Shown here: positions 1-64,000 of the stretch, in pieces
Layout: every line of letters starts with the position of its first letter
Position numbering within the stretch: position 1 is the stretch's first letter
Notes under the pieces: model-generated
Seen by the model: only the letters and a program-made list of their open reading frames with translations
Told to the model about the DNA's origin: nothing
Databases searched by the model: none
Translations under genes and position numbers: made by a program
Assembly (NCBI GenBank): GCA_965237775.1
Contig: OZ250155.1
Span: forward strand, 4,831,814 to 4,895,813
Origin: Dehalococcoidia bacterium
Lineage (GTDB): Bacteria > Chloroflexota > Dehalococcoidia > Lucifugimonadales > UBA3495
Length of the DNA stretch: 64,000 nt
Direction: 5' to 3'

Positions 1-340
1 TGACGTTCTGGACAGCGTCCCAGTCTTCCACCGAGGTGTCCTCGACTCGGCCCCTTCTCCAGATGCCGGCGTTATTGACCAATACGTCCAGCTTGCCGAA
101 GGCAGAGACAGCAGCTTGCACCGCGCTCTGCCAGTCCTCTTCCCTGGTCACATCCAGGTGGACATAGACCGCCTCGCCGCCCAATTCCGCGATTTCTGCC
201 GCCACCCTTATTCCATCCACGTCGAGCAGGTCGCCGATGACCACCTTGGCCCCCTCCTGGGCGAAGAGTCTCGCCTCAGCCGCTCCTTGACCGCGGGCTC
301 CGCCGCTAATCAGGGCAACCTTTCCGTCCATGCGTCCCAT
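1..340 (-). CDS. Short-chain dehydrogenase/reductase (SDR), N-terminal part only; gene runs off the window start
   Basis: Reverse translation from the ATG at 338-340 gives MGRMDGKVALISGGARGQGAAEARLFAQEGAKVVIGD..., the Gly-rich Rossmann N-terminus of classical SDRs. TAAGGAGG Shine-Dalgarno lies just upstream. Clear paralog of 57842-58594. Absent from the ORF track because no stop lies in the window. Confidence 0.8.
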   Translation of the reverse strand, partial: MGRMDGKVALISGGARGQGAAEARLFAQEGAKVVIGDLLDVDGIRVAAEIAELGGEAVYVHLDVTREEDWQSAVQAAVSAFGKLDVLVNNAGIWRRGRVEDTSVEDWDAVQNV

Positions 341-521
341 AACACCTCCTTAGCTAGAGAGATTCGCTGGGAAAGTGAGTACCACCACTATACGACCCTT
401 AGTGAACTTGACCACACTCTAGCTGTTTGCCAGAAGTTTTGAAACCGCCTAAAGCCGCCACGCCCGCATCAACCGATGGAAGCGTGGCAAATCAGAGTCG
501 TTGGCGATAAAATGGTTGTTG

Positions 522-607
522 GGAGAGATGGCTGAGCGGACGAAAGCGCCGGTCTCGAAAACCGGTATACCCCCGTGGTATCGTGGGTTCGAATCCCACT
601 CTCTCCG
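522..607 (+). tRNA. tRNA-Ser (anticodon CGA)
   Basis: Acceptor GGAGAGA/TCTCTCC. Anticodon stem CCGGT/ACCGG with loop CTCGAAA. Long class-II variable arm TATACCCCCGTGGTATC. T arm GTGGG-TTCGAAT-CCCAC. Discriminator G; CCA not encoded. Confidence 0.9.
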
Positions 608-1158
608 CTTCCCGTGGAATTCAAGACCTAATCCGGCATACGGGAATTAACTTACAGGGGTACGCTGTAACGCGGTACCGTCTGGTTCGTAGCCCCTTCC
701 TCCCAATCCCTTCTCCAGCGACAGGTCCCCGCGCGCTTGAGATGTCTCGTAGCAAGTCTTACCTTGGCAGTTCTGGCCAGAGCGGGCATGTCCGGATTCG
801 CGGGCCCACCCAGTTGCCGGCGATGCGGATGGTGATCATCATGATATTCGGCAGTACCCGCCGCTAGGCCCGATCAACTCACGGACCACATTAAGCCCTC
901 AAAGTGTTTCAGCATCGGCGTCGGTCCTACTAACATACCCACACATCATCATCCCCAACGTCTGAATTATCCAATTCACAACTGGTTTTTCATATTTGCC
1001 CGTATTTGCGATTGCCCGGCCCGCGAATCAGGGTCCTACGATTCTCACACGTGGCCAAATGATCGGGGCCTTTCCGCGATGTTGCGCCGTTCGGTTTTGC
1101 GGCCCTGGGCCGTCATCCAGGAATTCCGGCGCCGGGTTTCGGCCCAGGGCCTAGAGCC

Positions 1159-1187
1159 TTGACGGCCTGCCGCCGCCGTTGTATACT
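1159..1187 (+). promoter_or_regulatory. Sigma-70-like promoter candidate for the Fur-family gene
   Basis: TTGACG (1159-1164), 17-nt spacer, TATACT (1182-1187). Confidence 0.45.
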
Positions 1188-1190
1188 TCT

Positions 1191-1214
1191 TTATTAGATA
1201 CATAGTATCAATAA
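1191..1214. promoter_or_regulatory. Fur/Zur-box-like palindromic operator candidate (box 1)
   Basis: TTATTAGATACATAGTATCAATAA with inverted-repeat core GATAC-ATA-GTATC (1197-1209), immediately downstream of the -10 element. The same core recurs twice upstream of znuA. Confidence 0.5.
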
Positions 1215-1232
1215 CTCACGAATGGACCCGCG

Positions 1233-1685
1233 TTGGCGCTGAAGAAACGGAATCTCTCGGTTTCAGAACAGATCCTGGACACGCTGGAGGAACGGGGTTT
1301 CCGCTCAACCGCGCCCAGGCGGATAATGGCCACCGTGATCGGCGACCAAGAGCGGCACTTCACCGCCGAGGACCTAAGGCAACAGTTGCCGCGCCGCATG
1401 GGCCGGGCCACCGTGTACCGCACCCTAAAGCTTCTCGTGGAAGTCGGTGTCCTCTGCCGCGTGCTCCTGGAAGACGGCGACCTCCACTACCAGTTGAGCC
1501 ACCACGGTCACCACCACCACTTGATCTGCGTCCAATGCGGCTCGTCCCAGGACCTCACCGGCTGCGACATCGAGGACCTGCTCCTCACCACCTCAGCCGA
1601 CCACGGCTTCGAGCTAAGTGGCCACTGGCTGGAAGTTTACGGGCGCTGCCGTAACTGCGTTGTGAACGACTCCCAACGGGGCTAA
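1233..1685 (+). CDS. zur: Fur-family metalloregulator, probably zinc uptake regulator
   Basis: Winged-helix region ATVYRTLKLL. His run HHGHHHH. CxxC pairs (LICVQCG ... GRCRNCV) typical of Fur/Zur. TTG start. Sits directly upstream of the znuACB-like genes. Confidence 0.8.
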   Translation: MALKKRNLSVSEQILDTLEERGFRSTAPRRIMATVIGDQERHFTAEDLRQQLPRRMGRATVYRTLKLLVEVGVLCRVLLEDGDLHYQLSHHGHHHHLICVQCGSSQDLTGCDIEDLLLTTSADHGFELSGHWLEVYGRCRNCVVNDSQRG

Positions 1686-1702
1686 GTCTCTTTTTTTGCC
1701 CA

Positions 1703-1756
1703 ACATTGATACATCGTATCATTAGGCTGATATGTATTGATACATAGTCTTAATAA
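1703..1756. promoter_or_regulatory. Two further Fur/Zur-box-like sites in the zur-znuA intergenic region (boxes 2 and 3)
   Basis: GATACATCGTATC at 1708-1720 and GATACATAGTCT at 1739-1750. Both are preceded by TTGATA-type -35-like hexamers and share TTGATACAT.GT.T with box 1. Confidence 0.5.
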
Positions 1757-1811
1757 CTTAGGTAATTGAGACCCAAAGCAACCAACACTTAGATAGGCGG
1801 CGACTCGATTT

Positions 1812-2873
1812 ATGGCGCTAAAGGCACTGACAAAATTTGGTCCCATCCTCGCTTTTATGGTCCTGATATTCATCGTGTCATGTACCGGCAGCGCGACTAG
1901 GGAACCGCCTAACAACGGGGGCACAGACCCCGACGCTCTCTCTGCTCCTGTCAATTCAAATACTCTCACCGTCGGCCTGCCAGCGGACACGGTCAAGGTC
2001 GTAACCACTAGCAACATTCTGGCCGACTGGGTGCGTGTCGTCGGCGGGGACCGCGTCGAGGTTTTTCCGCTGTTGCCACCCAACTCCGACCTTCACACCT
2101 TTCAGCCAGGCGCAAGAGACATCACCCGGGTCGCCGACGCTGATCTCGTTTTTAGCGTCGGCCTCAATCTGGAGGCTGGCTGGCTCAATGACCTGTTGGA
2201 GAATACAGCCCGGAGCCTCAACAGCATCGTAGCGTTGGGGAAATTCGTAGACCCGATTCCCTTCGTGGAAACCGTCGAAGCCCGCGATGAACATACCGGG
2301 CACGAACAAGGACACAAACAAGACGAGGATGGGCACGACCACGGCGCATTCGATCCGCATTTCTGGTTCGACCCGCTGCGGGTCAACCACGCGGTAACCG
2401 TCATATCTGACCAACTGTCCGACCTCGACCCGGAAGGCGCGAGCCGTTACCGGGGCAACGCCGCCGCCTACAGCTTGGAGCTGGACTCCCTCCACGACTG
2501 GACCACGGAAGAGGTGGCCAAGCTGCCCGAGGACCGCCGCCTGTTGGTGACCTCCCATGACAGCTTCCAGTACTTCGCCCAGCGGTACGGATTCGAAATA
2601 GTCGGCGCGGTCATGCCCGTGACCACGGAGCGCGAACCCACCGCCCAGGAATTGGCGGGGCTGGTCGAGACCATCCGGCGCCAAGGCGTCCCCGCGGTAT
2701 TCGCCGAAAAATCTCACAGTGACCGCCTATCCCGCCGCATCGCGGAGGAGACCGGGGCGCGGCTCATCGGCGGGCTATACACCGGGTCGCTGGGCCCGCC
2801 CGGGGGCGAAGCCGGGGCCTACACAGACCTGATGCGCTACAATGTGAGCACCATCGTGGAGGCATTGCGGTAA
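1812..2873 (+). CDS. znuA: Zinc ABC transporter substrate-binding lipoprotein (ZnuA/TroA family)
   Basis: Lipoprotein-type signal with IVSC lipobox. His/Asp/Glu-rich loop EARDEHTGHEQGHKQDEDGHDHGAFDPHFW characteristic of ZnuA. Followed by the ATPase and permease genes. Confidence 0.85.
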   Translation: MALKALTKFGPILAFMVLIFIVSCTGSATREPPNNGGTDPDALSAPVNSNTLTVGLPADTVKVVTTSNILADWVRVVGGDRVEVFPLLPPNSDLHTFQPGARDITRVADADLVFSVGLNLEAGWLNDLLENTARSLNSIVALGKFVDPIPFVETVEARDEHTGHEQGHKQDEDGHDHGAFDPHFWFDPLRVNHAVTVISDQLSDLDPEGASRYRGNAAAYSLELDSLHDWTTEEVAKLPEDRRLLVTSHDSFQYFAQRYGFEIVGAVMPVTTEREPTAQELAGLVETIRRQGVPAVFAEKSHSDRLSRRIAEETGARLIGGLYTGSLGPPGGEAGAYTDLMRYNVSTIVEALR

Positions 2874-2875
2874 CC

Positions 2876-3658
2876 TTGGCGCACACCCCCTTATTTCCTT
2901 CTCTGTCCGCCGAGGAACTGACGGTTGACCGGGGCGGCGTCCGAGTCCTGGACCGGGTGTCATTCACCGCTGGTCCTGGCTGCCTAATGGGGGTCGTAGG
3001 ACCCAACGGCGCGGGCAAAAGCACCCTGTTCGACGTAATCGTGTCCCAGTTGCCGGCCACCGAGGGCCGCGTATTGGTCCACGGCAGACCGGCCAGCGAA
3101 ACCCGGGGGCTCGTGGCATACGTGCCCCAGCACGAACGGGTCAATTGGCGCCTTCCCCTGAGCGCCTGGGAGGTAACTATGCTGGGAAGGGCCAAGCGCA
3201 TAGGCTGGTTCCGGAGGCCGGGACGGGCCGACCGCGAGGCAGCCGAAGACGCGCTGCGGCGGGTGGACATGTGGGACCGGCGGTCCGACCTTGTGGGTGA
3301 GTTGTCCGGAGGGCAACGCCAGAGAGTGTTCGTTGCCCGCGCCCTGGCCCAGGGCGCCGACATTCTGCTGCTGGACGAGGCCTTCAGCGGCGTAGACATC
3401 GCCTCCCAGGAGGCGTTGGTATCAGTCCTGCAGGAACTCCGCGACCAGGGTAGAACCATCCTGCTATCCTCCCATGACATCAATCACCTGGCCCACTACT
3501 GCGACGAGTGCCTTTGCCTCAATTGCCACGTCTGCGCCTGCGGTTCGCCCAGGGAGGTGCTTACACCGGCGGTCTTGACGGAGCTTTACGGTCCCTTCGG
3601 GTCAGTTCCCACCCACGGCCACGGGCTGGCCGGAGGCGCTGATGGACATCGTCACTGA
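2876..3658 (+). CDS. znuC: Zinc ABC transporter ATP-binding protein
   Basis: Walker A GPNGAGKST, signature LSGGQRQR, Walker B LLLDEAF. C-terminal CLCLNCHVCACGSPREV resembles the Cys-rich LCLN.H.CC.G.PE segment of ZnuC. TTG start. Confidence 0.85.
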   Translation: MAHTPLFPSLSAEELTVDRGGVRVLDRVSFTAGPGCLMGVVGPNGAGKSTLFDVIVSQLPATEGRVLVHGRPASETRGLVAYVPQHERVNWRLPLSAWEVTMLGRAKRIGWFRRPGRADREAAEDALRRVDMWDRRSDLVGELSGGQRQRVFVARALAQGADILLLDEAFSGVDIASQEALVSVLQELRDQGRTILLSSHDINHLAHYCDECLCLNCHVCACGSPREVLTPAVLTELYGPFGSVPTHGHGLAGGADGHRH

Positions 3659-4490
3659 CGCCCTGATGGGTCCGTTTCAATACTCCTTCATGCTCAGGGC
3701 GTTGATCGTTTCCGTACTGGTGGGAATCATGTGCCCAGCGCTGGGGGTCTACGTGGTGGTCCGGGGACTGGGCTTCATGGGCGACGCGCTGGCCCACTCC
3801 GTCCTACCGGGTATGGTATTGGCCTTCATGCTGGGGATAAGCCCCTTCTTTGGGTCAATCCCCATGGCTGTGGCGACGGCCCTGCTGAGCGGGTATCTCA
3901 TAAAGCGCGCCGGTATCGGAGAGGACACATCTGTGGGCATTCTGTTCGCTGGCCTCTTCGCCCTTGGCGTGGTGATGCTGACGGTATCCCGGGGAGTCTC
4001 GGTAAACCTGGAAGACATACTGCTTGGACAAGTCCTCGGCGTGTCACAGGCGGACGTATTCGTGACCTTGGCGCTGGCCGGATCGGTGCTGGCGCTTATC
4101 TGCGGCCTGCACAAGGAGTTGGTGTTCGCCAGCTTCGACCCATCGGGGGCGTCGGTCATTGGCCTGCCGACGGATAAGTTGGAATATCTCCTTCTGGCGC
4201 TGCTGTCCGTGGTGGTGGTGCTGGCTCTTCAGGCGGTAGGCGTTATCCTGGTCATCTCAATGCTTATTACCCCAGCCGCCGCCGCCCTGCTGCTGGTGCG
4301 GAACTTCGTTAAGGCCATGGCTATGGCGGTGCTGATCGGCGTGGCATCCGCCGTAGCGGGGCTGTACCTCTCCTTCCATTACAACCTGCCGTCGGGGCCC
4401 GTAATGGCGTTGGTGGCAACGGGATGCTTCGTGCTCGCCCTTGCCTGGAAACAGCGTCCAGCCAGGACCGCCCGACATCAACGAGCCTGA
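3642..4490 (+). CDS. znuB: Zinc ABC transporter permease
   Basis: Polytopic membrane protein of ABC-3 type, overlapping znuC by 17 nt. Confidence 0.8.
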   Translation: MDIVTDALMGPFQYSFMLRALIVSVLVGIMCPALGVYVVVRGLGFMGDALAHSVLPGMVLAFMLGISPFFGSIPMAVATALLSGYLIKRAGIGEDTSVGILFAGLFALGVVMLTVSRGVSVNLEDILLGQVLGVSQADVFVTLALAGSVLALICGLHKELVFASFDPSGASVIGLPTDKLEYLLLALLSVVVVLALQAVGVILVISMLITPAAAALLLVRNFVKAMAMAVLIGVASAVAGLYLSFHYNLPSGPVMALVATGCFVLALAWKQRPARTARHQRA

Positions 4491-4517
4491 TTACATTACG
4501 ACTCCGGAGCAAGTGTT

Positions 4518-4901
4518 ATGAGCAACGCCGACCAGCCCCAAATCGGGCGAATCCTATGGCAAGACCTGACCGTGCCCAATGCCTCGGAAGTGCGGGACTT
4601 CTACTCCGCCGTGGTCGGCTGGACCCATACCGACCATGACATGGGGGACTATTCCGATTACAACATGAACCAAGCGGAATCAGGGGAGACGTTGGCGGGA
4701 ATCTGCCATTCCCAGGGCCCCAACGCCAACATACCTCCCCAGTGGTTGGTCTACATCTACGTTGCAGACGTGGATGAGAGCGCCAGAAAGTGCGTGGACC
4801 TGGGAGGCAAGTTGCTCGACGGGCCGCGGACCATGGGCGACGATAAGTTCTGCGTGATCCAGGACCCTGCCGGGGCGGTTGCGGCATTAATCGGCCGGTA
4901 G
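4518..4901 (+). CDS. VOC (glyoxalase/bleomycin-resistance fold) family protein
   Basis: Pattern WQDL.V....EVRDFY..VVGW ... VADVDES..K...LGGK...GP ... IQDPAGA typical of small VOC proteins. Confidence 0.6.
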   Translation: MSNADQPQIGRILWQDLTVPNASEVRDFYSAVVGWTHTDHDMGDYSDYNMNQAESGETLAGICHSQGPNANIPPQWLVYIYVADVDESARKCVDLGGKLLDGPRTMGDDKFCVIQDPAGAVAALIGR

Positions 4902-5033
4902 CCAACGGGCCGAGATCCTTGGGAGAAACGTCAAAGCTCCGGGCGGTCCAGGATTTCAAGGGAGTTCCATAGAATTACCACACCACGGGCGGCTGGGCCA
5001 TGCGGCGAGTGGAACATGCGATGGAGGACCTGA

Positions 5034-5837
5034 GTGGCTGAGTCGATCGGCATCGTGGGTTGCGGTTCCATCGGTCAGGCGATCATACGCGAGGCAGACG
5101 CTGGACGCCTGGATGTTCCGGTGGTTGGAGTCGCCAGCCGCACGGCAAGCAGAGTTGAGTCCTTCCTTTCAACCCTTAAGTCCCCTCCCCCACTACTTCA
5201 ATTGGATGACCTGGTCGACGCCTGTTCCTTGGTTGTCGAGACGGCCGGTGGGCACGTGGTCCCAATGCTGGCGGATGCCGCCTTCAGTGCGGGCAAGGGT
5301 CTCATGGTAATTAGCATCGGCGCGTTGCTGGAGCATCCGGAGATCATGACCCGGGCACGCGAGACGGGCTGCCGCCTCCTGGCCCCGTCTGGGGCCATCG
5401 CGGGGTTGGACGGTATCAAGTCGGCATGCGCGGGCCACGTGGATAGCGTGACTATGGTCTCCCGGAAACCGCCGCAAGCCCTAGAGGGCGCGCCATACCT
5501 GGCCGAGCGGGAGATATCTCTGGTAGGCCTCGAACAGGAGACGGAGCTTTTCTCAGGTACCGCCCGTGAAGCCTGCCGAGGATTCCCGGCCAACCTGAAC
5601 GTATCGGCCGCCGTAAGCCTCGCCGGAGTGGGGCCAGACAAGACCACGGTCCGCATCATGGCCGTACCTGGGCTGGAACGAAACTGCCACGACATCGAGG
5701 TGGTGGGGGAGTTCGGACGGCTTGCCGTACACATCGAAAACATCCCTTCAGAGAACCCGAAAACGGGACGCCTTACCGCCATGTCCATCATCCGGTCAAT
5801 TCGGGACGCCGTAGACCCGGTCCGAATCGGCACCTAA
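5034..5837 (+). CDS. nadX: L-aspartate dehydrogenase
   Basis: N-terminal IGIVGCGSIG Rossmann motif. C-terminal NIPSENPKTGRLTAMSIIRSI matches the NadX family consensus as I recall it. GTG start with GGAGGA Shine-Dalgarno. Confidence 0.7.
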   Translation: MAESIGIVGCGSIGQAIIREADAGRLDVPVVGVASRTASRVESFLSTLKSPPPLLQLDDLVDACSLVVETAGGHVVPMLADAAFSAGKGLMVISIGALLEHPEIMTRARETGCRLLAPSGAIAGLDGIKSACAGHVDSVTMVSRKPPQALEGAPYLAEREISLVGLEQETELFSGTAREACRGFPANLNVSAAVSLAGVGPDKTTVRIMAVPGLERNCHDIEVVGEFGRLAVHIENIPSENPKTGRLTAMSIIRSIRDAVDPVRIGT

Positions 5838-5928
5838 GCAAGCCCGCCGCTCCCCGGCCCGCTGGTGTCCGGGAGTTCCCAGAGGCAGAGCGTATAATAG
5901 CGGGAACCTGACTTGTAAGAGGCCTCCT

Positions 5929-6762
5929 ATGCCGTTTCCCCTAAGGAAGCGCCCCGGCGTCGCCGTCGTGGAAGTCCACGGCGTAATCGGCACGCGAGTG
6001 CGTATCCCGGTCTACGAACGTCTATTTGACTCCATCGCCAGGAGCAAACGGTACGCGGCCCTGGTGTTGGACATCGACTCCCCAGGCGGTTCCGCCTCCG
6101 GCTCGGAAGTCCTTTACTACAGCTTGAAAAAGGTCGCGGAAACCAAACCGGTTGTCGCCTACGTACGGGGTTTGGGAGCGTCAGGCGGGTACTACCTGTG
6201 TTGCGCGGCCAGCCGGGTGTTCGCCTTGCCCAGCGCGATGGTGGGGTCAATCGGCGTGATCTACCTGCGTCCGGTGATCCAGCAATTGTTGGGAAAGATT
6301 GGCGTGGAATTTTCGGTCTTCAAGGAAGGCCGACTAAAAGACATGACCGGATTCTGGCGCAGTCCCACCAATGAAGAAGAGGAGAAGTTTCAGGGATTGC
6401 TGACCGAGATTTACGACAACTTCATCTCGGTGGTCTGCGAGGGACGCTCCATCGAGGAAGCCCAGGTCCGGGAGTTCGCCACGGGAGAGGTGTTCACCGC
6501 TAGGCGGGGCAGAGAGCTTGGACTCGTCGACGAATTCGGTGGGTTCGACCAGGCGTTGGCATCCGCCGCGGAACTGAGCGGGGCCAGGCCAAGGCCGGTT
6601 TGGTTGCGCCCCCGCCGCCCGATCTCCGAGCGGTTCTTTGGCCGGTTCGGAAACCAGTCCGCACTTGGTGCGATGGTTGGAACAGAATTGCCGCGTCTGC
6701 TCTCAGGCGGAATTTATTACATGGACCCCGCTTTCCTGCTAGGAGACTACCGGGAAGATTAA
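5929..6762 (+). CDS. sppA: Signal peptide peptidase SppA (S49 family, 36K type)
   Basis: VLDIDSPGGS and GLGASGGYYLCCAA (Ser nucleophile region) on a ClpP/crotonase-like scaffold. Confidence 0.8.
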   Translation: MPFPLRKRPGVAVVEVHGVIGTRVRIPVYERLFDSIARSKRYAALVLDIDSPGGSASGSEVLYYSLKKVAETKPVVAYVRGLGASGGYYLCCAASRVFALPSAMVGSIGVIYLRPVIQQLLGKIGVEFSVFKEGRLKDMTGFWRSPTNEEEEKFQGLLTEIYDNFISVVCEGRSIEEAQVREFATGEVFTARRGRELGLVDEFGGFDQALASAAELSGARPRPVWLRPRRPISERFFGRFGNQSALGAMVGTELPRLLSGGIYYMDPAFLLGDYRED

Positions 6763-6772
6763 GTGAATACGG

Positions 6773-7585
6773 CTATTTCTCCCCTTCAGCCTCCAGCCGC
6801 TTGGCTTCCTGCCAAAGCGCCTCTTTTTCCATAAGAGGCAAACCGCCAAAGTCCAGTCCCCGCTCCAACGCCAGACCCTCCATCGACATGTACCTTCGCT
6901 GGAAACGAGAGATGGCCTGGCGCAAGGCATCCTCCGCGTGGACATCGAGCCACCGCGATAGGTTGACGACACTGAATATCACGTCTCCGAGCTCGTGGAC
7001 CCGCTCCTCCTGGTTGGACGCCCGGCGCAGCTCCTCCACTTCTTCGGCCAACTTGTCCAACACCCCAGAGATATCGTCCCATTCAAACCCGGCGCGGCCC
7101 ACTCTATCCTGCAGAAGCTGGGCGTAAGTCAATGCGGGCAGGTCACGTGGGATTCCCTCTGCCGGGGACGTGCGGCCCCCCTTCTCCTTGCGTTCCGCCT
7201 CCTTGATGCGCTCCCAATTGCGTTCAACTTCCCTGGCGTCGGCGGCGGTGGTGTCGCCGAATACATGAGGGTGGCGGCGGACCAGTTTTTCGTTTATATA
7301 CGTGAGAACTTGGTCAGCATTGAATTCCCCCGCCTCACGGGCGATGTCGGCGTGGAAAGCCACCTGGACCAGTATGTCGCCAAGCTCTTCAGCCAACGAC
7401 TGCGGGTCTTCCTGGTCGATGGCCTCCAATACTTCGTAGCATTCCTCCAGCAGGTTGCGCTTGAGGGACGCATGGGTCTGTTCCCGGTCCCAGGGACAGC
7501 CGCCCGGAGCTCGCAGACGCTCCACGATGTCCAACAAGGACTGAAATTTAGCCATATCCATTTGGTCAACGTTATGTTCAGTCAT
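6773..7585 (-). CDS. mazG: Nucleoside triphosphate pyrophosphohydrolase MazG
   Basis: LRAPGGCPWDREQTHASLKRNLLEECYEVLEAID and a second MazG repeat EELGDVIFSVVNLSRWL. Start trimmed to the ATG at 7585 (MTEHN...); the track ORF begins at 7621. Confidence 0.85.
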   Translation of the reverse strand: MTEHNVDQMDMAKFQSLLDIVERLRAPGGCPWDREQTHASLKRNLLEECYEVLEAIDQEDPQSLAEELGDILVQVAFHADIAREAGEFNADQVLTYINEKLVRRHPHVFGDTTAADAREVERNWERIKEAERKEKGGRTSPAEGIPRDLPALTYAQLLQDRVGRAGFEWDDISGVLDKLAEEVEELRRASNQEERVHELGDVIFSVVNLSRWLDVHAEDALRQAISRFQRRYMSMEGLALERGLDFGGLPLMEKEALWQEAKRLEAEGEK

Positions 7586-7647
7586 GGGCCGATTATATAC
7601 ACGGCGGCGATTGCGTCTCAAGGAAGCCGGTGATAACTTGAGCCACT

Positions 7648-8361
7648 ATGGACCAAGACTCGGGAAATAACGTGTCGCGTGCTTCGACGCTGTTATTCGC
7701 CGTCTGCGTGCCGTTGTTCCTAGTCACGGCCAGCGTGGCCTGGGCATTTAACGACCCAGGGCTGTACCAGAGGGGATTCGAAAAATACAACGTGCCCATC
7801 TCCTCTGGCATCGACGAAGCCGACTTGGCCCAGGTAGGGGCCGAACTCAGGGAGTATTTCAACTCGCGAGAGGAGCCCCTATACGTTAGGACCCGAGTTT
7901 ACGGCGAGGAGCGGGAGCTATTCAACGACCGGGAAGTCCATCACATGCGAGACGTGAAGCGGCTGGTGTGGGGAGTTTATGCCGTAGCCATTGTCTCGGG
8001 GGCGTACCTGGCTATCGTCACCGCCAGGTCCCTTCTATCGGGGCGTTCCGGCGCCCTCCGGTTGTTGGCGCGGAGGCTGGTCTGGGGAGGGTGCGCGACC
8101 GTGGGGGGAATCGCGCTGTTCGGCGTCTTTGCGATCACCGGGTTCGAGGCGGTGTTCGTCCTGTTCCACCGTATCAGCTTCACCAACGACCTATGGCAAC
8201 TGGACCCAAGGACCGACTACCTATTGGTCCTTTTCCCCTTAGAATTCTGGTTCGACGCGACAGTCTCGGTAGCGTTAAGGGCCATAGCCGGGGCCCTTGT
8301 GCTGGCCGGGGCTAGTAGCGCGTGGCTGGTGTGGCAGCGGTCTCTAAGGGACCGGAACTAA
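7648..8361 (+). CDS. Integral membrane protein, TIGR01906/DUF1461-like
   Basis: N-terminal TM segment. C-terminal FHRISFTNDLWQLDPRTDYLLVLFPLEFW matches the family signature from memory. Confidence 0.55.
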   Translation: MDQDSGNNVSRASTLLFAVCVPLFLVTASVAWAFNDPGLYQRGFEKYNVPISSGIDEADLAQVGAELREYFNSREEPLYVRTRVYGEERELFNDREVHHMRDVKRLVWGVYAVAIVSGAYLAIVTARSLLSGRSGALRLLARRLVWGGCATVGGIALFGVFAITGFEAVFVLFHRISFTNDLWQLDPRTDYLLVLFPLEFWFDATVSVALRAIAGALVLAGASSAWLVWQRSLRDRN

Positions 8362-8407
8362 CGACTCCCCGGTCGCCTTGAGTGGCAGTAGCGAGACTGC
8401 GGGCGGG

Positions 8408-8749
8408 TCATCCGGGTTGTGCATTCTCTTCCACCGCTCGTTCAATGGTTTCGGCCAGCCATGCATTGAGGCTCTTGCCGTCGGCCCTCGCCGCAGCAGT
8501 GGCGGCGCGGTGAATTTCTGGGGCGATGCGCAGAGGGATATTCCCGGAGAACGGCCTGTCTGGTTCCTGGCCCTTCTCCGAGCACATGGTCAGGTAATCG
8601 TCTATGGAAAACTGGAACTCCACGTTGAGCTGTTCCACGGAAGCGCCTTCAAAGAAGATGACATCACGAGTATCCACAACCTCTCCGTGGAACGTGCGGG
8701 CCTCATGATCATATTTGACTGCGGCATGGTAACCCTTGTATTCCATCAT
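8408..8749 (-). CDS. hicB: HicB-family antitoxin
   Basis: YKGYHAAVKYDHEARTFHGEVVDTRDVIFFEG (HicB N-domain) plus a C-terminal RHH-like IPLRIAPEIHRAATAAARADGKSLNAWLAETIERA. Overlaps hicA by 4 nt. Confidence 0.8.
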   Translation of the reverse strand: MMEYKGYHAAVKYDHEARTFHGEVVDTRDVIFFEGASVEQLNVEFQFSIDDYLTMCSEKGQEPDRPFSGNIPLRIAPEIHRAATAAARADGKSLNAWLAETIERAVEENAQPG

Positions 8750-9000
8750 GGTGCGACTCCCGCTTCCGTCAAGAATCTTCTCATCGCTTCAACTGCTCCC
8801 TTCGACGCGTTACGCTGTGGATGCGGAAGGTGCGCATGAGCCCGTACTCCGTTCAACTCAATGCCTATCCTGGAGCCTGACCGCTCTTCCACTTGCGCCC
8901 CGTAGGCGAGAAGCAGAGACTCGATATCTGCCCACCTAATTCCGGACCGTGTGGGCCGGGTGAATATCGCAACCAAAGTCCTGTGGTGACGGTTCCGCAC
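8746..9000 (-). CDS. hicA: HicA-family toxin (mRNA interferase)
   Basis: 84 aa. Contains IRWADIESLLLAYGAQVEERSGSRIGIELNG...HLPHPQRNASKGAVEAMRRFLTEAGV, the HicA-like GS[HR] and HxPHP layout. GTG start. Immediately upstream of hicB. Confidence 0.7.
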   Translation of the reverse strand: MRNRHHRTLVAIFTRPTRSGIRWADIESLLLAYGAQVEERSGSRIGIELNGVRAHAHLPHPQRNASKGAVEAMRRFLTEAGVAP

Positions 9001-9007
9001 CCACTGA

Positions 9008-9028
9008 CGATATGATAGCGTAATATCG
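9008..9028. promoter_or_regulatory. Inverted repeat upstream of hicA (possible HicB operator)
   Basis: CGATAT-N9-ATATCG, 8 nt upstream of the hicA start. Confidence 0.3.
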
Positions 9029-9316
9029 CCGTCGATTTACCAGGACTCCTCGCCAAATGAAAAGAGCCGGTCTCGACGGGCCGGCCCTTCGTACCCTGGG
9101 ATGAACGGACTTACATCGAACCTGTCAGTGCAAGTCGATTAGCAATTTTTTCGTAGGTCTACAGAGTGCCGAATAATGCTAAACGACAACCGAGCCAAAA
9201 GCACTCGCCGAGCCCCGAATGGGTCGCGCTGTGGTGTCTAACTCCAGGCTAGCCGTGTTGGTACGATTGTCCGCCTAGTCCAGATTGACCAGGATGCCTA
9301 AGCGTGGGGCGTCGAT

Positions 9317-9544
9317 CTAGTGGCCGCAGCCGCAACCACCGCCGCAGCAACCGCCACCACCCATTGGGGGCAGGGGGCTGAAACCCGTCTCGCCGGACGC
9401 GCCGCGTGTCATGGACGCAAACACAGACATCGCCCGCTTGGCGGGCTGCTCGCAGTTGGGGCAGTCCGCGCCGGTGGCGCTCATGGGCTGCAGCTTGTCA
9501 AACTTGTGCTCGCAGGTCGGGCAGAAATATTCGTAAAGAGGCAT
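9317..9544 (-). CDS. FmdB-family zinc-ribbon protein
   Basis: MPLYEYFCPTCEHKF...CPNCE (CxxC...CxxC) with a Gly/Cys-rich tail GGGGCCGGGCGCGH. Confidence 0.8.
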   Translation of the reverse strand: MPLYEYFCPTCEHKFDKLQPMSATGADCPNCEQPAKRAMSVFASMTRGASGETGFSPLPPMGGGGCCGGGCGCGH

Positions 9545-9800
9545 AACTTATCCTTCCTCATATAGTCCGTGTTGAAAGGAAGCCCGGATGTGAAAAACTT
9601 GGTCGCGTTGGGCTTGTCTTGAATCTAACCGACTCGGCAATAGCAGTCAAGCGTTCACCCTCCCCGCCGGGAATATCCAATGCTTGACACCCCCTCTAGC
9701 GGGTGTCAGACTGGCTTCGGTAGCCTCATTAACGGCGCCAATGTTACCGGTGGTCCTGGGAGTGGTCACCGGCGACCTAATCGACATTCAGGAGGAGAAC

Positions 9801-10007
9801 ATGGCCGACGTCAAGATCGAGATCCGAGCCAACGGTCCAAGCCGCGTCTACGGCCCAATCGAGATCGTGGACCAGGACGGAAATAACTACACCCTTCCGG
9901 AAGGACAATGGGTCACCCTGTGCCGCTGTGGCCAATCCGTAAACAAACCCTATTGCGATGGGACACACCGGGAAGTTGGGTTCGAGGCTCCGAGCAAGGC
10001 TAGTTAA
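9801..10007 (+). CDS. CDGSH iron-sulfur domain protein
   Basis: CRCGQSVNKPYCDGTH motif. Start trimmed to ATG 9801 (MADVKIEI...), preceded by AGGAGGA; the track ORF starts at 9684. Confidence 0.8.
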   Translation: MADVKIEIRANGPSRVYGPIEIVDQDGNNYTLPEGQWVTLCRCGQSVNKPYCDGTHREVGFEAPSKAS

Positions 10008-10072
10008 TCACCCGTCTGAATCGGAGGGTCCACCAACCAGCGGGTTTGAGGATCATCTGCCCCGGAACAAAC

Positions 10073-10112
10073 GACAGGCCGGAGAAGCGCTTCTCCGGCC
10101 TGTCCCTTTTCG
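10073..10112. terminator. Bidirectional rho-independent terminator between convergent genes
   Basis: GACAGGCCGGAGAAGC/GCTTCTCCGGCCTGTC perfect hairpin followed by CCTTTTCG. The T-rich run GTTTGTT is on the opposite strand. Confidence 0.75.
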
Positions 10113-10148
10113 TTGGTCACATCGACCAAGTCTGACGGAATTCTCGCG

Positions 10149-11219
10149 CTAGCGGGGGCGGTGCATGTTCCTGATACCTCTCACAGAGTTCAACCGCTGC
10201 TCGGCCAAACGGTCTGCCGCCGTCGCCGTCGACACCTCTTGATTCTTCGAAATTTCGATGATCCGTCCCATGATCTCGTAGATCCGTTCCGTCTTCTCCT
10301 GGGCGCGTTCGGCGTTGTAGGGGGCGTCGATTTCAGCGGAGACGTTGATTATCCCCCCTGCGTTTACCACGTAGTCCGGCGCGTATAGAATCCCGCGCCG
10401 GTGCAGGTCCTCGCCGTCGGCCTCGGTTAGGAGCTGGTTGTTGGCGCCTCCGGCCACGACCCGCGATTTTATCCGAGGGATCGACTTCGTGTTGATCACG
10501 CCCCCCAGGGCGCAAGGGGAAAAGATGTCGCATTCAACGTCCAAGATCTTCTCCGGCTCCACCACCTTGATCCCCATGTCCCGGGCACGGTCGAGGGCTT
10601 CATCGAATATATCGGTCACCACCAATCGGCTGTCCTCTTCCAACAAGTGAGTCGCCGCCTTGGTCGCCACCTTTCCGAACCCCTGCATGGCAACCTGCTT
10701 GCCCCGCAGGGAGTCTGAACCCCAGACCTCCTTTGCACAGGCCTTCATGCCCATGTACAAGCCCAGCCCGGTCATGATGGAGGTGTCGCCGCTGCCCCCA
10801 GCCGTGGTGGGCAGGCCCTTCACGTATTCGGTCTCCTGGTGGATGTACTCCAGGTCTCGGGAGGTGCTGCCCACGTCCGTCGTGGTCAGGTAACGGCCTC
10901 CCAGGGTATCAACGAACCGCCCGTAGGCACGCATCAACGCCTCAGTCTTATCGGTGCGAGAGTCGGCGATTATGACTGCCTTGCCTCCGCCCAGGGGGAT
11001 GTCCGCAGCCGCCGACTTATAGGTCATAGCCCGCGACAGCCGAAGGGCGTCCTGCAACGCTTCGTCCTCGCTGGCGTAGGGCCAGATGCGGACCCCGCCG
11101 CACCCGGGCCCCAGGGTCGTGTCGTGGATGGCGATTATGGCCCGCAATCCAGCGCCAGGGTCAGTGCAAAAAAGCACTTCCTCATATCCGCCTGCGCCCA
11201 TTCGCTCCAATATGTCCAT
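10149..11219 (-). CDS. Leucine/phenylalanine/valine dehydrogenase (Glu/Leu/Phe/Val dehydrogenase family)
   Basis: HDTTLGPGCGGVRIWPY...LSRAMTYKSAAADIPLGGGKAVI. Start trimmed to ATG 11219 (MDILERMG), preceded by GGAGGAGG. Confidence 0.8.
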   Translation of the reverse strand: MDILERMGAGGYEEVLFCTDPGAGLRAIIAIHDTTLGPGCGGVRIWPYASEDEALQDALRLSRAMTYKSAAADIPLGGGKAVIIADSRTDKTEALMRAYGRFVDTLGGRYLTTTDVGSTSRDLEYIHQETEYVKGLPTTAGGSGDTSIMTGLGLYMGMKACAKEVWGSDSLRGKQVAMQGFGKVATKAATHLLEEDSRLVVTDIFDEALDRARDMGIKVVEPEKILDVECDIFSPCALGGVINTKSIPRIKSRVVAGGANNQLLTEADGEDLHRRGILYAPDYVVNAGGIINVSAEIDAPYNAERAQEKTERIYEIMGRIIEISKNQEVSTATAADRLAEQRLNSVRGIRNMHRPR

Positions 11220-11465
11220 GGCCTGCCACCTCCTCCAACGAGTCTGGCAACGAGTCTGGCTCGATGAGACACCGCCCCTGTCCATTTTAGGATGCGGTAC
11301 AGTCGCGGTTGAGACCACCCGCTCCTAACATCGCGAACGCCAATGACACATATCTATTATAGACCCTGCGGTCTCCCAACATACTGTCGCTTACATTACG
11401 ACTTCTAACCAATGGTCTCCAAAATCAGTCCACGTTCATCCGTCCCGGTAATGGGCCGCAGCCGA

Positions 11466-11494
11466 TTGAGTAGATGCAAGCGACCTAGTATAAT
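11466..11494 (+). promoter_or_regulatory. Near-consensus sigma-70 promoter
   Basis: TTGAGT (11466-11471), 17 nt, TATAAT (11489-11494). Confidence 0.55.
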
Positions 11495-11557
11495 CTTCTA
11501 CGAGCACCACACAACTTCTGGGACCAGCTCTAGATTCAAAACAGGAGGATGAGGGAG

Positions 11558-12001
11558 ATGACACAGCCAGCGATGCATGCCCAGATGGGGGGCGATACCG
11601 GTGGCTCGGAAGAGCTTATCCAGGCGGGATCCGTGACCTTCGGGCTGCAATACCGTACCAACGTCGGCACAATGAACGATGAAGGTATCTGTATCCACGT
11701 CTATGGGAACGACATCGCCAACGAGGATAAGGAGTTGCTCCGGTTCGACTGTTTCCGGATGAACCCCCACTACCACTACCGCAACAAGGGAGCGGACAAG
11801 AACATCCGGTTGGAACTGGACTTCACCGCCGAGGGCGACCCCCTGGCCTGGACCCTCGACAAGATCAGGAACCGGCTGCCCATCATGCTGCTGCGCTGCG
11901 ACGCTGACGACATCGCACGGACAGTGGACCAACGGGACGTGAACAACGCGCTCCCCAAGATCGTGGCCTGGGCCGAGACCAAGACTCACCGCAGAGGTTA
12001 A
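11558..12001 (+). CDS. Hypothetical protein (no family recognised)
   Basis: Clean 147-aa ORF with AGGAGG 9 nt upstream of ATG 11558, plus its own promoter and terminator. Contains LRFDCFRMNPHYHY. Confidence 0.6.
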   Translation: MTQPAMHAQMGGDTGGSEELIQAGSVTFGLQYRTNVGTMNDEGICIHVYGNDIANEDKELLRFDCFRMNPHYHYRNKGADKNIRLELDFTAEGDPLAWTLDKIRNRLPIMLLRCDADDIARTVDQRDVNNALPKIVAWAETKTHRRG

Positions 12002-12061
12002 CCAGACCACCGCACCTAGCTACGGTCCGCGTTCCGGGCTGGGCATGGCGATACTCGAGAG

Positions 12062-12087
12062 GGACCCCGGCATGTCCGGGGTCCTTT
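12062..12087 (+). terminator. Rho-independent terminator
   Basis: GGACCCCGG-CATGT-CCGGGGTCC followed by TTT. Confidence 0.65.
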
Positions 12088-12151
12088 GCCGTATGTTAAA
12101 ATCCTCAGCGACCCGGCCAAACGCTGATCTGCACGCCAACCTGGAGGACAC

Positions 12152-12676
12152 ATGCCCAAACAGTATCCCAGCCCCCCGGACATGAGCATTGACCCGAGCA
12201 AGACCTACACCGCCTCGGTCCAGACGAGTCAAGGCGAGATGGTCTTGGAGCTATTTCCCGGCGACGCTCCCGCCACGGTGAACAATTTCGTTTTCCTGGC
12301 CAGGGACGGTTTCTACGATGACGGTTGTTTCCACCGGATAATCCGTGGCTTTATGATCCAGGGCGGCTGCCCACTGGGCACGGGGACCGGCGGCCCCGGT
12401 TACCGCTTCAACGACGAACCCGTGACCAGAAGCTACACCAAGGGAATTCTCGCCATGGCCAACGCGGGCCCCAACACCAATGGCAGCCAGTTCTTCATCG
12501 TCCATGGCGACGACGCGGGTCTGCCTCCCAATTACACCATCTTCGGCAGGCTGACTTCCGGGGAAGATGTCCTGGACACGCTGGCGAATTCACCCGTAAG
12601 CGCGGGCTCCCGGGGCGAACAGTCGACTCCCGCCGAGCGATTGAGCATACAGAGTATTCAGATCACAGAGAGCTAG
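12152..12676 (+). CDS. Peptidyl-prolyl cis-trans isomerase, cyclophilin type
   Basis: FHRIIRGFMIQGGCP, GGPGYRFNDE, MANAGPNTNGSQFFI. Confidence 0.9.
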   Translation: MPKQYPSPPDMSIDPSKTYTASVQTSQGEMVLELFPGDAPATVNNFVFLARDGFYDDGCFHRIIRGFMIQGGCPLGTGTGGPGYRFNDEPVTRSYTKGILAMANAGPNTNGSQFFIVHGDDAGLPPNYTIFGRLTSGEDVLDTLANSPVSAGSRGEQSTPAERLSIQSIQITES

Positions 12677-12714
12677 GTCCGCGAGTTTAGGCCGGAAAGA
12701 TCAGACCGCAGATC

Positions 12715-14046
12715 TCAGGCCGTGGCCGAAGGTATTTCGGTCCGCTGCGGTACAGCCGGAAACCTGGGTCTCCGGGCTAAGAGGAAGAGAACTCCTCCAA
12801 AGAAGTTAAGCCCAGCCAGAATCAGGAACGCTTCGTTGTAGGTGCCCAGCCGGTCTCTCATGTAACCGGCCATCGGCGACGATATCAGCAGCAGCAAGTT
12901 CATTGGGACCGTTGATAGCCCTAGTATCTTGCCAAAAGAGGTCCTGCCGAAGTACTCGCCGCGCACCGCCACCGTCAGCGGGTTCCGGCCCCCAAAACCG
13001 ATACCGAAGAGGACGGCAAACAGGAAGAAAGTGGACAGGGACGTAGCGGTGGTCAAAACAACTACCGCCCCTGCCTGAATGCTTGTAAAGATGAACAGGG
13101 CAATCCGCTTCGGGACTCGGTCTCCCACATACCCGCCCACTAATTGGAACCCCATCGCCACCACGGTATAGACCGCTATGATCCAGCCCGTCATCTGCAC
13201 CGTGTACCCCTTGTCTTCGATCAGCAAGCCCAGATGGGACATGATGGCGAGAATCACCATGGATGTGAACCCGTGGCCGAAGGAGATGAGCCAAAAGGCG
13301 GATGTCCTCAAAGCCTGGGATGCGGTGAGGTCTCCTTCGGCGGCGCTCTGGGCACGGGAGGCCGGACCCTGGGCCGCAGCCCCTGAGGAAGGAGACGCCG
13401 GAGGATCGCCATCAGGAAGTAGCCCGTATTCCTGGGGCCGGTTGCGAATAACCCTGGAGATGGGAAAGGCGATCGCAACGACGAATATACCGAGGCATAT
13501 GGCGGTTAGCGACCAGCCCAGCCGGTCCTGGTCCGGGTCGACGGCCCAGGCTATCGCGGGCACGATTAAGAGGGCTCCGAACCGGCTGCCCACGTTGGCC
13601 CATCCGATGGCCACCGCCCTGCGCCGGGAGAACCAGTGGTTCAGCATGGTCATCATGGGGACCCAGCTCCCCATTCCCTGCCCCAGAGCCATAATAATGT
13701 AGGCCATGTAGAACATCCAGAGGTTCTGCACACGGCCAAAGAACATAAAACCGGCCCCGGTTATCAGCAGCCCGATCAACACCATCCTGCGGGTGCCGAT
13801 CTTGTCCGTCAGGTATCCCTCCAGCGGTCCCATGATGCCGCCTTCGATCCTGGTGAAGGTCAGGGCCCACCCCAGTTGAGCGCGGCTCCAGCCAAACTGC
13901 CGCTCCATCGCCACAGCCCATACGCTCATGGCATGAAACAGGGGGCCGGTGGCGATAACCATGACGAACCCGCTGATTGCGACCAGCCACCAACCGTAGT
14001 ACACGCCCTTCAGACGCCCGTATTGCTGGGTAAAGTCGGGAGACAA
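12715..14046 (-). CDS. MFS transporter
   Basis: About 12 predicted TM segments with a central hydrophilic loop. LTDKIGTRR motif between TM2 and TM3. TTG start. Confidence 0.75.
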   Translation of the reverse strand: MSPDFTQQYGRLKGVYYGWWLVAISGFVMVIATGPLFHAMSVWAVAMERQFGWSRAQLGWALTFTRIEGGIMGPLEGYLTDKIGTRRMVLIGLLITGAGFMFFGRVQNLWMFYMAYIIMALGQGMGSWVPMMTMLNHWFSRRRAVAIGWANVGSRFGALLIVPAIAWAVDPDQDRLGWSLTAICLGIFVVAIAFPISRVIRNRPQEYGLLPDGDPPASPSSGAAAQGPASRAQSAAEGDLTASQALRTSAFWLISFGHGFTSMVILAIMSHLGLLIEDKGYTVQMTGWIIAVYTVVAMGFQLVGGYVGDRVPKRIALFIFTSIQAGAVVVLTTATSLSTFFLFAVLFGIGFGGRNPLTVAVRGEYFGRTSFGKILGLSTVPMNLLLLISSPMAGYMRDRLGTYNEAFLILAGLNFFGGVLFLLARRPRFPAVPQRTEIPSATA

Positions 14047-14203
14047 GACTGAACGGACCGCTCCTGTATGGTCTGGGAGATTCCACCGTCGTCGGTGGGC
14101 ACGAGGTTGCCGATCAGTAGTATATCATCATACTGAATAGAATAGACCGCATATCATCATGTAATGTTTCGGTCGTCGACCGCTGCTCAGCCTCGGCGGC
14201 TGC

Positions 14204-15049
14204 TTAGTCCAGCTCACCGCTCCCTGATTCCACCCACAGCCGGTACACCGTGTTCCTGGCCAACTCCAGGCCCTCGCTGACCTTCGCGACTGCATCCCGC
14301 GACCTTACACCGGATTTCCGAAGAGCTCTAAGTTGCCGCCCGGCCTCTTCGAGGACTTCCTGGGTCGGACCGGCCCGCAGCGAGTCCGGAGACACACCCT
14401 TTACTATTATTACGAACTCGCCCCTGGGTCCCGCGAAGTGGGAAATGGCCTGAGATGTTGGTCCCCTGTAGACTTCTTCGTGAAGCTTGGTAAGCTCGCG
14501 GCAAACGGCGAGTTCCCGGTCTCCCAGCGCCTCCAGCATATCGGACAGGGTTTCTTTCAGACGGTGAGGCGCCTCGAATATGACCAACGTGTCCAACGAG
14601 TTAATGAGAGGCCGGAGCCGTTCCTTGCGGTCACCGCTCCGTCGGGGCAAGAACCCCAGGAATTGGAACCCATCTCCGGACATGCCTGACACCGAAAGAG
14701 CCGTGGTTACCGCGGAGACCCCCGGCACCGCCTCCACCCTGTGACCCGCCGCCGCGGCCATCGCCACTAGCTCGCTACCAGGGTCGCTGATCCCCGGCAT
14801 CCCCGCATCGGTGACCAATGCTACGTCGCCCGCGGCCAATGCCTCCATCAATCCGGGCAACCGCTGCTGCCTGTTGTGGTCGTTGTAGCTGACCATGCGA
14901 ACACGCAAACCGAGATGCCGGAGCAGCCTGACGGTGACCCTAGTGTCCTCCGCCGCCACTAGGCCAACCTCGCCCAGCACCCGCGCCGCCCTGGGCGTCA
15001 GGTCTTCAAGGTTGCCGATAGGTGTGCCGACTACGTAGAGAGTGCCCAT
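14204..15049 (-). CDS. rsmI: 16S rRNA (cytidine1402-2'-O)-methyltransferase
   Basis: GTLYVVGTPIGNLEDLTPRA N-terminus and tetrapyrrole-methylase fold pattern. Confidence 0.85.
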   Translation of the reverse strand: MGTLYVVGTPIGNLEDLTPRAARVLGEVGLVAAEDTRVTVRLLRHLGLRVRMVSYNDHNRQQRLPGLMEALAAGDVALVTDAGMPGISDPGSELVAMAAAAGHRVEAVPGVSAVTTALSVSGMSGDGFQFLGFLPRRSGDRKERLRPLINSLDTLVIFEAPHRLKETLSDMLEALGDRELAVCRELTKLHEEVYRGPTSQAISHFAGPRGEFVIIVKGVSPDSLRAGPTQEVLEEAGRQLRALRKSGVRSRDAVAKVSEGLELARNTVYRLWVESGSGELD

Positions 15050-15320
15050 ATTTCATACTGCGCCATGGCTGGCGTCATTCAACGCCCAATGTCCCCACTT
15101 ATACTTTCCGGCCCGCGCAACCTGTGGCCCGCGCCCCCGGCCTCCGGCCCCCGGCCCCCGCTCATTCTGAGCGGAGCGCAGCGGAGTCGAAGAACCCCCT
15201 CAACTGCGCCAGCCCGGCGGTTTTGAATGTATCCAGCTTTCCTTATATGATATTACACGCTGCCCCAAAGACAGACCGCACGGCTTCCAACAACTTAGCT
15301 AACCGCTATTAGGAGATACC

Positions 15321-16991
15321 ATGCCCACTCTTACCGGCGCTCACCTATTTATCCGATGCCTGAAACTCGAAGGTGTCAAGAAGGTGTTCACCATTGTCGG
15401 CGACACAATCCTACCCCTGGTGGACGCCGCCCACGAAGAGGGGATCGAGTTCATCGACACCCGCCACGAGGGCGCGGCAATGCACATGGCCGACGCCTAC
15501 GCCCGCATCACCGGAGAACCCTCGGTGGGCATATTCACCGGCGGGCCCGGGTTTGCCAACGCCATCTCCGGGCTTCCCGCGATCTACACCTCGGAGAGTC
15601 CGGTCATATTCGTCGCGGGCTGCGCCGAACTGCCGGAAAAAGGCATGGTCACATTTCAGGAGATCGACCAAATCGCCATGGCCGCTCCCGTAACCAAGGG
15701 CTCCTGGCTGGTCCACGACACCACGCGCATCCCTGAGTTCGTCGCCACCGCCTTCCGCACCGCGATGTCGGGCAGGCCCGGCCCTGTTCACCTCACCCTG
15801 CCCATCGACCTCCAAGAAGCTGAAATTGCTGAAGACGACCTGCCAAAGTTCCTCCCCCAGGAATACCGGAACGCAGGCCGCGCCCACGGGGACCCCGCCA
15901 TGATTGAAGAAGCCGCGGCCTTGCTGCGAGGGGCGCAACGGCCCGTCGTCATCGTCGGCAACCCGGCCCGTTACTCCGTCGCGCCGGAACAACTCGAGGC
16001 CCTGGCCGAGACCACCGGAGTCCCCGTGTTCACCGTGGAGCAGGCCAGGGGACTTCTGGACGACGAACACCCCCTTTGCTTCGGCTACGCCGACGGGGCG
16101 CTCAACCCCACGGCCCGGCGGTTCCGCGAGGCCGACGTGGCGCTGCTCTTGGGGAAACGGCTCGACCACCGCTACCGTTACGGCCAGGTATTCAACGGCG
16201 ACGCTAAAATAATCCAGGCCGACCCTTCAGAGGCGGAGATAGGCCGCAACCGCGGCGTATCCGTCAGTCTCCTCGGAGACCTCGGCGCAATCGTCGAGCA
16301 GCTTACCGCCGCGGCGAAGCGAGGGGCGAAGTCCGACATTTCAGCATGGACCGACCAGTTGGAAGCGGACCGGAACGGCTGGCTGGATGAACTGCGTTCC
16401 AGGGCCACCGGCGAGGAGCCGATGCACCCGCTGGACATATACACCAGGATAGAAAGCCTGGTGGACGACGACACGTTCATCGTCATGGACGGCGGCGACT
16501 ACGTCCAGTGGGGCCGTTCCTATTTGAAGGCGCGAAAACCGGGCAGGTTCATCCGCCTGGGCCCTCTCAGCCACTTGGGGGCAGGTATCCCTTACGGTAT
16601 GGCCGCCAAGTTGGCCCATCCTGAAAGCAAGGTGCTCGTCCTCATGGGCGACGGTTCCTTCGGCTTCTATACCATGGAGTACGACACCTGCATCCGGCAC
16701 AACCTCCCCATCACCGTGGTCATGGGCAACGATTCCACCTGGGGGATAGACAAGACTTTCCAGTTGGCCTATTTCGACCGCGCCGTGGGCACGGACCTGC
16801 GGTTCATTAGATACGACAAACTGGTCGACGCAATCGGCGGGTACTCCGAATACGTGGAGAAACCCGACGACGTGGCGCCCGCTGTGGAACGCGCCTTCGG
16901 TTCCGGCCTGCCATCTTTGGTAAACGTGGTCGTCCGCTCCGGCGCGAGCCCTCTGGCCGACGCCATGATTGCGCGGCGCACCGGGCAGTAG
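15321..16991 (+). CDS. Thiamine-diphosphate-dependent enzyme (acetolactate synthase / oxalyl-CoA decarboxylase / 2-hydroxyacyl-CoA lyase family)
   Basis: N-terminal TPP-pyrimidine domain RHEGAAMHMADAYARITG. FQEIDQ...PVTK. C-terminal GDGSFGF...N TPP-binding motif. Confidence 0.8.
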   Translation: MPTLTGAHLFIRCLKLEGVKKVFTIVGDTILPLVDAAHEEGIEFIDTRHEGAAMHMADAYARITGEPSVGIFTGGPGFANAISGLPAIYTSESPVIFVAGCAELPEKGMVTFQEIDQIAMAAPVTKGSWLVHDTTRIPEFVATAFRTAMSGRPGPVHLTLPIDLQEAEIAEDDLPKFLPQEYRNAGRAHGDPAMIEEAAALLRGAQRPVVIVGNPARYSVAPEQLEALAETTGVPVFTVEQARGLLDDEHPLCFGYADGALNPTARRFREADVALLLGKRLDHRYRYGQVFNGDAKIIQADPSEAEIGRNRGVSVSLLGDLGAIVEQLTAAAKRGAKSDISAWTDQLEADRNGWLDELRSRATGEEPMHPLDIYTRIESLVDDDTFIVMDGGDYVQWGRSYLKARKPGRFIRLGPLSHLGAGIPYGMAAKLAHPESKVLVLMGDGSFGFYTMEYDTCIRHNLPITVVMGNDSTWGIDKTFQLAYFDRAVGTDLRFIRYDKLVDAIGGYSEYVEKPDDVAPAVERAFGSGLPSLVNVVVRSGASPLADAMIARRTGQ

Positions 16992-17104
16992 CCACCGCTT
17001 GGCGGAGAACTAGACCATGAGAACTGATCTCGTTACGAATCACGGACACCAATAGAACAGTTCTGCCGTTACCAGGATATTATCATCCGGGGATGCGAAT
17101 TTCC

Positions 17105-17133
17105 GTTGACAATCCTGGGCTCCAAGTATATTG
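17105..17133 (+). promoter_or_regulatory. Promoter candidate for RdhA-like paralog 1
   Basis: TTGACA (17105-17110), 17 nt, TATTGT (17128-17133). Confidence 0.4.
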
Positions 17134-17183
17134 TTTTGCTCACGGCTCAATTCATCAACTAAACGACCCTGGGAGGAGCAGAC

Positions 17184-18464
17184 ATGCTTAAGATCGGCCA
17201 TGAAATAGTCCGGCCCGGCCAAAGGTTGGGCGAACCGGAAGTTAATATCCCCGTGCCTGAAGAGCTGGAAACCGTTCCTGGCATCCCTCTCAACAACCGG
17301 GAGGTCGACTGGTACGCGCGGGAGTACCCCCTGGAAAGCATGAACGTCACCGAGCGCGCGTCCCGCGACTGGGCAAACACTCTGCGCGATCAACACGCGG
17401 AAATGCGCGAGATCCGCAAAGAACACGAGAAACTCAATCGCGCCTTGATTATGGCCAGCCGGTTGACTTCCGAATTGGAGCCAACGGCTGAACCCAACGG
17501 TGAAGACCTCACCGAGTTAATCAAGCAGAAGGCCCGGGAACTGGGTTTCTGCGAAGTCGGAATCACCGCCTTCGACCACCGCTACACGTACCAGAGCAAG
17601 AAGAACCTGCTCTCCTACTACCCCAGCGTCATTTGCCTGGTGTACGAGCAGGACTTTGAGCCCACCCAGACCATCCCCAGCGTCGACGCCGAGATCGTCC
17701 ACTCCAGCACCTACCGGACGGAAGGCGCCGCGGCCCTGGAGTTGGGTAACTTCATCCGCTCCCACGGCTACCATGCCCAGGTAACCGGTTCCGGCGACGC
17801 CCCCGGCCCCTACATACCCATGTTCGTCGAAGCCGGCGTGGGCCAGTTGGGCGCTTGCGGCTACCTCTTGACTCCCCACGTGGGAAACCGGTGCCGCTTG
17901 GTCTCGGTCACCACAGACGCGGCCGTCACCTACGACAAGCCCGTCGACTACGGCATTCACGCCTTTTGCCAGGTGTGCCAGGTCTGCGTCAACCGCTGCC
18001 CGGGCCGCGCCCTAATGCGAGATAAGATCTGGTGGCGGGGACTTGAGAAGAACAAGCTCTACTTCAAGCGCTGCCGCCCCGTAATGGCCCGATACCTGGG
18101 TTGCGGCGTCTGCATGAAGGTATGCCCGATCCAGAAGTACGGCCTGAAAAGCGTCATGGAGCACTACGCCCTTACCGGCCAGGTGTTGGGCAAAGGCACC
18201 CACGACCTCGAAGGTTACACGCTGGAAGGAAAGGGCTACTTCGGCCCCGGGGAGCTCCCGACCTTCGACCGGGACTTCTTCAACATGCCTCACGGTTCCG
18301 AGTTCGAATGGGCCTTCGACCGGTTCAAGGACCGGATCAAGGGCACCGGCGGGGAGATCACGGACGAGCTGATGGAGGAATTCCGCAGTGAGATCCAAAA
18401 CCATCTCAGCCGAGAGACCACCGACCAGTTGCAGATGATGGACCAGGACCAAGACTACATCTAG
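17184..18464 (+). CDS. Cytoplasmic reductive-dehalogenase/QueG-superfamily double-[4Fe-4S] protein, paralog 1 of 3
   Basis: 426 aa. FCQVCQVCVNRCP (CxxCxxCxxxCP) and CRPVMARYLGCGVCMKVCP (Cx9CxxCxxxCP), preceded by VEAGVGQLGACGYLLTPHVGNRCRLVSVTTDAAVTYDKPVDYG. No RR/TAT leader and no TM segment. GGGAGGAG Shine-Dalgarno. Confidence 0.7.
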   Translation: MLKIGHEIVRPGQRLGEPEVNIPVPEELETVPGIPLNNREVDWYAREYPLESMNVTERASRDWANTLRDQHAEMREIRKEHEKLNRALIMASRLTSELEPTAEPNGEDLTELIKQKARELGFCEVGITAFDHRYTYQSKKNLLSYYPSVICLVYEQDFEPTQTIPSVDAEIVHSSTYRTEGAAALELGNFIRSHGYHAQVTGSGDAPGPYIPMFVEAGVGQLGACGYLLTPHVGNRCRLVSVTTDAAVTYDKPVDYGIHAFCQVCQVCVNRCPGRALMRDKIWWRGLEKNKLYFKRCRPVMARYLGCGVCMKVCPIQKYGLKSVMEHYALTGQVLGKGTHDLEGYTLEGKGYFGPGELPTFDRDFFNMPHGSEFEWAFDRFKDRIKGTGGEITDELMEEFRSEIQNHLSRETTDQLQMMDQDQDYI

Positions 18465-18507
18465 CAGTTACGGGTAGAAATACCCAAACCTGGCAACCTC
18501 GCAAGAC

Positions 18508-18547
18508 AGGCTGTCCGGGGGTAATTCCCCCGGACAGCCTATTTTCT
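18508..18547 (+). terminator. Rho-independent terminator after paralog 1
   Basis: AGGCTGTCCGGGGG-TAATT-CCCCCGGACAGCCT followed by ATTTTCT. Confidence 0.75.
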
Positions 18548-18768
18548 GGGGGAAACACCGGCCCGTGACCTTTCTGCGCCTACCTTCCCACCGCTGCGGA
18601 ACGCCCCTGGTGGAACCGGCCAAGCAGGACGTAGCCGATACTGGAAGAGTTCGTACCTTCATTACGATTTGCGTACACCTTAAACCCTTGTGTTCTACGA
18701 ATCACTATCTCACCTCAGCTAGGATTGTGAAATATCCAAGAGATATGAAAATTGCTCTCTGTACACTA

Positions 18769-18797
18769 TTGACATCCGCAACGTCGGCATATATTGT
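18769..18797 (+). promoter_or_regulatory. Promoter candidate for RdhA-like paralog 2
   Basis: TTGACA (18769-18774), 17 nt, TATTGT (18792-18797). Same hexamers as the paralog 1 promoter. Confidence 0.4.
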
Positions 18798-18866
18798 GGT
18801 GGGCAGAACTCGGACGCGTGCGTGTCGCGTGCGTCCCATAGAGGGATTTTATTGGGAGGAGAAGAT

Positions 18867-20153
18867 ATGCTAAAGATCGGCCATGAGGTCGTAAGGCCCG
18901 GCTCAAAATGGGGCGAGGTAGACGTCACCATCCCCGTACCCGAGGAATTGGAAACCGTACCCGGTATTCCTCTCAACAACCGGGAAGTTGACTGGTATGC
19001 CCGCGAATACCCGCTGGAATCGATTAACTACACGGAGCGCGCCTCCCGTGACTGGTCCAACGCCATGCGCGACCTTCACGTTGAGATGCGTGAGATCCGC
19101 AAAGAGCACGACAAGCTCAACCGCGGTCTGATCCTTGCTGGCCGCGCCACCGCCGAGATGGAGCCCGCCAGTGCGCCCACCGGCGATGACGTAACCCAGC
19201 AGATCAAAGACAAGGCTCGCGAGCTCGGTTATATGGAAGTAGGAATTGCCCCCTACGACCATCGCTATGAGTTCCAGAGCAAGAAGAACTTCACCTTCCT
19301 GCCCCACGCCATCTGCTTGGCCTATGAGCAGGACTTCGAACCCACGCAGACCATCCCCAGCGTTGACGCTGAGATCGTCCACTCCAGCACCTACCGGACG
19401 CAGGCCGCTGCCGGTCTAGAGCTGGGCAACTTCATCCGCTCCCTGGGTTACAAGGCCCACGTAATCCACTCCAGCGACGCCACCGGCCCGGTCATCCCCA
19501 TGTTCGTGGAAGCCGGTCTCGGCCAGCTCGGAGCCTGCGGCTACCTGTTGACCCCTCACCAGGGCAACCGCTGTCGGCTGATGATGGTCACCACCGACGC
19601 CAACGTTGCCTATGACAAGCCCGTCGATTATGGCATCCACGCTTTCTGCCAGGTCTGTCAGGTGTGCGTCAACCGCTGCCCCGGCCGCGCTCTCATGCGC
19701 GACAAGATCTGGTGGCGTGGTCTTGAGAAGAACAAGCTCTACTTCAAGCGCTGCCGCCCCGTAATGGCCCGCTACCTCGGTTGCGGTGTCTGCATGAAGG
19801 TATGCCCCATCCAGAAATACGGCCTGAAGAACGTCATGGAACACTATGCCGACACAGGTCAAGTCCTGGGTAAGGGCACCCACGACCTCGAAGGTTACAC
19901 CCTCGAGGGCAAGGGCTACTTCGGTCCTGGTGAGATGCCAGTATTCGACCGCGACTTCTTCGACATGCCCACCGGCACCATCGAAGACCATGCGTTCGAA
20001 GAGTTCAAGTCCAAGGCCCGCAGCACCGGCGGCGAGGTCACGGAGGAGATGCTCGAAGTGCTCAAGACCGAAATGGTCAAGGCTCTCGGCCAGGAATACG
20101 ACGTGGTCGCGATGATGGACGAGATGAACAACATCGACGCAGACTACATCTAA
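18867..20153 (+). CDS. Cytoplasmic reductive-dehalogenase/QueG-superfamily double-[4Fe-4S] protein, paralog 2 of 3
   Basis: 428 aa from ATG 18867 (MLKIGHEVVRPG), preceded by GGGAGGAG; the track ORF starts at 18822. Same Fe-S motifs as paralog 1. Confidence 0.7.
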   Translation: MLKIGHEVVRPGSKWGEVDVTIPVPEELETVPGIPLNNREVDWYAREYPLESINYTERASRDWSNAMRDLHVEMREIRKEHDKLNRGLILAGRATAEMEPASAPTGDDVTQQIKDKARELGYMEVGIAPYDHRYEFQSKKNFTFLPHAICLAYEQDFEPTQTIPSVDAEIVHSSTYRTQAAAGLELGNFIRSLGYKAHVIHSSDATGPVIPMFVEAGLGQLGACGYLLTPHQGNRCRLMMVTTDANVAYDKPVDYGIHAFCQVCQVCVNRCPGRALMRDKIWWRGLEKNKLYFKRCRPVMARYLGCGVCMKVCPIQKYGLKNVMEHYADTGQVLGKGTHDLEGYTLEGKGYFGPGEMPVFDRDFFDMPTGTIEDHAFEEFKSKARSTGGEVTEEMLEVLKTEMVKALGQEYDVVAMMDEMNNIDADYI

Positions 20154-20173
20154 ACCTTGGCCAACCCGGCGCT

Positions 20174-20247
20174 CTGGTGGGGATCCCCACCAGGGTGTCA
20201 AGCAGGAAACCACAAGGGGCCGACAGCTTGTCGGCCCCTTACTTTTC
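20174..20247 (+). terminator. Tandem hairpins / terminator after paralog 2
   Basis: Perfect 20-nt palindrome CTGGTGGGGATCCCCACCAG (20174-20193). Then AAGGGGCCGACA-GCT-TGTCGGCCCCTT (20214-20240) followed by ACTTTTCG. Confidence 0.7.
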
Positions 20248-20366
20248 GTTCATCCCTTCTCGTTCCGGCATAGACAACGCGGGATAGAGCTACGACGGGC
20301 GTGACCATCAAAATACGCGCTTATTCATATCACGAAACATAATATAAGCGTTCCATCCCCATAGGG

Positions 20367-20395
20367 TTGACAAATATATGACGAGCAAGTATCTT
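20367..20395 (+). promoter_or_regulatory. Promoter candidate for RdhA-like paralog 3
   Basis: TTGACA (20367-20372), 17 nt, TATCTT (20390-20395). Confidence 0.35.
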
Positions 20396-20449
20396 TGGCA
20401 TTACCTTGGATATACCATACCCTAGAACCAAACATACAGGGAGGAGCGC

Positions 20450-21724
20450 ATGCTAAAGATAGGCCACGAGGTCGTACGACCTGGCAAGTTCCCCGGGGAA
20501 CCATCAGTAACGATCCCCGTTCCCGAAGAATTGGAATCCGTGCCCGGAATTCCCCTCAACCAGCGCGAAGTCGACTGGTATGCCCGCGAATACCCCCTGG
20601 AAACCATGAACATCACCGAGCGGGCGTCCCGCGACTGGGCCAACACATTCCGGGACCAGCATGTTGAGATGCGTGAGATCCGCAAGGAACACGATAAGCT
20701 CAACAGGCCCCTGATTATGGCCGCACGGCTGACGGGCGACCAGGAACCCTCCGTCGAGCCAACCGGCGACGACGTCACCGAACAGATCAAGTCCAAGGCC
20801 CGTGAACTTGGTTTCTTGGAAGTCGGTATCACCTACTACGATCACCGCTACACGTACCAGAGCAAGAAGGATTGGGTGAAGTTCCCCCACGTCATATGCT
20901 TGGCCTTTGAACAAGACTACGAGCCCACCCAGACCATCCCCAGCGTCGACGCTGAGATCGTCCACTCCAGCACCTACCGGACAGAGGGTGCGGCAGGACT
21001 CGAACTGGGCAACTTCATCAACTCCCTCGGCTATCGCGCCCAGGTCCACAGCCCCAACGACAACACAGGTCCTTATATCCCAATGTTCGTGGAAGCCGGC
21101 CTCGGCCAACTCGGAGCCTGTGGCTACCTGTTGACCCCCCATGAGGGCTCCCGCTGCCGGATTATGATGATCACCACCGACGCCAACGTTGGCTATGACA
21201 AGCCCGTCGACTATGGCATCCACGCTTTCTGCCAGGTCTGTCAGGTGTGCGTCAACCGCTGCCCCGGCCGCGCCCTCATGCGCGACAAGATCTGGTGGCG
21301 CGGTCTTGAGAAGAACAAGCTCTACTTCAAGCGCTGCCGCCCCGTAATGGCCCGGTACCTCGGTTGCGGTGTCTGCATGAAGGTATGCCCCATCCAGAAG
21401 TACGGCCTGAAGAATGTCATGGAACACTATGCCGACACAGGTCAGGTCCTTGGTAAGGGCACCCACGACCTCGAAGGTTATATCCTCGAGGGCAAGGGCT
21501 ACTTCGGCCCTGGCGACATGCCGGTATTCGACCGCGACTTTTTTGAGATGCCTGCTGGCGACACCGAAGAGTGGGCCTTCAGTCAGTTCAAGGAGCAGGC
21601 TCGCTCCTCCGGCGGCGTCATCACCGATGAGATGATGGAACTCCTCAAGGAGGAAGTCTCCCGCGGCGCGGCCCAGAGCAGGGACAACCTGGAAATGATG
21701 TACGAAGAGGAAGACTACATCTAG
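20450..21724 (+). CDS. Cytoplasmic reductive-dehalogenase/QueG-superfamily double-[4Fe-4S] protein, paralog 3 of 3
   Basis: 424 aa, MLKIGHEVVRPG start, GGGAGGAG Shine-Dalgarno, identical Fe-S motif block. Confidence 0.7.
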   Translation: MLKIGHEVVRPGKFPGEPSVTIPVPEELESVPGIPLNQREVDWYAREYPLETMNITERASRDWANTFRDQHVEMREIRKEHDKLNRPLIMAARLTGDQEPSVEPTGDDVTEQIKSKARELGFLEVGITYYDHRYTYQSKKDWVKFPHVICLAFEQDYEPTQTIPSVDAEIVHSSTYRTEGAAGLELGNFINSLGYRAQVHSPNDNTGPYIPMFVEAGLGQLGACGYLLTPHEGSRCRIMMITTDANVGYDKPVDYGIHAFCQVCQVCVNRCPGRALMRDKIWWRGLEKNKLYFKRCRPVMARYLGCGVCMKVCPIQKYGLKNVMEHYADTGQVLGKGTHDLEGYILEGKGYFGPGDMPVFDRDFFEMPAGDTEEWAFSQFKEQARSSGGVITDEMMELLKEEVSRGAAQSRDNLEMMYEEEDYI

Positions 21725-21748
21725 CCCTCCCCAGTGCTCATGACTATC

Positions 21749-21823
21749 GGATGAGGGGCAAACCCCTCATCCGCCAACCCAACGGCAAAAGACGGCCCCG
21801 CCCTTGAATAAGGACGGGGCCGT
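21749..21823. terminator. Two hairpins between convergent genes (paralog 3 and the pentapeptide/TIR-like gene)
   Basis: GGATGAGGGG-CAAA-CCCCTCATCC (21749-21772). ACGGCCCCG...CGGGGCCGT (21792-21823) is followed on the minus strand by CTTTTGCC. Confidence 0.55.
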
Positions 21824-21864
21824 TATTATGCGCGGGATAGCCTTCTTGAGAGGCCCGCGTACGA

Positions 21865-23133
21865 CTAGAGCTGGAGGTCCACCACCGGGACTCCGGCGCT
21901 GCGGGGTTGCGTCTGCTTCAGCGCATCCGCCAACCGGGCTAATTGTTGCTGGTAGGTCTCCGAGTCCGACTCCCTGGTTTGGAGATTGAACACGACGTGC
22001 TCGGTCGCAATATTGCGGACCTGGCGGTTCCGGCTCTGGGTCGAAAAAGCTCCGTCTGAAGCTGCTAGGAACAGAAGCCATTGGTCCTTGGACTCCTGCT
22101 GCTCCTGCGCCTGTCGAAGGTCGTTGCGCACGCTCTCGCTCTCCAGAGTGTGCGCCGAAGAAATGACCACCAGCTTGTCATAAGGCCGGACCCACCGCTC
22201 CACTTCTTCCTGGTCCGAAGTGCTGTGCCTCTCCACCAGGGCGCTGCCCCTGGCGCCCTCGGCAAACACCCAGCAGCGGACTCCATGACCTTGCAGATCG
22301 TTTCTCAGGGTCACCGCGAACGCCTCATCCTCGTCCGCGCAGGAGATGAAACAGTCCCCCAAGGCGATCTGCGCGCCCACTATGGATGTCTGAAAGTCCG
22401 CCATTCCTTCGGGAACGCCGGCATTTCTCAGGAAGGCCTCGGCGATTTGACCCCTGGACCTGTAGAAGGAGTCAATTCCGATCGTGCTGGGGCCGTCATG
22501 CCGGACCGCATCCAACCCCTGGGCTCCGCTGAAGTCGCAGTTTTGAAACACCGTATAGCCAACGATACTGCCGCTAAACTGCGTGCCCTGCATACCAACG
22601 TTGTTGAAAATAGCCTCGTAGAAGTCGGAGCCGTCCAGGATGGCGTCGGTCAGGTCGGTCCTGGTCAAATTTGCCCGGTTTAGGATAGCGCCAGTTAGGT
22701 CCGCGCCGCTGAGGTTGGTCCCGGTCAGGTTGGCGCGGGAAAGGTTGGCGCCCGACAGGTTCGCGCCAGACAGGTCGGCGTCCGAGAGGACGATGCGGTC
22801 CATATCCGAACCGGAAAAGTCGGCCCGGGAAGACCTAGCCCCCCGCAGGTTCGCCCCGTTCAAGAGGGCGCGTGTCACGTTGGCCTGGCGCAAGTCGGCC
22901 CGGTACATGTGGCAGGGGTTCATCCGGCACCCGGAGAGGTTGGCCCGGGGCAGTGTCGCGCCCATTAAGTCGGAATTCCGGATGTCCGCTCCGGATAGGT
23001 CCACCTGTGGGATGCGCGCATAGCTCATGTATGAGGCGTTGAGGTCCAGGTTCTCGCCGGGGTGCTCCTCACGCCAACGGGCCACGGTATCCCGGCCCCG
23101 CTTTACGAGTTGTACGTGTTCCATGTTGGCCAT
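21865..23133 (-). CDS. Pentapeptide-repeat protein with C-terminal TIR-like domain
   Basis: About 170 aa of A(D/N)L(S/T/R)G-type pentapeptide repeats (ADLSGANLSGANLSRANLTGTNLSGADLTGAILNRANL). Linker HDGPSTIGIDSFYRSRGQIAEAFLRNAGVPE. Then CFISCADEDEAFAVTLRNDLQGHGVRCWVF...KLVVISSAHTLESESVRNDL, resembling the bacterial TIR core. Start set to ATG 23133 (GGAGCG Shine-Dalgarno); the track ORF starts at TTG 23154. Confidence 0.65.
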   Translation of the reverse strand: MANMEHVQLVKRGRDTVARWREEHPGENLDLNASYMSYARIPQVDLSGADIRNSDLMGATLPRANLSGCRMNPCHMYRADLRQANVTRALLNGANLRGARSSRADFSGSDMDRIVLSDADLSGANLSGANLSRANLTGTNLSGADLTGAILNRANLTRTDLTDAILDGSDFYEAIFNNVGMQGTQFSGSIVGYTVFQNCDFSGAQGLDAVRHDGPSTIGIDSFYRSRGQIAEAFLRNAGVPEGMADFQTSIVGAQIALGDCFISCADEDEAFAVTLRNDLQGHGVRCWVFAEGARGSALVERHSTSDQEEVERWVRPYDKLVVISSAHTLESESVRNDLRQAQEQQESKDQWLLFLAASDGAFSTQSRNRQVRNIATEHVVFNLQTRESDSETYQQQLARLADALKQTQPRSAGVPVVDLQL

Positions 23134-23238
23134 ATCAGCCGCTCCAAACGACAACCGAATTAGGACTTAGCAGATGGAATTTTAGCATACGCTCTTATGC
23201 GAGTTGAATCGTGAATTGGCTCCAGACACCCTCGAATC

Positions 23239-23592
23239 TCACCGGTTAACGGCGATAATCGCCCTCCGGTGAGTCCCTTCGCCGATCTTGGTCTCGCCAT
23301 CGAAGGCCACCACGTTGAACAATAGCCGGTTACGGTCCACCTCGACCAACTCCGCATGCGCGGTGATGGTCGCGCCTATGTCGGCCGGAGCCATGTGACG
23401 GACATTGACTTCGTACCCCACCGAGGTCTGGCTATCATCCAGCGTTCCCCTGACAGCCTCTATGGACGCCCCCTCCATCAGACCTATCATGGACGGGGTG
23501 CTGAACTTGCTCACGTGGGTGGCGACGTTGTGTTCGCAGACTATGGTCTGCCGCTCGCCCTTCAGTCCGGGGGCAATTCCAGGGCTTGCCAT
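23239..23592 (-). CDS. Hotdog-fold thioesterase (FlK-like / 4HBT-type)
   Basis: FSTPSMIGLMEGASIEAV...SVGYEVNVRHMAPADIGATITAHAELVEVDRNRLLFNVVAFDGETKIGEGTHRRAII. Start trimmed to ATG 23592 (ACGGAGG Shine-Dalgarno). Confidence 0.65.
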   Translation of the reverse strand: MASPGIAPGLKGERQTIVCEHNVATHVSKFSTPSMIGLMEGASIEAVRGTLDDSQTSVGYEVNVRHMAPADIGATITAHAELVEVDRNRLLFNVVAFDGETKIGEGTHRRAIIAVNR

Positions 23593-23728
23593 AAACCGGT
23601 GCCTCCGTTTCACTCAAAATGGGTCCCGGAGATGTATCATAACAGATGAGCCGCTGGCGGCGGGGTTACCCAAGCTTGAATGGGTACCTATATTAGGATA
23701 TGATGCTGCCGGTCGGAGTGGGCATGAT

Positions 23729-24652
23729 ATGTCAGCCAAAAGAGACCTGCTTTCCGTAACCGACCTCACCGCGGACGAGACACTACACGTCCTGCGAAGG
23801 GCGACAGAGATGAAGTCCGGCGGTGGTGGTCCCAGGCCCCTTCAGGGCAAGAGCATTGCCCTGCTCTTCGAGAAACCTTCTCTCCGGACCAGGTCCAGCT
23901 TTCAGGTTGGTATCCAGCAGCTAGGTGGGTTCTCCTTCTACCTGGGCCCCGAGGAAGTGGGCCTGGGGACACGAGAGCCCGCGTCCGATGTAGCGCGAGT
24001 CTTATCCGGCTACGTGGACTGCATCGTAGCGCGTGTTTTCTCTCACGAGTCCCTGGAAGAGTTGGCTGCCAACTCCACCGTCCCGGTCATCAACGCTCTA
24101 TCCGACTGGGAGCATCCCTGTCAGATACTAGCGGACTTGCTTACGATCCAGGAAAACAAGCATAACCTGGAAGGACTCAATCTGACCTTCGTAGGCGACG
24201 GCAACAACGTCGCCCGGAGTCTTTGCCTGGCGCTTCCTCCCGTCGGGATGGGTTTCACCATCGCCGCTCCGGGTGGCTACTGCCTGGACCAGGGGACCCT
24301 TGACTTAGCCCGGAGCCGGGCCGCCGCATCGGAACCCCGGGTCCAGACCCTTACCGAGCCCGCGGAAGCGGTCCAGGGTGTGGACGTCATCTATACCGAC
24401 GCATGGACCAGCATGGGGCAGGAGGCAGAATCGGAAGTCCGCAGAAAAGCGTTCCAGGGCTATACAGTGGACGGGAATTTGATGCAAAAGGCAGGCGCCG
24501 GGGCATTATTCATGCACGATATGCCAGTCCATTACGGAGAAGAAGTCGTGCCTGGGATGCTCGACCACCCTCAGTCGGTGGCCTATTCCCAGGCGCACAA
24601 CCGCCTCCACGCCCAGAAAGCCGTGATGGAACTGCTTCTAGGCGGAGAGTGA
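23729..24652 (+). CDS. argF: Ornithine carbamoyltransferase-like transcarbamylase (atypical HDMP motif)
   Basis: KPSLRTRSSF (SxRTR), WEHPCQILADL (HPxQ) and DAWTSMGQE (DxxxSMG) are present, but FMHDMPVHYGEEV stands where OTCases have FxHCLPA. Start trimmed to ATG 23729 (MSAKRDLL); the track ORF starts at 23405. Confidence 0.7.
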   Translation: MSAKRDLLSVTDLTADETLHVLRRATEMKSGGGGPRPLQGKSIALLFEKPSLRTRSSFQVGIQQLGGFSFYLGPEEVGLGTREPASDVARVLSGYVDCIVARVFSHESLEELAANSTVPVINALSDWEHPCQILADLLTIQENKHNLEGLNLTFVGDGNNVARSLCLALPPVGMGFTIAAPGGYCLDQGTLDLARSRAAASEPRVQTLTEPAEAVQGVDVIYTDAWTSMGQEAESEVRRKAFQGYTVDGNLMQKAGAGALFMHDMPVHYGEEVVPGMLDHPQSVAYSQAHNRLHAQKAVMELLLGGE

Positions 24653-24666
24653 CGGGGCGTTAAGAT

Positions 24667-26178
24667 ATGGAACACGAGCCAGAATTACCCCAGCAGCCAG
24701 AGTTCGATGTCGAACCAATGCAACCCCCGGAACTTGCCGGCCTTTACCCGGCAAGGCGGCTCCGAGTATTGGAGGATGCCGACCCTTCGCAAACCCGGCC
24801 CGGCGCCGCAGCCCAGAGCGTCGTAGAGCGCATACCCGTGGTGGCAATCGTGGGACGGCCCAACGTTGGCAAGTCCTCCCTCTTCAACCGCATTCTGAAC
24901 CGACGCCAGGCCATCGTTACCGACGTGGCCGGGACGACCCGTGACCGCCTCATGGCTGAAGCCTGGTGGGACGACTATCAATTCATACTGGTTGATACCG
25001 GAGGTCTTGAGACCCGCCCCGAGGGTACGATCCAGACCAAGGTCCAAGAACAGGCGGACATGGCCGTGGGCGACGCCGACGTGGTGATTTTCCTGACTGA
25101 CGGCTCGGAAGGGATCACTTCCACCGATTCCCTCGCCGCGGACCGGCTTAGGCGCACCCAAAAACCGGTGATCCTGGCGGTGAACAAGGTCGACAACGAA
25201 ACCCGGGAATTCGCCGCATCCGAGTTCTTCCAGCTTGGATTGGACGCACCGTTACCCATTAGCGCCTACCACAACCTGGGCATCTATCAACTCATGGACC
25301 GCGTCTGCTCCCATTTCACACCCACTTTCCCGGATGACGAAGAAGAGGACCTCGGAGCGGCGGTCACACCCCAGGCTGAAGAGCTGAAGTTGGCCATCGT
25401 TGGCCGGACCAACGTGGGCAAGTCTATGCTCCTCAATGCCATTTTGGGACACGAACGCTCTATCGTCACCCCCGAAGCCGGTACCACCAGAGACGCCCTG
25501 GATACCTACGTGAACTACAATGACCAGGACGTTGTATTGATCGACACCGCCGGAATACGGCGTCCCGGGCGTGTGCAGCGAGGGATCGAAAAGTTCAGCG
25601 TGATGCGGTCGGTCAACGCGGTGCAGCGCAGCGATATCACCCTTCTGATCACCGACGCCAGTGAACTGGCCACCGCCCAAGACTCGCATATCGCGGGCCT
25701 GGCTTGGGAGATGTGCCGCGGCCTGATCGTCGTGGTCAACAAGTGGGACCTCGCTTCGGACGGCAGCCGCCGCGCCCAGGACCGCGCAGCCTCTATCGTT
25801 CGGGAAAAGCTCCACTTCATGCCCTACGTGCCTGTCTGCTTCACTTCCGCCCTGCATCAACAGGGTATCGCCCGACTTATGGGGACAGCGTTGGAGTTGC
25901 GGCAAGAGCGGTCCCGGTTCATTCCGGCGCGGGAGTTGCAGTACGTTCTCGCCGACGCCCTGGCAGACCACACACCGCCCACCATGAAACGCCACCGCCG
26001 GGAGCGCTTGCGTATCAACCGCCTCCGGCAGATAGGCACAAACCCGCCCACATTCTTATTTACCGTGGATAACCCCAACCTGGTACACTTCTCTTACGAG
26101 AGGTATTTGGAGAACAGGATCCGGAGCAACTTCGGTTTCGACCATACCCATCTCAAGCTAGTGTTTAGAAGACGATGA
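24667..26178 (+). CDS. der: Ribosome-biogenesis GTPase Der (EngA)
   Basis: Two GTPase domains (GRPNVGKSSLFN, DTGG; GRTNVGKSMLLN, DTAG, NKWD) plus a KH-like C-terminus. The roughly 55-aa N-terminal extension means the true start may be further downstream. Confidence 0.85.
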   Translation: MEHEPELPQQPEFDVEPMQPPELAGLYPARRLRVLEDADPSQTRPGAAAQSVVERIPVVAIVGRPNVGKSSLFNRILNRRQAIVTDVAGTTRDRLMAEAWWDDYQFILVDTGGLETRPEGTIQTKVQEQADMAVGDADVVIFLTDGSEGITSTDSLAADRLRRTQKPVILAVNKVDNETREFAASEFFQLGLDAPLPISAYHNLGIYQLMDRVCSHFTPTFPDDEEEDLGAAVTPQAEELKLAIVGRTNVGKSMLLNAILGHERSIVTPEAGTTRDALDTYVNYNDQDVVLIDTAGIRRPGRVQRGIEKFSVMRSVNAVQRSDITLLITDASELATAQDSHIAGLAWEMCRGLIVVVNKWDLASDGSRRAQDRAASIVREKLHFMPYVPVCFTSALHQQGIARLMGTALELRQERSRFIPARELQYVLADALADHTPPTMKRHRRERLRINRLRQIGTNPPTFLFTVDNPNLVHFSYERYLENRIRSNFGFDHTHLKLVFRRR

Positions 26179-26894
26179 TCTTCCGCCTTACACCCCTCGT
26201 ATTCACCCTGACGGTGCTGCCGGTCATCGTCGCGGCCGTCGTATTGGCCCTCCTCACGATGCCGCACCAGGCCCCCATAGCCCGGTACGCCGCCGTTCTC
26301 ACGATCTCCTATCTCCTGGGCTCCATCCCGTGGGGATACATGATGATCCTCTGGCGCGAAGGAGTGGACGTCCGGGAACAGGGCAGCGGGCGTACCGGCA
26401 TGACCAACGTGCTGCGGACGGCGGGCGTAAAGGTAGCCGCCCTGGTCCTGGCGCTGGATATGGGGAAAGGTATCTTGTCCGTCTTCCTGGCCAGACAAGT
26501 GATTGGAGCCACTGAAGGCGAAGTAATCGCGGGGTTGCTCGCCCTGGTGGGCCACAACTGGCCGGTGTTCTTGCAGTTCCGGGGCGGGAGAGGCATTCTT
26601 ACCGCGTTTGGCGGCCTGTGGGTTATTGCCCCTCCGGTGGCCGCTATAGCCGCGGCTGTCATGTTGGTGATCACTCTCATCAGCCGTTACGTGTCCCTAG
26701 GCAACATTATCGGGGTTATCATCGCCTTCCTGGTTACCTCCGCCCTAGCCTGGATGGGGAAATACTCTCCGGCCTACGCCGCGTATACCCTGGTGGGGGG
26801 CGCTATCATCATCTGGCAGCACCGGGACAACATCCAACGCATCCTGGCCGGCAACGAGCGGCGCTTGGGCAGGCCAGCCGCCAAAACCAACTGA
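26175..26894 (+). CDS. plsY: Glycerol-3-phosphate acyltransferase PlsY
   Basis: YLLGSIPWGY and GSGRTGMTNVLRTAG motifs. Overlaps der by 4 nt. Carries an extra N-terminal hydrophobic segment of about 35 aa. Confidence 0.8.
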   Translation: MIFRLTPLVFTLTVLPVIVAAVVLALLTMPHQAPIARYAAVLTISYLLGSIPWGYMMILWREGVDVREQGSGRTGMTNVLRTAGVKVAALVLALDMGKGILSVFLARQVIGATEGEVIAGLLALVGHNWPVFLQFRGGRGILTAFGGLWVIAPPVAAIAAAVMLVITLISRYVSLGNIIGVIIAFLVTSALAWMGKYSPAYAAYTLVGGAIIIWQHRDNIQRILAGNERRLGRPAAKTN

Positions 26895-27062
26895 TCCTCA
26901 GAAGCGCGGCGCAGCCTGTCCCGCTGGAAGAGGACGGGCGCTTATTACCGACGGCGCGGTCTCTGGCTACCAACGGGCATTCCACCCTCACCAGCACCCT
27001 CTCATTGAGGGAGACATGGCAATGATGAGCTCCGGAGAAGCTCCAGGATTGAAACACTTCCA

Positions 27063-28079
27063 ATGACCCAAGCTTCTCAGGCAAGGGTCGCGGTCATCGG
27101 CGCAACCACCTGGGGCACCGCCCTTGGCATTATCCTGGCGCGAAACGACATTCCCGTCGACCTGGTGGTCCGCAACGAGCAAGAGTCTGACTTGCTCGGT
27201 TCGCAGCGCGAGAACGCGCGTTTCCTCCCCGGCGTGTCCTTCCCGGACGCTATGAGCGTGACCGCTTCCATATCCGACTCGGTGCCCCCTGCTCAAATGC
27301 TGGTCCTCGCCGTGCCGTCCCCCACTTTGCGGCAAAACCTGGAAGCTGTGCGGGACAGCATCACGCCCGGCGCCGTCCTCCTCAACGCCGCAAAAGGGCT
27401 GGAATGGCCCGATGGGAAGCGCATGAGCCAGGTCATGGAAGAATCCCTGCCCCCACACCTTCACGACGGGATATGCACCCTCTCAGGCCCGAACTTCGCC
27501 AGAGAGATCGTGGACGGCAAGATCGCTTCGACGGTGGTGGCGGGCCGGGACGCGGCCATGACCAAACATGCCCAGGCGGTATTGATGTCGCCGTCATTTC
27601 GCGTCTACACCAGCGATGACGTTACCGGCGTGGAGTTGGGTGGCGCGTTGAAGAACATAATTGCCCTGGGGGCGGGAATCGCCGATGGCTTGAACATCGG
27701 TGACAACGGAAAGGCCGCGTTCATCACGCGGGGCCTTGCCGAGATTACCCGCCTCGGCATAGCCGCCGGAGCCCACCCCCTGACCTTCGCCGGACTGGCC
27801 GGCCTGGGAGACCTGATCGCAACTTGCGCCAGCCGGTTGAGCCGCAACCGCTACGTGGGAGAGCAGTTGGCGCAGGGCCGCTCATGGCCGGAAATCAGGG
27901 ACTCAATGAACAACGTGGCCGAAGGTGTGAACACCACCAGGTCCGCGCTGGCGATGGCCGCGGAGTTGAACGTGGAACTGCCCATAACCCAGGCCACCCA
28001 CCGGGTGCTGTTCGAAGGGCTCTCGCCCCGCGACGCAATCGTAGAGTTGATGGAGCGGCCTCCCCGCTCCGAATGGTAG
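27063..28079 (+). CDS. gpsA: NAD(P)H-dependent glycerol-3-phosphate dehydrogenase
   Basis: VAVIGATTWGTALG Rossmann N-terminus, GALKNIIALGAGI, and the conserved der-plsY-gpsA order. Confidence 0.85.
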   Translation: MTQASQARVAVIGATTWGTALGIILARNDIPVDLVVRNEQESDLLGSQRENARFLPGVSFPDAMSVTASISDSVPPAQMLVLAVPSPTLRQNLEAVRDSITPGAVLLNAAKGLEWPDGKRMSQVMEESLPPHLHDGICTLSGPNFAREIVDGKIASTVVAGRDAAMTKHAQAVLMSPSFRVYTSDDVTGVELGGALKNIIALGAGIADGLNIGDNGKAAFITRGLAEITRLGIAAGAHPLTFAGLAGLGDLIATCASRLSRNRYVGEQLAQGRSWPEIRDSMNNVAEGVNTTRSALAMAAELNVELPITQATHRVLFEGLSPRDAIVELMERPPRSEW

Positions 28080-28131
28080 ACCAATGCGCCTCCCCACTCC
28101 TGCCTCAACGGAGTTGATAAGGCGTGGCGCA

Positions 28132-28524
28132 TCATCGCATGTGCCCGACTTCCAGTCCCGTCACATTTGCCAGAAGCCACTCGGCCAAGACCCGCCGGTG
28201 GCAATTCTCCCCGGCCTTTTCAAAACAGAGCAGGGTAAACTCCCCCAGCGATGGGACCGTTTCAAGCCATTGCCGGAACTGCTTGGCCCCCCTGTTCTGC
28301 TCCTCCAGGCCCGCCAAATACTCCTGGGATAGCCCTTCGAAGTCTAGAATCCCCGCCCGGTACGCCACCAGGAGTTCCCGCGCCGGGTACAAAAAGGGCA
28401 GGGTCTCCCAATCGGTCTTACGTCCGCGAGGGTGGCTCCGGGATACCCGGTAACGGACCCCGCGCCAATCGTCGGCAGCGTAGAAGCTCGCCGTGTGGAG
28501 AATTACCCGTCCCTCGGCGGTCAT
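28132..28524 (-). CDS. DUF488 family protein
   Basis: LLCFEKAGENCHRRVLAEWL (CHR motif), size about 130 aa. Confidence 0.65.
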   Translation of the reverse strand: MTAEGRVILHTASFYAADDWRGVRYRVSRSHPRGRKTDWETLPFLYPARELLVAYRAGILDFEGLSQEYLAGLEEQNRGAKQFRQWLETVPSLGEFTLLCFEKAGENCHRRVLAEWLLANVTGLEVGHMR

Positions 28525-29564
28525 ACTTTCTCCACCTTACCGGACCGGATCTCCCGGCCTTGCCCTCGGAGGCTCCGTCCGAAAATGTGCCGCATCAAAA
28601 GCAGCGCCCCGCCAAGGACCACGACGCTTACGTATGATATTGTCCGGTCCACCAGAACAAGGGCGGCGGCGCTGCTAACCGGTATGCTGGATAGTTGCAC
28701 CAGAAGCGCGGGCACTCCCGACTCCACCGCGCCAACGCCTCCCGGGGTAGGCGCCAACGTGAGCAAGGAGTTGGCTAGGGCAATGAAGACCACCAGGGGT
28801 ACACTTGCGTCCAGTCCCAGGGCTTGGGACACCAGGTACAATCGCCCTATTTCGGCAAGCCAACCCAGCAGGCCCCAGACCGACACCGGAAGGACATCAC
28901 TCGACACGCCGCGGGTCCCTTCCCGAAGCCTCTCGTACCGTTCCGCCAACCAACCGGGCATGATTCTAGCCGCCACTCCGCCCGCCAGGCCAATTCCGGC
29001 GATAACCAGCAATAACACACAGGCGAGTGCAACCGACACTGCCAGCACCGGCCACGCCGCGCTGTCGCTGCCCTGAATCAGGAATGGGACCGCCGCCAGG
29101 AGCAATAACGTGACGAGTATTGTATCCAGCACCCGCTCGGCGAGAATCGTTCCTATGGTCCGGGAGAAGGAAGCGAACTGCTCATCGCGGTAGAGATAGG
29201 CGCGGTAGGCGTCGCCCAGGCGGAGCCAGGCCACCGAGTTCGCAAACCAGCCCAGAAACACCAACTGCGCGCAGTACAGCGCTCCCGGCGCCGGCTGGCC
29301 GTCACCTTGGACGTTTCGCAGCAGCAATCGCCACCTGGCGCCGCGAAAGAGGAAAGTCGTGTAGTGCAGGGGGAAGGCTAACGCCAGGTACCACCAGTGG
29401 CTGGAACTCACTTCAACCCAAATGACTTCCGGGTCGATTTCAAACCGGAATACCAGAAAACTCAAGAAGAGCGCCGCCAAGCTGAACGATATCAGCGTCG
29501 GCAAAGAGAGCGCCAGCCGTCTGACTGCCGGCGGGCCGCTGGGATTCTGCGGCGATGGGGACAT
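28521..29564 (-). CDS. Flippase-like / lysylphosphatidylglycerol-synthase TM-domain (UPF0104) membrane protein
   Basis: Polytopic membrane protein. RGARWRLLL and LRLGDAYRAYL motifs recalled from this family. Confidence 0.55.
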   Translation of the reverse strand: MSPSPQNPSGPPAVRRLALSLPTLISFSLAALFLSFLVFRFEIDPEVIWVEVSSSHWWYLALAFPLHYTTFLFRGARWRLLLRNVQGDGQPAPGALYCAQLVFLGWFANSVAWLRLGDAYRAYLYRDEQFASFSRTIGTILAERVLDTILVTLLLLAAVPFLIQGSDSAAWPVLAVSVALACVLLLVIAGIGLAGGVAARIMPGWLAERYERLREGTRGVSSDVLPVSVWGLLGWLAEIGRLYLVSQALGLDASVPLVVFIALANSLLTLAPTPGGVGAVESGVPALLVQLSSIPVSSAAALVLVDRTISYVSVVVLGGALLLMRHIFGRSLRGQGREIRSGKVEKV

Positions 29565-29602
29565 GGAAGCGCGGAATTCCAGGTTGACCGGGGACCGGGA
29601 CC

Positions 29603-30502
29603 CTAACGAAGCTCTCGGGGCAGGGTGAAGGTGACGTCCTCTTCCACCCCGGTTAGAACGGTCACTTTCTCAGGGGCCAGATACTCGATCACGCTCTCAA
29701 CCAGCACCTCGGGAGTGGATGCGCCAGATGTAATACCCACTTTCTCCATTCCTTCCAACCAGGCGGGATCGATCTCTTCCGGGCCGTTGATCAGATAGGA
29801 CGGGACTCCCTGGGCTTCCGCGACCTCCCGGAGCCGGTTGCAGTTGGAGCTATTGTCCGCCCCTATAACCAGCACCAGGTCGACCGACTCGGCCATCTCG
29901 GTGACGGCCTCCTGCCGGTTGGTGGTCGCGTAGCAGATGTCGTTACGCACCGTGGCCGAAGGGAACTGGTCCCGGATGGCATCGATGGCATGGGCTGTGT
30001 CCCTTACCGAAAGGGTGGTCTGGGTCAAGACAGCGACTTCAGAGTCACTGTCCCATTCCGGCAACTCCCGGTCGTCACCGTCGTTCACCAGGGTCATCTC
30101 CACCTGGCCCATGGTGCCCCGGACTTCCTGGTGGCCCCGATGGCCGACAAGCAGCACCTTCTTGCCCTCTCCGTGGTACTTCTTTGCCTCATTGTGGACC
30201 CGCGTAACAAGAGGACATACGGCGTCTATCACCTTAAGGTCCCGCTCCTGGGCCTTGCGGAAGTCCTCCGGAGGAGAGCCGTGGGCCGAAAACACCACCA
30301 GAGACCTGGCCGGGATCTCCTCAATAGTCTCCACAGTGATCGCGCCCTTCCTTTCCAGGTCGGTTACCACGTGTGGGTTGTGGACTATCTGGTGTTTCAC
30401 GTACACCGGCGCGCCGTACCGCTCCAAGCAAATCTCAACGACCTCGATAGCCCGGACGACACCCGCACAGAAACCCCGGGGCGAACTGAGTGTTACTTCC
30501 AC
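29603..30502 (-). CDS. ispH: 4-hydroxy-3-methylbut-2-enyl diphosphate reductase
   Basis: PRGFCAGVVRAIE, HQIVHN, FSAHG, CPLVTRVH, SSNCNRL. Confidence 0.9.
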   Translation of the reverse strand: MEVTLSSPRGFCAGVVRAIEVVEICLERYGAPVYVKHQIVHNPHVVTDLERKGAITVETIEEIPARSLVVFSAHGSPPEDFRKAQERDLKVIDAVCPLVTRVHNEAKKYHGEGKKVLLVGHRGHQEVRGTMGQVEMTLVNDGDDRELPEWDSDSEVAVLTQTTLSVRDTAHAIDAIRDQFPSATVRNDICYATTNRQEAVTEMAESVDLVLVIGADNSSNCNRLREVAEAQGVPSYLINGPEEIDPAWLEGMEKVGITSGASTPEVLVESVIEYLAPEKVTVLTGVEEDVTFTLPRELR

Positions 30503-30548
30503 CTTGAGCCTCCTGGAAAGGCAGTAATTTAAGCGCTATCCGAGAAGT

Positions 30549-31727
30549 CTAATTTGAACCTTGCAGCAGGTGCATGTATTTGTAACCAGACCCGGTATTA
30601 AGGAGGACAACCGTCTCATCCTTCCGTATTGTGCCGTCGTCGAGAAGCCTCTTCAGACCGCAGAGCGTAGCCGCCCCCTCGGGACAGGCGATGATCCCTT
30701 CGGCGGTGGCCAACTGGTACATGGCGTCGACCATGTCCTTGTCTTCAACCGCCAAAGCCGTGCCGCCGGTCTCCCTCAATATCGACAGGATCATATAATC
30801 GGCGAAAGGCCCCGGAACGCGGAGACCGTCGGCGATTGTCTGCGCGTTGGCCCATGGCTCGGCAGTCTCAGACCCGTTATGAAAAGCCCTGACTATGGGC
30901 TGGCATCCCGCCGCCTGAACTGCGATGAACCGGGGCATCTTGCCTTCCACCCACCCCAACTCTAGCAACTCCTGGAACCCCTTGTGCATTCCGATTATCC
31001 CGGTGCCGCCTCCGGTGGGGTATATGATCGTGTCTGGCAGGCTCCAATTGAACTGCATCGCGATTTCCAACCCCATCGTCTTTTTACCCTCGGCCCGGTA
31101 GGGTTCCTTGAGGGTCGAGAGGTCGAAAAGTCCTTGCTCCTCGGACACCGCCACGGCTTCCCGCCCAGCGTCACCGATGTGACCGTCTACCAGGTTGAGT
31201 TGGGAACCCGTGACTAGGCACTCCTTCTGATTGGCGTCGGGCGCGTCCTGTGGCATGAAAACCCGGATATCCAGCCCCGCTCTGGCGCAGTATGCGGCCG
31301 CGGCCCCGGCTGCATTACCCGCCGAGGGCATGGTGAACCCCGTGGAACCCAACTCCCACGCCCTGGATATGGCGGCGGATATTCCCCTTGCCTTGAAAGT
31401 CCCAGTGGGGTTGAGCCCTTCTTCCTTCACGAACAGGCTCTCAAGTCCAAGGTCATTGGCCAGATTCCGGGCGTTCAGGAGCGGAGTCCCGCCCTCGCCG
31501 AGGGTGATGACGTACTGAGGGTCTTCGACGGGGAGGAATTCCGAGAAACGCCACATGGTGTCGCCGCGTCCCGGCATAGCGTCCCGGTCGACTTCCCGGC
31601 GCATTCGGGCCAGGTCGTATCTCGCCAGCAACACCTTGCCGCAGCAGGCGCTCATCTTGCTGGGCAGATTGTGCGGGTAGGTGGCTCCGCATTGGCTGCA
31701 CTGTAGGTGGTCCAGGTAACTGGTCAT
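30549..31727 (-). CDS. thrC: Threonine synthase
   Basis: N-terminal Cys-rich ribbon LQCSQCG...CCGK. PLP lysine motif NPTGTFKARG. Confidence 0.85.
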   Translation of the reverse strand: MTSYLDHLQCSQCGATYPHNLPSKMSACCGKVLLARYDLARMRREVDRDAMPGRGDTMWRFSEFLPVEDPQYVITLGEGGTPLLNARNLANDLGLESLFVKEEGLNPTGTFKARGISAAISRAWELGSTGFTMPSAGNAAGAAAAYCARAGLDIRVFMPQDAPDANQKECLVTGSQLNLVDGHIGDAGREAVAVSEEQGLFDLSTLKEPYRAEGKKTMGLEIAMQFNWSLPDTIIYPTGGGTGIIGMHKGFQELLELGWVEGKMPRFIAVQAAGCQPIVRAFHNGSETAEPWANAQTIADGLRVPGPFADYMILSILRETGGTALAVEDKDMVDAMYQLATAEGIIACPEGAATLCGLKRLLDDGTIRKDETVVLLNTGSGYKYMHLLQGSN

Positions 31728-32003
31728 ATATACATAGCACCGGAAGGGGAGCGAATGCCCCCGGAAAAGTAGTGGGTATCGTGCTTATGATACTCCAAGC
31801 CCGTCTCAATATGCTATAATTTTGCGCCACGCCCCGCTTGAGGAGACCTGTGGCTGGAGGCCCCCTCAAGGTGGAAACCCCATCATCATCTTCCAACACA
31901 CCAACTATGCGCTTGGGCCGCCGGGTTCTTTCCGGCGATCATCGCGCTTACCCATCGGAACAGGGAAGAGCAGGCCCGGGAATCCGTAACATGAGGGTTG
32001 ATT

Positions 32004-32957
32004 ATGATTCCGGTGATGGACGAGCTCAGGGTATTTACCGGCAATGCGCACCGGCAGCTTGCTGAGGACGTTTGCCATTACTTGAACATCCCGCTGGGCC
32101 AGGCGGAAGTGTTCAAATTCGCCAACGACAACACCTTCGTCCGTATTCTGGAAAACATCCGGCAACGAGATGTCTTCATCGTTCAACCGACATGCGCGCC
32201 GGTGAACGACAACCTGATGGAGCTTCTGATCATGATCGACGCCTGCAAGAGGGCGTCGGCGGGACGAATTACGGCCGTGGTGCCCTACTATGGCTACGGA
32301 CGCACCGACAAGAAAGACCAACCCCGGGTGCCGATTACGGCCCGGCTCGTGGCAGACCTCCTGACCGCCGCCGGGGCCGACCGGCTCCTGACCGTGGACC
32401 TCCACGCCGGCCAGATTCAGGGGTTCTTCAATATCCCGGTAGACGAGCTAACCGCCCTGCCAATCTTGACCGACTATTTCAACAACAAAGAGCTCTCCGA
32501 CCTGGTGGTGGTGGCGGTGGATATCGGCATTAGCAAGAAGGCCAGAGACGTGGCCGAACGCCTGCACGCGCCCCTGGCGATCATCGAGAAGCGCCGCGTC
32601 AGCAACAACGACGCCACCGAGATCATGAACGTTATCGGCGACGTTAAGGGCAAGGTCGCCCTTACCTTCGACGACGAGATCGACACCGGCGGCACAGTCC
32701 TGAACGCTGCCGAAGTCCTGGTGGAACGCGGCGTCAAAGAAGTCTATTGCTGCGTGACACACCCCGTATTATCCCGTGAAGGTCCGGAGCGCATGTCCAA
32801 CAGCCCCTTCAGCGAAGTCGTGGTGGCTGACACCATTCCCATGCCGGAAGAGAAGCGAAACGGCAAGTTTACCGTCCTATCGGTGGCTCCCCTGCTGGGC
32901 GAGGCCATTGCACGGATACATCACGGAAAGTCGATAGGCGAGATGTTCGACAAATAA
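32004..32957 (+). CDS. prs: Ribose-phosphate pyrophosphokinase
   Basis: VFTGNAHRQLAEDV, PYYGYGRTDKK, VDLHAGQIQGFF, DDEIDTGGT. Start set to ATG 32004 after GAGGG. Confidence 0.9.
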   Translation: MIPVMDELRVFTGNAHRQLAEDVCHYLNIPLGQAEVFKFANDNTFVRILENIRQRDVFIVQPTCAPVNDNLMELLIMIDACKRASAGRITAVVPYYGYGRTDKKDQPRVPITARLVADLLTAAGADRLLTVDLHAGQIQGFFNIPVDELTALPILTDYFNNKELSDLVVVAVDIGISKKARDVAERLHAPLAIIEKRRVSNNDATEIMNVIGDVKGKVALTFDDEIDTGGTVLNAAEVLVERGVKEVYCCVTHPVLSREGPERMSNSPFSEVVVADTIPMPEEKRNGKFTVLSVAPLLGEAIARIHHGKSIGEMFDK

Positions 32958-32977
32958 GCCGGGAGGTCCTTACTGAT

Positions 32978-34150
32978 ATGTACGACCTGATTGTCAAAGG
33001 CGGAACGGTGATCGACCCTTCCCAGGGTCTCAACGGCTTGAATGACATAGCCGTGGAAGACGGCAAGATCGCGCTTGTCGCCCCGGATATCTCATCCGAC
33101 GAAGCTGCCCGCGTTCTGGAGGTAAAGGGTAACCTGGTGCTTCCGGGACTTATCGACCTTCACACCCACGTCTACGACGGCGTGAACGGCAACGGCGTGG
33201 AAGCCGACCTCGGCGGTGTTCGGGCAGGGGTGACGACCATGGTGGACGCCGGAAGCTCGGGCTGCGACACCTTTGGCGGTTTCCCCCGCCACATCATCCC
33301 CAACAGCGCCACGGAGATCATCTGCTTCCTGCATATATGCCGGACGGGGCTGGCCACTACTCCTGACATATTCAGCCCAGCCAGCATCGACCTGGACAAG
33401 ACCATCCAGGTCGCTTCCGAAAGCAACGCCATCTCGGGCATCAAGGCACGCATGGTCTCCCCAGCCCTGGAGATCATGGGCATGGAGATGCCCAGGTTGG
33501 CCAAGAGGGCGGCGAGGGAGGCCGGGGTCAAGCTGATGGTCCACATCGGCGACACTGAGAAACGCTATGATCCCAACGTGATACGCGACTTGCTCCCCAT
33601 CATGGAAGAGGGCGACATTGTTACCCACCTATTCACCGCCAACCCCGGCGGCGTGGTGGACGCCAACGGCAACTTGGTCCCCGAGGCCCAGGAAGCGCGG
33701 GACCGCGGGGTCTGGCTGGACACGGCCCATGGACGGGGGAACTTCAGCTTCGACGTGGGCCAACGCATCCTGGACCAGGGGTTGATGCCCCACTGCATCA
33801 GCACCGACCTCACCCTTCCGGGAAGGCAGCGCACGGTCCACAGCATGACCGAGATGATGACCCGGTTCCTGGCCATGGGCTTCACGATGGACCAGGTCGT
33901 CACCATGTCCACACTGAACCCGGCCAAGGCGATTGGGGAGGACGGCCGGCTTGGCAGTCTTCAGGTCGGCAAACAGGCCGACATCTCAGTCATTCGCATC
34001 GAGGAAGGGGACTGGCTGCTCTACGACGTGCTAGGCGACTCACGCCGCCACGACAAGGCGGTGGTCCCCGTCGTCACCGTGAAAAAAGGCGAGGTGTTCG
34101 AAGCCGGGTGGGGCCCCCGCCCCTGGGGCTGGGAACCGGACCAGGGGTAG
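32978..34150 (+). CDS. Amidohydrolase/deacetylase-family metallohydrolase
   Basis: LIVKGGTVIDP...LPGLIDLHTHVY (HxH metal motif), later HIGD and TDL segments. Confidence 0.7.
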   Translation: MYDLIVKGGTVIDPSQGLNGLNDIAVEDGKIALVAPDISSDEAARVLEVKGNLVLPGLIDLHTHVYDGVNGNGVEADLGGVRAGVTTMVDAGSSGCDTFGGFPRHIIPNSATEIICFLHICRTGLATTPDIFSPASIDLDKTIQVASESNAISGIKARMVSPALEIMGMEMPRLAKRAAREAGVKLMVHIGDTEKRYDPNVIRDLLPIMEEGDIVTHLFTANPGGVVDANGNLVPEAQEARDRGVWLDTAHGRGNFSFDVGQRILDQGLMPHCISTDLTLPGRQRTVHSMTEMMTRFLAMGFTMDQVVTMSTLNPAKAIGEDGRLGSLQVGKQADISVIRIEEGDWLLYDVLGDSRRHDKAVVPVVTVKKGEVFEAGWGPRPWGWEPDQG

Positions 34151-34216
34151 GTGGCGGCCATTTCGCCGGACTGTTCGGACTAAACGGTTTTTGGTCTTCT
34201 GCCTAAGACCGGTCCC

Positions 34217-35215
34217 TTAGCCTGGACTCGACGGGTTTTTCCGCGCCCAGCGGGACTTGACCCGACGGTAATTCCGGCGGAGGCTCACCAGGGGCCGGAA
34301 GCGGGATTTCAGGTTATTAGCGACCAGAGGGGCCACATGTTGGTTTCCCGCGACCAGGGGAGCGACCCATTGGCGAAGCTCCTTTAGAGTGGGGGGCTTA
34401 TCGTTCCAGGACGGCACCAGCGAGTCCATTTGACCCCATTTTTTCTGTCCGCGCAGGCGCGTCATCACTGCGCCGCCCGCCTCTGAGACCGCTAGCGCCC
34501 CAGCGGCCATGTCCCACATCCTGGGTCCGCCTATGACCGCATATTGCAGCACTCCACAGGCGGTCATGGCCAGCTCGTAGGCGATGCTGCCGGTGGTGCG
34601 GACCTCTCCAGTCCTGCCTTTCATCCCAGGCCCAAACCGGGCGCCCATGCCGAAGAATCCCGGTAGCCCCACGAGCCGGTTGTTGACGATCTCTTCGGCA
34701 TCGTGGACCGCGACACGGTCCTCTCCGGCGAAACATCCACCGCCGAGCCTGCAATGGAGCACGAATCCGCCTCCGGCGGTCGGCCAGGGTATGAACAGCG
34801 CCCCCGCTACGGGCCGGCCGCGGTATAGCACTCCGATGGAAGAGGCGAAGACGGGCAACCCGTTGAGATAGTTGGTGGTCCCATCCAATGGGTCCAGCAC
34901 CCAGAGAAAGTCATTACAGGGTGTCTCCGCCTCCTGGGACTTTTCGGACTCTTCCCCGGAACTTTCCTCACCCAGAATGCTATGGTCCGGGTACATCCTC
35001 GTGATTTCCCGGACCAGGTATTCCTGGCAGGCCTTGTCTACTTCCGTTACCGGGTCGCGCTTTTCTTTGTCCTTGTACTCGATGGAGATCTGACGACCGA
35101 AATGGCCAGACAATATCTCTCCGGCCCCGTTGGCTATCTGCACAGCGGATTCCTCTATCCCACGGAGAACACCATCGATTGGAAGCATGGACTGAACGGG
35201 CGTCAACTCGATCAT
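34217..35215 (-). CDS. Inositol monophosphatase family protein
   Basis: DPVTEVDKACQE, ILGEE, WVLDPLDGTTNY. Has a C-terminal extension. Confidence 0.8.
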   Translation of the reverse strand: MIELTPVQSMLPIDGVLRGIEESAVQIANGAGEILSGHFGRQISIEYKDKEKRDPVTEVDKACQEYLVREITRMYPDHSILGEESSGEESEKSQEAETPCNDFLWVLDPLDGTTNYLNGLPVFASSIGVLYRGRPVAGALFIPWPTAGGGFVLHCRLGGGCFAGEDRVAVHDAEEIVNNRLVGLPGFFGMGARFGPGMKGRTGEVRTTGSIAYELAMTACGVLQYAVIGGPRMWDMAAGALAVSEAGGAVMTRLRGQKKWGQMDSLVPSWNDKPPTLKELRQWVAPLVAGNQHVAPLVANNLKSRFRPLVSLRRNYRRVKSRWARKNPSSPG

Positions 35216-35306
35216 CGGTAGGCTCCTCGTATCCGGTGGTCAAGTATACCATCCGGCGTATTTCCATCCGCGCTGCGGACTGGTCCCCGAACCCAGGGGA
35301 GAATAT

Positions 35307-35335
35307 TTGGCCATAGATAACCCCCCTGATATAAT
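35307..35335 (+). promoter_or_regulatory. Sigma-70 promoter candidate
   Basis: TTGGCC (35307-35312), 17 nt, TATAAT (35330-35335). Confidence 0.45.
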
Positions 35336-35418
35336 CGGTTCCCGTATCAAGACTGAGATTATAAGCAGAGGTCCGGGCTTCAACCCGGCCTGCGAATCCG
35401 AAGAGGGGGACAACGGTA

Positions 35419-36210
35419 ATGGACCTGGAAATAGGGGGCAAAGTCGCCATCATCGGCGGAGCCAGCAAGGGTCTGGGCCGGGCCTGCGCCCAAGTCCTGG
35501 CGGAGGAAGGCGCCAAGGTAGTGATCTGCAGCCGCACCAAGGCGGACCTGGACGCCGCCGCTGACGAGATCCGAGGCTCTACCGGCGCAGAGGTCCTGTC
35601 CTATCCGGGTGATCTGGACAGCCACGAAACCATCATTAACCTCGTAGCCGCTACGGTGGAACGCTTCGGTCAATTGGACATCATGATCAACAACTCCGGC
35701 GGGCCTCCCCTGGCCAGGGCCGCCACCGCCGACGAAAATCAGTGGGCCGTAGCGGTGCAGCGGTCGCTACTGTTCTTCGCCCGGATGTCCCGCGAGGCCC
35801 TGCCTCACCTGCGCAACCAGGGTGGAGGGCGCATCATCAACATCCTGGCCAGCACCGTCTATCAACCGATAGACAATCTGGCCCTGTCCGGCGCGACGCG
35901 CATGGGTGTTGTCGCCTGGGCCAAGAGCTTGGCGGACGAGGTGGGACGGGACAACATCCTGGTCAACAACGTCTGCCCCGGCTCAATACTCAGCGACCGG
36001 ATGCTCTCCAACGTCACGTCACGCGCCAACGAACTGGGGATACCCGTGGAGGAGGCCCTAGCGCAGCGAGCCGCCGAGACCGCCGTGGGCCGTGTGGGAG
36101 AACCGTTGGAGTTCGCCTACCTGGTCGCCTTCCTGGCCTCGTCCCGCTCCAGCTACATCACCGGCACTACGATGTTGGTGGACGGCGGCCTGGTCCGCTC
36201 GGTCCTGTAG
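35419..36210 (+). CDS. SDR family oxidoreductase
   Basis: KVAIIGGASKGLGRA Rossmann motif, NNSGG, and an SDR-length fold. Confidence 0.8.
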   Translation: MDLEIGGKVAIIGGASKGLGRACAQVLAEEGAKVVICSRTKADLDAAADEIRGSTGAEVLSYPGDLDSHETIINLVAATVERFGQLDIMINNSGGPPLARAATADENQWAVAVQRSLLFFARMSREALPHLRNQGGGRIINILASTVYQPIDNLALSGATRMGVVAWAKSLADEVGRDNILVNNVCPGSILSDRMLSNVTSRANELGIPVEEALAQRAAETAVGRVGEPLEFAYLVAFLASSRSSYITGTTMLVDGGLVRSVL

Positions 36211-36375
36211 GCAGTGACTGGGGAATGCTCAACGGGAACGGCTTCTTCATCAATGACCGTAGGGAAATGACAGAAGCGTTTCTGGGCGTGTTCGAATAGC
36301 TACCCTGCCATCTCGAAGAGAATTGCCTGATTCTTGGGGCGTGGTGAGCCTGCCGCGAGCATAACGGGTTTGAGT

Positions 36376-36744
36376 ATGGTTGATTTGATTCGTAATTCAA
36401 ATGCGAGTGTTTTCTCACCATTGCGCGCCGAAATATATGTCCTGTGGGGTATCTCGGTCCTGGTGAGCCTGATCGTTCTGGGCGCGTCTTTCTACTTAAC
36501 CCCTGAAGCCGTGGATGGTGGCGTCCTTTCTTTCCTCTCAGTACCGCATGAGCATTGTCCACTTTGCGGTATGTCCCATAGCCTTGTATTGATCTCCCGG
36601 GGAAGTTTGACCGAAGCGGCGGCACGGAATTCAGGAGGTCTAGCGCTTTACTTCATCATGGTAACCAATATCGCGCTATCCCTTCTCTGGGTTATCCGAA
36701 GGTCTATCAGGCGGGTCCATGAAGGAGGAATCTCTTGGGTGTAG
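36376..36744 (+). CDS. DUF2752-like membrane protein
   Basis: HEHCPLCGMSHS resembles the CPxCGxTR motif, flanked by TM segments. Start uncertain (36334 or 36376). Confidence 0.45.
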   Translation: MVDLIRNSNASVFSPLRAEIYVLWGISVLVSLIVLGASFYLTPEAVDGGVLSFLSVPHEHCPLCGMSHSLVLISRGSLTEAAARNSGGLALYFIMVTNIALSLLWVIRRSIRRVHEGGISWV

Positions 36745-36971
36745 CAGCTTTAGTACTTGGCATACTCAGTATCGTAGGGATGGTCATCGGATTCATTCCC
36801 TGCCTCGGTGCACTGAACTGGATAAACATCCCGTTCGCGATCGTCGGGCTCGTCATAGGCATAGTTGCCGCTGTACAGGGTGATACGAAGGGGATTGCGG
36901 GGATCGTGCTTTGTGCTATCGCAATAGTGTTCGGGGGGATACGCTTGATTCTAGGTGGGGGGATATTTTAG
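36735..36971 (+). CDS. Small integral membrane protein
   Basis: 78 aa, two or three hydrophobic helices. Overlaps the upstream gene by 10 nt. TTG start. Confidence 0.5.
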   Translation: MGVAALVLGILSIVGMVIGFIPCLGALNWINIPFAIVGLVIGIVAAVQGDTKGIAGIVLCAIAIVFGGIRLILGGGIF

Positions 36972-37077
36972 TCCATTCTTCCGTATCCAACGGCCCAGTC
37001 CTCCAGTCCATATTTCGACGGGCTTACGATGAACCGGGGGATGCCTTCCGCCACCAGGGTGACTTGGCCGGAAAAGT

Positions 37078-37488
37078 CTAGCCCGCCGGTTTGAAGTAAG
37101 GGACCGAAATCTGGTTGGTGGCCTGCCTGAAAGTTACCTCCACCGGCATCCCGATGGTCACTTCCCTGGGCGGACACTCGATGATGTTGGTGAACATCTT
37201 CACTCCCTCCTCCAGCTCCACCAGGGCCAACACATATGGCACGTCTTCAGCGAATCCTGGGGTGCGGTTCTGGTAGGTGACAGTGTAGGTCCAGACCGTG
37301 CCCTTGCCGCTGGCGGTGACCCACTTAATGTCTTCCGACCAACAGTTGGCGCAAATGCCCCGGGGATAGAACTGGTACTCGTCGCAGCGGTCGCACTTCT
37401 GAATCAATAGCTGCCCGCGGCGGCAGGCGTCCCAGAATGGCTTGGTCTCCCCTGAAACCGTCGGCAGGGGCTTGTTCCAGTCCGGCAT
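37078..37488 (-). CDS. Zn-ribbon/OB-fold protein (DUF35 family)
   Basis: FWDACRRGQLLIQKCDRCDEYQFYPRGICANCWS (four-Cys ribbon) followed by an OB-fold segment. Immediately downstream of the thiolase-like gene. Confidence 0.8.
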   Translation of the reverse strand: MPDWNKPLPTVSGETKPFWDACRRGQLLIQKCDRCDEYQFYPRGICANCWSEDIKWVTASGKGTVWTYTVTYQNRTPGFAEDVPYVLALVELEEGVKMFTNIIECPPREVTIGMPVEVTFRQATNQISVPYFKPAG

Positions 37489-37491
37489 GGT

Positions 37492-38673
37492 CTAATCCCT
37501 CCCCAGGATGGCGGTCCCGCCGCTGTGCCGCGTACCCAGCGCGCCTCCCGTGCCGTGGCACAGTGCGATGTTGCAGTCGGGCACCTGCCTTGGGGTCCCA
37601 TCGAACTGGTGTCTGAGCTGGCGCGTAGCTTCCATCAGCAGGAATATGCCCCGCATCCCCGGGTGGTTGGAGGAGAGGCCGCCACCGTCGGTGTTGATCG
37701 GCAATTCGCCGCCAATCTGCAATCTTCCCCCGGTCACGAAGTCCCCGCCTTCGCCTTTCTGGCAGAACCCTAGGTCCTCCAGAGTCTCCAGCACAGTGAT
37801 GGTGAAGGAATCGTAGATCATAGCCATGTCTATGTCTTCGTGGGTAACGCCTGCCATAGCAAAGGCTGGCCCGTGGCTCTGCCTCGCCGCGATGTATTGC
37901 AGGTCCCGTTTTCCCGCGCCCTGGTGTGCCACCGCTTCTCCCGCGCCGAGCACCCAGACCGGAGTTTGCCGGCAGTTCCTCGCAACCTCCGCTGAGGCAA
38001 CCACCACGGCCCCTCCTCCGTCGGTAATCACGCAGCAGTCGGGCAGATGCAGCGGATCGGAAATCATCCTGGAGTTTACTATGTCTTCGACTGTCACAGG
38101 GTTGCGGAACAGGGCTTCCGGGTTCATCGAGGCATGGTGACGTACCGCCACGGCGATCTCGGCAAGCTGCTCAGACGTGGTGCCGTAGAGGTGCATGTGC
38201 CGCTTCGCGATCATGGCGTAGAGACCCACCGTAGTCAGCCCATAGAGTTCTTCGAAGCTGTCAGGGGAAGGCTCCAGAGTTGGGTGACCGAACCTGGCCA
38301 CTCCCCCGGTGCCCACCGATACGCCTCCGGACCGCGCCAGGCTGCTGTACGTGATGACGGCGCAGTTCATCCGCCCGGCGGCGATGGCGTTCAGACAGTG
38401 CGAAAGATGGAACTCGAACGAACCTCCGCCTACAGTCGTGTTGTCAACGTAGCTGGGGTACATATTCAGGTAGTCGGCCAGGTTGAGGCCGCTATTGCGT
38501 GCGGAGCTTGAAGCTGTGAGCAGGCCATCCACGTCCGACTTGGTCAGACCCGCGTCCTCCAAGGCCTTAATGACGCTCTCTCCCTGGATTTGAAGCTCGC
38601 TCTTGTCAGGAGCGTAACGGGTGATGTGTTCGTGTATACCGACGATTGCAGCGGTGCGTTTCAGGTCGGGCAT
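37492..38673 (-). CDS. Thiolase-like protein (SCP-x / non-specific lipid-transfer type)
   Basis: AAIVGIHEH..., C-terminal GGGLSSNHPGMRG and LCHGTGG motifs. Start trimmed to ATG 38673. Confidence 0.75.
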   Translation of the reverse strand: MPDLKRTAAIVGIHEHITRYAPDKSELQIQGESVIKALEDAGLTKSDVDGLLTASSSARNSGLNLADYLNMYPSYVDNTTVGGGSFEFHLSHCLNAIAAGRMNCAVITYSSLARSGGVSVGTGGVARFGHPTLEPSPDSFEELYGLTTVGLYAMIAKRHMHLYGTTSEQLAEIAVAVRHHASMNPEALFRNPVTVEDIVNSRMISDPLHLPDCCVITDGGGAVVVASAEVARNCRQTPVWVLGAGEAVAHQGAGKRDLQYIAARQSHGPAFAMAGVTHEDIDMAMIYDSFTITVLETLEDLGFCQKGEGGDFVTGGRLQIGGELPINTDGGGLSSNHPGMRGIFLLMEATRQLRHQFDGTPRQVPDCNIALCHGTGGALGTRHSGGTAILGRD

Positions 38674-38713
38674 GAAGTCAAAGCCCCTCTCTATCTGGCT
38701 CGGACACTGGTCT

Positions 38714-39244
38714 TCAGGCTGACGGTCTGGGTCTGAACCTATTTTGGACATTGGCCACGATCCTGTGAACCAATGGAGCTTCACGGAGCCTGCCGGTGTT
38801 AACCCTCATCCCCATCCGGTACACGAGCTCGGCGCCGAAGTAATTTCCCACCAAAAGGAGCGGCATCCCCAAGAGGGAGAGCGCCAATGCGTGTGGAGCA
38901 GTCCGGCTTGCGTCTAAGTCTGGGACTCTAAGCGCGAGGCTTAAGGCGAAGACCGATACAAGCGACAGGTTTGCGAGCATGTGCCACGTGGTGACCCGGC
39001 GCTTTCGAGAGCCCGGCACCATGCCAAAATAGTCCACGAATCCAGTAACCATCGCCAGCAGAGCCCCAACGAGGCCAACGACGATGTTGAAGAAAGCCGC
39101 GATTACAAGTTCGGGCTGTAAGAACACCCAGGAGAGAATATCAAAGAGCAGGCTCGTGGGGAAAAGGGCGGTCGGAAAGTGGACAAACATGGGGTGGCTG
39201 GGATGCCCCAATGGCTTACCTTGCAAAATATCTTTGATGCTCAT
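38714..39244 (-). CDS. DUF2231-like membrane protein
   Basis: HPSHPMFVHFPTALFPTSLLFD followed by four TM segments. Confidence 0.5.
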   Translation of the reverse strand: MSIKDILQGKPLGHPSHPMFVHFPTALFPTSLLFDILSWVFLQPELVIAAFFNIVVGLVGALLAMVTGFVDYFGMVPGSRKRRVTTWHMLANLSLVSVFALSLALRVPDLDASRTAPHALALSLLGMPLLLVGNYFGAELVYRMGMRVNTGRLREAPLVHRIVANVQNRFRPRPSA

Positions 39245-39322
39245 GTTTGTGTCACATCAAACCACCCTTCGGAGGCTCGTTTGTGGTCCTAGATCAGGAT
39301 CTGGTCCCTGTTACAACTATCC

Positions 39323-39478
39323 TTACTCGCCGGCGCTCAACGCCGCGACTATATTGTTGGCGGCCTCCTCGGCACTAATCTCCGCCGCCTCGGCTGCTGC
39401 TTGCAGGTCCGCAAGGATGATATGCCGGTCATCACCATGATTGTCGTCTGGTTCACCGCATCCACAACTCAAGCACAT
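39323..39478 (-). CDS. Small Cys/His/Asp-rich protein (51 aa), not in the ORF track
   Basis: My reverse translation gives MCLSCGCGEPDDNHGDDRHIILADLQAAAEAAEISAEEAANNIVAALSAGE*. GGAGAGGAGAAG Shine-Dalgarno lies upstream of ATG 39478. Confidence 0.5.
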   Translation of the reverse strand: MCLSCGCGEPDDNHGDDRHIILADLQAAAEAAEISAEEAANNIVAALSAGE

Positions 39479-39781
39479 ATCGCTTCTCCTCTCCGGGCCC
39501 CAGCCACCCTTGAGAAACTGTTCCGGCCATGTGACCAGAACATCTTGGAAATAGAGCTCTTCACCGCGTCACCGGGACTGGAAGGCTCCGCGCAATCATA
39601 GCGCGCCGCCTATATCCGGTCAATTGGGAATGTTCGAGACTCGGAATCCGAGCTACTGTTCGCGGCGCTGGGATCGTCGAGACAACGGCCGGGGACGGAG
39701 CATCTACATGGACTCTTCCTATTCATCAACATAGCCGATATAGTAGGTTCTGACCTTGGACAACGGGTTTTTGGAGGACTG

Positions 39782-40429
39782 ATGCTTGCATTTCTGGGAG
39801 GCACTGGCCCCGAGGGGCGGGGCCTCGCGCTGCGGTTCGCACTGGCGGGGGAGGATGTGATAATCGGCTCCAGGGACGCCTCACGCGCCGCTACGGCAGC
39901 GGAGGAGCTGAAGGAACTCGCCCCCGGTTCACGCATCGAAGGCGCGGCCAACGCTGACGCCGCAGCCGCGGCAGACGTCGTGTTCCTCGCCTTCCCTTAC
40001 GAAGGCCAGCGTCCCACCCTGGAATCGATCCCCGAGGCGATGGCCGGAAAAATCGTTGTGGACGTCATAGCCCCGATGCAGTTTCAGCGAGGGGTTGGCG
40101 CCAGCGCTGTGGAGGTTGAGGCCGGATCCGCCGCCCAGGAAGCGCAGGAGCTATTGCCTGACTCTCTGGTAGTGTCAGCCTTCCAGAACATCAGCGCCGA
40201 AGAGCTTCAGGAACCGGACACAACGATGGAAGGCGACGTCGTGGTCTGCTCGGACCATGCCGACCCCAAGACCCACGTGATGGAGTTGGTCGGTAAGATC
40301 CCCAACCTCCGCGCGGTGGACGGCGGGGCGTTGTCCAACTCCAAATACGTTGAGCAAATCACGCCGATGCTCGTGAACATCAACCGTATCTACAGAATCC
40401 ACGCGGGAATTAAGATCGTCGGCGTCTAG
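39782..40429 (+). CDS. npdG: NADPH-dependent F420 reductase (F420H2:NADP oxidoreductase)
   Basis: LAFLGGTGPEGRGLALRFALAGEDVIIGSRD N-terminus and the length typical of NpdG/Fno. Confidence 0.7.
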   Translation: MLAFLGGTGPEGRGLALRFALAGEDVIIGSRDASRAATAAEELKELAPGSRIEGAANADAAAAADVVFLAFPYEGQRPTLESIPEAMAGKIVVDVIAPMQFQRGVGASAVEVEAGSAAQEAQELLPDSLVVSAFQNISAEELQEPDTTMEGDVVVCSDHADPKTHVMELVGKIPNLRAVDGGALSNSKYVEQITPMLVNINRIYRIHAGIKIVGV

Positions 40430-40483
40430 CGACGCAGGCCAGGAACTACCCCCGGTCGAATCGATAAAGTCATTCAGGAGTGT

Positions 40484-41014
40484 ATGCCGATGCCAAGAGC
40501 AAGTTTGGACCTGTCAGACCCGCAGACCCTGGCGTCCCTCGGGGGACAATGGCGCTTCGCCCAGGGCCTGGTCCCCGGTGAGCCCAACGAAGGACTGGTC
40601 TCGCAGTTGGCCGGAAGCCCAGCCCGCCTACCGGACTACGACGATTCCGGCTGGGAGGCCATCGACGACCTGGGAGAGTGGCGCTCCCACGGCCTAACCT
40701 TCGCCTGGTACCGCACCAAGGTCACCTTGCCAGAAACCGTGGATGGCCACGACATCCGAGACACAAGGGTCCTTTTCGAGACCTGCATCGACGACTACGG
40801 CGAGCTTTGGATCGACGGCGACTGCAACCGGCAACTCGGCGCCGTCCAGGGCTTCAACGTTCCGCAAAGGGTCGTCGTCACCGCCGAGCCTCAACCGGGC
40901 GGGGAACACACCATCGCCTTGCTCGCGATCAATGGTCCCCTGGGTGCGCCGGGCGGAGCCGTGTTCGTCCGTTACGCCACTTTGGCTTTCGAGTGGCGGT
41001 CAACCGCCAATTAA
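40484..41014 (+). CDS. Hypothetical protein, galactose-binding-domain-like (GH2 sugar-binding jelly-roll pattern)
   Basis: DDSGWEAI...WRSHGLTFAWYRTKVTLP...VLFETCIDDYGELWIDG resembles the GH2 N-terminal domain pattern. No catalytic domain present. Confidence 0.4.
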   Translation: MPMPRASLDLSDPQTLASLGGQWRFAQGLVPGEPNEGLVSQLAGSPARLPDYDDSGWEAIDDLGEWRSHGLTFAWYRTKVTLPETVDGHDIRDTRVLFETCIDDYGELWIDGDCNRQLGAVQGFNVPQRVVVTAEPQPGGEHTIALLAINGPLGAPGGAVFVRYATLAFEWRSTAN

Positions 41015-41035
41015 AAAGGCCCGCCCCGGCTCTGG

Positions 41036-41302
41036 TTACTCGTCCTCGTCTTCGTCGAGGTCGTCCAGCTCTTGGAACTCGTAGCCCAACGCCTCCAGTT
41101 CTGACTGGAGGCGTTGGGAGAATTCTTGGACGGTCCCGCTTTCCGGCACCGTGATTTCGATGATGCCGCCGGGGGCGCTTCCGATGGAGCCGGGGTCTTC
41201 CTTGGTCAATTCCACCCGGACCGACTCCCGGTGAATTCCCATCTGGTCGGTAACCGAGAAGATGGCCCCCATGTCGGCCATGTTGATTATCTCGTCAGGC
41301 AT
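41036..41302 (-). CDS. Hypothetical acidic protein
   Basis: 88-aa ORF ending ELDDLDEDEDE, 18 nt downstream of the thioredoxin-like gene. Confidence 0.4.
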   Translation of the reverse strand: MPDEIINMADMGAIFSVTDQMGIHRESVRVELTKEDPGSIGSAPGGIIEITVPESGTVQEFSQRLQSELEALGYEFQELDDLDEDEDE

Positions 41303-41320
41303 GTTGGAAACCCCGGCCGC

Positions 41321-41956
41321 CTAATCTTCCGGCGGCCATTTGGTGCCGCCCACCGCTGGCCTGTCCGGCGAGGCCATATCCAGGCCTTCCGTCACCGTCC
41401 TGCCGAACGCGCCCAAGATAACCTCTCCCCATTCCTGGGCGTGGGACACCCGGAACGCCATGCGTTTGCCCCGGCTGGCGGCCCTGCGGTTCTCCTCGCT
41501 CTCGGCGGCAACTTCCTCGGCGATAGCGTCGTCCATCGCGTCGATCGACGGCACCAACTCAAGGGCGGTCTCCACAAAACGAGCGATCTCGCCCATGTTC
41601 GAGTCCATGACCACAAACACCGGAACAGTCCCAGCCCGGTTTTCGGGCAAGAAGCTGTTGGTTAGCTCCAACTCATCGTCCCGGTTGAACACCTGCACCG
41701 AGATGTTCGGCGAACTCTCAGCCAAGCGTAGGATCACCGGCGTCGTGCTAACCGCGTCCCCGCACCAGTCCGCAGTGAACACGGCCAGATTAACCGGCCC
41801 TGGCAGCCCGTCGAATAGGGACTTTGCCGACTCCGGGACCTGGAGCGCCTCGTAGATGTCCACAAACGGCTGCTTGTTGACCTTAATCTGATCGATGTAC
41901 TGCTGTACGGTCATCCCTTGATTGAATTTATCCGCATTTAACGACATGGCTTTCAT
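41321..41956 (-). CDS. Thioredoxin-fold family protein
   Basis: LAVFTADWCGDAV in the position of the WCxxC motif on a thioredoxin-like scaffold. Confidence 0.55.
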   Translation of the reverse strand: MKAMSLNADKFNQGMTVQQYIDQIKVNKQPFVDIYEALQVPESAKSLFDGLPGPVNLAVFTADWCGDAVSTTPVILRLAESSPNISVQVFNRDDELELTNSFLPENRAGTVPVFVVMDSNMGEIARFVETALELVPSIDAMDDAIAEEVAAESEENRRAASRGKRMAFRVSHAQEWGEVILGAFGRTVTEGLDMASPDRPAVGGTKWPPED

Positions 41957-42123
41957 CCTCCTGATCTAGGACTGACAGGCGTAGTTTCTCAGCAATACAC
42001 CGGCTTGGCAATGGGCTGGGGGTACACAGCGGAAGTGCCTGAGACGGGATGGTTAACGGCAGGGATGAGCCGTGCTAGAATTGTGCCCAGCTACGTCAAA
42101 TTCCCCAGGGAGGGGTACCCCCG

Positions 42124-42561
42124 TTGGCAACCGAGAACAATGGCCCTCAGTTAAAATATGCCATATTCTGCCACGACACGGAAGACGACCCAAACGGCGA
42201 ATTAGTCCTCAAGGGGGTCATAGACTTGATAGATTTGGCCCCGCCCAAGGACAACACTGAAGGGACCGACCCGCTGCTTGCGGAACTCGACGTCCAGTTG
42301 GCGTTTTGCATCTCCGGAGCCGCGCCGGGACCCCACCATCTCCTGGTCGCGATCAAAGCGCCGGGAGCGCCGCTCGACCTTCCGCCGCCTCAGCTAATCA
42401 ACTGGGAAGAGGGCATCATATTCCAGCGCTGGATCAAGCTATTCCGGATACCGGTCCAGCGCCCAGGGTATCATGCCGCCGCCATCCTGCTGGATGGGAC
42501 ACCGTTGGGCGAAGCCAGCTTCCTGGTGAGGCTGAAAGACGATGGCGCGGAATCCAATTAA
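42124..42561 (+). CDS. Hypothetical protein
   Basis: 145-aa ORF with a TTG start 7 nt after GGGAGGGG. No motif recognised. Confidence 0.45.
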   Translation: MATENNGPQLKYAIFCHDTEDDPNGELVLKGVIDLIDLAPPKDNTEGTDPLLAELDVQLAFCISGAAPGPHHLLVAIKAPGAPLDLPPPQLINWEEGIIFQRWIKLFRIPVQRPGYHAAAILLDGTPLGEASFLVRLKDDGAESN

Positions 42562-42582
42562 GCGGCAAGAAACATGCACCAC

Positions 42583-42720
42583 TTAGCGCTTGCCGATTCG
42601 AAACACCTTGGTCCCGCAGATGTGACACACGCCACGGGTAGCCGGGCGGCCGTTCCGTAACGTGACTTGCTGAGGGTCTCGGATTTCCTGAGTCTCGCGG
42701 CATTTCAAGCAGTACGCCAC
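42583..42720 (-). CDS. Small zinc-ribbon protein, DUF5679-like (45 aa), not in the ORF track
   Basis: My reverse translation gives MAYCLKCRETQEIRDPQQVTLRNGRPATRGVCHICGTKVFRIGKR*. CxxC...CxxC. GTG start 9 nt after GGAGGG. Confidence 0.6.
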   Translation of the reverse strand: MAYCLKCRETQEIRDPQQVTLRNGRPATRGVCHICGTKVFRIGKR

Positions 42721-42802
42721 CAATCGAAGCCCTCCTGATCAGAGTCTCCGGGCCGGCCGGTCCCGGAGGAACGTCCACCGCTAGCGGGTCAGGTCCCACA
42801 CA

Positions 42803-43369
42803 TTACTCTTGCATAAACCAACGCACGAATTGGGAAGCCGGTGTGCGGCGGGAGGCTGTGTGGTCCCCGTGAACGCCGATGGATAGCATGGTCGCAAGCG
42901 TCCAATCCTTGTCCGCACCCAAAAGGTCAATGAGGCCGGGGGCGCGAGTCACCCCTCCTGTTTCCCAGGTAACCGCCAACCCCTCGGCAACACCAGCTAA
43001 CGCCATGTTCTGGACGGCACAACAGACCGCTGCATAATTCTCCCGGGTTTGCTCTTCGTTGTCACCGGGAACGCAATACACATAGACCACGTAAGGAGGG
43101 TCCAACACCATCTGGCTGGCGGCTTCGGCCCGGCGGGAATTCCCTGACCGTTCCAGGACTGTCTCCCGGGCCAACTCCGCTGCTTGCAGCCTCGCCGGGC
43201 TATCCTTCTGCAAGACAAAGAACCTCCACGGCTCGGTCAACCTGTGGTTGGGAGCCCAAACAGCGGCGTCCAACATCCTCTCGATAGCAGATGTGGACAC
43301 CGGGGAATCCTCGAATTCCCACGCCATTCTTCGCCCGTAAATCGCCTGGTAAACTCCAACTTCTTGCAT
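42803..43369 (-). CDS. Nitroreductase family protein
   Basis: AIYGRRMAWEF, AVWAPNHRLTEPWRF and a conserved C-terminal half. Start at ATG 43369 is tentative; the track ORF extends to 43645. Confidence 0.7.
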   Translation of the reverse strand: MQEVGVYQAIYGRRMAWEFEDSPVSTSAIERMLDAAVWAPNHRLTEPWRFFVLQKDSPARLQAAELARETVLERSGNSRRAEAASQMVLDPPYVVYVYCVPGDNEEQTRENYAAVCCAVQNMALAGVAEGLAVTWETGGVTRAPGLIDLLGADKDWTLATMLSIGVHGDHTASRRTPASQFVRWFMQE

Positions 43370-43657
43370 ATCTCTATTTGTCACGGCATCATCCCCTGGG
43401 CTTAAGTTTGGTCGAGTCCGGTGTTTAAGTTCCGGAGTCCGCGTCCGGTAGCTGGAAATCCGTATCATCAAATGCGTCTCGCCGCCGGAGACTACCCTCA
43501 AAATTCCCAGCACACCTCCAGTCGGGTCCAGGAGTTTCAAAACCACATGGCTGATATGGCCTCCCAGCGATTTGGCCAAAAGCAACGCAAGGTGATTTTG
43601 GGGACAATGGGAGGTAGCCAGCCCGCGCATCTCAACCGCCAACATCCGGGCCTGCTC

Positions 43658-43768
43658 CTAGGACAGATGCACAACGTATGCCGACTTTCCCTTCTTGAGA
43701 CGCAGAAGCGACTCTGCGCCCCGGCCATCCTCGGTACGACGGACCTGATACGGAAATACGGGTGTCAT
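43658..43768 (-). CDS. Possible 36-aa ORF, or 5' piece of a TAG-interrupted gene
   Basis: ATG 43768, 5 nt after GGAGGG. MTPVFPYQVRRTEDGRGAESLLRLKKGKSAYVVHLS then TAG (43658-43660). The same frame stays open into the nitroreductase ORF. Confidence 0.3.
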   Translation of the reverse strand: MTPVFPYQVRRTEDGRGAESLLRLKKGKSAYVVHLS

Positions 43769-44062
43769 GAGTCCCTCCATGACTCAGTGATCCGGCGCGG
43801 TTGACCCTAGCCCGGGTCGACACTCTGGCCCTGACTCCGCGCCTAGCCACTTATTTACGTACAATGGCTATATGATACTAGATGGTAAGTATACGCATAC
43901 TATCTGAAACGTCAACACCAAGTATTGACTTATCTGTTCATGGGGCCACGAATATCGTGGAGAGTAACCCATCGGAGGTTTTGGCGAGTCAGTAGAGATC
44001 GAAGGCGGGTGCGACAATATTTGACATGCGTAAATCGCGGGCTCGACGGCGCCGTACCGGAG

Positions 44063-44091
44063 TTGAACGCCGCACAGCTCTTGTCTATAAT
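44063..44091 (+). promoter_or_regulatory. Near-consensus sigma-70 promoter upstream of the desulforedoxin-like pair
   Basis: TTGAAC (44063-44068), 17 nt, TATAAT (44086-44091). Confidence 0.5.
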
Positions 44092-44136
44092 TGTCGCAAT
44101 AACTCCGCCAGCATGCTGGCAAAGGGGGTCAATCCC

Positions 44137-44253
44137 GTGGCCAACCAGACCGGTAAACGATATAACTGCGCGAAATGCGGATCCGAATTCATCGTGACCA
44201 AGGGCGGCGAGGGCACCGTTATCTGCTGCAGGGAACCGATGCAGCAAAAGTAA
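44137..44253 (+). CDS. Desulforedoxin-like small protein 1 (38 aa)
   Basis: MANQTGKRYNCAKCGSEFIVTKGGEGTVICCREPMQQK. The CxxC...CC spacing matches desulforedoxin (KCELCG...GGGTLVCCGEDM). GTG 44137 lies 7 nt after AAGGGGG; ATG 44113 is an alternative start. Confidence 0.6.
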   Translation: MANQTGKRYNCAKCGSEFIVTKGGEGTVICCREPMQQK

Positions 44254-44305
44254 CTACCGTAAAATTACCCAAGTCCTGAGACTTGGTCCAAAGGAGGACC
44301 TTCCA

Positions 44306-44449
44306 ATGGCGAACGAGTTAGGCAAGCGTTATGTCTGCGGCACCTGCGGCAGTAGCGTTCTCTGCACCAAGGGCGGCGAAGGAGTCGTGAATTGCTGCGA
44401 GGGCGAGATGGAGCTGCAACAGCCCCGCAAGCTGCCCTCTTCCGACTAA
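44306..44449 (+). CDS. Desulforedoxin-like small protein 2 (47 aa), not in the ORF track
   Basis: MANELGKRYVCGTCGSSVLCTKGGEGVVNCCEGEMELQQPRKLPSSD*. AAGGAGGA Shine-Dalgarno upstream. Confidence 0.65.
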   Translation: MANELGKRYVCGTCGSSVLCTKGGEGVVNCCEGEMELQQPRKLPSSD

Positions 44450-44480
44450 CGCTTCTACTCCGGATACACTGATAAGAGGA

Positions 44481-44510
44481 ACACCCCGGAGCGCTCCGGG
44501 GTGTTTCGCA
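44481..44510. terminator. Rho-independent terminator between convergent genes
   Basis: ACACCCCGGAG/CTCCGGGGTGT inverted repeat followed by TTCGCATTTT. Confidence 0.7.
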
Positions 44511-44535
44511 TTTTGCGGCTAGGTCCCTTATTTCT

Positions 44536-45606
44536 CTACCTGAAGTAGGGAATCACGTGGCGGCCCATCAGCTTGATTGAATCCATGATCCGCGTGTGTT
44601 CCAGCCTTCCGGGCTGAACGAAACACAATACCTGGTCCACACCCGCTTCCTGGTACTTCTTCATCACCTCGATGACCGTATCCGGGTTGCCCATCGCGAA
44701 GGCGCCTGAGGCGATGTGGTCCTCGACGGTCTTGTCCGCCCGCTCGGTCTGCACGGCGTCAACCGCGAACTTGTAAGAGTCGGGCACCTGGCGTCCGGCC
44801 CACGGGGCATACAGGTTTTCCGCCTGCTGAACGAACCAGGCCCCTTCCTGGCCGCCTACGCGGCGGGCTTCCTCGTCGTCTTCCCCGCAATGCACGATGC
44901 ATAGAGCGGCAACCTGGTTGTTGACGAACTTGCCAACAGGGTTGGCGTTCTTAATCGCTTCCCGATAGGCGGCGACCCGTTCCTCCATCTGTGCGTAGCC
45001 GCCCAGGTTGAAGCACAGCACGCCCAGCCCCAATTCCCCTGCTTGGCGGAAGGAGTCGGGTTGGCTGCACGCCACCCACATAGGTGGGTGGGGTTGCTGC
45101 ACAGGCTTGGGAATGACCGACCGCTCGGGGATGTTGAAAAACTCGCCCTGGTGAGAGAAGGGGTCCTCCGTCCACATCTTGGGGATCATGCCAATGGCTT
45201 CCCGCCACTGGGCCCTGGTCTGCTCCGGGTCTACCTCAAAGCCGTCCATCTCGATGAGCGTCGTCGACCGGCCCGTGCCCAAGTCCATGCGTCCATCGCT
45301 CAGGATATCCAGCACCGCGGCCCGTTCCGCCACTCTTACGGGGTGGTTGTACTGGCCCGGCAGCAGTGCCACCGCATGGCCGATGCGGATCCGCTTGGTG
45401 CGTTGGGAGATTGCCCCGTAGAGCACCTCGGGGGCAGAGCAGTGTGAGAACTCCCGCAGAAAATGGTGTTCCACCGTCCAGAAATAATCGAACCCAACCT
45501 CGTCCGCCAGGTCCACCTGGGCCAAAACCTGCTTGTACCGCTCCTGCTCAACCCCCGGGTAATGCGGTTCCGGTATCTGAATCTCATACATCAGACCGAA
45601 TTTCAT
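44536..45606 (-). CDS. Luciferase-like monooxygenase (LLM-class flavin/F420-dependent oxidoreductase)
   Basis: MKFGLMYEIQ...FDYFWTVEHHF...IRIGHAVALLP...GRMDLGTGRS. Start trimmed to ATG 45606 after AAGGAGG. Confidence 0.8.
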   Translation of the reverse strand: MKFGLMYEIQIPEPHYPGVEQERYKQVLAQVDLADEVGFDYFWTVEHHFLREFSHCSAPEVLYGAISQRTKRIRIGHAVALLPGQYNHPVRVAERAAVLDILSDGRMDLGTGRSTTLIEMDGFEVDPEQTRAQWREAIGMIPKMWTEDPFSHQGEFFNIPERSVIPKPVQQPHPPMWVACSQPDSFRQAGELGLGVLCFNLGGYAQMEERVAAYREAIKNANPVGKFVNNQVAALCIVHCGEDDEEARRVGGQEGAWFVQQAENLYAPWAGRQVPDSYKFAVDAVQTERADKTVEDHIASGAFAMGNPDTVIEVMKKYQEAGVDQVLCFVQPGRLEHTRIMDSIKLMGRHVIPYFR

Positions 45607-45694
45607 GACAGTGACCTCCTTCATCCGGGGAAGTAAGTTCCTCCCCGGCCACGTTGTGTTCGGAGCTAAGATAGATTGCTGTCGATAACCACCT

Positions 45695-46795
45695 CTACGG
45701 CACCAGCATGGCCCGCGTAATCGTTGTTTGGCGCTGGTCCCACTCAGCCTGGGGGAAGGCTTCGTTGATCTCGGCCAGCGGGAACTTGTGGGAAACGATT
45801 TTGTCGAAGGGCAGCTTATCCAGGTTGCGGACCAGGAAGCTGAGCAGGGTCGGCAACAGGTCGGGGCGGTACATCAATGATCCAACGATGTTCTTCCCCG
45901 GCAGCAACTTCGATGGGTCGATGGACACCTCACGGCCTCGGACGATGTCACCGATCTCCACGAATGTCCCCCCGTTGCTGAGCATGTCTATCCCCTCGGC
46001 CAAAAGCTCGGCCCGGCCCACCAGCTCCATAACCGTGTCCGCGCCGCGGCCGCCCGTGAGTTCCTTCACCCGCTGGACACGCATCTCAACCGTGTTGAAT
46101 TCCTCGATGTTAATCGTGTAGTCCGCTCCAAACTCCTCGGCCAGCTCCAGGCGGTTCTCTAAACGGTCCAGGACGATTACCCTGTCCGCGCCCATGTCCT
46201 TGGCCATGGCCGTGGCGTTCAGCCCCAAACCGCCCGCGCCCTGGATCACAACGTTGTGGCCTTCCTTGGCTCCGGCGCGCATCAACCCGGTGGTAACGGT
46301 GCCCATGGCGCAGTTGACCGGCCCCAGGATGTCATCTGGCAGCACGTCGGGCACGCGGAACAGCGGATGTCGCGGCGGCAGATAGAGATAGTCGGCGTAT
46401 GTGGCCCGGAAATACGGCCAGGTTCCGGCGCCCGCTCCGCCGCGGTTGACGCACCAGTTGGTATCGCCTTTCAAGCATAGGTGACAGTGATAGCAGGGAA
46501 AGACCGCCGAGTAAACTATGCGGTCGCCTTCCTCAATAGGCACGCCCAGAGTATCCGTGGAAACCCCCTCGCCCAGCCGCTCGACAACGCCCGTTCCCTC
46601 GTGGCCCATCAAGCGTCCCGTGGGAGGAAGCGGATTGTTGATCTGGTCGCCCCGCCATGTGTGGAGGTCAGACCCGCAGATGCCCGCCTGGGTCATGCGC
46701 AGGATTACGGCACCCGGTTCCGGGTCGGGAACTTCGTACTCTTCGATCTCAAATGGCTTCCCGTACTCTTTGAGAACTACCACTCGTCCCAGCAT
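45695..46795 (-). CDS. Zinc-dependent alcohol dehydrogenase family (MDR) oxidoreductase
   Basis: GICGSDLH, GHEGTGVVERLGEGV, structural-zinc Cys cluster CYHCHLCLKGDTNWC, GAGGLG. Start trimmed to ATG 46795 after AAGGAGGAG. Confidence 0.8.
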   Translation of the reverse strand: MLGRVVVLKEYGKPFEIEEYEVPDPEPGAVILRMTQAGICGSDLHTWRGDQINNPLPPTGRLMGHEGTGVVERLGEGVSTDTLGVPIEEGDRIVYSAVFPCYHCHLCLKGDTNWCVNRGGAGAGTWPYFRATYADYLYLPPRHPLFRVPDVLPDDILGPVNCAMGTVTTGLMRAGAKEGHNVVIQGAGGLGLNATAMAKDMGADRVIVLDRLENRLELAEEFGADYTINIEEFNTVEMRVQRVKELTGGRGADTVMELVGRAELLAEGIDMLSNGGTFVEIGDIVRGREVSIDPSKLLPGKNIVGSLMYRPDLLPTLLSFLVRNLDKLPFDKIVSHKFPLAEINEAFPQAEWDQRQTTITRAMLVP

Positions 46796-46912
46796 AACGA
46801 ATCTCCTCCTTGGGCGATGATGCACCCTTCAGCCAATTTGCGTAACGATACCACACCCTTAGCGCACAGGGTAATCAATCCACAAATATCCTCCTATGCG
46901 CCATGCCCAATC

Positions 46913-46941
46913 TTGGCAGATTACTCCGAACCGAGTATATT
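46913..46941 (+). promoter_or_regulatory. Promoter candidate for the VOC gene
   Basis: TTGGCA (46913-46918), 17 nt, TATATT (46936-46941). Confidence 0.4.
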
Positions 46942-47008
46942 GTTGGCAATATGGGCGAAGTCAGGCTGTCAGGCCGGTAATCGCCCGAACTTGTAGGAGG
47001 ATTAGACA

Positions 47009-47458
47009 ATGGTCCAACCGAAGCGAGTGGGACATCTGGTTATCAACGTCAAGGACCAAGACGCATCCACCAAGTTTTACACTGAAGTATTGGGCTTCGA
47101 TATCGCCGTAGAGCGGCCGGGGTTCGGCACGTTCCTAACATGCGGCAGGATTCACCACGACCTGGCCCTCTTCCAGGCCGCGCCCGACGCCGAGCCAATC
47201 AAGGAAGGCGCGCTGGGATTGAATCACATGGCCCTCCAGGTGGAAGACTTTGATATGCTCACCCAGTACTATCGCAAGCTGAACGGCATGGGCATGGAGA
47301 TGCGGACCACCGATCACAGCATGACCAGGAGCATTTACATTAAGGACCCGGACGGCAACGGCATCGAGCTCTTCTGCAACTCCTTCGCCACTGCCGAAGA
47401 AGGTCTGGATGAGATGCGGCGCCCAGGACGGAAGAACGCTGAGCTGGTATTCAGCTAG
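47009..47458 (+). CDS. VOC family protein (glyoxalase / extradiol dioxygenase fold)
   Basis: VGHLVINVKD...FYTEVLGF...HHDLALF...LNHMALQVED...IYIKDPDGNGIELF. Confidence 0.7.
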   Translation: MVQPKRVGHLVINVKDQDASTKFYTEVLGFDIAVERPGFGTFLTCGRIHHDLALFQAAPDAEPIKEGALGLNHMALQVEDFDMLTQYYRKLNGMGMEMRTTDHSMTRSIYIKDPDGNGIELFCNSFATAEEGLDEMRRPGRKNAELVFS

Positions 47459-47492
47459 ACCTCGCAAGACACGGTTAACAGGCATTCCTGAA

Positions 47493-47523
47493 GGGGACCG
47501 GCAGGGACCGGTCCCCTTTTTTT
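47493..47523 (+). terminator. Rho-independent terminator
   Basis: GGGGACCGG-CAGGGA-CCGGTCCCC followed by TTTTTTT. Confidence 0.85.
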
Positions 47524-47548
47524 GTGCTAATACCGGAGGGAGGCGGGC

Positions 47549-48310
47549 TTGATTCGCGCTCTGTTTTTGGACTTTGACGGGACTTTGATCAACCACACCG
47601 GAGGCATCTCCGCTAGAGTTCAACGAACGGTAGCCGAAGTCTCCAAAAAGATGTGGGTGTCCATTGCCACCGGGCGTGAACCCTCGCACGTTATCTACTA
47701 TGCCAGGCAATTGGGGCTTAGAACACAGCAGATCGGGGACGGCGGAGCTGTGATCCTGGGCCCCGAGACCCGCGAATTCCTCTGGTCCGCCTCTCTGCCC
47801 GCCCACGATGCCAGAGCCATTATCACGGAATTCGCCAGGACCGGCACGCAGTTTCACGCCACGTATCCGGGCGGCTCCGCCAGGCAGTTGACCGAACTTC
47901 CCCACTGGGACATCACACGGGTCTCGGCCCTGGGGCTGATTGAATCCGCAGCCGACGCCCTGGCGGCACGACTGGAGCTGTCGGGCATGGTCGAGACTAA
48001 CAAGTCATACCTACCGGACGAAGACCTCTGGGCAGTGGACATCACACCCCGCGGCGTCGACAAAGGGACAGCGGCCCGCCGTGTGGCAGGTATGCTGGAA
48101 GTAGAGGGACATGAAATCGCGGCGGTCGGAGACAGCTACAACGACATACCCCTGTTAGAATTTTGCGGGTTGGCGGTGGCGATGGGCAACGCGCCTCCGG
48201 CGGTAACCGCCGTGGCGAACCATACAGTCCCCACGGCGGACGAAGACGGGGTAGCCGTGGCCATCGAACGGCTAATACTGTCCGGCGCGCAACCCCTTGC
48301 CGACGATTAA
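47549..48310 (+). CDS. Cof-type HAD-IIB family hydrolase
   Basis: LFLDFDGTL, SIATGR, GDSYNDIPLL. TTG start. The stop shares TTAA with the convergent LLM gene. Confidence 0.75.
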   Translation: MIRALFLDFDGTLINHTGGISARVQRTVAEVSKKMWVSIATGREPSHVIYYARQLGLRTQQIGDGGAVILGPETREFLWSASLPAHDARAIITEFARTGTQFHATYPGGSARQLTELPHWDITRVSALGLIESAADALAARLELSGMVETNKSYLPDEDLWAVDITPRGVDKGTAARRVAGMLEVEGHEIAAVGDSYNDIPLLEFCGLAVAMGNAPPAVTAVANHTVPTADEDGVAVAIERLILSGAQPLADD

Positions 48311-49389
48311 CGCAGAGCCGGCGCGACCTCTCTAGCGAACAGCTCAACCGAATTCAGGACCCGTTCCTTGGGCACAAGCCCTCCCACGTTCATCTCGCAG
48401 ATGAACCCGGAAAGCTGCAACTCTTCCTGGATGGCCTTTAGTTGCTGAGAGACCGACTCCGGGCTTCCGTAGGCCAGCCTGTCCTTCAAAAGGTCCTGGT
48501 AGGTAGTTGCCGCCAACCGTTGGCCCCGTTCGGCCCTTTCTTCGTCTGGAGTGGCGCCGGAGACAGCCGCTGAAGCCGCAAAGTTCTGCGCCATGCGACG
48601 ATAGGAACGCATCGTGCTGGCTTCCGCCTCTTCCAGGGCAATCTGGTCGGACTCCGCCACGTAAACCGGAATACGCAGCAAGACGTCGCCTTTGCCCTCG
48701 TGACCCGAGTCGCTCCACGCCTGCTGATATTCTCCCAGCGCGTTTACCAGGTCAGGCCGGTCCATGCCACGCAAGCCCACGAAGATGTTGTGACCCTGCG
48801 CCCCAACCCTGGGGAAAGTCTCCTTGGTGGTGGCGGCAATGCGGACTGGAGGGTAAGGCTGCTGGTAGGGTTTGGGTAGCACGCAAACGTTGTCGAACGT
48901 GTAATACTTTCCCTGGTGAGAAAACCTCTCGTTGGACCAGGCGGCCAGGATCACGTCCAGGCACTCCTGGAACCGCTCCCGGCTCTCGCCGTACGGGATT
49001 CCATACCCTTCGTAAGACCGGGCAAATCCGCTGCGGCCCACACCAAAGTCGAACCGCCCCCTGCTGACCTGGTCGACGGTGGCAACCTCTTCGGCCATGC
49101 GTATGGGATGGTTCAGGGGCAGCACGTTGACCGCCACTCCAATCCGGAGGCGCTCGGTGCGGGCGGCGATTGCGCTGGCCCAAATCAGGGGCGCGGAAAC
49201 CACGGAAGGAATACCCGCCCCCTGGTCGTCCAGAGGGTTGCGGGGAGCGGCAAAGTGGCGTTCGGCCAGCCAAACGCCGTCCAAACCGCCGGTCTCGGCG
49301 GCGTCCACCAGGCCGAAAGCCTCTGCGAATGACTCCTCTTGCGTGGAGCCGTAGCGGTAGTCACATTCCATAATTAAGCCAAGATGCAT
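48307..49389 (-). CDS. Luciferase-like monooxygenase (LLM-class flavin/F420-dependent oxidoreductase)
   Basis: LDGVWLAERHF...LRIGVAVNVLPLNHP...GRFDFGVGRSG. Confidence 0.8.
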   Translation of the reverse strand: MHLGLIMECDYRYGSTQEESFAEAFGLVDAAETGGLDGVWLAERHFAAPRNPLDDQGAGIPSVVSAPLIWASAIAARTERLRIGVAVNVLPLNHPIRMAEEVATVDQVSRGRFDFGVGRSGFARSYEGYGIPYGESRERFQECLDVILAAWSNERFSHQGKYYTFDNVCVLPKPYQQPYPPVRIAATTKETFPRVGAQGHNIFVGLRGMDRPDLVNALGEYQQAWSDSGHEGKGDVLLRIPVYVAESDQIALEEAEASTMRSYRRMAQNFAASAAVSGATPDEERAERGQRLAATTYQDLLKDRLAYGSPESVSQQLKAIQEELQLSGFICEMNVGGLVPKERVLNSVELFAREVAPALR

Positions 49390-49428
49390 TGGTCCTCTCC
49401 CCTCCGGGCGCGAGACGCGGCCCGGACC

Positions 49429-50400
49429 TTAATTCCAAATAGCGGCGATACGGTACGCCAGTTGTGTATGGGACTCCCGGACGTCTACTATCTCCGCGGG
49501 AACGTCTCCGAGGATACCCAGGGCAATTACCCAATTGAGTATTTCGTGGTCACCCGACTGCTGGATCTCCTCCGGGGTAAGTTCGGCCAGCTTGCTGCCC
49601 TGGCCTATCCGCACCAACTCCAGGTTGCGCCGGTCGGTCTCGATGTCGATGGCACGGCATTGGAATTTATGGGTCAAGAAGCTGTGGGACCAACTGGAAG
49701 AGGCCACCACCGCGACCCGCTCATCCCTGGTGTCCAGGAACCGGCGAATGCCCCGGCCCAACTCGTAGCACCGCTTCGGGGTAGGGCGGGGAGGATAGTC
49801 GGGGCCAGCTTCCTCACCGTAGCAATTAACGAATAGGGGCAGCAGGGGGAACTTGCCGTCGGGGTCCAGGAACACCAGTGGGTTGATGATGGCGTGGGCT
49901 AATCCCCAATCCCAGCCCTTGAGGGAGCTGGAGGAGGCCATGTCAAAACCGCCGCGGATCAGGTGATTGCGCATGTCCCTGGAGAACTCTTTCGGGCAGT
50001 TGAAGGAAAACTTGGTCTCCGGGTCCGCGTTCCATAGGTTGGTGCGGGCCGCGCCGCGTTGGAACGGATACCCGTCCACTTCCGCGCCTGTGTAGAGGCA
50101 GAAAGGCGGCAGATTGTCTTGCAGGAAGTTCTCCGCCTGGTCGTCACCGATGACCATCAGGACATCCGGATTCCACTCGTGCAGCTTTTCACGGAGCACC
50201 CGGAAGGACTCGATCACCTTCTTCTGGTCGCTTATGTCCTGGCTCAGCCCGTTATCCTGGCTCAATTCTTCCAGCAATTGAGCGGGGGCTTCGTAGTCCG
50301 GTATTCTGGCGAATACTCGTTCCCGGCCCTTGGACCACACCTCGGGAGGAGTAAGTATGATCGGGCCGTGGGAGCAGCCCAGCCCCAATAGTTCAGCCAT
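49429..50400 (-). CDS. Class III extradiol ring-cleavage dioxygenase (LigB family)-like protein
   Basis: LGLGCSHGP N-terminus, VIGDDQAENF, SSSWSHSF pattern recalled from the LigB/gallate dioxygenase family. Confidence 0.55.
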   Translation of the reverse strand: MAELLGLGCSHGPIILTPPEVWSKGRERVFARIPDYEAPAQLLEELSQDNGLSQDISDQKKVIESFRVLREKLHEWNPDVLMVIGDDQAENFLQDNLPPFCLYTGAEVDGYPFQRGAARTNLWNADPETKFSFNCPKEFSRDMRNHLIRGGFDMASSSSLKGWDWGLAHAIINPLVFLDPDGKFPLLPLFVNCYGEEAGPDYPPRPTPKRCYELGRGIRRFLDTRDERVAVVASSSWSHSFLTHKFQCRAIDIETDRRNLELVRIGQGSKLAELTPEEIQQSGDHEILNWVIALGILGDVPAEIVDVRESHTQLAYRIAAIWN

Positions 50401-50612
50401 AGTGTCCTCCTACCGGCTCTATTCTCAAAGCCAGATTGCGCCTATTTGCTGGATTGTATGGGTAGCCAAACGGGCTGTCAATTGAAGCTGTTTTTCGTGC
50501 CTCCATGACGCTGTCGCCGCGCCGCGCTCCGCCATTGACGCATAGAAACGGCCCCCGTAAACTGGCCCTAGACTTGGCGTGCGGCCATAACCGACTGGAT
50601 TGACGAGAGGCC

Positions 50613-52241
50613 ATGACGAACGAAAGACTTTCGAGAGAATTAGTCTACGGAAACCGCGGAATGGTGTGCTCCAACTCTCCGCTGGCAGCCTCAGCGGGGA
50701 TTAAGACGCTTCAGGACGGCGGCAATGCCTTCGACGCCGCCCTCGCGGTGGCCGCGACCGAGGCCGTTACCATTATCCCCTCGTGTGGCATGGGCGGAGA
50801 CTCATTCATCGTTGTCTATGAAGCCGCCACAGGCCAGGTCACCGGGATAAATAGCAGCGGAGTCGCCGCCTCGGGGGCCACGCTAGACTATTACCACGGC
50901 AAGGGATTCAGCGAAATGCCCCTGGAAGGCCCTCACGCCGTCTCCGTGCCGGGCGAAGTCGCGGCATGGGAGCTGTTTCATCAGCGGTTTTGCACCAGGC
51001 CCTTCGGCCAGCTATTGGACACCGCCATCGGCTACGCCCACGAGGGATTCCCGCTGCCTCCGGGAATAGGGCGAGGCTTCAAGGGCAGCCTCAATAAGCT
51101 CGCCCAGTTCCCCTCCACCACTTCCGTGTATTTCCAGGATGGCCGTCCCCCCGCCGAGGGGGACATGCTGGCCAATCGTGACCTGGCGCGCAGCCTCAAC
51201 CGGGTAATCGAAGGAGGCGCGGATGAGTTCTACCGGGGCGGCCTGGCCAGGGAGATGGTCCAGGGGTTGAACGACGCGGGTGGAGTGTTCTCTCTCGACG
51301 ACTTCGCCGGACACCAAGCGGAAATCTACGATCCGATTGCCACCACCTACCGGGACCACACCGTGTACCAGACCCGTCCCCCTTCCCAGGGCCTGATAAC
51401 CCTTGAAATGCTAAACCTGATCGAAGGGTTTGACGTGGCCCCGATGGGCCATAACTCCGCCGACGCCATCCATCTGATGGTCGAAGCCAAGAAGATCGCC
51501 TACGACGACCGCAACCGCCTGGCGGGAGACCCAAAATTCATTGAATGGCCCCTTCACGAGCTTATATCCAAGGGCTACGCCGACGGTAAGCGCGGGGAGA
51601 TCGACCTGAGTCGCGCCTCGGCCATCGAACGCCAGCTACTCCCGGTGGACGGCGACGGTGACACGACCTATTTCTGTGTCGCCGACGGAGCGGGCAACTG
51701 CGTCTCCTGGATCCACAGCCTCTCCAACGGGTTCGGTTCAGGGTTTGTGGCGCCCGGCACCGGCGTGCTGTTCAACAACCGGGCGGGCAGGGGTTTCAGC
51801 CTGAGACCAGGTCATCCCAACGCCATCGCACCCGGCAAGCGCACCATGCACACCCTCAATTGCTACCTAACTACCAGGAACGGCCTGCCTGCGATAGTCG
51901 GCGGCACCCCCGGCGGCGACTATCAGCCCCAATGCGGAGTGCAAATCCTAACCAACCTGATCGACTTCGGCATAAACCCTCAGCAGGCAGTGGAAGCCCC
52001 TCGCTGGTGGAGCTTCCCCGGCACCGACCCCGCCACAATCGGGACTCCCATTGAACTACGGGTGGAGCCGGGAATGCCGGAAGAGGCTATCGCTGGTCTG
52101 GAAGCCCGGGGACACAAGGTCGCCCGGCGGCGTCCTGGAGTCTACGATGGCAAGGTCCAGCTCATCGTGTTGGACCAGGAACGGGGAGTGCTGATGGGAG
52201 CTTCCGACCCCCGCGGCGACGGCCAGGCCGCAGCGTGGTAG
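50613..52241 (+). CDS. ggt: Gamma-glutamyltransferase family protein
   Basis: GGNAFDAALA, autoprocessing and nucleophile region GDTTYFCVAD, C-terminal GGTPGGD and SDPRGDG. Confidence 0.8.
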   Translation: MTNERLSRELVYGNRGMVCSNSPLAASAGIKTLQDGGNAFDAALAVAATEAVTIIPSCGMGGDSFIVVYEAATGQVTGINSSGVAASGATLDYYHGKGFSEMPLEGPHAVSVPGEVAAWELFHQRFCTRPFGQLLDTAIGYAHEGFPLPPGIGRGFKGSLNKLAQFPSTTSVYFQDGRPPAEGDMLANRDLARSLNRVIEGGADEFYRGGLAREMVQGLNDAGGVFSLDDFAGHQAEIYDPIATTYRDHTVYQTRPPSQGLITLEMLNLIEGFDVAPMGHNSADAIHLMVEAKKIAYDDRNRLAGDPKFIEWPLHELISKGYADGKRGEIDLSRASAIERQLLPVDGDGDTTYFCVADGAGNCVSWIHSLSNGFGSGFVAPGTGVLFNNRAGRGFSLRPGHPNAIAPGKRTMHTLNCYLTTRNGLPAIVGGTPGGDYQPQCGVQILTNLIDFGINPQQAVEAPRWWSFPGTDPATIGTPIELRVEPGMPEEAIAGLEARGHKVARRRPGVYDGKVQLIVLDQERGVLMGASDPRGDGQAAAW

Positions 52242-52311
52242 ACGATCAACGATACAGCCGGATATTCCTGGATAGACCACCCGGACATCTGCGGACATCC
52301 TAGGAGGCCGT

Positions 52312-53169
52312 ATGGCAGGGCAACGCTTATTGGTATGCTTCGCCCACCCCGACGATGAGGCCTTTCCCGTTGGCGGCGCATTGGCGGCCCACGCCTCCCG
52401 GGGAGTCGAGGTGCGCCTGGTGACCGCTACATCCGGGGAAGAGGGGGAGATCAGGCAGGAGGGCGCGGCCACCCGGGAGACCCTGGGACAGATCCGCAGG
52501 ACCGAGCTTTCCTGCGCCGTCCGCGCCCTGGGACTCGCCGGGCACCGGGTCTTGCGCTACCGGGACTCGGGAATGGCCGGCACAGACGCCAACGCCGACC
52601 CGCTGGCGTACATCAATATCCCCTCGGAAGAGGTGGTGGAGCAACTGGTCGAGGAGATACGCCGGTTCCGCCCCCAGGTGGTGTTGACCTTCGGAAGGGA
52701 CGGTCTCTACGGTCATCCCGACCACATCGCCATCTGCCATCAAACGACCGAGGCTTTTCAACGGGCCGCCGATCCAGGGTGTTTTCCCGGCCAGTTGGCC
52801 GACGGTGTGACTCCGCACCAGGCAGACCGGCTGTTCTATAGCTGCCGCCCCCAAGGCTTCCGTATGGAGTGGGCCCAGGCGGTGCGGTCAGCCGGAGTTG
52901 ACTTCCCGCTTCCCTCGCCAGAAAGGGCCAACGAGGGCGTAGCCATCGAGGACATCCATCTGGAGATGCGCCTTGACGAACAACTGGAGACCAAGATGGC
53001 ATGTATCCTTTGCCACCGCACCCAGGTGGCGGCGGACTGGCCCTACCACCGCGTACCCAGGGAGGTCGCCATGACCGTCCTGGGCCGGGAATTCTACATC
53101 AGGGAATTTCCGGCGGTCCAGCCGGGGGAAGAGGTATCCCCCGACTTCTTCTACGGGCTTGCCACCTAG
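52312..53169 (+). CDS. PIG-L/LmbE family deacetylase
   Basis: LLVCFAHPDDEAF and GHPDHIA motifs. Confidence 0.75.
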   Translation: MAGQRLLVCFAHPDDEAFPVGGALAAHASRGVEVRLVTATSGEEGEIRQEGAATRETLGQIRRTELSCAVRALGLAGHRVLRYRDSGMAGTDANADPLAYINIPSEEVVEQLVEEIRRFRPQVVLTFGRDGLYGHPDHIAICHQTTEAFQRAADPGCFPGQLADGVTPHQADRLFYSCRPQGFRMEWAQAVRSAGVDFPLPSPERANEGVAIEDIHLEMRLDEQLETKMACILCHRTQVAADWPYHRVPREVAMTVLGREFYIREFPAVQPGEEVSPDFFYGLAT

Positions 53170-53202
53170 CCCGTCGTTCCGGACTTGCACCGGAACGACG
53201 GG
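53170..53202. terminator. Bidirectional hairpin terminator between convergent genes
   Basis: CCCGTCGTTCCGG-ACTTGCA-CCGGAACGACGGG, a perfect 13-bp stem. Confidence 0.65.
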
Positions 53203-53208
53203 GAAAAC

Positions 53209-54069
53209 TTACTTGAGGAATTCCTCGGTCCAGCTGTTGTAGTCGGCCTGCCGGGTAACCTGGTTCATTAGGTCCGGGGAGGCCAGTGTGTCACGCAGGT
53301 CGGCGGGTGATACACCCTCTCGCAGCGCCTTTAGCGTATCGTATACCGCCTTGACCGAAGCCTGGAAGGACAGGTGGCCCTGCAGGGCTACCCGCACTCC
53401 GTTGGCCGCCAGGAGATTCAGGTCCGCCAACTCTCCGCCGCCACCTCCGGCTATCAAGGGGATGTCGGTCTCGGCGTGGATTTGCTCCAGTTGGGCGCGA
53501 GTGCTAACTCCAGCCAGGAACATGGCGTCCACGCCAACCTCTGCATAGGCGTTGGTGCGGCGTATGGCTTCTTCCACTCCCACGATCTGCGCCGCGCTGG
53601 TGCGCCCGGCGATGACCAGGGACGGGTCCTGCCTGCCTGCCAAGGCCGCTTTCATCTTGCCCACGCCCTCTTCAATGGAAATCAGCGACGCACCGCTGCT
53701 GCCAAAGGGACGGGGGAGATCGGTATCCTCGATGGTAAGGGCCGATACTCCGGCGCTTTCCAGCTCTTCAACCGTCCGCTTAACGTTGAAGGCGTTGCCG
53801 TAACCATGGTCGGCATCCACCATCAAACTCAGGTTACCGGCGCGGCATATACGGTGGATCTGCTGGGCGAATTCGGTGAGAGTCAACACGATGATGTCGG
53901 GAGCGCCCAGCACCGTGAACGAGGCGATGGAACCCGCCAACATGCCGACTTCAAATCCCAGGTCCTCGGCCACTCGCGCCGATATGGGGTCAAACACCGA
54001 AGCCGGGTGGACGCACTTGTCCCCGGCCAGAATAGCCCGGTATCTCTCTCTTCGGTCGGTCAGGTTCAT
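53209..54069 (-). CDS. Isocitrate lyase / PEP mutase superfamily protein
   Basis: MVDADHGYGNAFNVKRTVEELESAGVSALTIED. Start trimmed to ATG 54069 after AAGAGGAG. Confidence 0.75.
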   Translation of the reverse strand: MNLTDRRERYRAILAGDKCVHPASVFDPISARVAEDLGFEVGMLAGSIASFTVLGAPDIIVLTLTEFAQQIHRICRAGNLSLMVDADHGYGNAFNVKRTVEELESAGVSALTIEDTDLPRPFGSSGASLISIEEGVGKMKAALAGRQDPSLVIAGRTSAAQIVGVEEAIRRTNAYAEVGVDAMFLAGVSTRAQLEQIHAETDIPLIAGGGGGELADLNLLAANGVRVALQGHLSFQASVKAVYDTLKALREGVSPADLRDTLASPDLMNQVTRQADYNSWTEEFLK

Positions 54070-54162
54070 ATCGCTCCTCTTATGCGATGATATACTGGCG
54101 GTCACAATCGGAAACGGCAGGCTTCAGGCCGTGGCCCATTCTATCATAAAGGGGATAGGCCA

Positions 54163-54606
54163 ATGGATACGGTAAGCAGGACTGCAGAAGCCCAAGAACA
54201 CCAGCCGCCCGAGGAGTGGATTATCCTGCCGGGAACCACCGTTGGAGGGGAAGTGGGGACCTTCTACGTCGATTTCGTCATCTGGAACCAGGGCAGGACT
54301 CAATCCCGTACTCTGAACGGGTTGGTTGACACAGGCGCGTCTTATACCCTGATTCCGGCGTCCATCCTGGAGGAATTGGGTATAGAACGAATTCGATCAC
54401 GTTTATTCAGCCTGGCTGATGGTTCAAAAAGGGAGCTATCCATTGGGCGGGCCAACTTGGAACTGGAAGGTCAATCCGACGACGTACACGTCATCTTTGG
54501 CCTTGACGGCAAAAAGGTATTGCTGGGTGCAATGGCGTTGGAGGCGTTTGCCTTAGCCGCCGACGCCAAAAATCGCCGCTTGATTCCCGCGGAACTAACT
54601 CTATAA
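54163..54606 (+). CDS. Retropepsin-like (clan AA) aspartic protease
   Basis: LVDTGASYTLIP (DTG active-site motif) and GLDGKKVLLGAMALE flap/C-terminal pattern. 147 aa. Confidence 0.65.
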   Translation: MDTVSRTAEAQEHQPPEEWIILPGTTVGGEVGTFYVDFVIWNQGRTQSRTLNGLVDTGASYTLIPASILEELGIERIRSRLFSLADGSKRELSIGRANLELEGQSDDVHVIFGLDGKKVLLGAMALEAFALAADAKNRRLIPAELTL

Positions 54607-54629
54607 CGCAAACTTGCGAGCTGAAAAGC

Positions 54630-55514
54630 ATGGTTAAGATAATCGGCGTAGACTTCAGCGGCGACAAACGCGACACCAATACTTGGATAACCGAGGGGCA
54701 GCTTCAAGGTGCCGAGTTGACAATCAGTGACTGCCGCTCCATCAAGCGAGCCGACCTGATAGGGAAATTAACGGTAGAGAGCTATGCAGTGGCGGCTATG
54801 GACTTCCCGTTTTCCGTTCCTATAGCCTTCGCGAGGTATTGGCAACCTGATTCAGGCGAAATGCCTGATCTGTGGAGCACCGCTACCAACATGAAGCTTT
54901 GTGACTTCAACGCCAAGTGTGAAAGCTATGCGGCGAAGATTGAGAAGGGCAAGAAACATCCACTACGCATAGGCGACCTTTACTCCATCAGGCCTTTGTC
55001 CTGCTTGAACACTCGAATAAGGCCAATGACCTTCTACGGGATGCAGATGTTGCACCGGCTTTGGGAGTCCGCATCCGGCTTCCGAGTTCCGCCGCTTGAT
55101 GACTCAGGACGCAACGGGCCAGCGTTGCTTGAAGTCATGCCGGGGGCAGCGATGGAGTCTTTCGGTCTCTTGTATGAGCCATACAAGGACAACGGGGATG
55201 CAAATGAGATTAAAGAAAACCGCAAGAAAATCTTGCGGGAATTGGCCTCTAGATCGAATGTAGGGATAGCCAATCTCGACGCCTTCAGGGGAATCTATCT
55301 CACAAGCCACGACGGCCTAGACTCCTTGGTTGCGGCGGTTGTGGCCGCTCGATGGGAGTTGGCTAAGAGCAAGTTCCATCACCCGACAGACACACGAAAA
55401 GATTGCAGCAAGTTGCCGGACCCCAACCGGTGTAACCGGGCATCTGAGGAAGCGTTGACTATGACTGAGGAGGAAGCAGCCAAACGCGAAGGCTGGATTT
55501 ACACGCCGCTGTAA
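54630..55514 (+). CDS. DUF429-like protein (predicted RNase H-fold)
   Basis: MVKIIGVDFSG...AAMDFPFSVP N-terminal pattern recalled for DUF429. Lower G+C than the flanks. Confidence 0.45.
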   Translation: MVKIIGVDFSGDKRDTNTWITEGQLQGAELTISDCRSIKRADLIGKLTVESYAVAAMDFPFSVPIAFARYWQPDSGEMPDLWSTATNMKLCDFNAKCESYAAKIEKGKKHPLRIGDLYSIRPLSCLNTRIRPMTFYGMQMLHRLWESASGFRVPPLDDSGRNGPALLEVMPGAAMESFGLLYEPYKDNGDANEIKENRKKILRELASRSNVGIANLDAFRGIYLTSHDGLDSLVAAVVAARWELAKSKFHHPTDTRKDCSKLPDPNRCNRASEEALTMTEEEAAKREGWIYTPL

Positions 55515-55825
55515 TTGCAGCAAGCATCCCCATATTGCCCGTATTCCGCGTAAGAAGTCAGAGACGCCCCAGGTAATGGTTCCGAATGTGCGGCACGGGT
55601 TGATTGCATACTTTCCAAGATTTCCTTGATGCTCTTTATGTCGTCCTTGATTTCGGCAACGTCTTCCTTCAGATGGGCAACGTCCGTTTCGACAACCGCA
55701 AGACGCACCTCGATTGAATGTACGTCACTCCGAAGGTCTTTCAGGTCGTCCCAAATAAACCACGAGAGAAAGGCAATTATGGCAATTACACCTATTGGCG
55801 TAATCCATTCTTTCATATTGGCCAC
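55499..55825 (-). CDS. Membrane-anchored coiled-coil protein (hypothetical)
   Basis: N-terminal TM segment ITPIGVIAIIAFLSWFIW, then heptad-like DLKDLRSDVHSIEVRLAVVETDVAHLKEDVAEIKDDIKSIKEILESM. Its 3' end overlaps the DUF429 3' end by 16 nt. Confidence 0.5.
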   Translation of the reverse strand: MANMKEWITPIGVIAIIAFLSWFIWDDLKDLRSDVHSIEVRLAVVETDVAHLKEDVAEIKDDIKSIKEILESMQSTRAAHSEPLPGASLTSYAEYGQYGDACCNYSGV

Positions 55826-55994
55826 CTTGGTTCCCGCTATCCGATTGCACTCTCCGTACTTCTCATAGCGTAATTATAAACCGGAACACGGCGGGTAAGG
55901 GAGTCCAACATGATTTTCATGGAAAGTTGCTTCCCTTGCATCTTGCCGCTAAGCTGTTTGGCGACAGCCTATTTAAGCCAGAAGGAGGGCCGTT

Positions 55995-56333
55995 ATGCGT
56001 ATAGTCCGTGTTTACTCCGGCGACGATGGAGAGTCCCACTTCCAGGACCTGACAGGCGACGAGTTCGCCAAGTTGGTCTTCCCCATTGGGGCGGGAGACA
56101 TCAGTCTGAACCAGCGCACTTCCCCGTCGTTCTCCGACTACCACACCGCGCCCCGGCGTCAGTATGTGGTTAACCTCTCAGGGACCGCGGAGTTCGAGGT
56201 TGCCGACGGCACCAAAGTCCAGTTGGTTCCCGGAGACGTGCTTGTGGCTGAAGACCTGACGGGCCACGGTCACATTGCCCGCAGTCTCGGCGAGGATTTC
56301 CGGGTCTCCCTAGCGGTGCCTCTCGCCGAATAG
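55995..56333 (+). CDS. Small cupin-like protein
   Basis: 112 aa. Contains YHTAPRRQYVVNLSGTAEFEVADGTKVQLVPGDVLVAED.TGHGH. Confidence 0.5.
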   Translation: MRIVRVYSGDDGESHFQDLTGDEFAKLVFPIGAGDISLNQRTSPSFSDYHTAPRRQYVVNLSGTAEFEVADGTKVQLVPGDVLVAEDLTGHGHIARSLGEDFRVSLAVPLAE

Positions 56334-56362
56334 ATATCCGGCTTTGGCCCGTCTACCGGCGC

Positions 56363-57679
56363 TCAGCCGGGGACGGTCAAGACGTGGTGAAGATGTAGCA
56401 ACCCCTGCTGGCGCCGGGCGGTGGATACAAGCCCCCTCCAGTCTGGCTCCAGCAGGCGATCCGTCATCTCCTGAGTCAACTCGTTACCCTGCCCCTTCCC
56501 AAAACGCGAATATAACTCCAGGTAGATTTGGGGCTTCACCGCGCCTCCCTCTGCCTCAGCCACCGCGTGGAGGAAGGGCAAGACCACATTAATCGCCAGG
56601 TCCCTGGCTCGGGCTTGTCCGATGGCGGCGGAGACCTTCCCCGCACTCGCCACCGAAAGGGCCGCGGTCAGGGTTTTGGGTACACTCGACTCAGCCTCTC
56701 GTCGCAGGCCCACCACCATCCCCGTCTCCAAGAACCTGTCTACCAGACCAGCGGCCCCGGCTATTCTCCGCAGGGGATGGTTGGCGGGCCGGACCCGAAA
56801 ACAGTTCCAGGAGTCCGGGTCCATCCGCGGACCCAACCCTTTCGGAAGTCCCTGCGCGTCACTGACACAGTTTCCGAGGCGCAGACCGGACAGATGAGCA
56901 AGCCACGCCTCTACGGCCGCAACTCGGCTCCCCGATGGCAGGCGCAGGGCCGCGTCGGCCAGCTCCTGGTAGGGGGCGCGATGGGCCAAAAGGGAAAACG
57001 GATGTTGATTGTGCTGGTAGCCCAGCCCCTCCAGCAGTCCTTCGTAGAGGGTCTGGCCCGCAGGTTGTTCCTCTAGGAAACGCGCGTACTGGCGGCTTTT
57101 GTCCAAGAACCGCACGTCTCCAGCATAATCCAACAACCGGACCAAATCCCCTTCCGTGTCAGGGCGTTGGTAACCACGCTCCGCCAAAAGTTGCCACAGT
57201 CCGGGGTGGGGTCCAACGGCTCCGGAGTCCTCCGGGGTAAGCAGCGGCGCCATGGAGACTACCGGGGTGTTTCGGCCGCTTTCCAGCCCAGTGGGAGCGG
57301 CAGGTTCGTCTAGAGCCACATGCAGCACCACGCCGTTGTACCTCGGGTCGCCGGTGTGGCCGTGGGCGTCCCAGTCCTGCTGACGGACGTGAATTTCCAC
57401 GTCCCCTTGGACCCGGCCAACACCCTCCATTTCCAGGATTGCGTTGCGGAAGTCCGGCCCCGCCGAGATGCCGGGCCTCCCCGGATATAACACTCGCACT
57501 CTGGCCCCGGCCTGGGTGCGAAACCATTCCTGCCGGGCCGCGCGCTTCTGCCACAGCCGGGCCAAGAGACGTTCCAGGATACCAGGACCCAAAGGCTCAC
57601 GCACCTGGCGTATGGCTGCTCTCGGACTTCGGGTATACTTCACCTGACCCCTTGATTGTGGACCTACCGGCCATTCCAA
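56363..57679 (-). CDS. DUF2851 family protein
   Basis: VLYPGRPGISAGPDFRNAILEMEGVGRVQGDVEIHVRQQDWDAHGHTGDPRYNGVVLHV matches the DUF2851 core from memory. TTG start uncertain. Confidence 0.6.
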   Translation of the reverse strand: MEWPVGPQSRGQVKYTRSPRAAIRQVREPLGPGILERLLARLWQKRAARQEWFRTQAGARVRVLYPGRPGISAGPDFRNAILEMEGVGRVQGDVEIHVRQQDWDAHGHTGDPRYNGVVLHVALDEPAAPTGLESGRNTPVVSMAPLLTPEDSGAVGPHPGLWQLLAERGYQRPDTEGDLVRLLDYAGDVRFLDKSRQYARFLEEQPAGQTLYEGLLEGLGYQHNQHPFSLLAHRAPYQELADAALRLPSGSRVAAVEAWLAHLSGLRLGNCVSDAQGLPKGLGPRMDPDSWNCFRVRPANHPLRRIAGAAGLVDRFLETGMVVGLRREAESSVPKTLTAALSVASAGKVSAAIGQARARDLAINVVLPFLHAVAEAEGGAVKPQIYLELYSRFGKGQGNELTQEMTDRLLEPDWRGLVSTARRQQGLLHLHHVLTVPG

Positions 57680-57841
57680 GCCCTCGCAAAGTATATCCCA
57701 AGTCTTAAACTTTAACCAATAATCGCGTAATCCTTCATCTCAAGGGGATATGTGGGATCCTTACATTGTCTGGCCTGAACGACAATCTTCCTCAAACGAA
57801 TAACATCCGCGTACGCATGAAGTCCAACAAGGAGTCGAACG

Positions 57842-58594
57842 ATGAGACTGGAAGGTAAAGTGGCATTAATCAGCGGGGGCGCTCGCGGGATGGGCGCCGT
57901 TGAAGCCCGAATGTTCGCCAGCGAGGGCGCAAGCGTTGTGATCGGAGACGTCCTGGAAGATGAGGGCCGCCGGGTTGCCGCCGAGATCGGCGAGGCCGGC
58001 GGTCAGGCGCTATTCGTTGCCCTGGATGTGACCAGCGAGTCCCAGTGGCGGGACGCCATCGACGCCGCGGTATCTTCGTTTGGCAGGCTGGACGTGTTGG
58101 TGAACAACGCCGGCATCGGCGGAGGCGGAAACGTCGAGGAAACCACCGAAGCCGACTGGGACCGCACCATGGACATCAATGCCAAGGGCGTGTTCCTCGG
58201 CACGAAAACAGCCATTCCCGCCATGCGCCGGTCAGGGGGCGGCTCCATCATCAACATATCGTCCCAACTTGGCATCGTGGGAGTCGACAACAGCAGCCCA
58301 CAGTACCAGGCGTCCAAGGGGGCGGTGCGGTTGCTCACCAAGTCCACCGCCATTCAATACGCCAGGGAAGGGATCAGGGCCAACTCGGTCCACCCAGGAC
58401 CCATCGTCACACCCATGACCGAAGCTGGACGGGCCGACCAGGACCGGTACGATTTGACCGTCTCCCGCATCCCGTTGGGCCGCTACGGTGAGCCCGAAGA
58501 CGTAGCCTACGGGGTGCTATTCCTCGCCAGCGACGAGTCCTCGTTTATGACCGGCAGCGAACTGGTAATCGACGGAGGCTGGGTCGCCCAGTAG
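57842..58594 (+). CDS. SDR family oxidoreductase (3alpha/20beta-hydroxysteroid dehydrogenase-like)
   Basis: KVALISGGARGMG, NNAGI, YQASKGAV catalytic motif, PGPIVTPM. Confidence 0.85.
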   Translation: MRLEGKVALISGGARGMGAVEARMFASEGASVVIGDVLEDEGRRVAAEIGEAGGQALFVALDVTSESQWRDAIDAAVSSFGRLDVLVNNAGIGGGGNVEETTEADWDRTMDINAKGVFLGTKTAIPAMRRSGGGSIINISSQLGIVGVDNSSPQYQASKGAVRLLTKSTAIQYAREGIRANSVHPGPIVTPMTEAGRADQDRYDLTVSRIPLGRYGEPEDVAYGVLFLASDESSFMTGSELVIDGGWVAQ

Positions 58595-58612
58595 GAAATC
58601 GCCAGTTGCGGG

Positions 58613-59581
58613 CTAGGGAGTTAACAGTATCTTCCCAACGGTCTGACGGCCTTCCATTTGCCGGTGCGCCTCCTCCGCCTGGGACAGGGGCAACCTGAGG
58701 CCAACGTGCAGGTTCAATTCCCCGGACCCTACCCATTGCAGCACCTCGCCCGCTCTCTGCAGCAGCTCGTCGCGAGTGGCGGTGTAGTCTCCCAGGCTAG
58801 GCCGGGTCAAGAACAGCGAGCCGTTGCGGAGCGCTCCCGAGTCTATGGGTCCCACGGGACCGCTTGCCTGGCCGTACAACGCCATATAGCCGCGGCGTCC
58901 CAGGCAATTTAGTCCCTTGGCGAATGTGGTCTGGCCCACCGCGTCGAAAATAATGCGTAACCCCTCTCCACCCGTGGCCTTCTTTATCTCCTCCTCGAAG
59001 TCTTGCCGGGTGTAGTAGATCACCTTGTCCGCTCCGGCTTCCGACGCCAGCTCTCCTTTGGCTTCGGTTGAAACCGTGGTGAAAACGTGGACTCCCAAAC
59101 GCTTCAACATTTGGATCAGCAGTAGTCCCATGCCGCCCGCTCCGGCATGGACCAGGGCCATGTCTCCGGGGTTAAGCCGCGTGATGCCGAAAACCAGGAA
59201 GTGGGCGGTCATACCCTGCAGCATGGCCGACGCTCCGGTGGCGAAGTCGGTCTGCTCGGGCAGGCCCACAAGCAACCAGGAGGGGACCACGGCTTGTTCG
59301 GCGTATGAGCCGGTGTGCATGGCGTAGGCCACCCTGTCTCCCACCGCCACTTCGCTAACCCCCTCACCGACCGCCGCGACCACTCCCGCGGCTTCCCTGC
59401 CGGGAGTCCACGGAAAACTGGCCGGAGGATTGGCGCCCCGCCGGCTGGAAACGTCCGTGTAGTTGACGCCTATGGACCGGATGTCCACCAGGGCTTCGCC
59501 GGGGCCAGGCGCGGGTGCGGCAACGTCCTCGTAGCGCAATACCTCCGGGCCGCCAACCTCGTGTGCTTGGACCGCTTTCAT
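58613..59581 (-). CDS. NADPH:quinone oxidoreductase (zeta-crystallin-like MDR)
   Basis: MKAVQAHEVGGPEVL..., GVNYTD, HAGAGGMG. Start trimmed to ATG 59581 after TAGGAGG. Confidence 0.8.
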   Translation of the reverse strand: MKAVQAHEVGGPEVLRYEDVAAPAPGPGEALVDIRSIGVNYTDVSSRRGANPPASFPWTPGREAAGVVAAVGEGVSEVAVGDRVAYAMHTGSYAEQAVVPSWLLVGLPEQTDFATGASAMLQGMTAHFLVFGITRLNPGDMALVHAGAGGMGLLLIQMLKRLGVHVFTTVSTEAKGELASEAGADKVIYYTRQDFEEEIKKATGGEGLRIIFDAVGQTTFAKGLNCLGRRGYMALYGQASGPVGPIDSGALRNGSLFLTRPSLGDYTATRDELLQRAGEVLQWVGSGELNLHVGLRLPLSQAEEAHRQMEGRQTVGKILLTP

Positions 59582-59621
59582 CGCGTACCTCCTAAAACTC
59601 CGTGTGATTTCGCCGGGAGGA

Positions 59622-60950
59622 TCACGCTCCCAGGATGGATGCCAACCCGGTAACGTCGGCAACGTTCTCCAGGTCCCAGAACTGCTCCAACGCTCCCTCG
59701 ATGTGGTCCGGAGGCAAGATGTATCGGCTGCAGTACAGGAATTTGGCGTCCAACTCCTGCCTCTCTAGGGGCATTTCCGGGTGGCCTCGGGGAAACTCAA
59801 CCCGGTGCTGAAGGGTGCGCCCGCCTCTCAGGACCACGCTGACTTCGCTTGCCTGTGGCGCGAAGGTCAGTGGCTCCTGTGACGGCGCAACGGTGATCCG
59901 GTCCATGAGAGCGAGAACGTCCGGTTCCTGGACGGCTAGATCGCTGAACTGTTCTATCAATGGGTGTCCGTAGAGCAGAGACGCCGCTACCACGTAGTGC
60001 AGACTCTCCCGGGCCTCCCAGCCGTCTCGTGGGTTGGGAAAGGCCAGGGCTTCGACTGCCGAGACAGGGGCTTCAACCCGCACCGAGTCAACGTCGTCCG
60101 CTTCGATCCGGTACTGCTGCGCCAGTTGCAGCACGGCGTCGACCGTGGCATGGGAAGCAGTGTTGCAGGCGAATGGCTTTAATACCACCCCTGGGTCGAC
60201 CAGGCTGTGAGATTCGTCCAGGCTGGTGAAGAAACCGCCGTATTCGTCGCGGCCTGCGGAGTTGGGAGACTCTACGCCTAGACCCACTCTCCCGAAGTCC
60301 TCCTGGGCCAGCAGAGCCGCCGCCACGCCGTTCATCGCCGCCTGCCCGCTTTGGACGGCCCTGGCCAGAGAGACCGCACCCGGCTCATCTATCCGAGGGC
60401 CTTTCATCGCGGAGGCGATTGCCGCCCCAAGCTGGTCGTTGCCCAACCCCAACAACCTGCCCGCCGCCGCCGCGGCTGCCACGGGTCCGGCGGAAATCCC
60501 TCTTACAGCCCCGTCAACGCGGTCCTCACCGCTCCGGTATAGCTTGCACAGCACCTCGCAGCCTAGGGCAAAAGCGTTCAGGACATCAGCCCCGGAGAAT
60601 CCGTGCATTTCGCCCAGAGCCATTACCACTGGAAAGACCACGCAACTGGGGTGAGCAGCCGAGTCCGCCAACTCGTCGTCGAAGTCCAGCATCCTGACCA
60701 TCGTCCCGTTGGCCAGGCACGAATACACCGGCGATGAGCGAAGCCCCATGCCGATGATGGTGCATTTACCGTTGCCACGCATTTCCTGGGCGAATTTGGT
60801 CACCGCCAGGCCGTCGGGCTGGGCCGCGCCCGCCAGAGCCACGGCAGCCGCGTTGACCATCATCTCCTTGGAGGTCTCCACGACGCGAGGGGGCAATTGA
60901 TCGAATGAGGTCTCTTGGACCCACTCGGCCAACCGGTGCGCGAAACCCAT
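59622..60950 (-). CDS. MmgE/PrpD family protein (2-methylcitrate dehydratase-like)
   Basis: LAEWVQETSFDQLP N-terminus, length, and a two-domain pattern typical of MmgE/PrpD. Start trimmed to ATG 60950 after AGGAGAAGG. Confidence 0.75.
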   Translation of the reverse strand: MGFAHRLAEWVQETSFDQLPPRVVETSKEMMVNAAAVALAGAAQPDGLAVTKFAQEMRGNGKCTIIGMGLRSSPVYSCLANGTMVRMLDFDDELADSAAHPSCVVFPVVMALGEMHGFSGADVLNAFALGCEVLCKLYRSGEDRVDGAVRGISAGPVAAAAAAGRLLGLGNDQLGAAIASAMKGPRIDEPGAVSLARAVQSGQAAMNGVAAALLAQEDFGRVGLGVESPNSAGRDEYGGFFTSLDESHSLVDPGVVLKPFACNTASHATVDAVLQLAQQYRIEADDVDSVRVEAPVSAVEALAFPNPRDGWEARESLHYVVAASLLYGHPLIEQFSDLAVQEPDVLALMDRITVAPSQEPLTFAPQASEVSVVLRGGRTLQHRVEFPRGHPEMPLERQELDAKFLYCSRYILPPDHIEGALEQFWDLENVADVTGLASILGA

Positions 60951-61347
60951 GGACCTTCTCCTGGCGCCTGGCTCTCGAAGCCAGAAAAGCATACTAGCAG
61001 CACTCAAATGACGCAACGATCCATGCCCTGTGACACCCGCCGGCGGCATCCACACCCCAAGTTCCAGAAGACCTACTCTGTCTACGCCCTCGCGCGCTGG
61101 ACCAAGCGCGGAAAACAGACCCCAATGTAGCTAAACCAGGCATCTTAATAGTTGGCGCCGTCGGCCATTACATCATCGCCCCTCTTTCGGAAAAGGGGGA
61201 GAATGGTTTTATGGGCGGACAATTAAAGGACCCTGCGACTAAGTCACCTAAATTTGCCTTGCCTTTGGCCTGTGGATTATCATAAGCACCGATCCACGCT
61301 GCAGACCCTTCATTCCTATCTGCAGTCCCTACGAAAGGAGAAATAGC

Positions 61348-62121
61348 ATGGTTTATGAGGCCATAAAGACCGACCAGGTAGACCGGGTGGCCATCATCAC
61401 CCTCAGTCGGCCCGAGGTCTTGAACGCGTTGAATTTCAAGCTGGTGACCGAGCTTGACCAGGTAATCGGGGCAATGGAAGAAGACGACGGGGTTGGCGCC
61501 ATCGTAATTACCGGCGACGGCGAACGGGCTTTCTCTGCCGGAGCCGACATTCACGAGAACCGCGAGTTGAGCGACGAAGAGCGGGAACGCATCACCGGAA
61601 TCCGCTCCGACTACACCTGGCGCCTGGCCACTGTTGCCAAACCGGTCATCGGTGCGATCAACGGCCTTTGCTACGGCGGCGGCACGGTCATGGCCACATC
61701 CCTAGACATGCTGATCGGTTGCGAGAAGTCCAGTTTCCGGTTCCTTGCCGTCAACTATGGCCAGATGAACGCCACCTGGAGCCTTCCCATGATGGTGGGC
61801 TGGCCCAGGGCCAAGGAACTACTCTACAGCGGCAGGGAAGTGTTCGCCGAGGAAGCCTACCGCATTGGTCTGCTCAACCACCTCGTGCCTTCCGAAGATC
61901 TGTTGGACAAGGCGATCGAAGTCGGCGCGGGCTTCGCCAAGAACAGGGTCCAGGGCGTGGCCAACATTAAGCAGATGCTCCTTGAGCACACGGGCCTGTC
62001 CATGGAAGAGCAATACCAGAACGAAATCGGCGCCCGCTCTGGCCGGTTCAGGGGACTGTCAGTTGAAGAGGGGTTCAAGGACTTCCTAGATCGAAAGGGG
62101 CGAAAACCTCAGGTCTCATAA
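61348..62121 (+). CDS. Enoyl-CoA hydratase/isomerase (crotonase) family protein
   Basis: VAIITLSRPEVLNAL, FSAGADI, GLCYGGG. Confidence 0.85.
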   Translation: MVYEAIKTDQVDRVAIITLSRPEVLNALNFKLVTELDQVIGAMEEDDGVGAIVITGDGERAFSAGADIHENRELSDEERERITGIRSDYTWRLATVAKPVIGAINGLCYGGGTVMATSLDMLIGCEKSSFRFLAVNYGQMNATWSLPMMVGWPRAKELLYSGREVFAEEAYRIGLLNHLVPSEDLLDKAIEVGAGFAKNRVQGVANIKQMLLEHTGLSMEEQYQNEIGARSGRFRGLSVEEGFKDFLDRKGRKPQVS

Positions 62122-62164
62122 GCGGGAACGGGGACCATAGGCCAACAACAGTAAACCAAACATC

Positions 62165-62200
62165 GAGTCCCCGGTAGTGATACCGGGGACTCTTGCTTTT
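62165..62200 (+). terminator. Rho-independent terminator after the crotonase gene
   Basis: GAGTCCCCGG-TAGTGATA-CCGGGGACTC (perfect 10-bp stem) followed by TTGCTTTT. Confidence 0.75.
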
Positions 62201-63637
62201 GTGAGGAAAGCCGTAGCAAATTTGACAGAGGCCCCTACTACCGCCGCCATTCGCCCGCTGACCGTAATCGTCAAGGCGGCGCCCCCCTTGCTGGCCCTGG
62301 GTGCGGTCCTGTTGGCTCCCTCGCCCGAAACCCTGACTCCCGAGGGCCAGCGCGCGCTTGCGGTAATGGCGATGGCGGTGGTTCTGTGGGCCACAGAGGC
62401 GTTGCCCATCGCAGTCACGGGGCTGGTCAGCGTATTACTCCTGGTATTGCTCGGAGCGGTCCCTGACCTGGGGGCCGGGCTCTTCGGCTTCGCCCAGCCG
62501 GTCACCTACTTTCTGGTCGGCATTCTGACCCTCGGCCTGGCGGTCCACAATTCAGGGCTGGCCCAACGCATGGCGGCGCAGATCATCCGCCTCGCCGGTG
62601 GGGCGCCACGCATCCTTTACGTCCAGATGCTGGTGTCGTTCGCCGCGTTGACCCTTGCCCTCCCGTCCGCCTCAACCAGGGGAGCGATCATGGTGCACAT
62701 CTACGAAGAGGTGCTGGACCATTGGGGCGTTGCCAAGGGAACGGCGCTAAACAAGGCCGTGATGTTGGCCATGGGTTCGCTGAACAGACTGGCCTCCACC
62801 GCGCTCTTGGCTGGGGGAATCACCCCCGTGGTGGCTTCCGCCCTGATCGGAGACTTTTCCTGGACCCGTTGGTTCATCATGATGGCGCTGCCCTTCTACA
62901 CCATGTTGGCCATTGGGGGAGCGATTCTCTACCTCATGTACCGCTCGGGGTTTTCCTCGGATGGGGCGCGGGGGAGCGCGAGCCTGCCTCTCGGCCCCGT
63001 CACCCTCGCGGAGAAAAAGGCCGGGGTAATCGCGCTGTGTACGGCAATATTATGGTTCACCGACTTTGCCCATGGCTTGCCGCCCGCGGTACCCGCCCTG
63101 ATAGCCATGACCGTCATACTAATTCCCGGACTGGGGATTCTCTCCTGGAGGGAGTTCGAGCAGGGCCTTGGATGGAGCAACTTCTTCGTAATCGCCTCGT
63201 CACTGTCTCTCGCCCACGCCCTTGCCACCAGCGGAGCCGCCGGTTGGTTCGCGCAAATGTTGGTAGGGTCGGTGGCCGGGATGGTGAGTTATCCCGCACT
63301 GTTGCTCTTGGCCCTGGGCGCGGCCTCGGCCCTCGTCCGGTTGATGATGCCGAACATCTCGGGCTATCTGGCGTTCATGATACCGGTGGCCATGTCTACC
63401 GGGCAGTCCCTGGGGCTCAATCCCCTGGTCTGCGGCCTCTCCGTGGTCGTTGTGGGGGACGCGCTGGTCTACTATCCAGCCGGGGCCACCGCCAGCGTGT
63501 TCATCTACCAGCGGGCCAACATTGGCTCTCCGGAGGTGTTCAGGTTCGGCCTGGTCATGACCCTGGTAGCCATCGCCGTCCTGATGCTGATCGTCCTGCC
63601 CTACTGGAGTTGGCTCGGAGAAGGACTGACGATTTAG
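62201..63637 (+). CDS. SLC13/DASS-type anion (di/tricarboxylate or sulfate) permease
   Basis: Polytopic protein with LWATEALPIAVTGL and paired hairpin-region patterns of the DASS/ArsB-NhaD superfamily. The track start GTG 62177 lies in the terminator loop, so GTG 62201 or TTG 62222 is more likely. Confidence 0.7.
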   Translation: MRKAVANLTEAPTTAAIRPLTVIVKAAPPLLALGAVLLAPSPETLTPEGQRALAVMAMAVVLWATEALPIAVTGLVSVLLLVLLGAVPDLGAGLFGFAQPVTYFLVGILTLGLAVHNSGLAQRMAAQIIRLAGGAPRILYVQMLVSFAALTLALPSASTRGAIMVHIYEEVLDHWGVAKGTALNKAVMLAMGSLNRLASTALLAGGITPVVASALIGDFSWTRWFIMMALPFYTMLAIGGAILYLMYRSGFSSDGARGSASLPLGPVTLAEKKAGVIALCTAILWFTDFAHGLPPAVPALIAMTVILIPGLGILSWREFEQGLGWSNFFVIASSLSLAHALATSGAAGWFAQMLVGSVAGMVSYPALLLLALGAASALVRLMMPNISGYLAFMIPVAMSTGQSLGLNPLVCGLSVVVVGDALVYYPAGATASVFIYQRANIGSPEVFRFGLVMTLVAIAVLMLIVLPYWSWLGEGLTI

Positions 63638-63654
63638 CCACACTGGAGACATCA

Positions 63655-64000
63655 ATGCCGCAACACGGACTCCCCGACTCTCCAATGATCGGTCACCGCG
63701 GCGACTCCGCCGACGTAATAGCCCCGGACGGCTCGGAAATTCGCCTCCTGGTCGACCAGAGGCACGAAGCGTCCCGGGCCAGCCTCGTTGAAGTCCGTCT
63801 TCCGGCGGGCGGAGTGTCCCGGCCCGTGTGGCACCGGACCGTTGAGGAAATATGGTACGTGCTGGAAGGGTATGGGCGGGTCTGGCGTTGTCCGCCTGCC
63901 AATGCCGCGGACACGGTTGAGCCGGCGCTGGTGGGACCCGGTGACGCTTTGACGATTCCCACCGGATGGAGGTTCCAGTTCAGCGCCGACAAAGCAGGGC
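63655..64000 (+). CDS. Cupin domain protein, N-terminal part (runs off the window end)
   Basis: My translation from ATG 63655 gives MPQHGLPDSPMIGHRGDSADVIAPDGSEIRLLVDQ...VWHRTVEEIWYVLEGYGRVW...GDALTIPTGWRFQF, a typical cupin barrel. GGAGAC Shine-Dalgarno. Confidence 0.6.
   Translation, partial: MPQHGLPDSPMIGHRGDSADVIAPDGSEIRLLVDQRHEASRASLVEVRLPAGGVSRPVWHRTVEEIWYVLEGYGRVWRCPPANAADTVEPALVGPGDALTIPTGWRFQFSADKAG

Follow-up and report, generated by a model that had tools for sequence, protein, structure and literature searches.

The 64-kb window analysed here (the whole stretch of 64,000 nucleotides) encodes three tandem proteins with the predicted fold of reductive dehalogenases (RdhA). They can best be explained as soluble cytoplasmic enzymes of the RdhA branch acting as reductive dehalogenases on natural organohalides, a reading to which we give about an even chance. 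Computational analysis of the genes, their expression signals, the protein fold, the cofactor ligands and the genomic distribution is presented below, together with the other possible functions.

Gene array, expression signals and localisation

The three paralogues lie co-directionally on the plus strand with start-to-start spacings of 1683 and 1583 bp, and the open reading frames bear out the tandem arrangement and protein lengths proposed in an earlier note on this DNA (Table 1). Between copies, identity is 77% at the protein level and 75-80% at the DNA level. All of them begin with MLKIGHE(I/V)VRPG and contain FCQVCQVCVNRCP, with CRPVMARYLGCGVCMKVCP 24 residues further on, as well as VEAG.GQLGACGYLLTPH.G.RCR...TTDA.V.YDKPVDYG, and each motif quoted in that note is present in the proteins. 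Copies 2 and 3 share a gene-conversion tract of 458 nt with 27 mismatches, in which their identity at third codon positions is 0.87 versus 0.61-0.62 against copy 1; beyond the tract they are 72% identical.

Table 1 Features of the RdhA-like gene array (positions in the window)
Feature	Position	Strand	Basis or remark
Copy 1, RdhA-like protein, 426 aa	17184..18464	+	ORF and profiles; Y177/R238 catalytic-pair equivalents
Copy 1 Cys ligands	C262, 265, 268, 272, 297, 307, 310, 314		Profile/alignment, copy-1 numbering
Copy 2, RdhA-like protein, 428 aa counted from ATG	18867..20153	+	ORF, profiles, motifs
Copy 3, RdhA-like protein, 424 aa	20450..21724	+	Orthologues in most related genomes; AF2-modelled copy
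Gene-conversion tract, copy 2	19500..19957	+	Shared with copy 3 at 21083-21540
Gene-conversion tract, copy 3	21083..21540	+	Partner of 19500-19957
Sigma-70-type promoter, copy 1 (TTGACA-N17-TATTGT)	17106..17134	+	Pattern search; -35/-10 kept in L002
Promoter, copy 2 (TTGACA-N17-TATTGT)	18769..18797	+	Pattern search; L002 comparison
Promoter, copy 3 (TTGACA-N17-TATCTT)	20367..20395	+	Pattern search; L002 comparison
Shine-Dalgarno GGGAGGAG, copy 1	17171..17178	+	Invariant in L002
Shine-Dalgarno GGGAGGAG, copy 2	18854..18861	+	Sequence inspection
Shine-Dalgarno GGGAGGAG, copy 3	20439..20446	+	3-nt spacer to ATG
Intrinsic terminator after copy 1	18508..18540	+	14-bp stem, then AUUUUCU; dG -34 kcal/mol
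Intrinsic terminator after copy 2	20214..20240	+	12-bp stem, then ACUUUUCGUU
Two strong hairpins, copy 3 / convergent pentapeptide-TIR gene	21749..21824	.	dG -21.7 and -25.9 kcal/mol; 21749-21776 without U-tract, 21791-21824 followed by UUAUUAU

The pattern TTGACA-N17-TATNNT occurs exactly three times in the entire window (chance expectation 0.02), once per copy. In a 94%-identical relative (L002), the -35, -10 and Shine-Dalgarno (SD) elements are kept and the flanking DNA has diverged, which confirms that each copy has its own promoter and SD. Hairpins lie downstream of every copy. Copies 1 and 2 are followed by a canonical hairpin and U-tract, copy 3 by two strong hairpins of which the first has no U-tract; this pair, lying between copy 3 and the convergent pentapeptide-TIR gene, probably represents (bidirectional) terminators.

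As judged from their sequences, the proteins are cytoplasmic and soluble, having no TAT signal, transmembrane (TM) segment or rdhB. The first 60 residues contain no RR, and none is supplied by an upstream in-frame start, which the earlier note had considered as a possible source of a TAT signal. For copies 1 and 3, ORF inspection found no such start; for copy 2, an in-frame GTG at 18822 would extend the N-terminus by only 15 residues (VSRASHRGILLGGED), and the extension has no RR motif, hydrophobic segment or SD. No TM segment was detected (maximum Kyte-Doolittle 19-residue mean of 1.24), and the spacers between the copies hold no conserved small ORF that could serve as rdhB, the single ORF of about 100 aa (18565-18873, 102 aa) not being conserved in L002 or a further locus (L069). 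N-termini, hydropathy and spacer ORFs, together with the individual promoters and SDs, support three separately expressed cytoplasmic enzymes. Among the scanned window ORFs of at least 180 aa (the scan omitted a few, e.g. 61348-62121 and 62177-63637), there was no cobalamin gene or RdhK/RdhR-type regulator, in line with the earlier note, and a search of the window found no cobalamin riboswitch. In addition, neither the window copies nor those of the sampled loci have a ferredoxin or reductase gene nearby, and no halogen-related gene lies near the three copies. The gene content of the window is that of an aerobic heterotroph, with luciferase-like monooxygenases, a LigB dioxygenase and others.

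Fold, cofactor ligands and proposed reaction

All three copies match the NCBIfam reductive dehalogenase family TIGR02486 (E 1e-27 to 3e-30) with scores of 98-106 bits, which do not reach its curated cut-off of 160.35, and Pfam PF13486 (Dehalogenase) gave no match even at E<=1. The match to the QueG family TIGR00276 was clearly weaker (about 1e-9; 33-36 bits vs a curated cut-off of 200). When the family profile was compared with the PDB, NpRdhA was matched at 1.4e-44, PceA at 2e-40 and 4e-35, and QueG at 1e-10. An AF2 model of copy 3 (pLDDT 90.7, pTM 0.89) gave the same ranking in Foldseek: the best 36 PDB matches were all NpRdhA or PceA (E 5e-16 to 4e-14; TMq 0.47-0.57), followed by QueG (TMq 0.35) and then the B12 chaperones CblD and MMACHC. 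From the profiles and the model, residues of about 100-320 are predicted to adopt the RdhA corrinoid/2x[4Fe-4S] fold with its nitroreductase-like corrinoid-binding core, and the proteins do not fall outside the fold of the RdhA/QueG superfamily (class III B12 enzymes). The earlier proposal that they are RdhA-like rather than QueG-like is favoured by TIGR02486, the PDB profile matches and Foldseek alike. Two regions of NpRdhA (residues 74-221 and 348-571) match the family profile, while the window proteins have one copy in about 425 aa, with similarity of 129 bits to the cobalamin-binding copy of NpRdhA vs 25 bits to the vestigial one. The vestigial domain and a PDOR-type reductase domain are absent from the window proteins, and no HEAT-like tRNA-binding domain was detected in them.

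The eight Cys ligands (CxxCxxCxxxCP and C...CxxCxxxCP; C261, 264, 267, 271, 296, 306, 309 and 313 in copy-3 numbering) do not vary among 30 diverse members of the family. In the profile alignment, Y177 of copy 1 aligns to PceA Y246 and NpRdhA Y426, and R238 aligns to PceA R305 and NpRdhA K488; the pair corresponds to the conserved Y-K/R dyad of PMC10463259. The catalytic Tyr is found in 14/14 close-clade sequences of alignment A2, and the 10-residue block around it is 96% conserved across 113 locus copies; the Tyr is missing from many relatives of 30-50% identity. The substrate residues of NpRdhA (S422, M423 and R552) are not conserved in the window clade, and the AGxGQxG loop is retained. Twelve clade-specific positions were identified, and they cluster at predicted active-site loops, namely by the Tyr helix (180-181), in loop 202-204, which aligns to PceA C271-N272-G273, and next to R238 (240).

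For the dehalogenase reading, the following reaction can be proposed. Each gene would be transcribed from its own strong promoter, and a soluble low-potential donor (ferredoxin- or flavodoxin-type, encoded elsewhere) would reduce first the distal [4Fe-4S] cluster and then the proximal one. From the clusters, electrons would pass to a base-off corrinoid in the nitroreductase-like core, and the reduced cobalt would take the halogen off an imported natural organohalide, e.g. an acid or aromatic compound carrying bromine or chlorine. Protonation of the carbon would fall to Tyr177, which Arg238 would polarise (copy-1 residues), and the dehalogenated product would pass into catabolism. Here the binding of a corrinoid, the donor and the dimeric state are inferred, and so, with the least certainty, is halide as the leaving group. 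Natural organohalides are our best guess for the substrate, and a non-halogen substrate is possible. The enzyme is probably a homodimer like PceA because it does not have the vestigial domain of NpRdhA, and the three copies probably take different substrates because the old paralogue clades differ at active-site loops.

Distribution and alternative functions

In many Dehalococcoidia/SAR202 genomes, the gene is found at a syntenic core locus, with one to three tandem copies, and the family comprises at least eight paralogue clades (that of copy 1 in 19 loci, copy 2 in 6 and copy 3 in 66). In 19/20 syntenic loci, the RdhA-like protein is the best-conserved protein, with a median identity of 84%, whereas the neighbouring housekeeping proteins scored (OTCase, Der, GpsA, PlsY and RsmI) reach 60-68%. 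Among 113 copies drawn from several paralogue clades, 175/426 positions show 99% identity or more. In 49/81 loci, the gene directly upstream encodes a TPP enzyme of the type of benzaldehyde lyase and 2-hydroxyacyl-CoA lyase (median identity 78.5% in the 20 fully syntenic loci); some syntenic loci (L063, L065 and L068) are without it. Relatives adjoin MFS or ABC transporters, Amidohydro_2, MaoC, CoA-transferases and IclR regulators, and similar catabolic settings have been reported for cytosolic RdhA-like genes (Han et al. 2025, PMC12219181). At L085, the gene of a distant relative shows translational coupling to that of a TPP enzyme within a CoA-transferase/HpcH operon, and L086 has a relative between a DMGDH-like gene and MTHFR/GcvT. 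Deep-ocean SAR202 are reported to make cobalamin (PMC11245477). None of the 81 loci has respiratory complex genes next to it. The syntenic core locus, the old paralogue clades, the unusual conservation and the clade-specific active-site residues are new here.

The core-gene behaviour of the family (synteny and top conservation) is atypical for dehalogenases and counts against the dehalogenase reading, as do the TIGR02486 scores below cut-off, the failure of PF13486 to match, the non-conserved NpRdhA substrate residues, the missing Tyr in many relatives, and the lack of ferredoxin, reductase, halogen-related and cobalamin genes or a riboswitch nearby. In favour of that reading are the family and fold matches, the Cys ligands, the Tyr/Arg pair, the cytoplasmic location, the conserved expression signals, the clade-specific positions, the catabolic settings of relatives and the cobalamin biosynthesis reported for SAR202. 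It is a possible, if doubtful, alternative that the proteins use a corrinoid and two [4Fe-4S] clusters on a non-halogen substrate, as a core, constitutively expressed SAR202 reductase which removes another leaving group (epoxide oxygen as in QueG, hydroxyl or other). The reductase would act on an acid or acyl-CoA derived from DOM, or on some common metabolite, and the adjacent TPP-dependent lyase may be its partner. The widespread synteny, conservation above that of the five reference proteins, the large share of nearly invariant positions, the near-consensus promoters, the frequent upstream TPP gene, the settings at L085 and L086, and the dispensability of the catalytic Tyr in many relatives all point in this direction. 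However, the dehalogenase Tyr/Arg dyad is intact in the window clade, and several diverging paralogues suit a substrate range better than one housekeeping reaction. The TPP enzymes of the syntenic locus and L085 are only 24% identical, which places the link at the superfamily level only, and the TPP gene is missing at some syntenic loci. To our knowledge, QueG is the sole non-dehalogenase chemistry in the RdhA/QueG superfamily, which also weighs against a non-halogen substrate.

Loss of the corrinoid, leaving an RdhA-fold Fe-S oxidoreductase such as a flavin-containing or cofactor-less electron-transfer protein, seems improbable to us. In its favour, no sequence motif marks corrinoid binding, the core of the fold resembles nitroreductases, the window shows no B12 genes (scanned ORFs) or riboswitch, and NpRdhA itself has a vestigial domain copy that binds no cobalamin (PMC10463259). 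Nevertheless, the window proteins resemble the cobalamin-binding copy, keep the Tyr/Arg dyad and the AGxGQxG loop, and show extreme core conservation, which argues for a conserved cofactor pocket. An epoxyqueuosine reductase of the QueG type acting on tRNA would fit the core-gene behaviour and the shared superfamily, and some sources name relatives accordingly; given the low TIGR00276 scores, the far worse structural match, the tandem and dispersed diverging paralogues and the undetected HEAT-like domain, it is already disfavoured and very unlikely. Organohalide respiration, suggested by the single-core-domain size as in PceA-type enzymes and by the obligate organohalide respirers in the class Dehalococcoidia, is likewise disfavoured and deserves the least credence, as the proteins have no TAT signal, TM helix or rdhB, the window has an aerobic heterotroph's gene content, and respiratory complex genes are not adjacent in the 81 loci.

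Comparison with known enzymes

Respiratory PceA (Sulfurospirillum multivorans, 4UQU; Desulfitobacterium, 8Q4H) shares with the window proteins a single corrinoid core with a 2x[4Fe-4S] module, a similar size and the equivalents of Tyr246/Arg305. Unlike respiratory RdhAs, the window proteins have no TAT leader, RdhB anchor or membrane association, they score below the TIGR02486 cut-off, and their host looks aerobic and heterotrophic. QueG (5D08, 5D6S) belongs to the same superfamily and has the B12 + 2x[4Fe-4S] architecture, but it is a far weaker sequence and fold match, and the window proteins are multi-copy diverging paralogues in which no tRNA-binding domain was detected. [quoted passage not shown]

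The catabolic cytosolic RdhAs (NpRdhA, PDB 4RAS and 6ZY1; BhbA; JtRdhA; the NpRdhA/BhbA type as defined in PMC10463259) are also cytoplasmic and TAT-less, carry the Y-K/R dyad and a corrinoid with two [4Fe-4S] clusters (predicted for the window proteins), and occur in marine aerobes, and NpRdhA gave the best profile match (1.4e-44) and the best TM-score. In contrast, the window proteins have about 425 aa vs about 700-1000 aa, share about 20% identity with them, have neither the duplicated vestigial core domain nor the C-terminal PDOR-type NAD(P)H reductase of the self-sufficient subtype, and are not clustered with the ferredoxin/ferredoxin-reductase genes that mark the truncated subtype.

In their architecture, the window proteins match the 'simplified cytosolic' RdhA-like type (TAT-less, with no RdhB, vestigial domain or reductase, and 395 aa on average; Han et al. 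2025, Microbiome, PMC12219181). This type is typical of Chloroflexota and Desulfobacterota and biochemically uncharacterised (PMC12219181). The earlier note had called the combination poorly characterised, which holds for the biochemistry, the window clade having no characterised member, but the type itself was already catalogued (PMC12219181). The likeness extends to all architectural features, the absence of TM helices and the Dehalococcoidia/SAR202 hosts, while the window clade is longer (424-428 aa), has a helical C-terminal tail that varies but ends in a conserved DYI, and occupies a conserved core locus of SAR202-type genomes. The array thus represents a catalogued enzyme type that is unusually well conserved here, in marine SAR202-type Chloroflexota.

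Gene array and expression signals

Three co-directional ORFs with 77% protein identity, referred to as copies 1, 2 and 3, form the rdh-like (RdhA-like) array. The earlier note had read from the DNA sequence three separately promoted Fe-S enzymes of this kind, and its observations were confirmed: every motif that it quoted was found in copies 1-3, each copy has its own upstream TTGACA-N17-TAT..T promoter and a Shine-Dalgarno (SD) sequence, GGGAGGAG, before the ATG, and hairpin terminators are canonical after copies 1 and 2, with two strong hairpins after copy 3. The pattern TTGACA-N17-TATNNT has exactly three matches in the 64 kb, each of them ahead of one copy; the chance expectation is 0.02. 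In the closest relative (L002, another genome's locus with 94% protein identity and likewise with three copies in its array), the SD and the -35 and -10 elements are kept while the surrounding spacer has diverged, the spacers being alignable only over the last ~125 bp of each. This conserved footprint is evidence that each copy is a strong expression unit of its own, and the rdh-like genes appear to be strongly promoted. An ORF of ~100 aa in the 402-bp spacer was rejected as a hidden rdhB because the closest relatives do not conserve it, and none of the spacers contains a small ORF that is conserved.

Positions of features in the window
Feature	Position	Strand	Remark
TPP (thiamine-dependent) enzyme	15321-16991	+	556 aa, directly upstream of copy 1
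Copy 1 ORF	17184-18464	+	426 aa
Copy 2 ORF	18867-20153	+	428 aa
Copy 3 ORF	20450-21724	+	424 aa
Codons for residues 223-231 of copy 1	~17850-17876		
C-terminal DYI, copies 1/2/3	18453-18461, 20142-20150, 21713-21721		
Gene conversion tract, copies 2/3	19500-19957 / 21083-21540		458 nt, 94% identical
Pentapeptide-repeat and TIR-domain protein	21865-23154	-	Convergent with copy 3
FlK-family (fluoroacetyl-CoA thioesterase-like) hotdog thioesterase	23239-23613	-	~1.5 kb downstream of array
Oxidative cluster	44536-50400		Two luciferase-like monooxygenases, Zn-ADH, LigB-type ring-cleavage dioxygenase
GC dip	54001-56000		0.525 vs ~0.60 elsewhere
ORF coinciding with GC dip	54630-55514		294 aa, no Pfam match

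No cobalamin riboswitch or other RNA element was detected in the window at Rfam gathering thresholds, and none near the copies at E<=1 in the stretch from 14 to 24 kb. The window genes scanned include no cobalamin gene, rdh-type regulator or ferredoxin. The gene content (luciferase-like monooxygenases, LigB dioxygenase, SDRs, Zn-ADHs and PrpD) fits a SAR202-type lineage; paralogue-rich oxidative catabolism is a described SAR202 trait, which the oxidative cluster matches. The segment of reduced GC content could be a small acquired one.

Family, fold and predicted active site

Pfam returned only sub-threshold ferredoxin domains for copies 1-3. The reductive dehalogenase family of NCBIfam (TIGR02486) matched residues ~138-317 with E values of 1e-27 to 3e-30, below the curated cut-off, and the QueG (epoxyqueuosine reductase) family matched more weakly (~1e-9). 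Searched against structures, a family profile built from 30 members matched the catabolic cytosolic NpRdhA at 1.4e-44, two structures of the respiratory PceA at 2e-40 and 4e-35, and QueG at 1e-10. The AlphaFold2 model of copy 3 was confident (pLDDT 90.7, pTM 0.89), and its best 36 PDB matches were without exception to NpRdhA or PceA (TMq 0.47-0.57); QueG came next (TMq 0.35), and then the B12 chaperones CblD and MMACHC. The profile matches NpRdhA twice, at its functional and its vestigial domain; copies 1-3 have a single domain of that kind and no reductase module. Copies 1-3 contain neither an RR motif nor a hydrophobic segment (maximum hydropathy 1.24), and a TAT-bearing start was rejected, as no upstream start supplies any signal. 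The profile and fold matches to NpRdhA and PceA, together with the lack of a TAT signal, support the interpretation in the earlier note of cytoplasmic RdhA-like enzymes.

The eight Cys ligands are invariant throughout the family. In the profile alignment (copy 1 numbering), Y177 is aligned to PceA Tyr246 and NpRdhA Tyr426, and R238 to PceA Arg305 and NpRdhA Lys488, corresponding to the Y-K/R dyad reported for such enzymes (PMC10463259). S422, M423 and R552, which are substrate residues in NpRdhA, are not conserved in copies 1-3. Over all 113 copies collected, identity reaches at least 99% at 175 of 426 positions, and 12 positions are clade-specific, including 180-181 immediately C-terminal of Tyr177, 202-204 and 210 in the loop that aligns with PceA Cys271-Asn272-Gly273, and 240 adjoining Arg238. 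Residues 223-231 belong to a loop that adjoins the corrin in RdhA structures. They read GANGQLLTP in the wider family and GACGYLLTP in the close SAR202 clade, which gives this clade an invariant Cys and an invariant Tyr of its own. The C-terminal ~60 residues are the most variable stretch of the protein; the terminal tripeptide DYI is present in 110 of the 113 copies and may serve for docking to a partner or to the active site. The N-terminus, ML(K/T)IGHE, is also near-invariant.

Distribution, synteny and genomic contexts

In the dark ocean and in sponges, SAR202 Chloroflexota rank with the most abundant bacteria, and they are thought to break down recalcitrant organic matter. Close homologues of the rdh-like proteins number in the hundreds (77-86% identical, ~424 aa), with SAR202, Chloroflexi and Dehalococcoidia MAGs, some of them sponge-derived, as named sources and with inconsistent database labels (hypothetical, PorD, PreA, QueG, 'reductive dehalogenase domain-containing'). 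In the species-representative genomes scanned, at least 562 stretches encode relatives; by title, 79 of the 80 loci kept are Dehalococcoidia, Chloroflexota/Chloroflexi or SAR202, and one is Gemmatimonadetes. A contig binned as Gemmatimonadetes (L067, NZPK01000155.1) carries RsmI, TPP, rdh and pentapeptide-TIR genes in the SAR202-type arrangement at 81% identity and is probably mis-binned.

Many of the 81 close loci share the gene order of the window (RsmI, TPP enzyme, one to three rdh-like genes, pentapeptide-TIR, FlK-like thioesterase, OTCase, Der, PlsY, GpsA), with the full marker set in 20. The rdh-like protein is the best conserved one in 19 of these 20, with a median identity to the window of 84%, compared with 78.5% for the TPP enzyme, 72% for GDH, 68% for OTCase, 66% for Der, 64% for GpsA, 61% for RsmI and 60% for PlsY. 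Although the loci were chosen by rdh similarity, this ranking is still valid because identities were compared within each locus. Of the 81 loci, 54 have a single rdh-like copy, 20 have two and 7 have three, and some genomes have extra dispersed copies, for example at two loci (L016 and L077) on one chromosome. Grouped at 80% identity, the 113 copies form at least 8 clades; copies 1, 2 and 3 belong to three different ones, each also present in other genomes, and synonymous differences among copies are abundant. From these sequence comparisons, we therefore infer that the array is a set of old paralogues that were differentially retained and are under strong purifying selection. The gene-conversion tract of copies 2 and 3 spans the Fe-S module as well as the conserved C-terminal extension, with a third-position identity of 0.87 between them versus 0.61 with copy 1.

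Neighbours were counted within ±10 kb. The most persistent one is the pentapeptide-TIR gene, found in 58 of 81 loci, some of which differ in their upstream genes; PADLOC gave no match, and its assignment as a known defence gene was rejected. The TPP enzyme, found at the position seen in the window in 49 of 81 loci and absent from some syntenic ones, may be functionally tied to the rdh-like genes. Among solved structures it comes closest to benzaldehyde lyase/formolase and 2-hydroxyacyl-CoA lyase/oxalyl-CoA decarboxylase; its NCBIfam matches all stay below cut-off. The FlK-family thioesterase is syntenic in 26 loci and suggests a possible halogen link, by the name only of a broad family. Across the 81 close and 8 distant loci, contexts were heterogeneous, with no partner present everywhere and no recurring ferredoxin/reductase gene; thus, a consistent electron-donor or regulator partner was rejected.

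In a distant relative's locus (L085, 7175-15896), a tight operon contains IclR, rdh-like, TPP enzyme, CoA-transferase III, AtuA, AtuA-ferredoxin, HpcH/HpaI lyase and CoA-transferase III genes. The operon suggests an acyl-CoA-linked pathway for this relative. The family member there (39% identical) is translationally coupled to the TPP enzyme. Because this TPP enzyme and that of the window are 24% identical, the link holds at the superfamily level only, and a specific TPP-enzyme partnership across branches was rejected. Other relatives are found among MaoC hydratases, SDRs and MFS transporters. ABC importers are recurrent neighbours: one relative (P0138) is fused to an Opp/Dpp-type ABC ATPase, another (L084, 6697-9146) lies 190 bp after an ABC ATPase, and a close homologue (L010, 10001-19571) is followed by a complete Opp/Dpp-type transporter and a Ferric_reduct-type membrane protein. 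A 416-aa member (L086, 5439-11485) lies between a DMGDH/sarcosine-dehydrogenase-like gene and MTHFR and GcvT genes, a one-carbon or demethylation context that is unexpected for a dehalogenase homologue. Overall, the family looks like cytoplasmic reductases embedded in varied catabolic clusters.

Possible functions and known systems

We give an even chance to the proposal that copies 1-3 are soluble corrinoid/2x[4Fe-4S] RdhA-type reductases, in which the Tyr/Arg dyad would serve to remove halogen from natural organohalides, this dehalogenation would feed catabolism, and the three paralogues would split the range of substrates. In the main rival, a tentative one in our judgement, the same machinery has a core role and a substrate without halogen, as suggested by the exceptional conservation of the rdh-like protein and the synteny of its locus. 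A further reading, which seems unlikely to us, is that the clade is not a dehalogenase and represents a core, strongly expressed SAR202 B12/Fe-S reductase with a third RdhA/QueG-superfamily chemistry on a ubiquitous non-halogenated substrate; this might be an oxygenated acid or acyl-CoA derived from DOM, which the co-conserved TPP-dependent lyase would handle as well.

If the proteins are dehalogenases, this would point to aerobic removal of natural marine organohalogens on a large scale and would tie SAR202 to the marine B12 economy; another reaction would extend the chemistry of the RdhA/QueG superfamily, and the third chemistry would mean that a deep-ocean bacterial lineage of the most abundant kind has a major need for corrinoids that has gone unrecognised. 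Copies 1-3, which differ mainly at predicted active-site loops, provide a ready comparison set for heterologous expression.

Cobalamin biosynthesis has been reported for deep-ocean SAR202. In the SAR202 genome literature examined, reductive dehalogenase appears in reference lists or background text only and not as a SAR202 gene, and a literature search on Lucifugimonas, the cultured SAR202 genus, gave nothing relevant. Reviews distinguish respiratory (TAT and RdhB), catabolic cytoplasmic and TMH-hybrid RdhAs (PMC6797604), the catabolic ones being defined by a vestigial domain duplication, usually with a PDOR reductase (PMC10463259). Han et al. 2025 described a 'simplified cytosolic' type from Chloroflexota and Desulfobacterota, with an average of 395 aa and without the vestigial duplication or PDOR reductase (PMC12219181). 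Copies 1-3 match this architecture, so their kind is already catalogued, and the surprise lies not in the architecture but in the fact that the gene behaves like a core gene in an aerobic lineage of global abundance.
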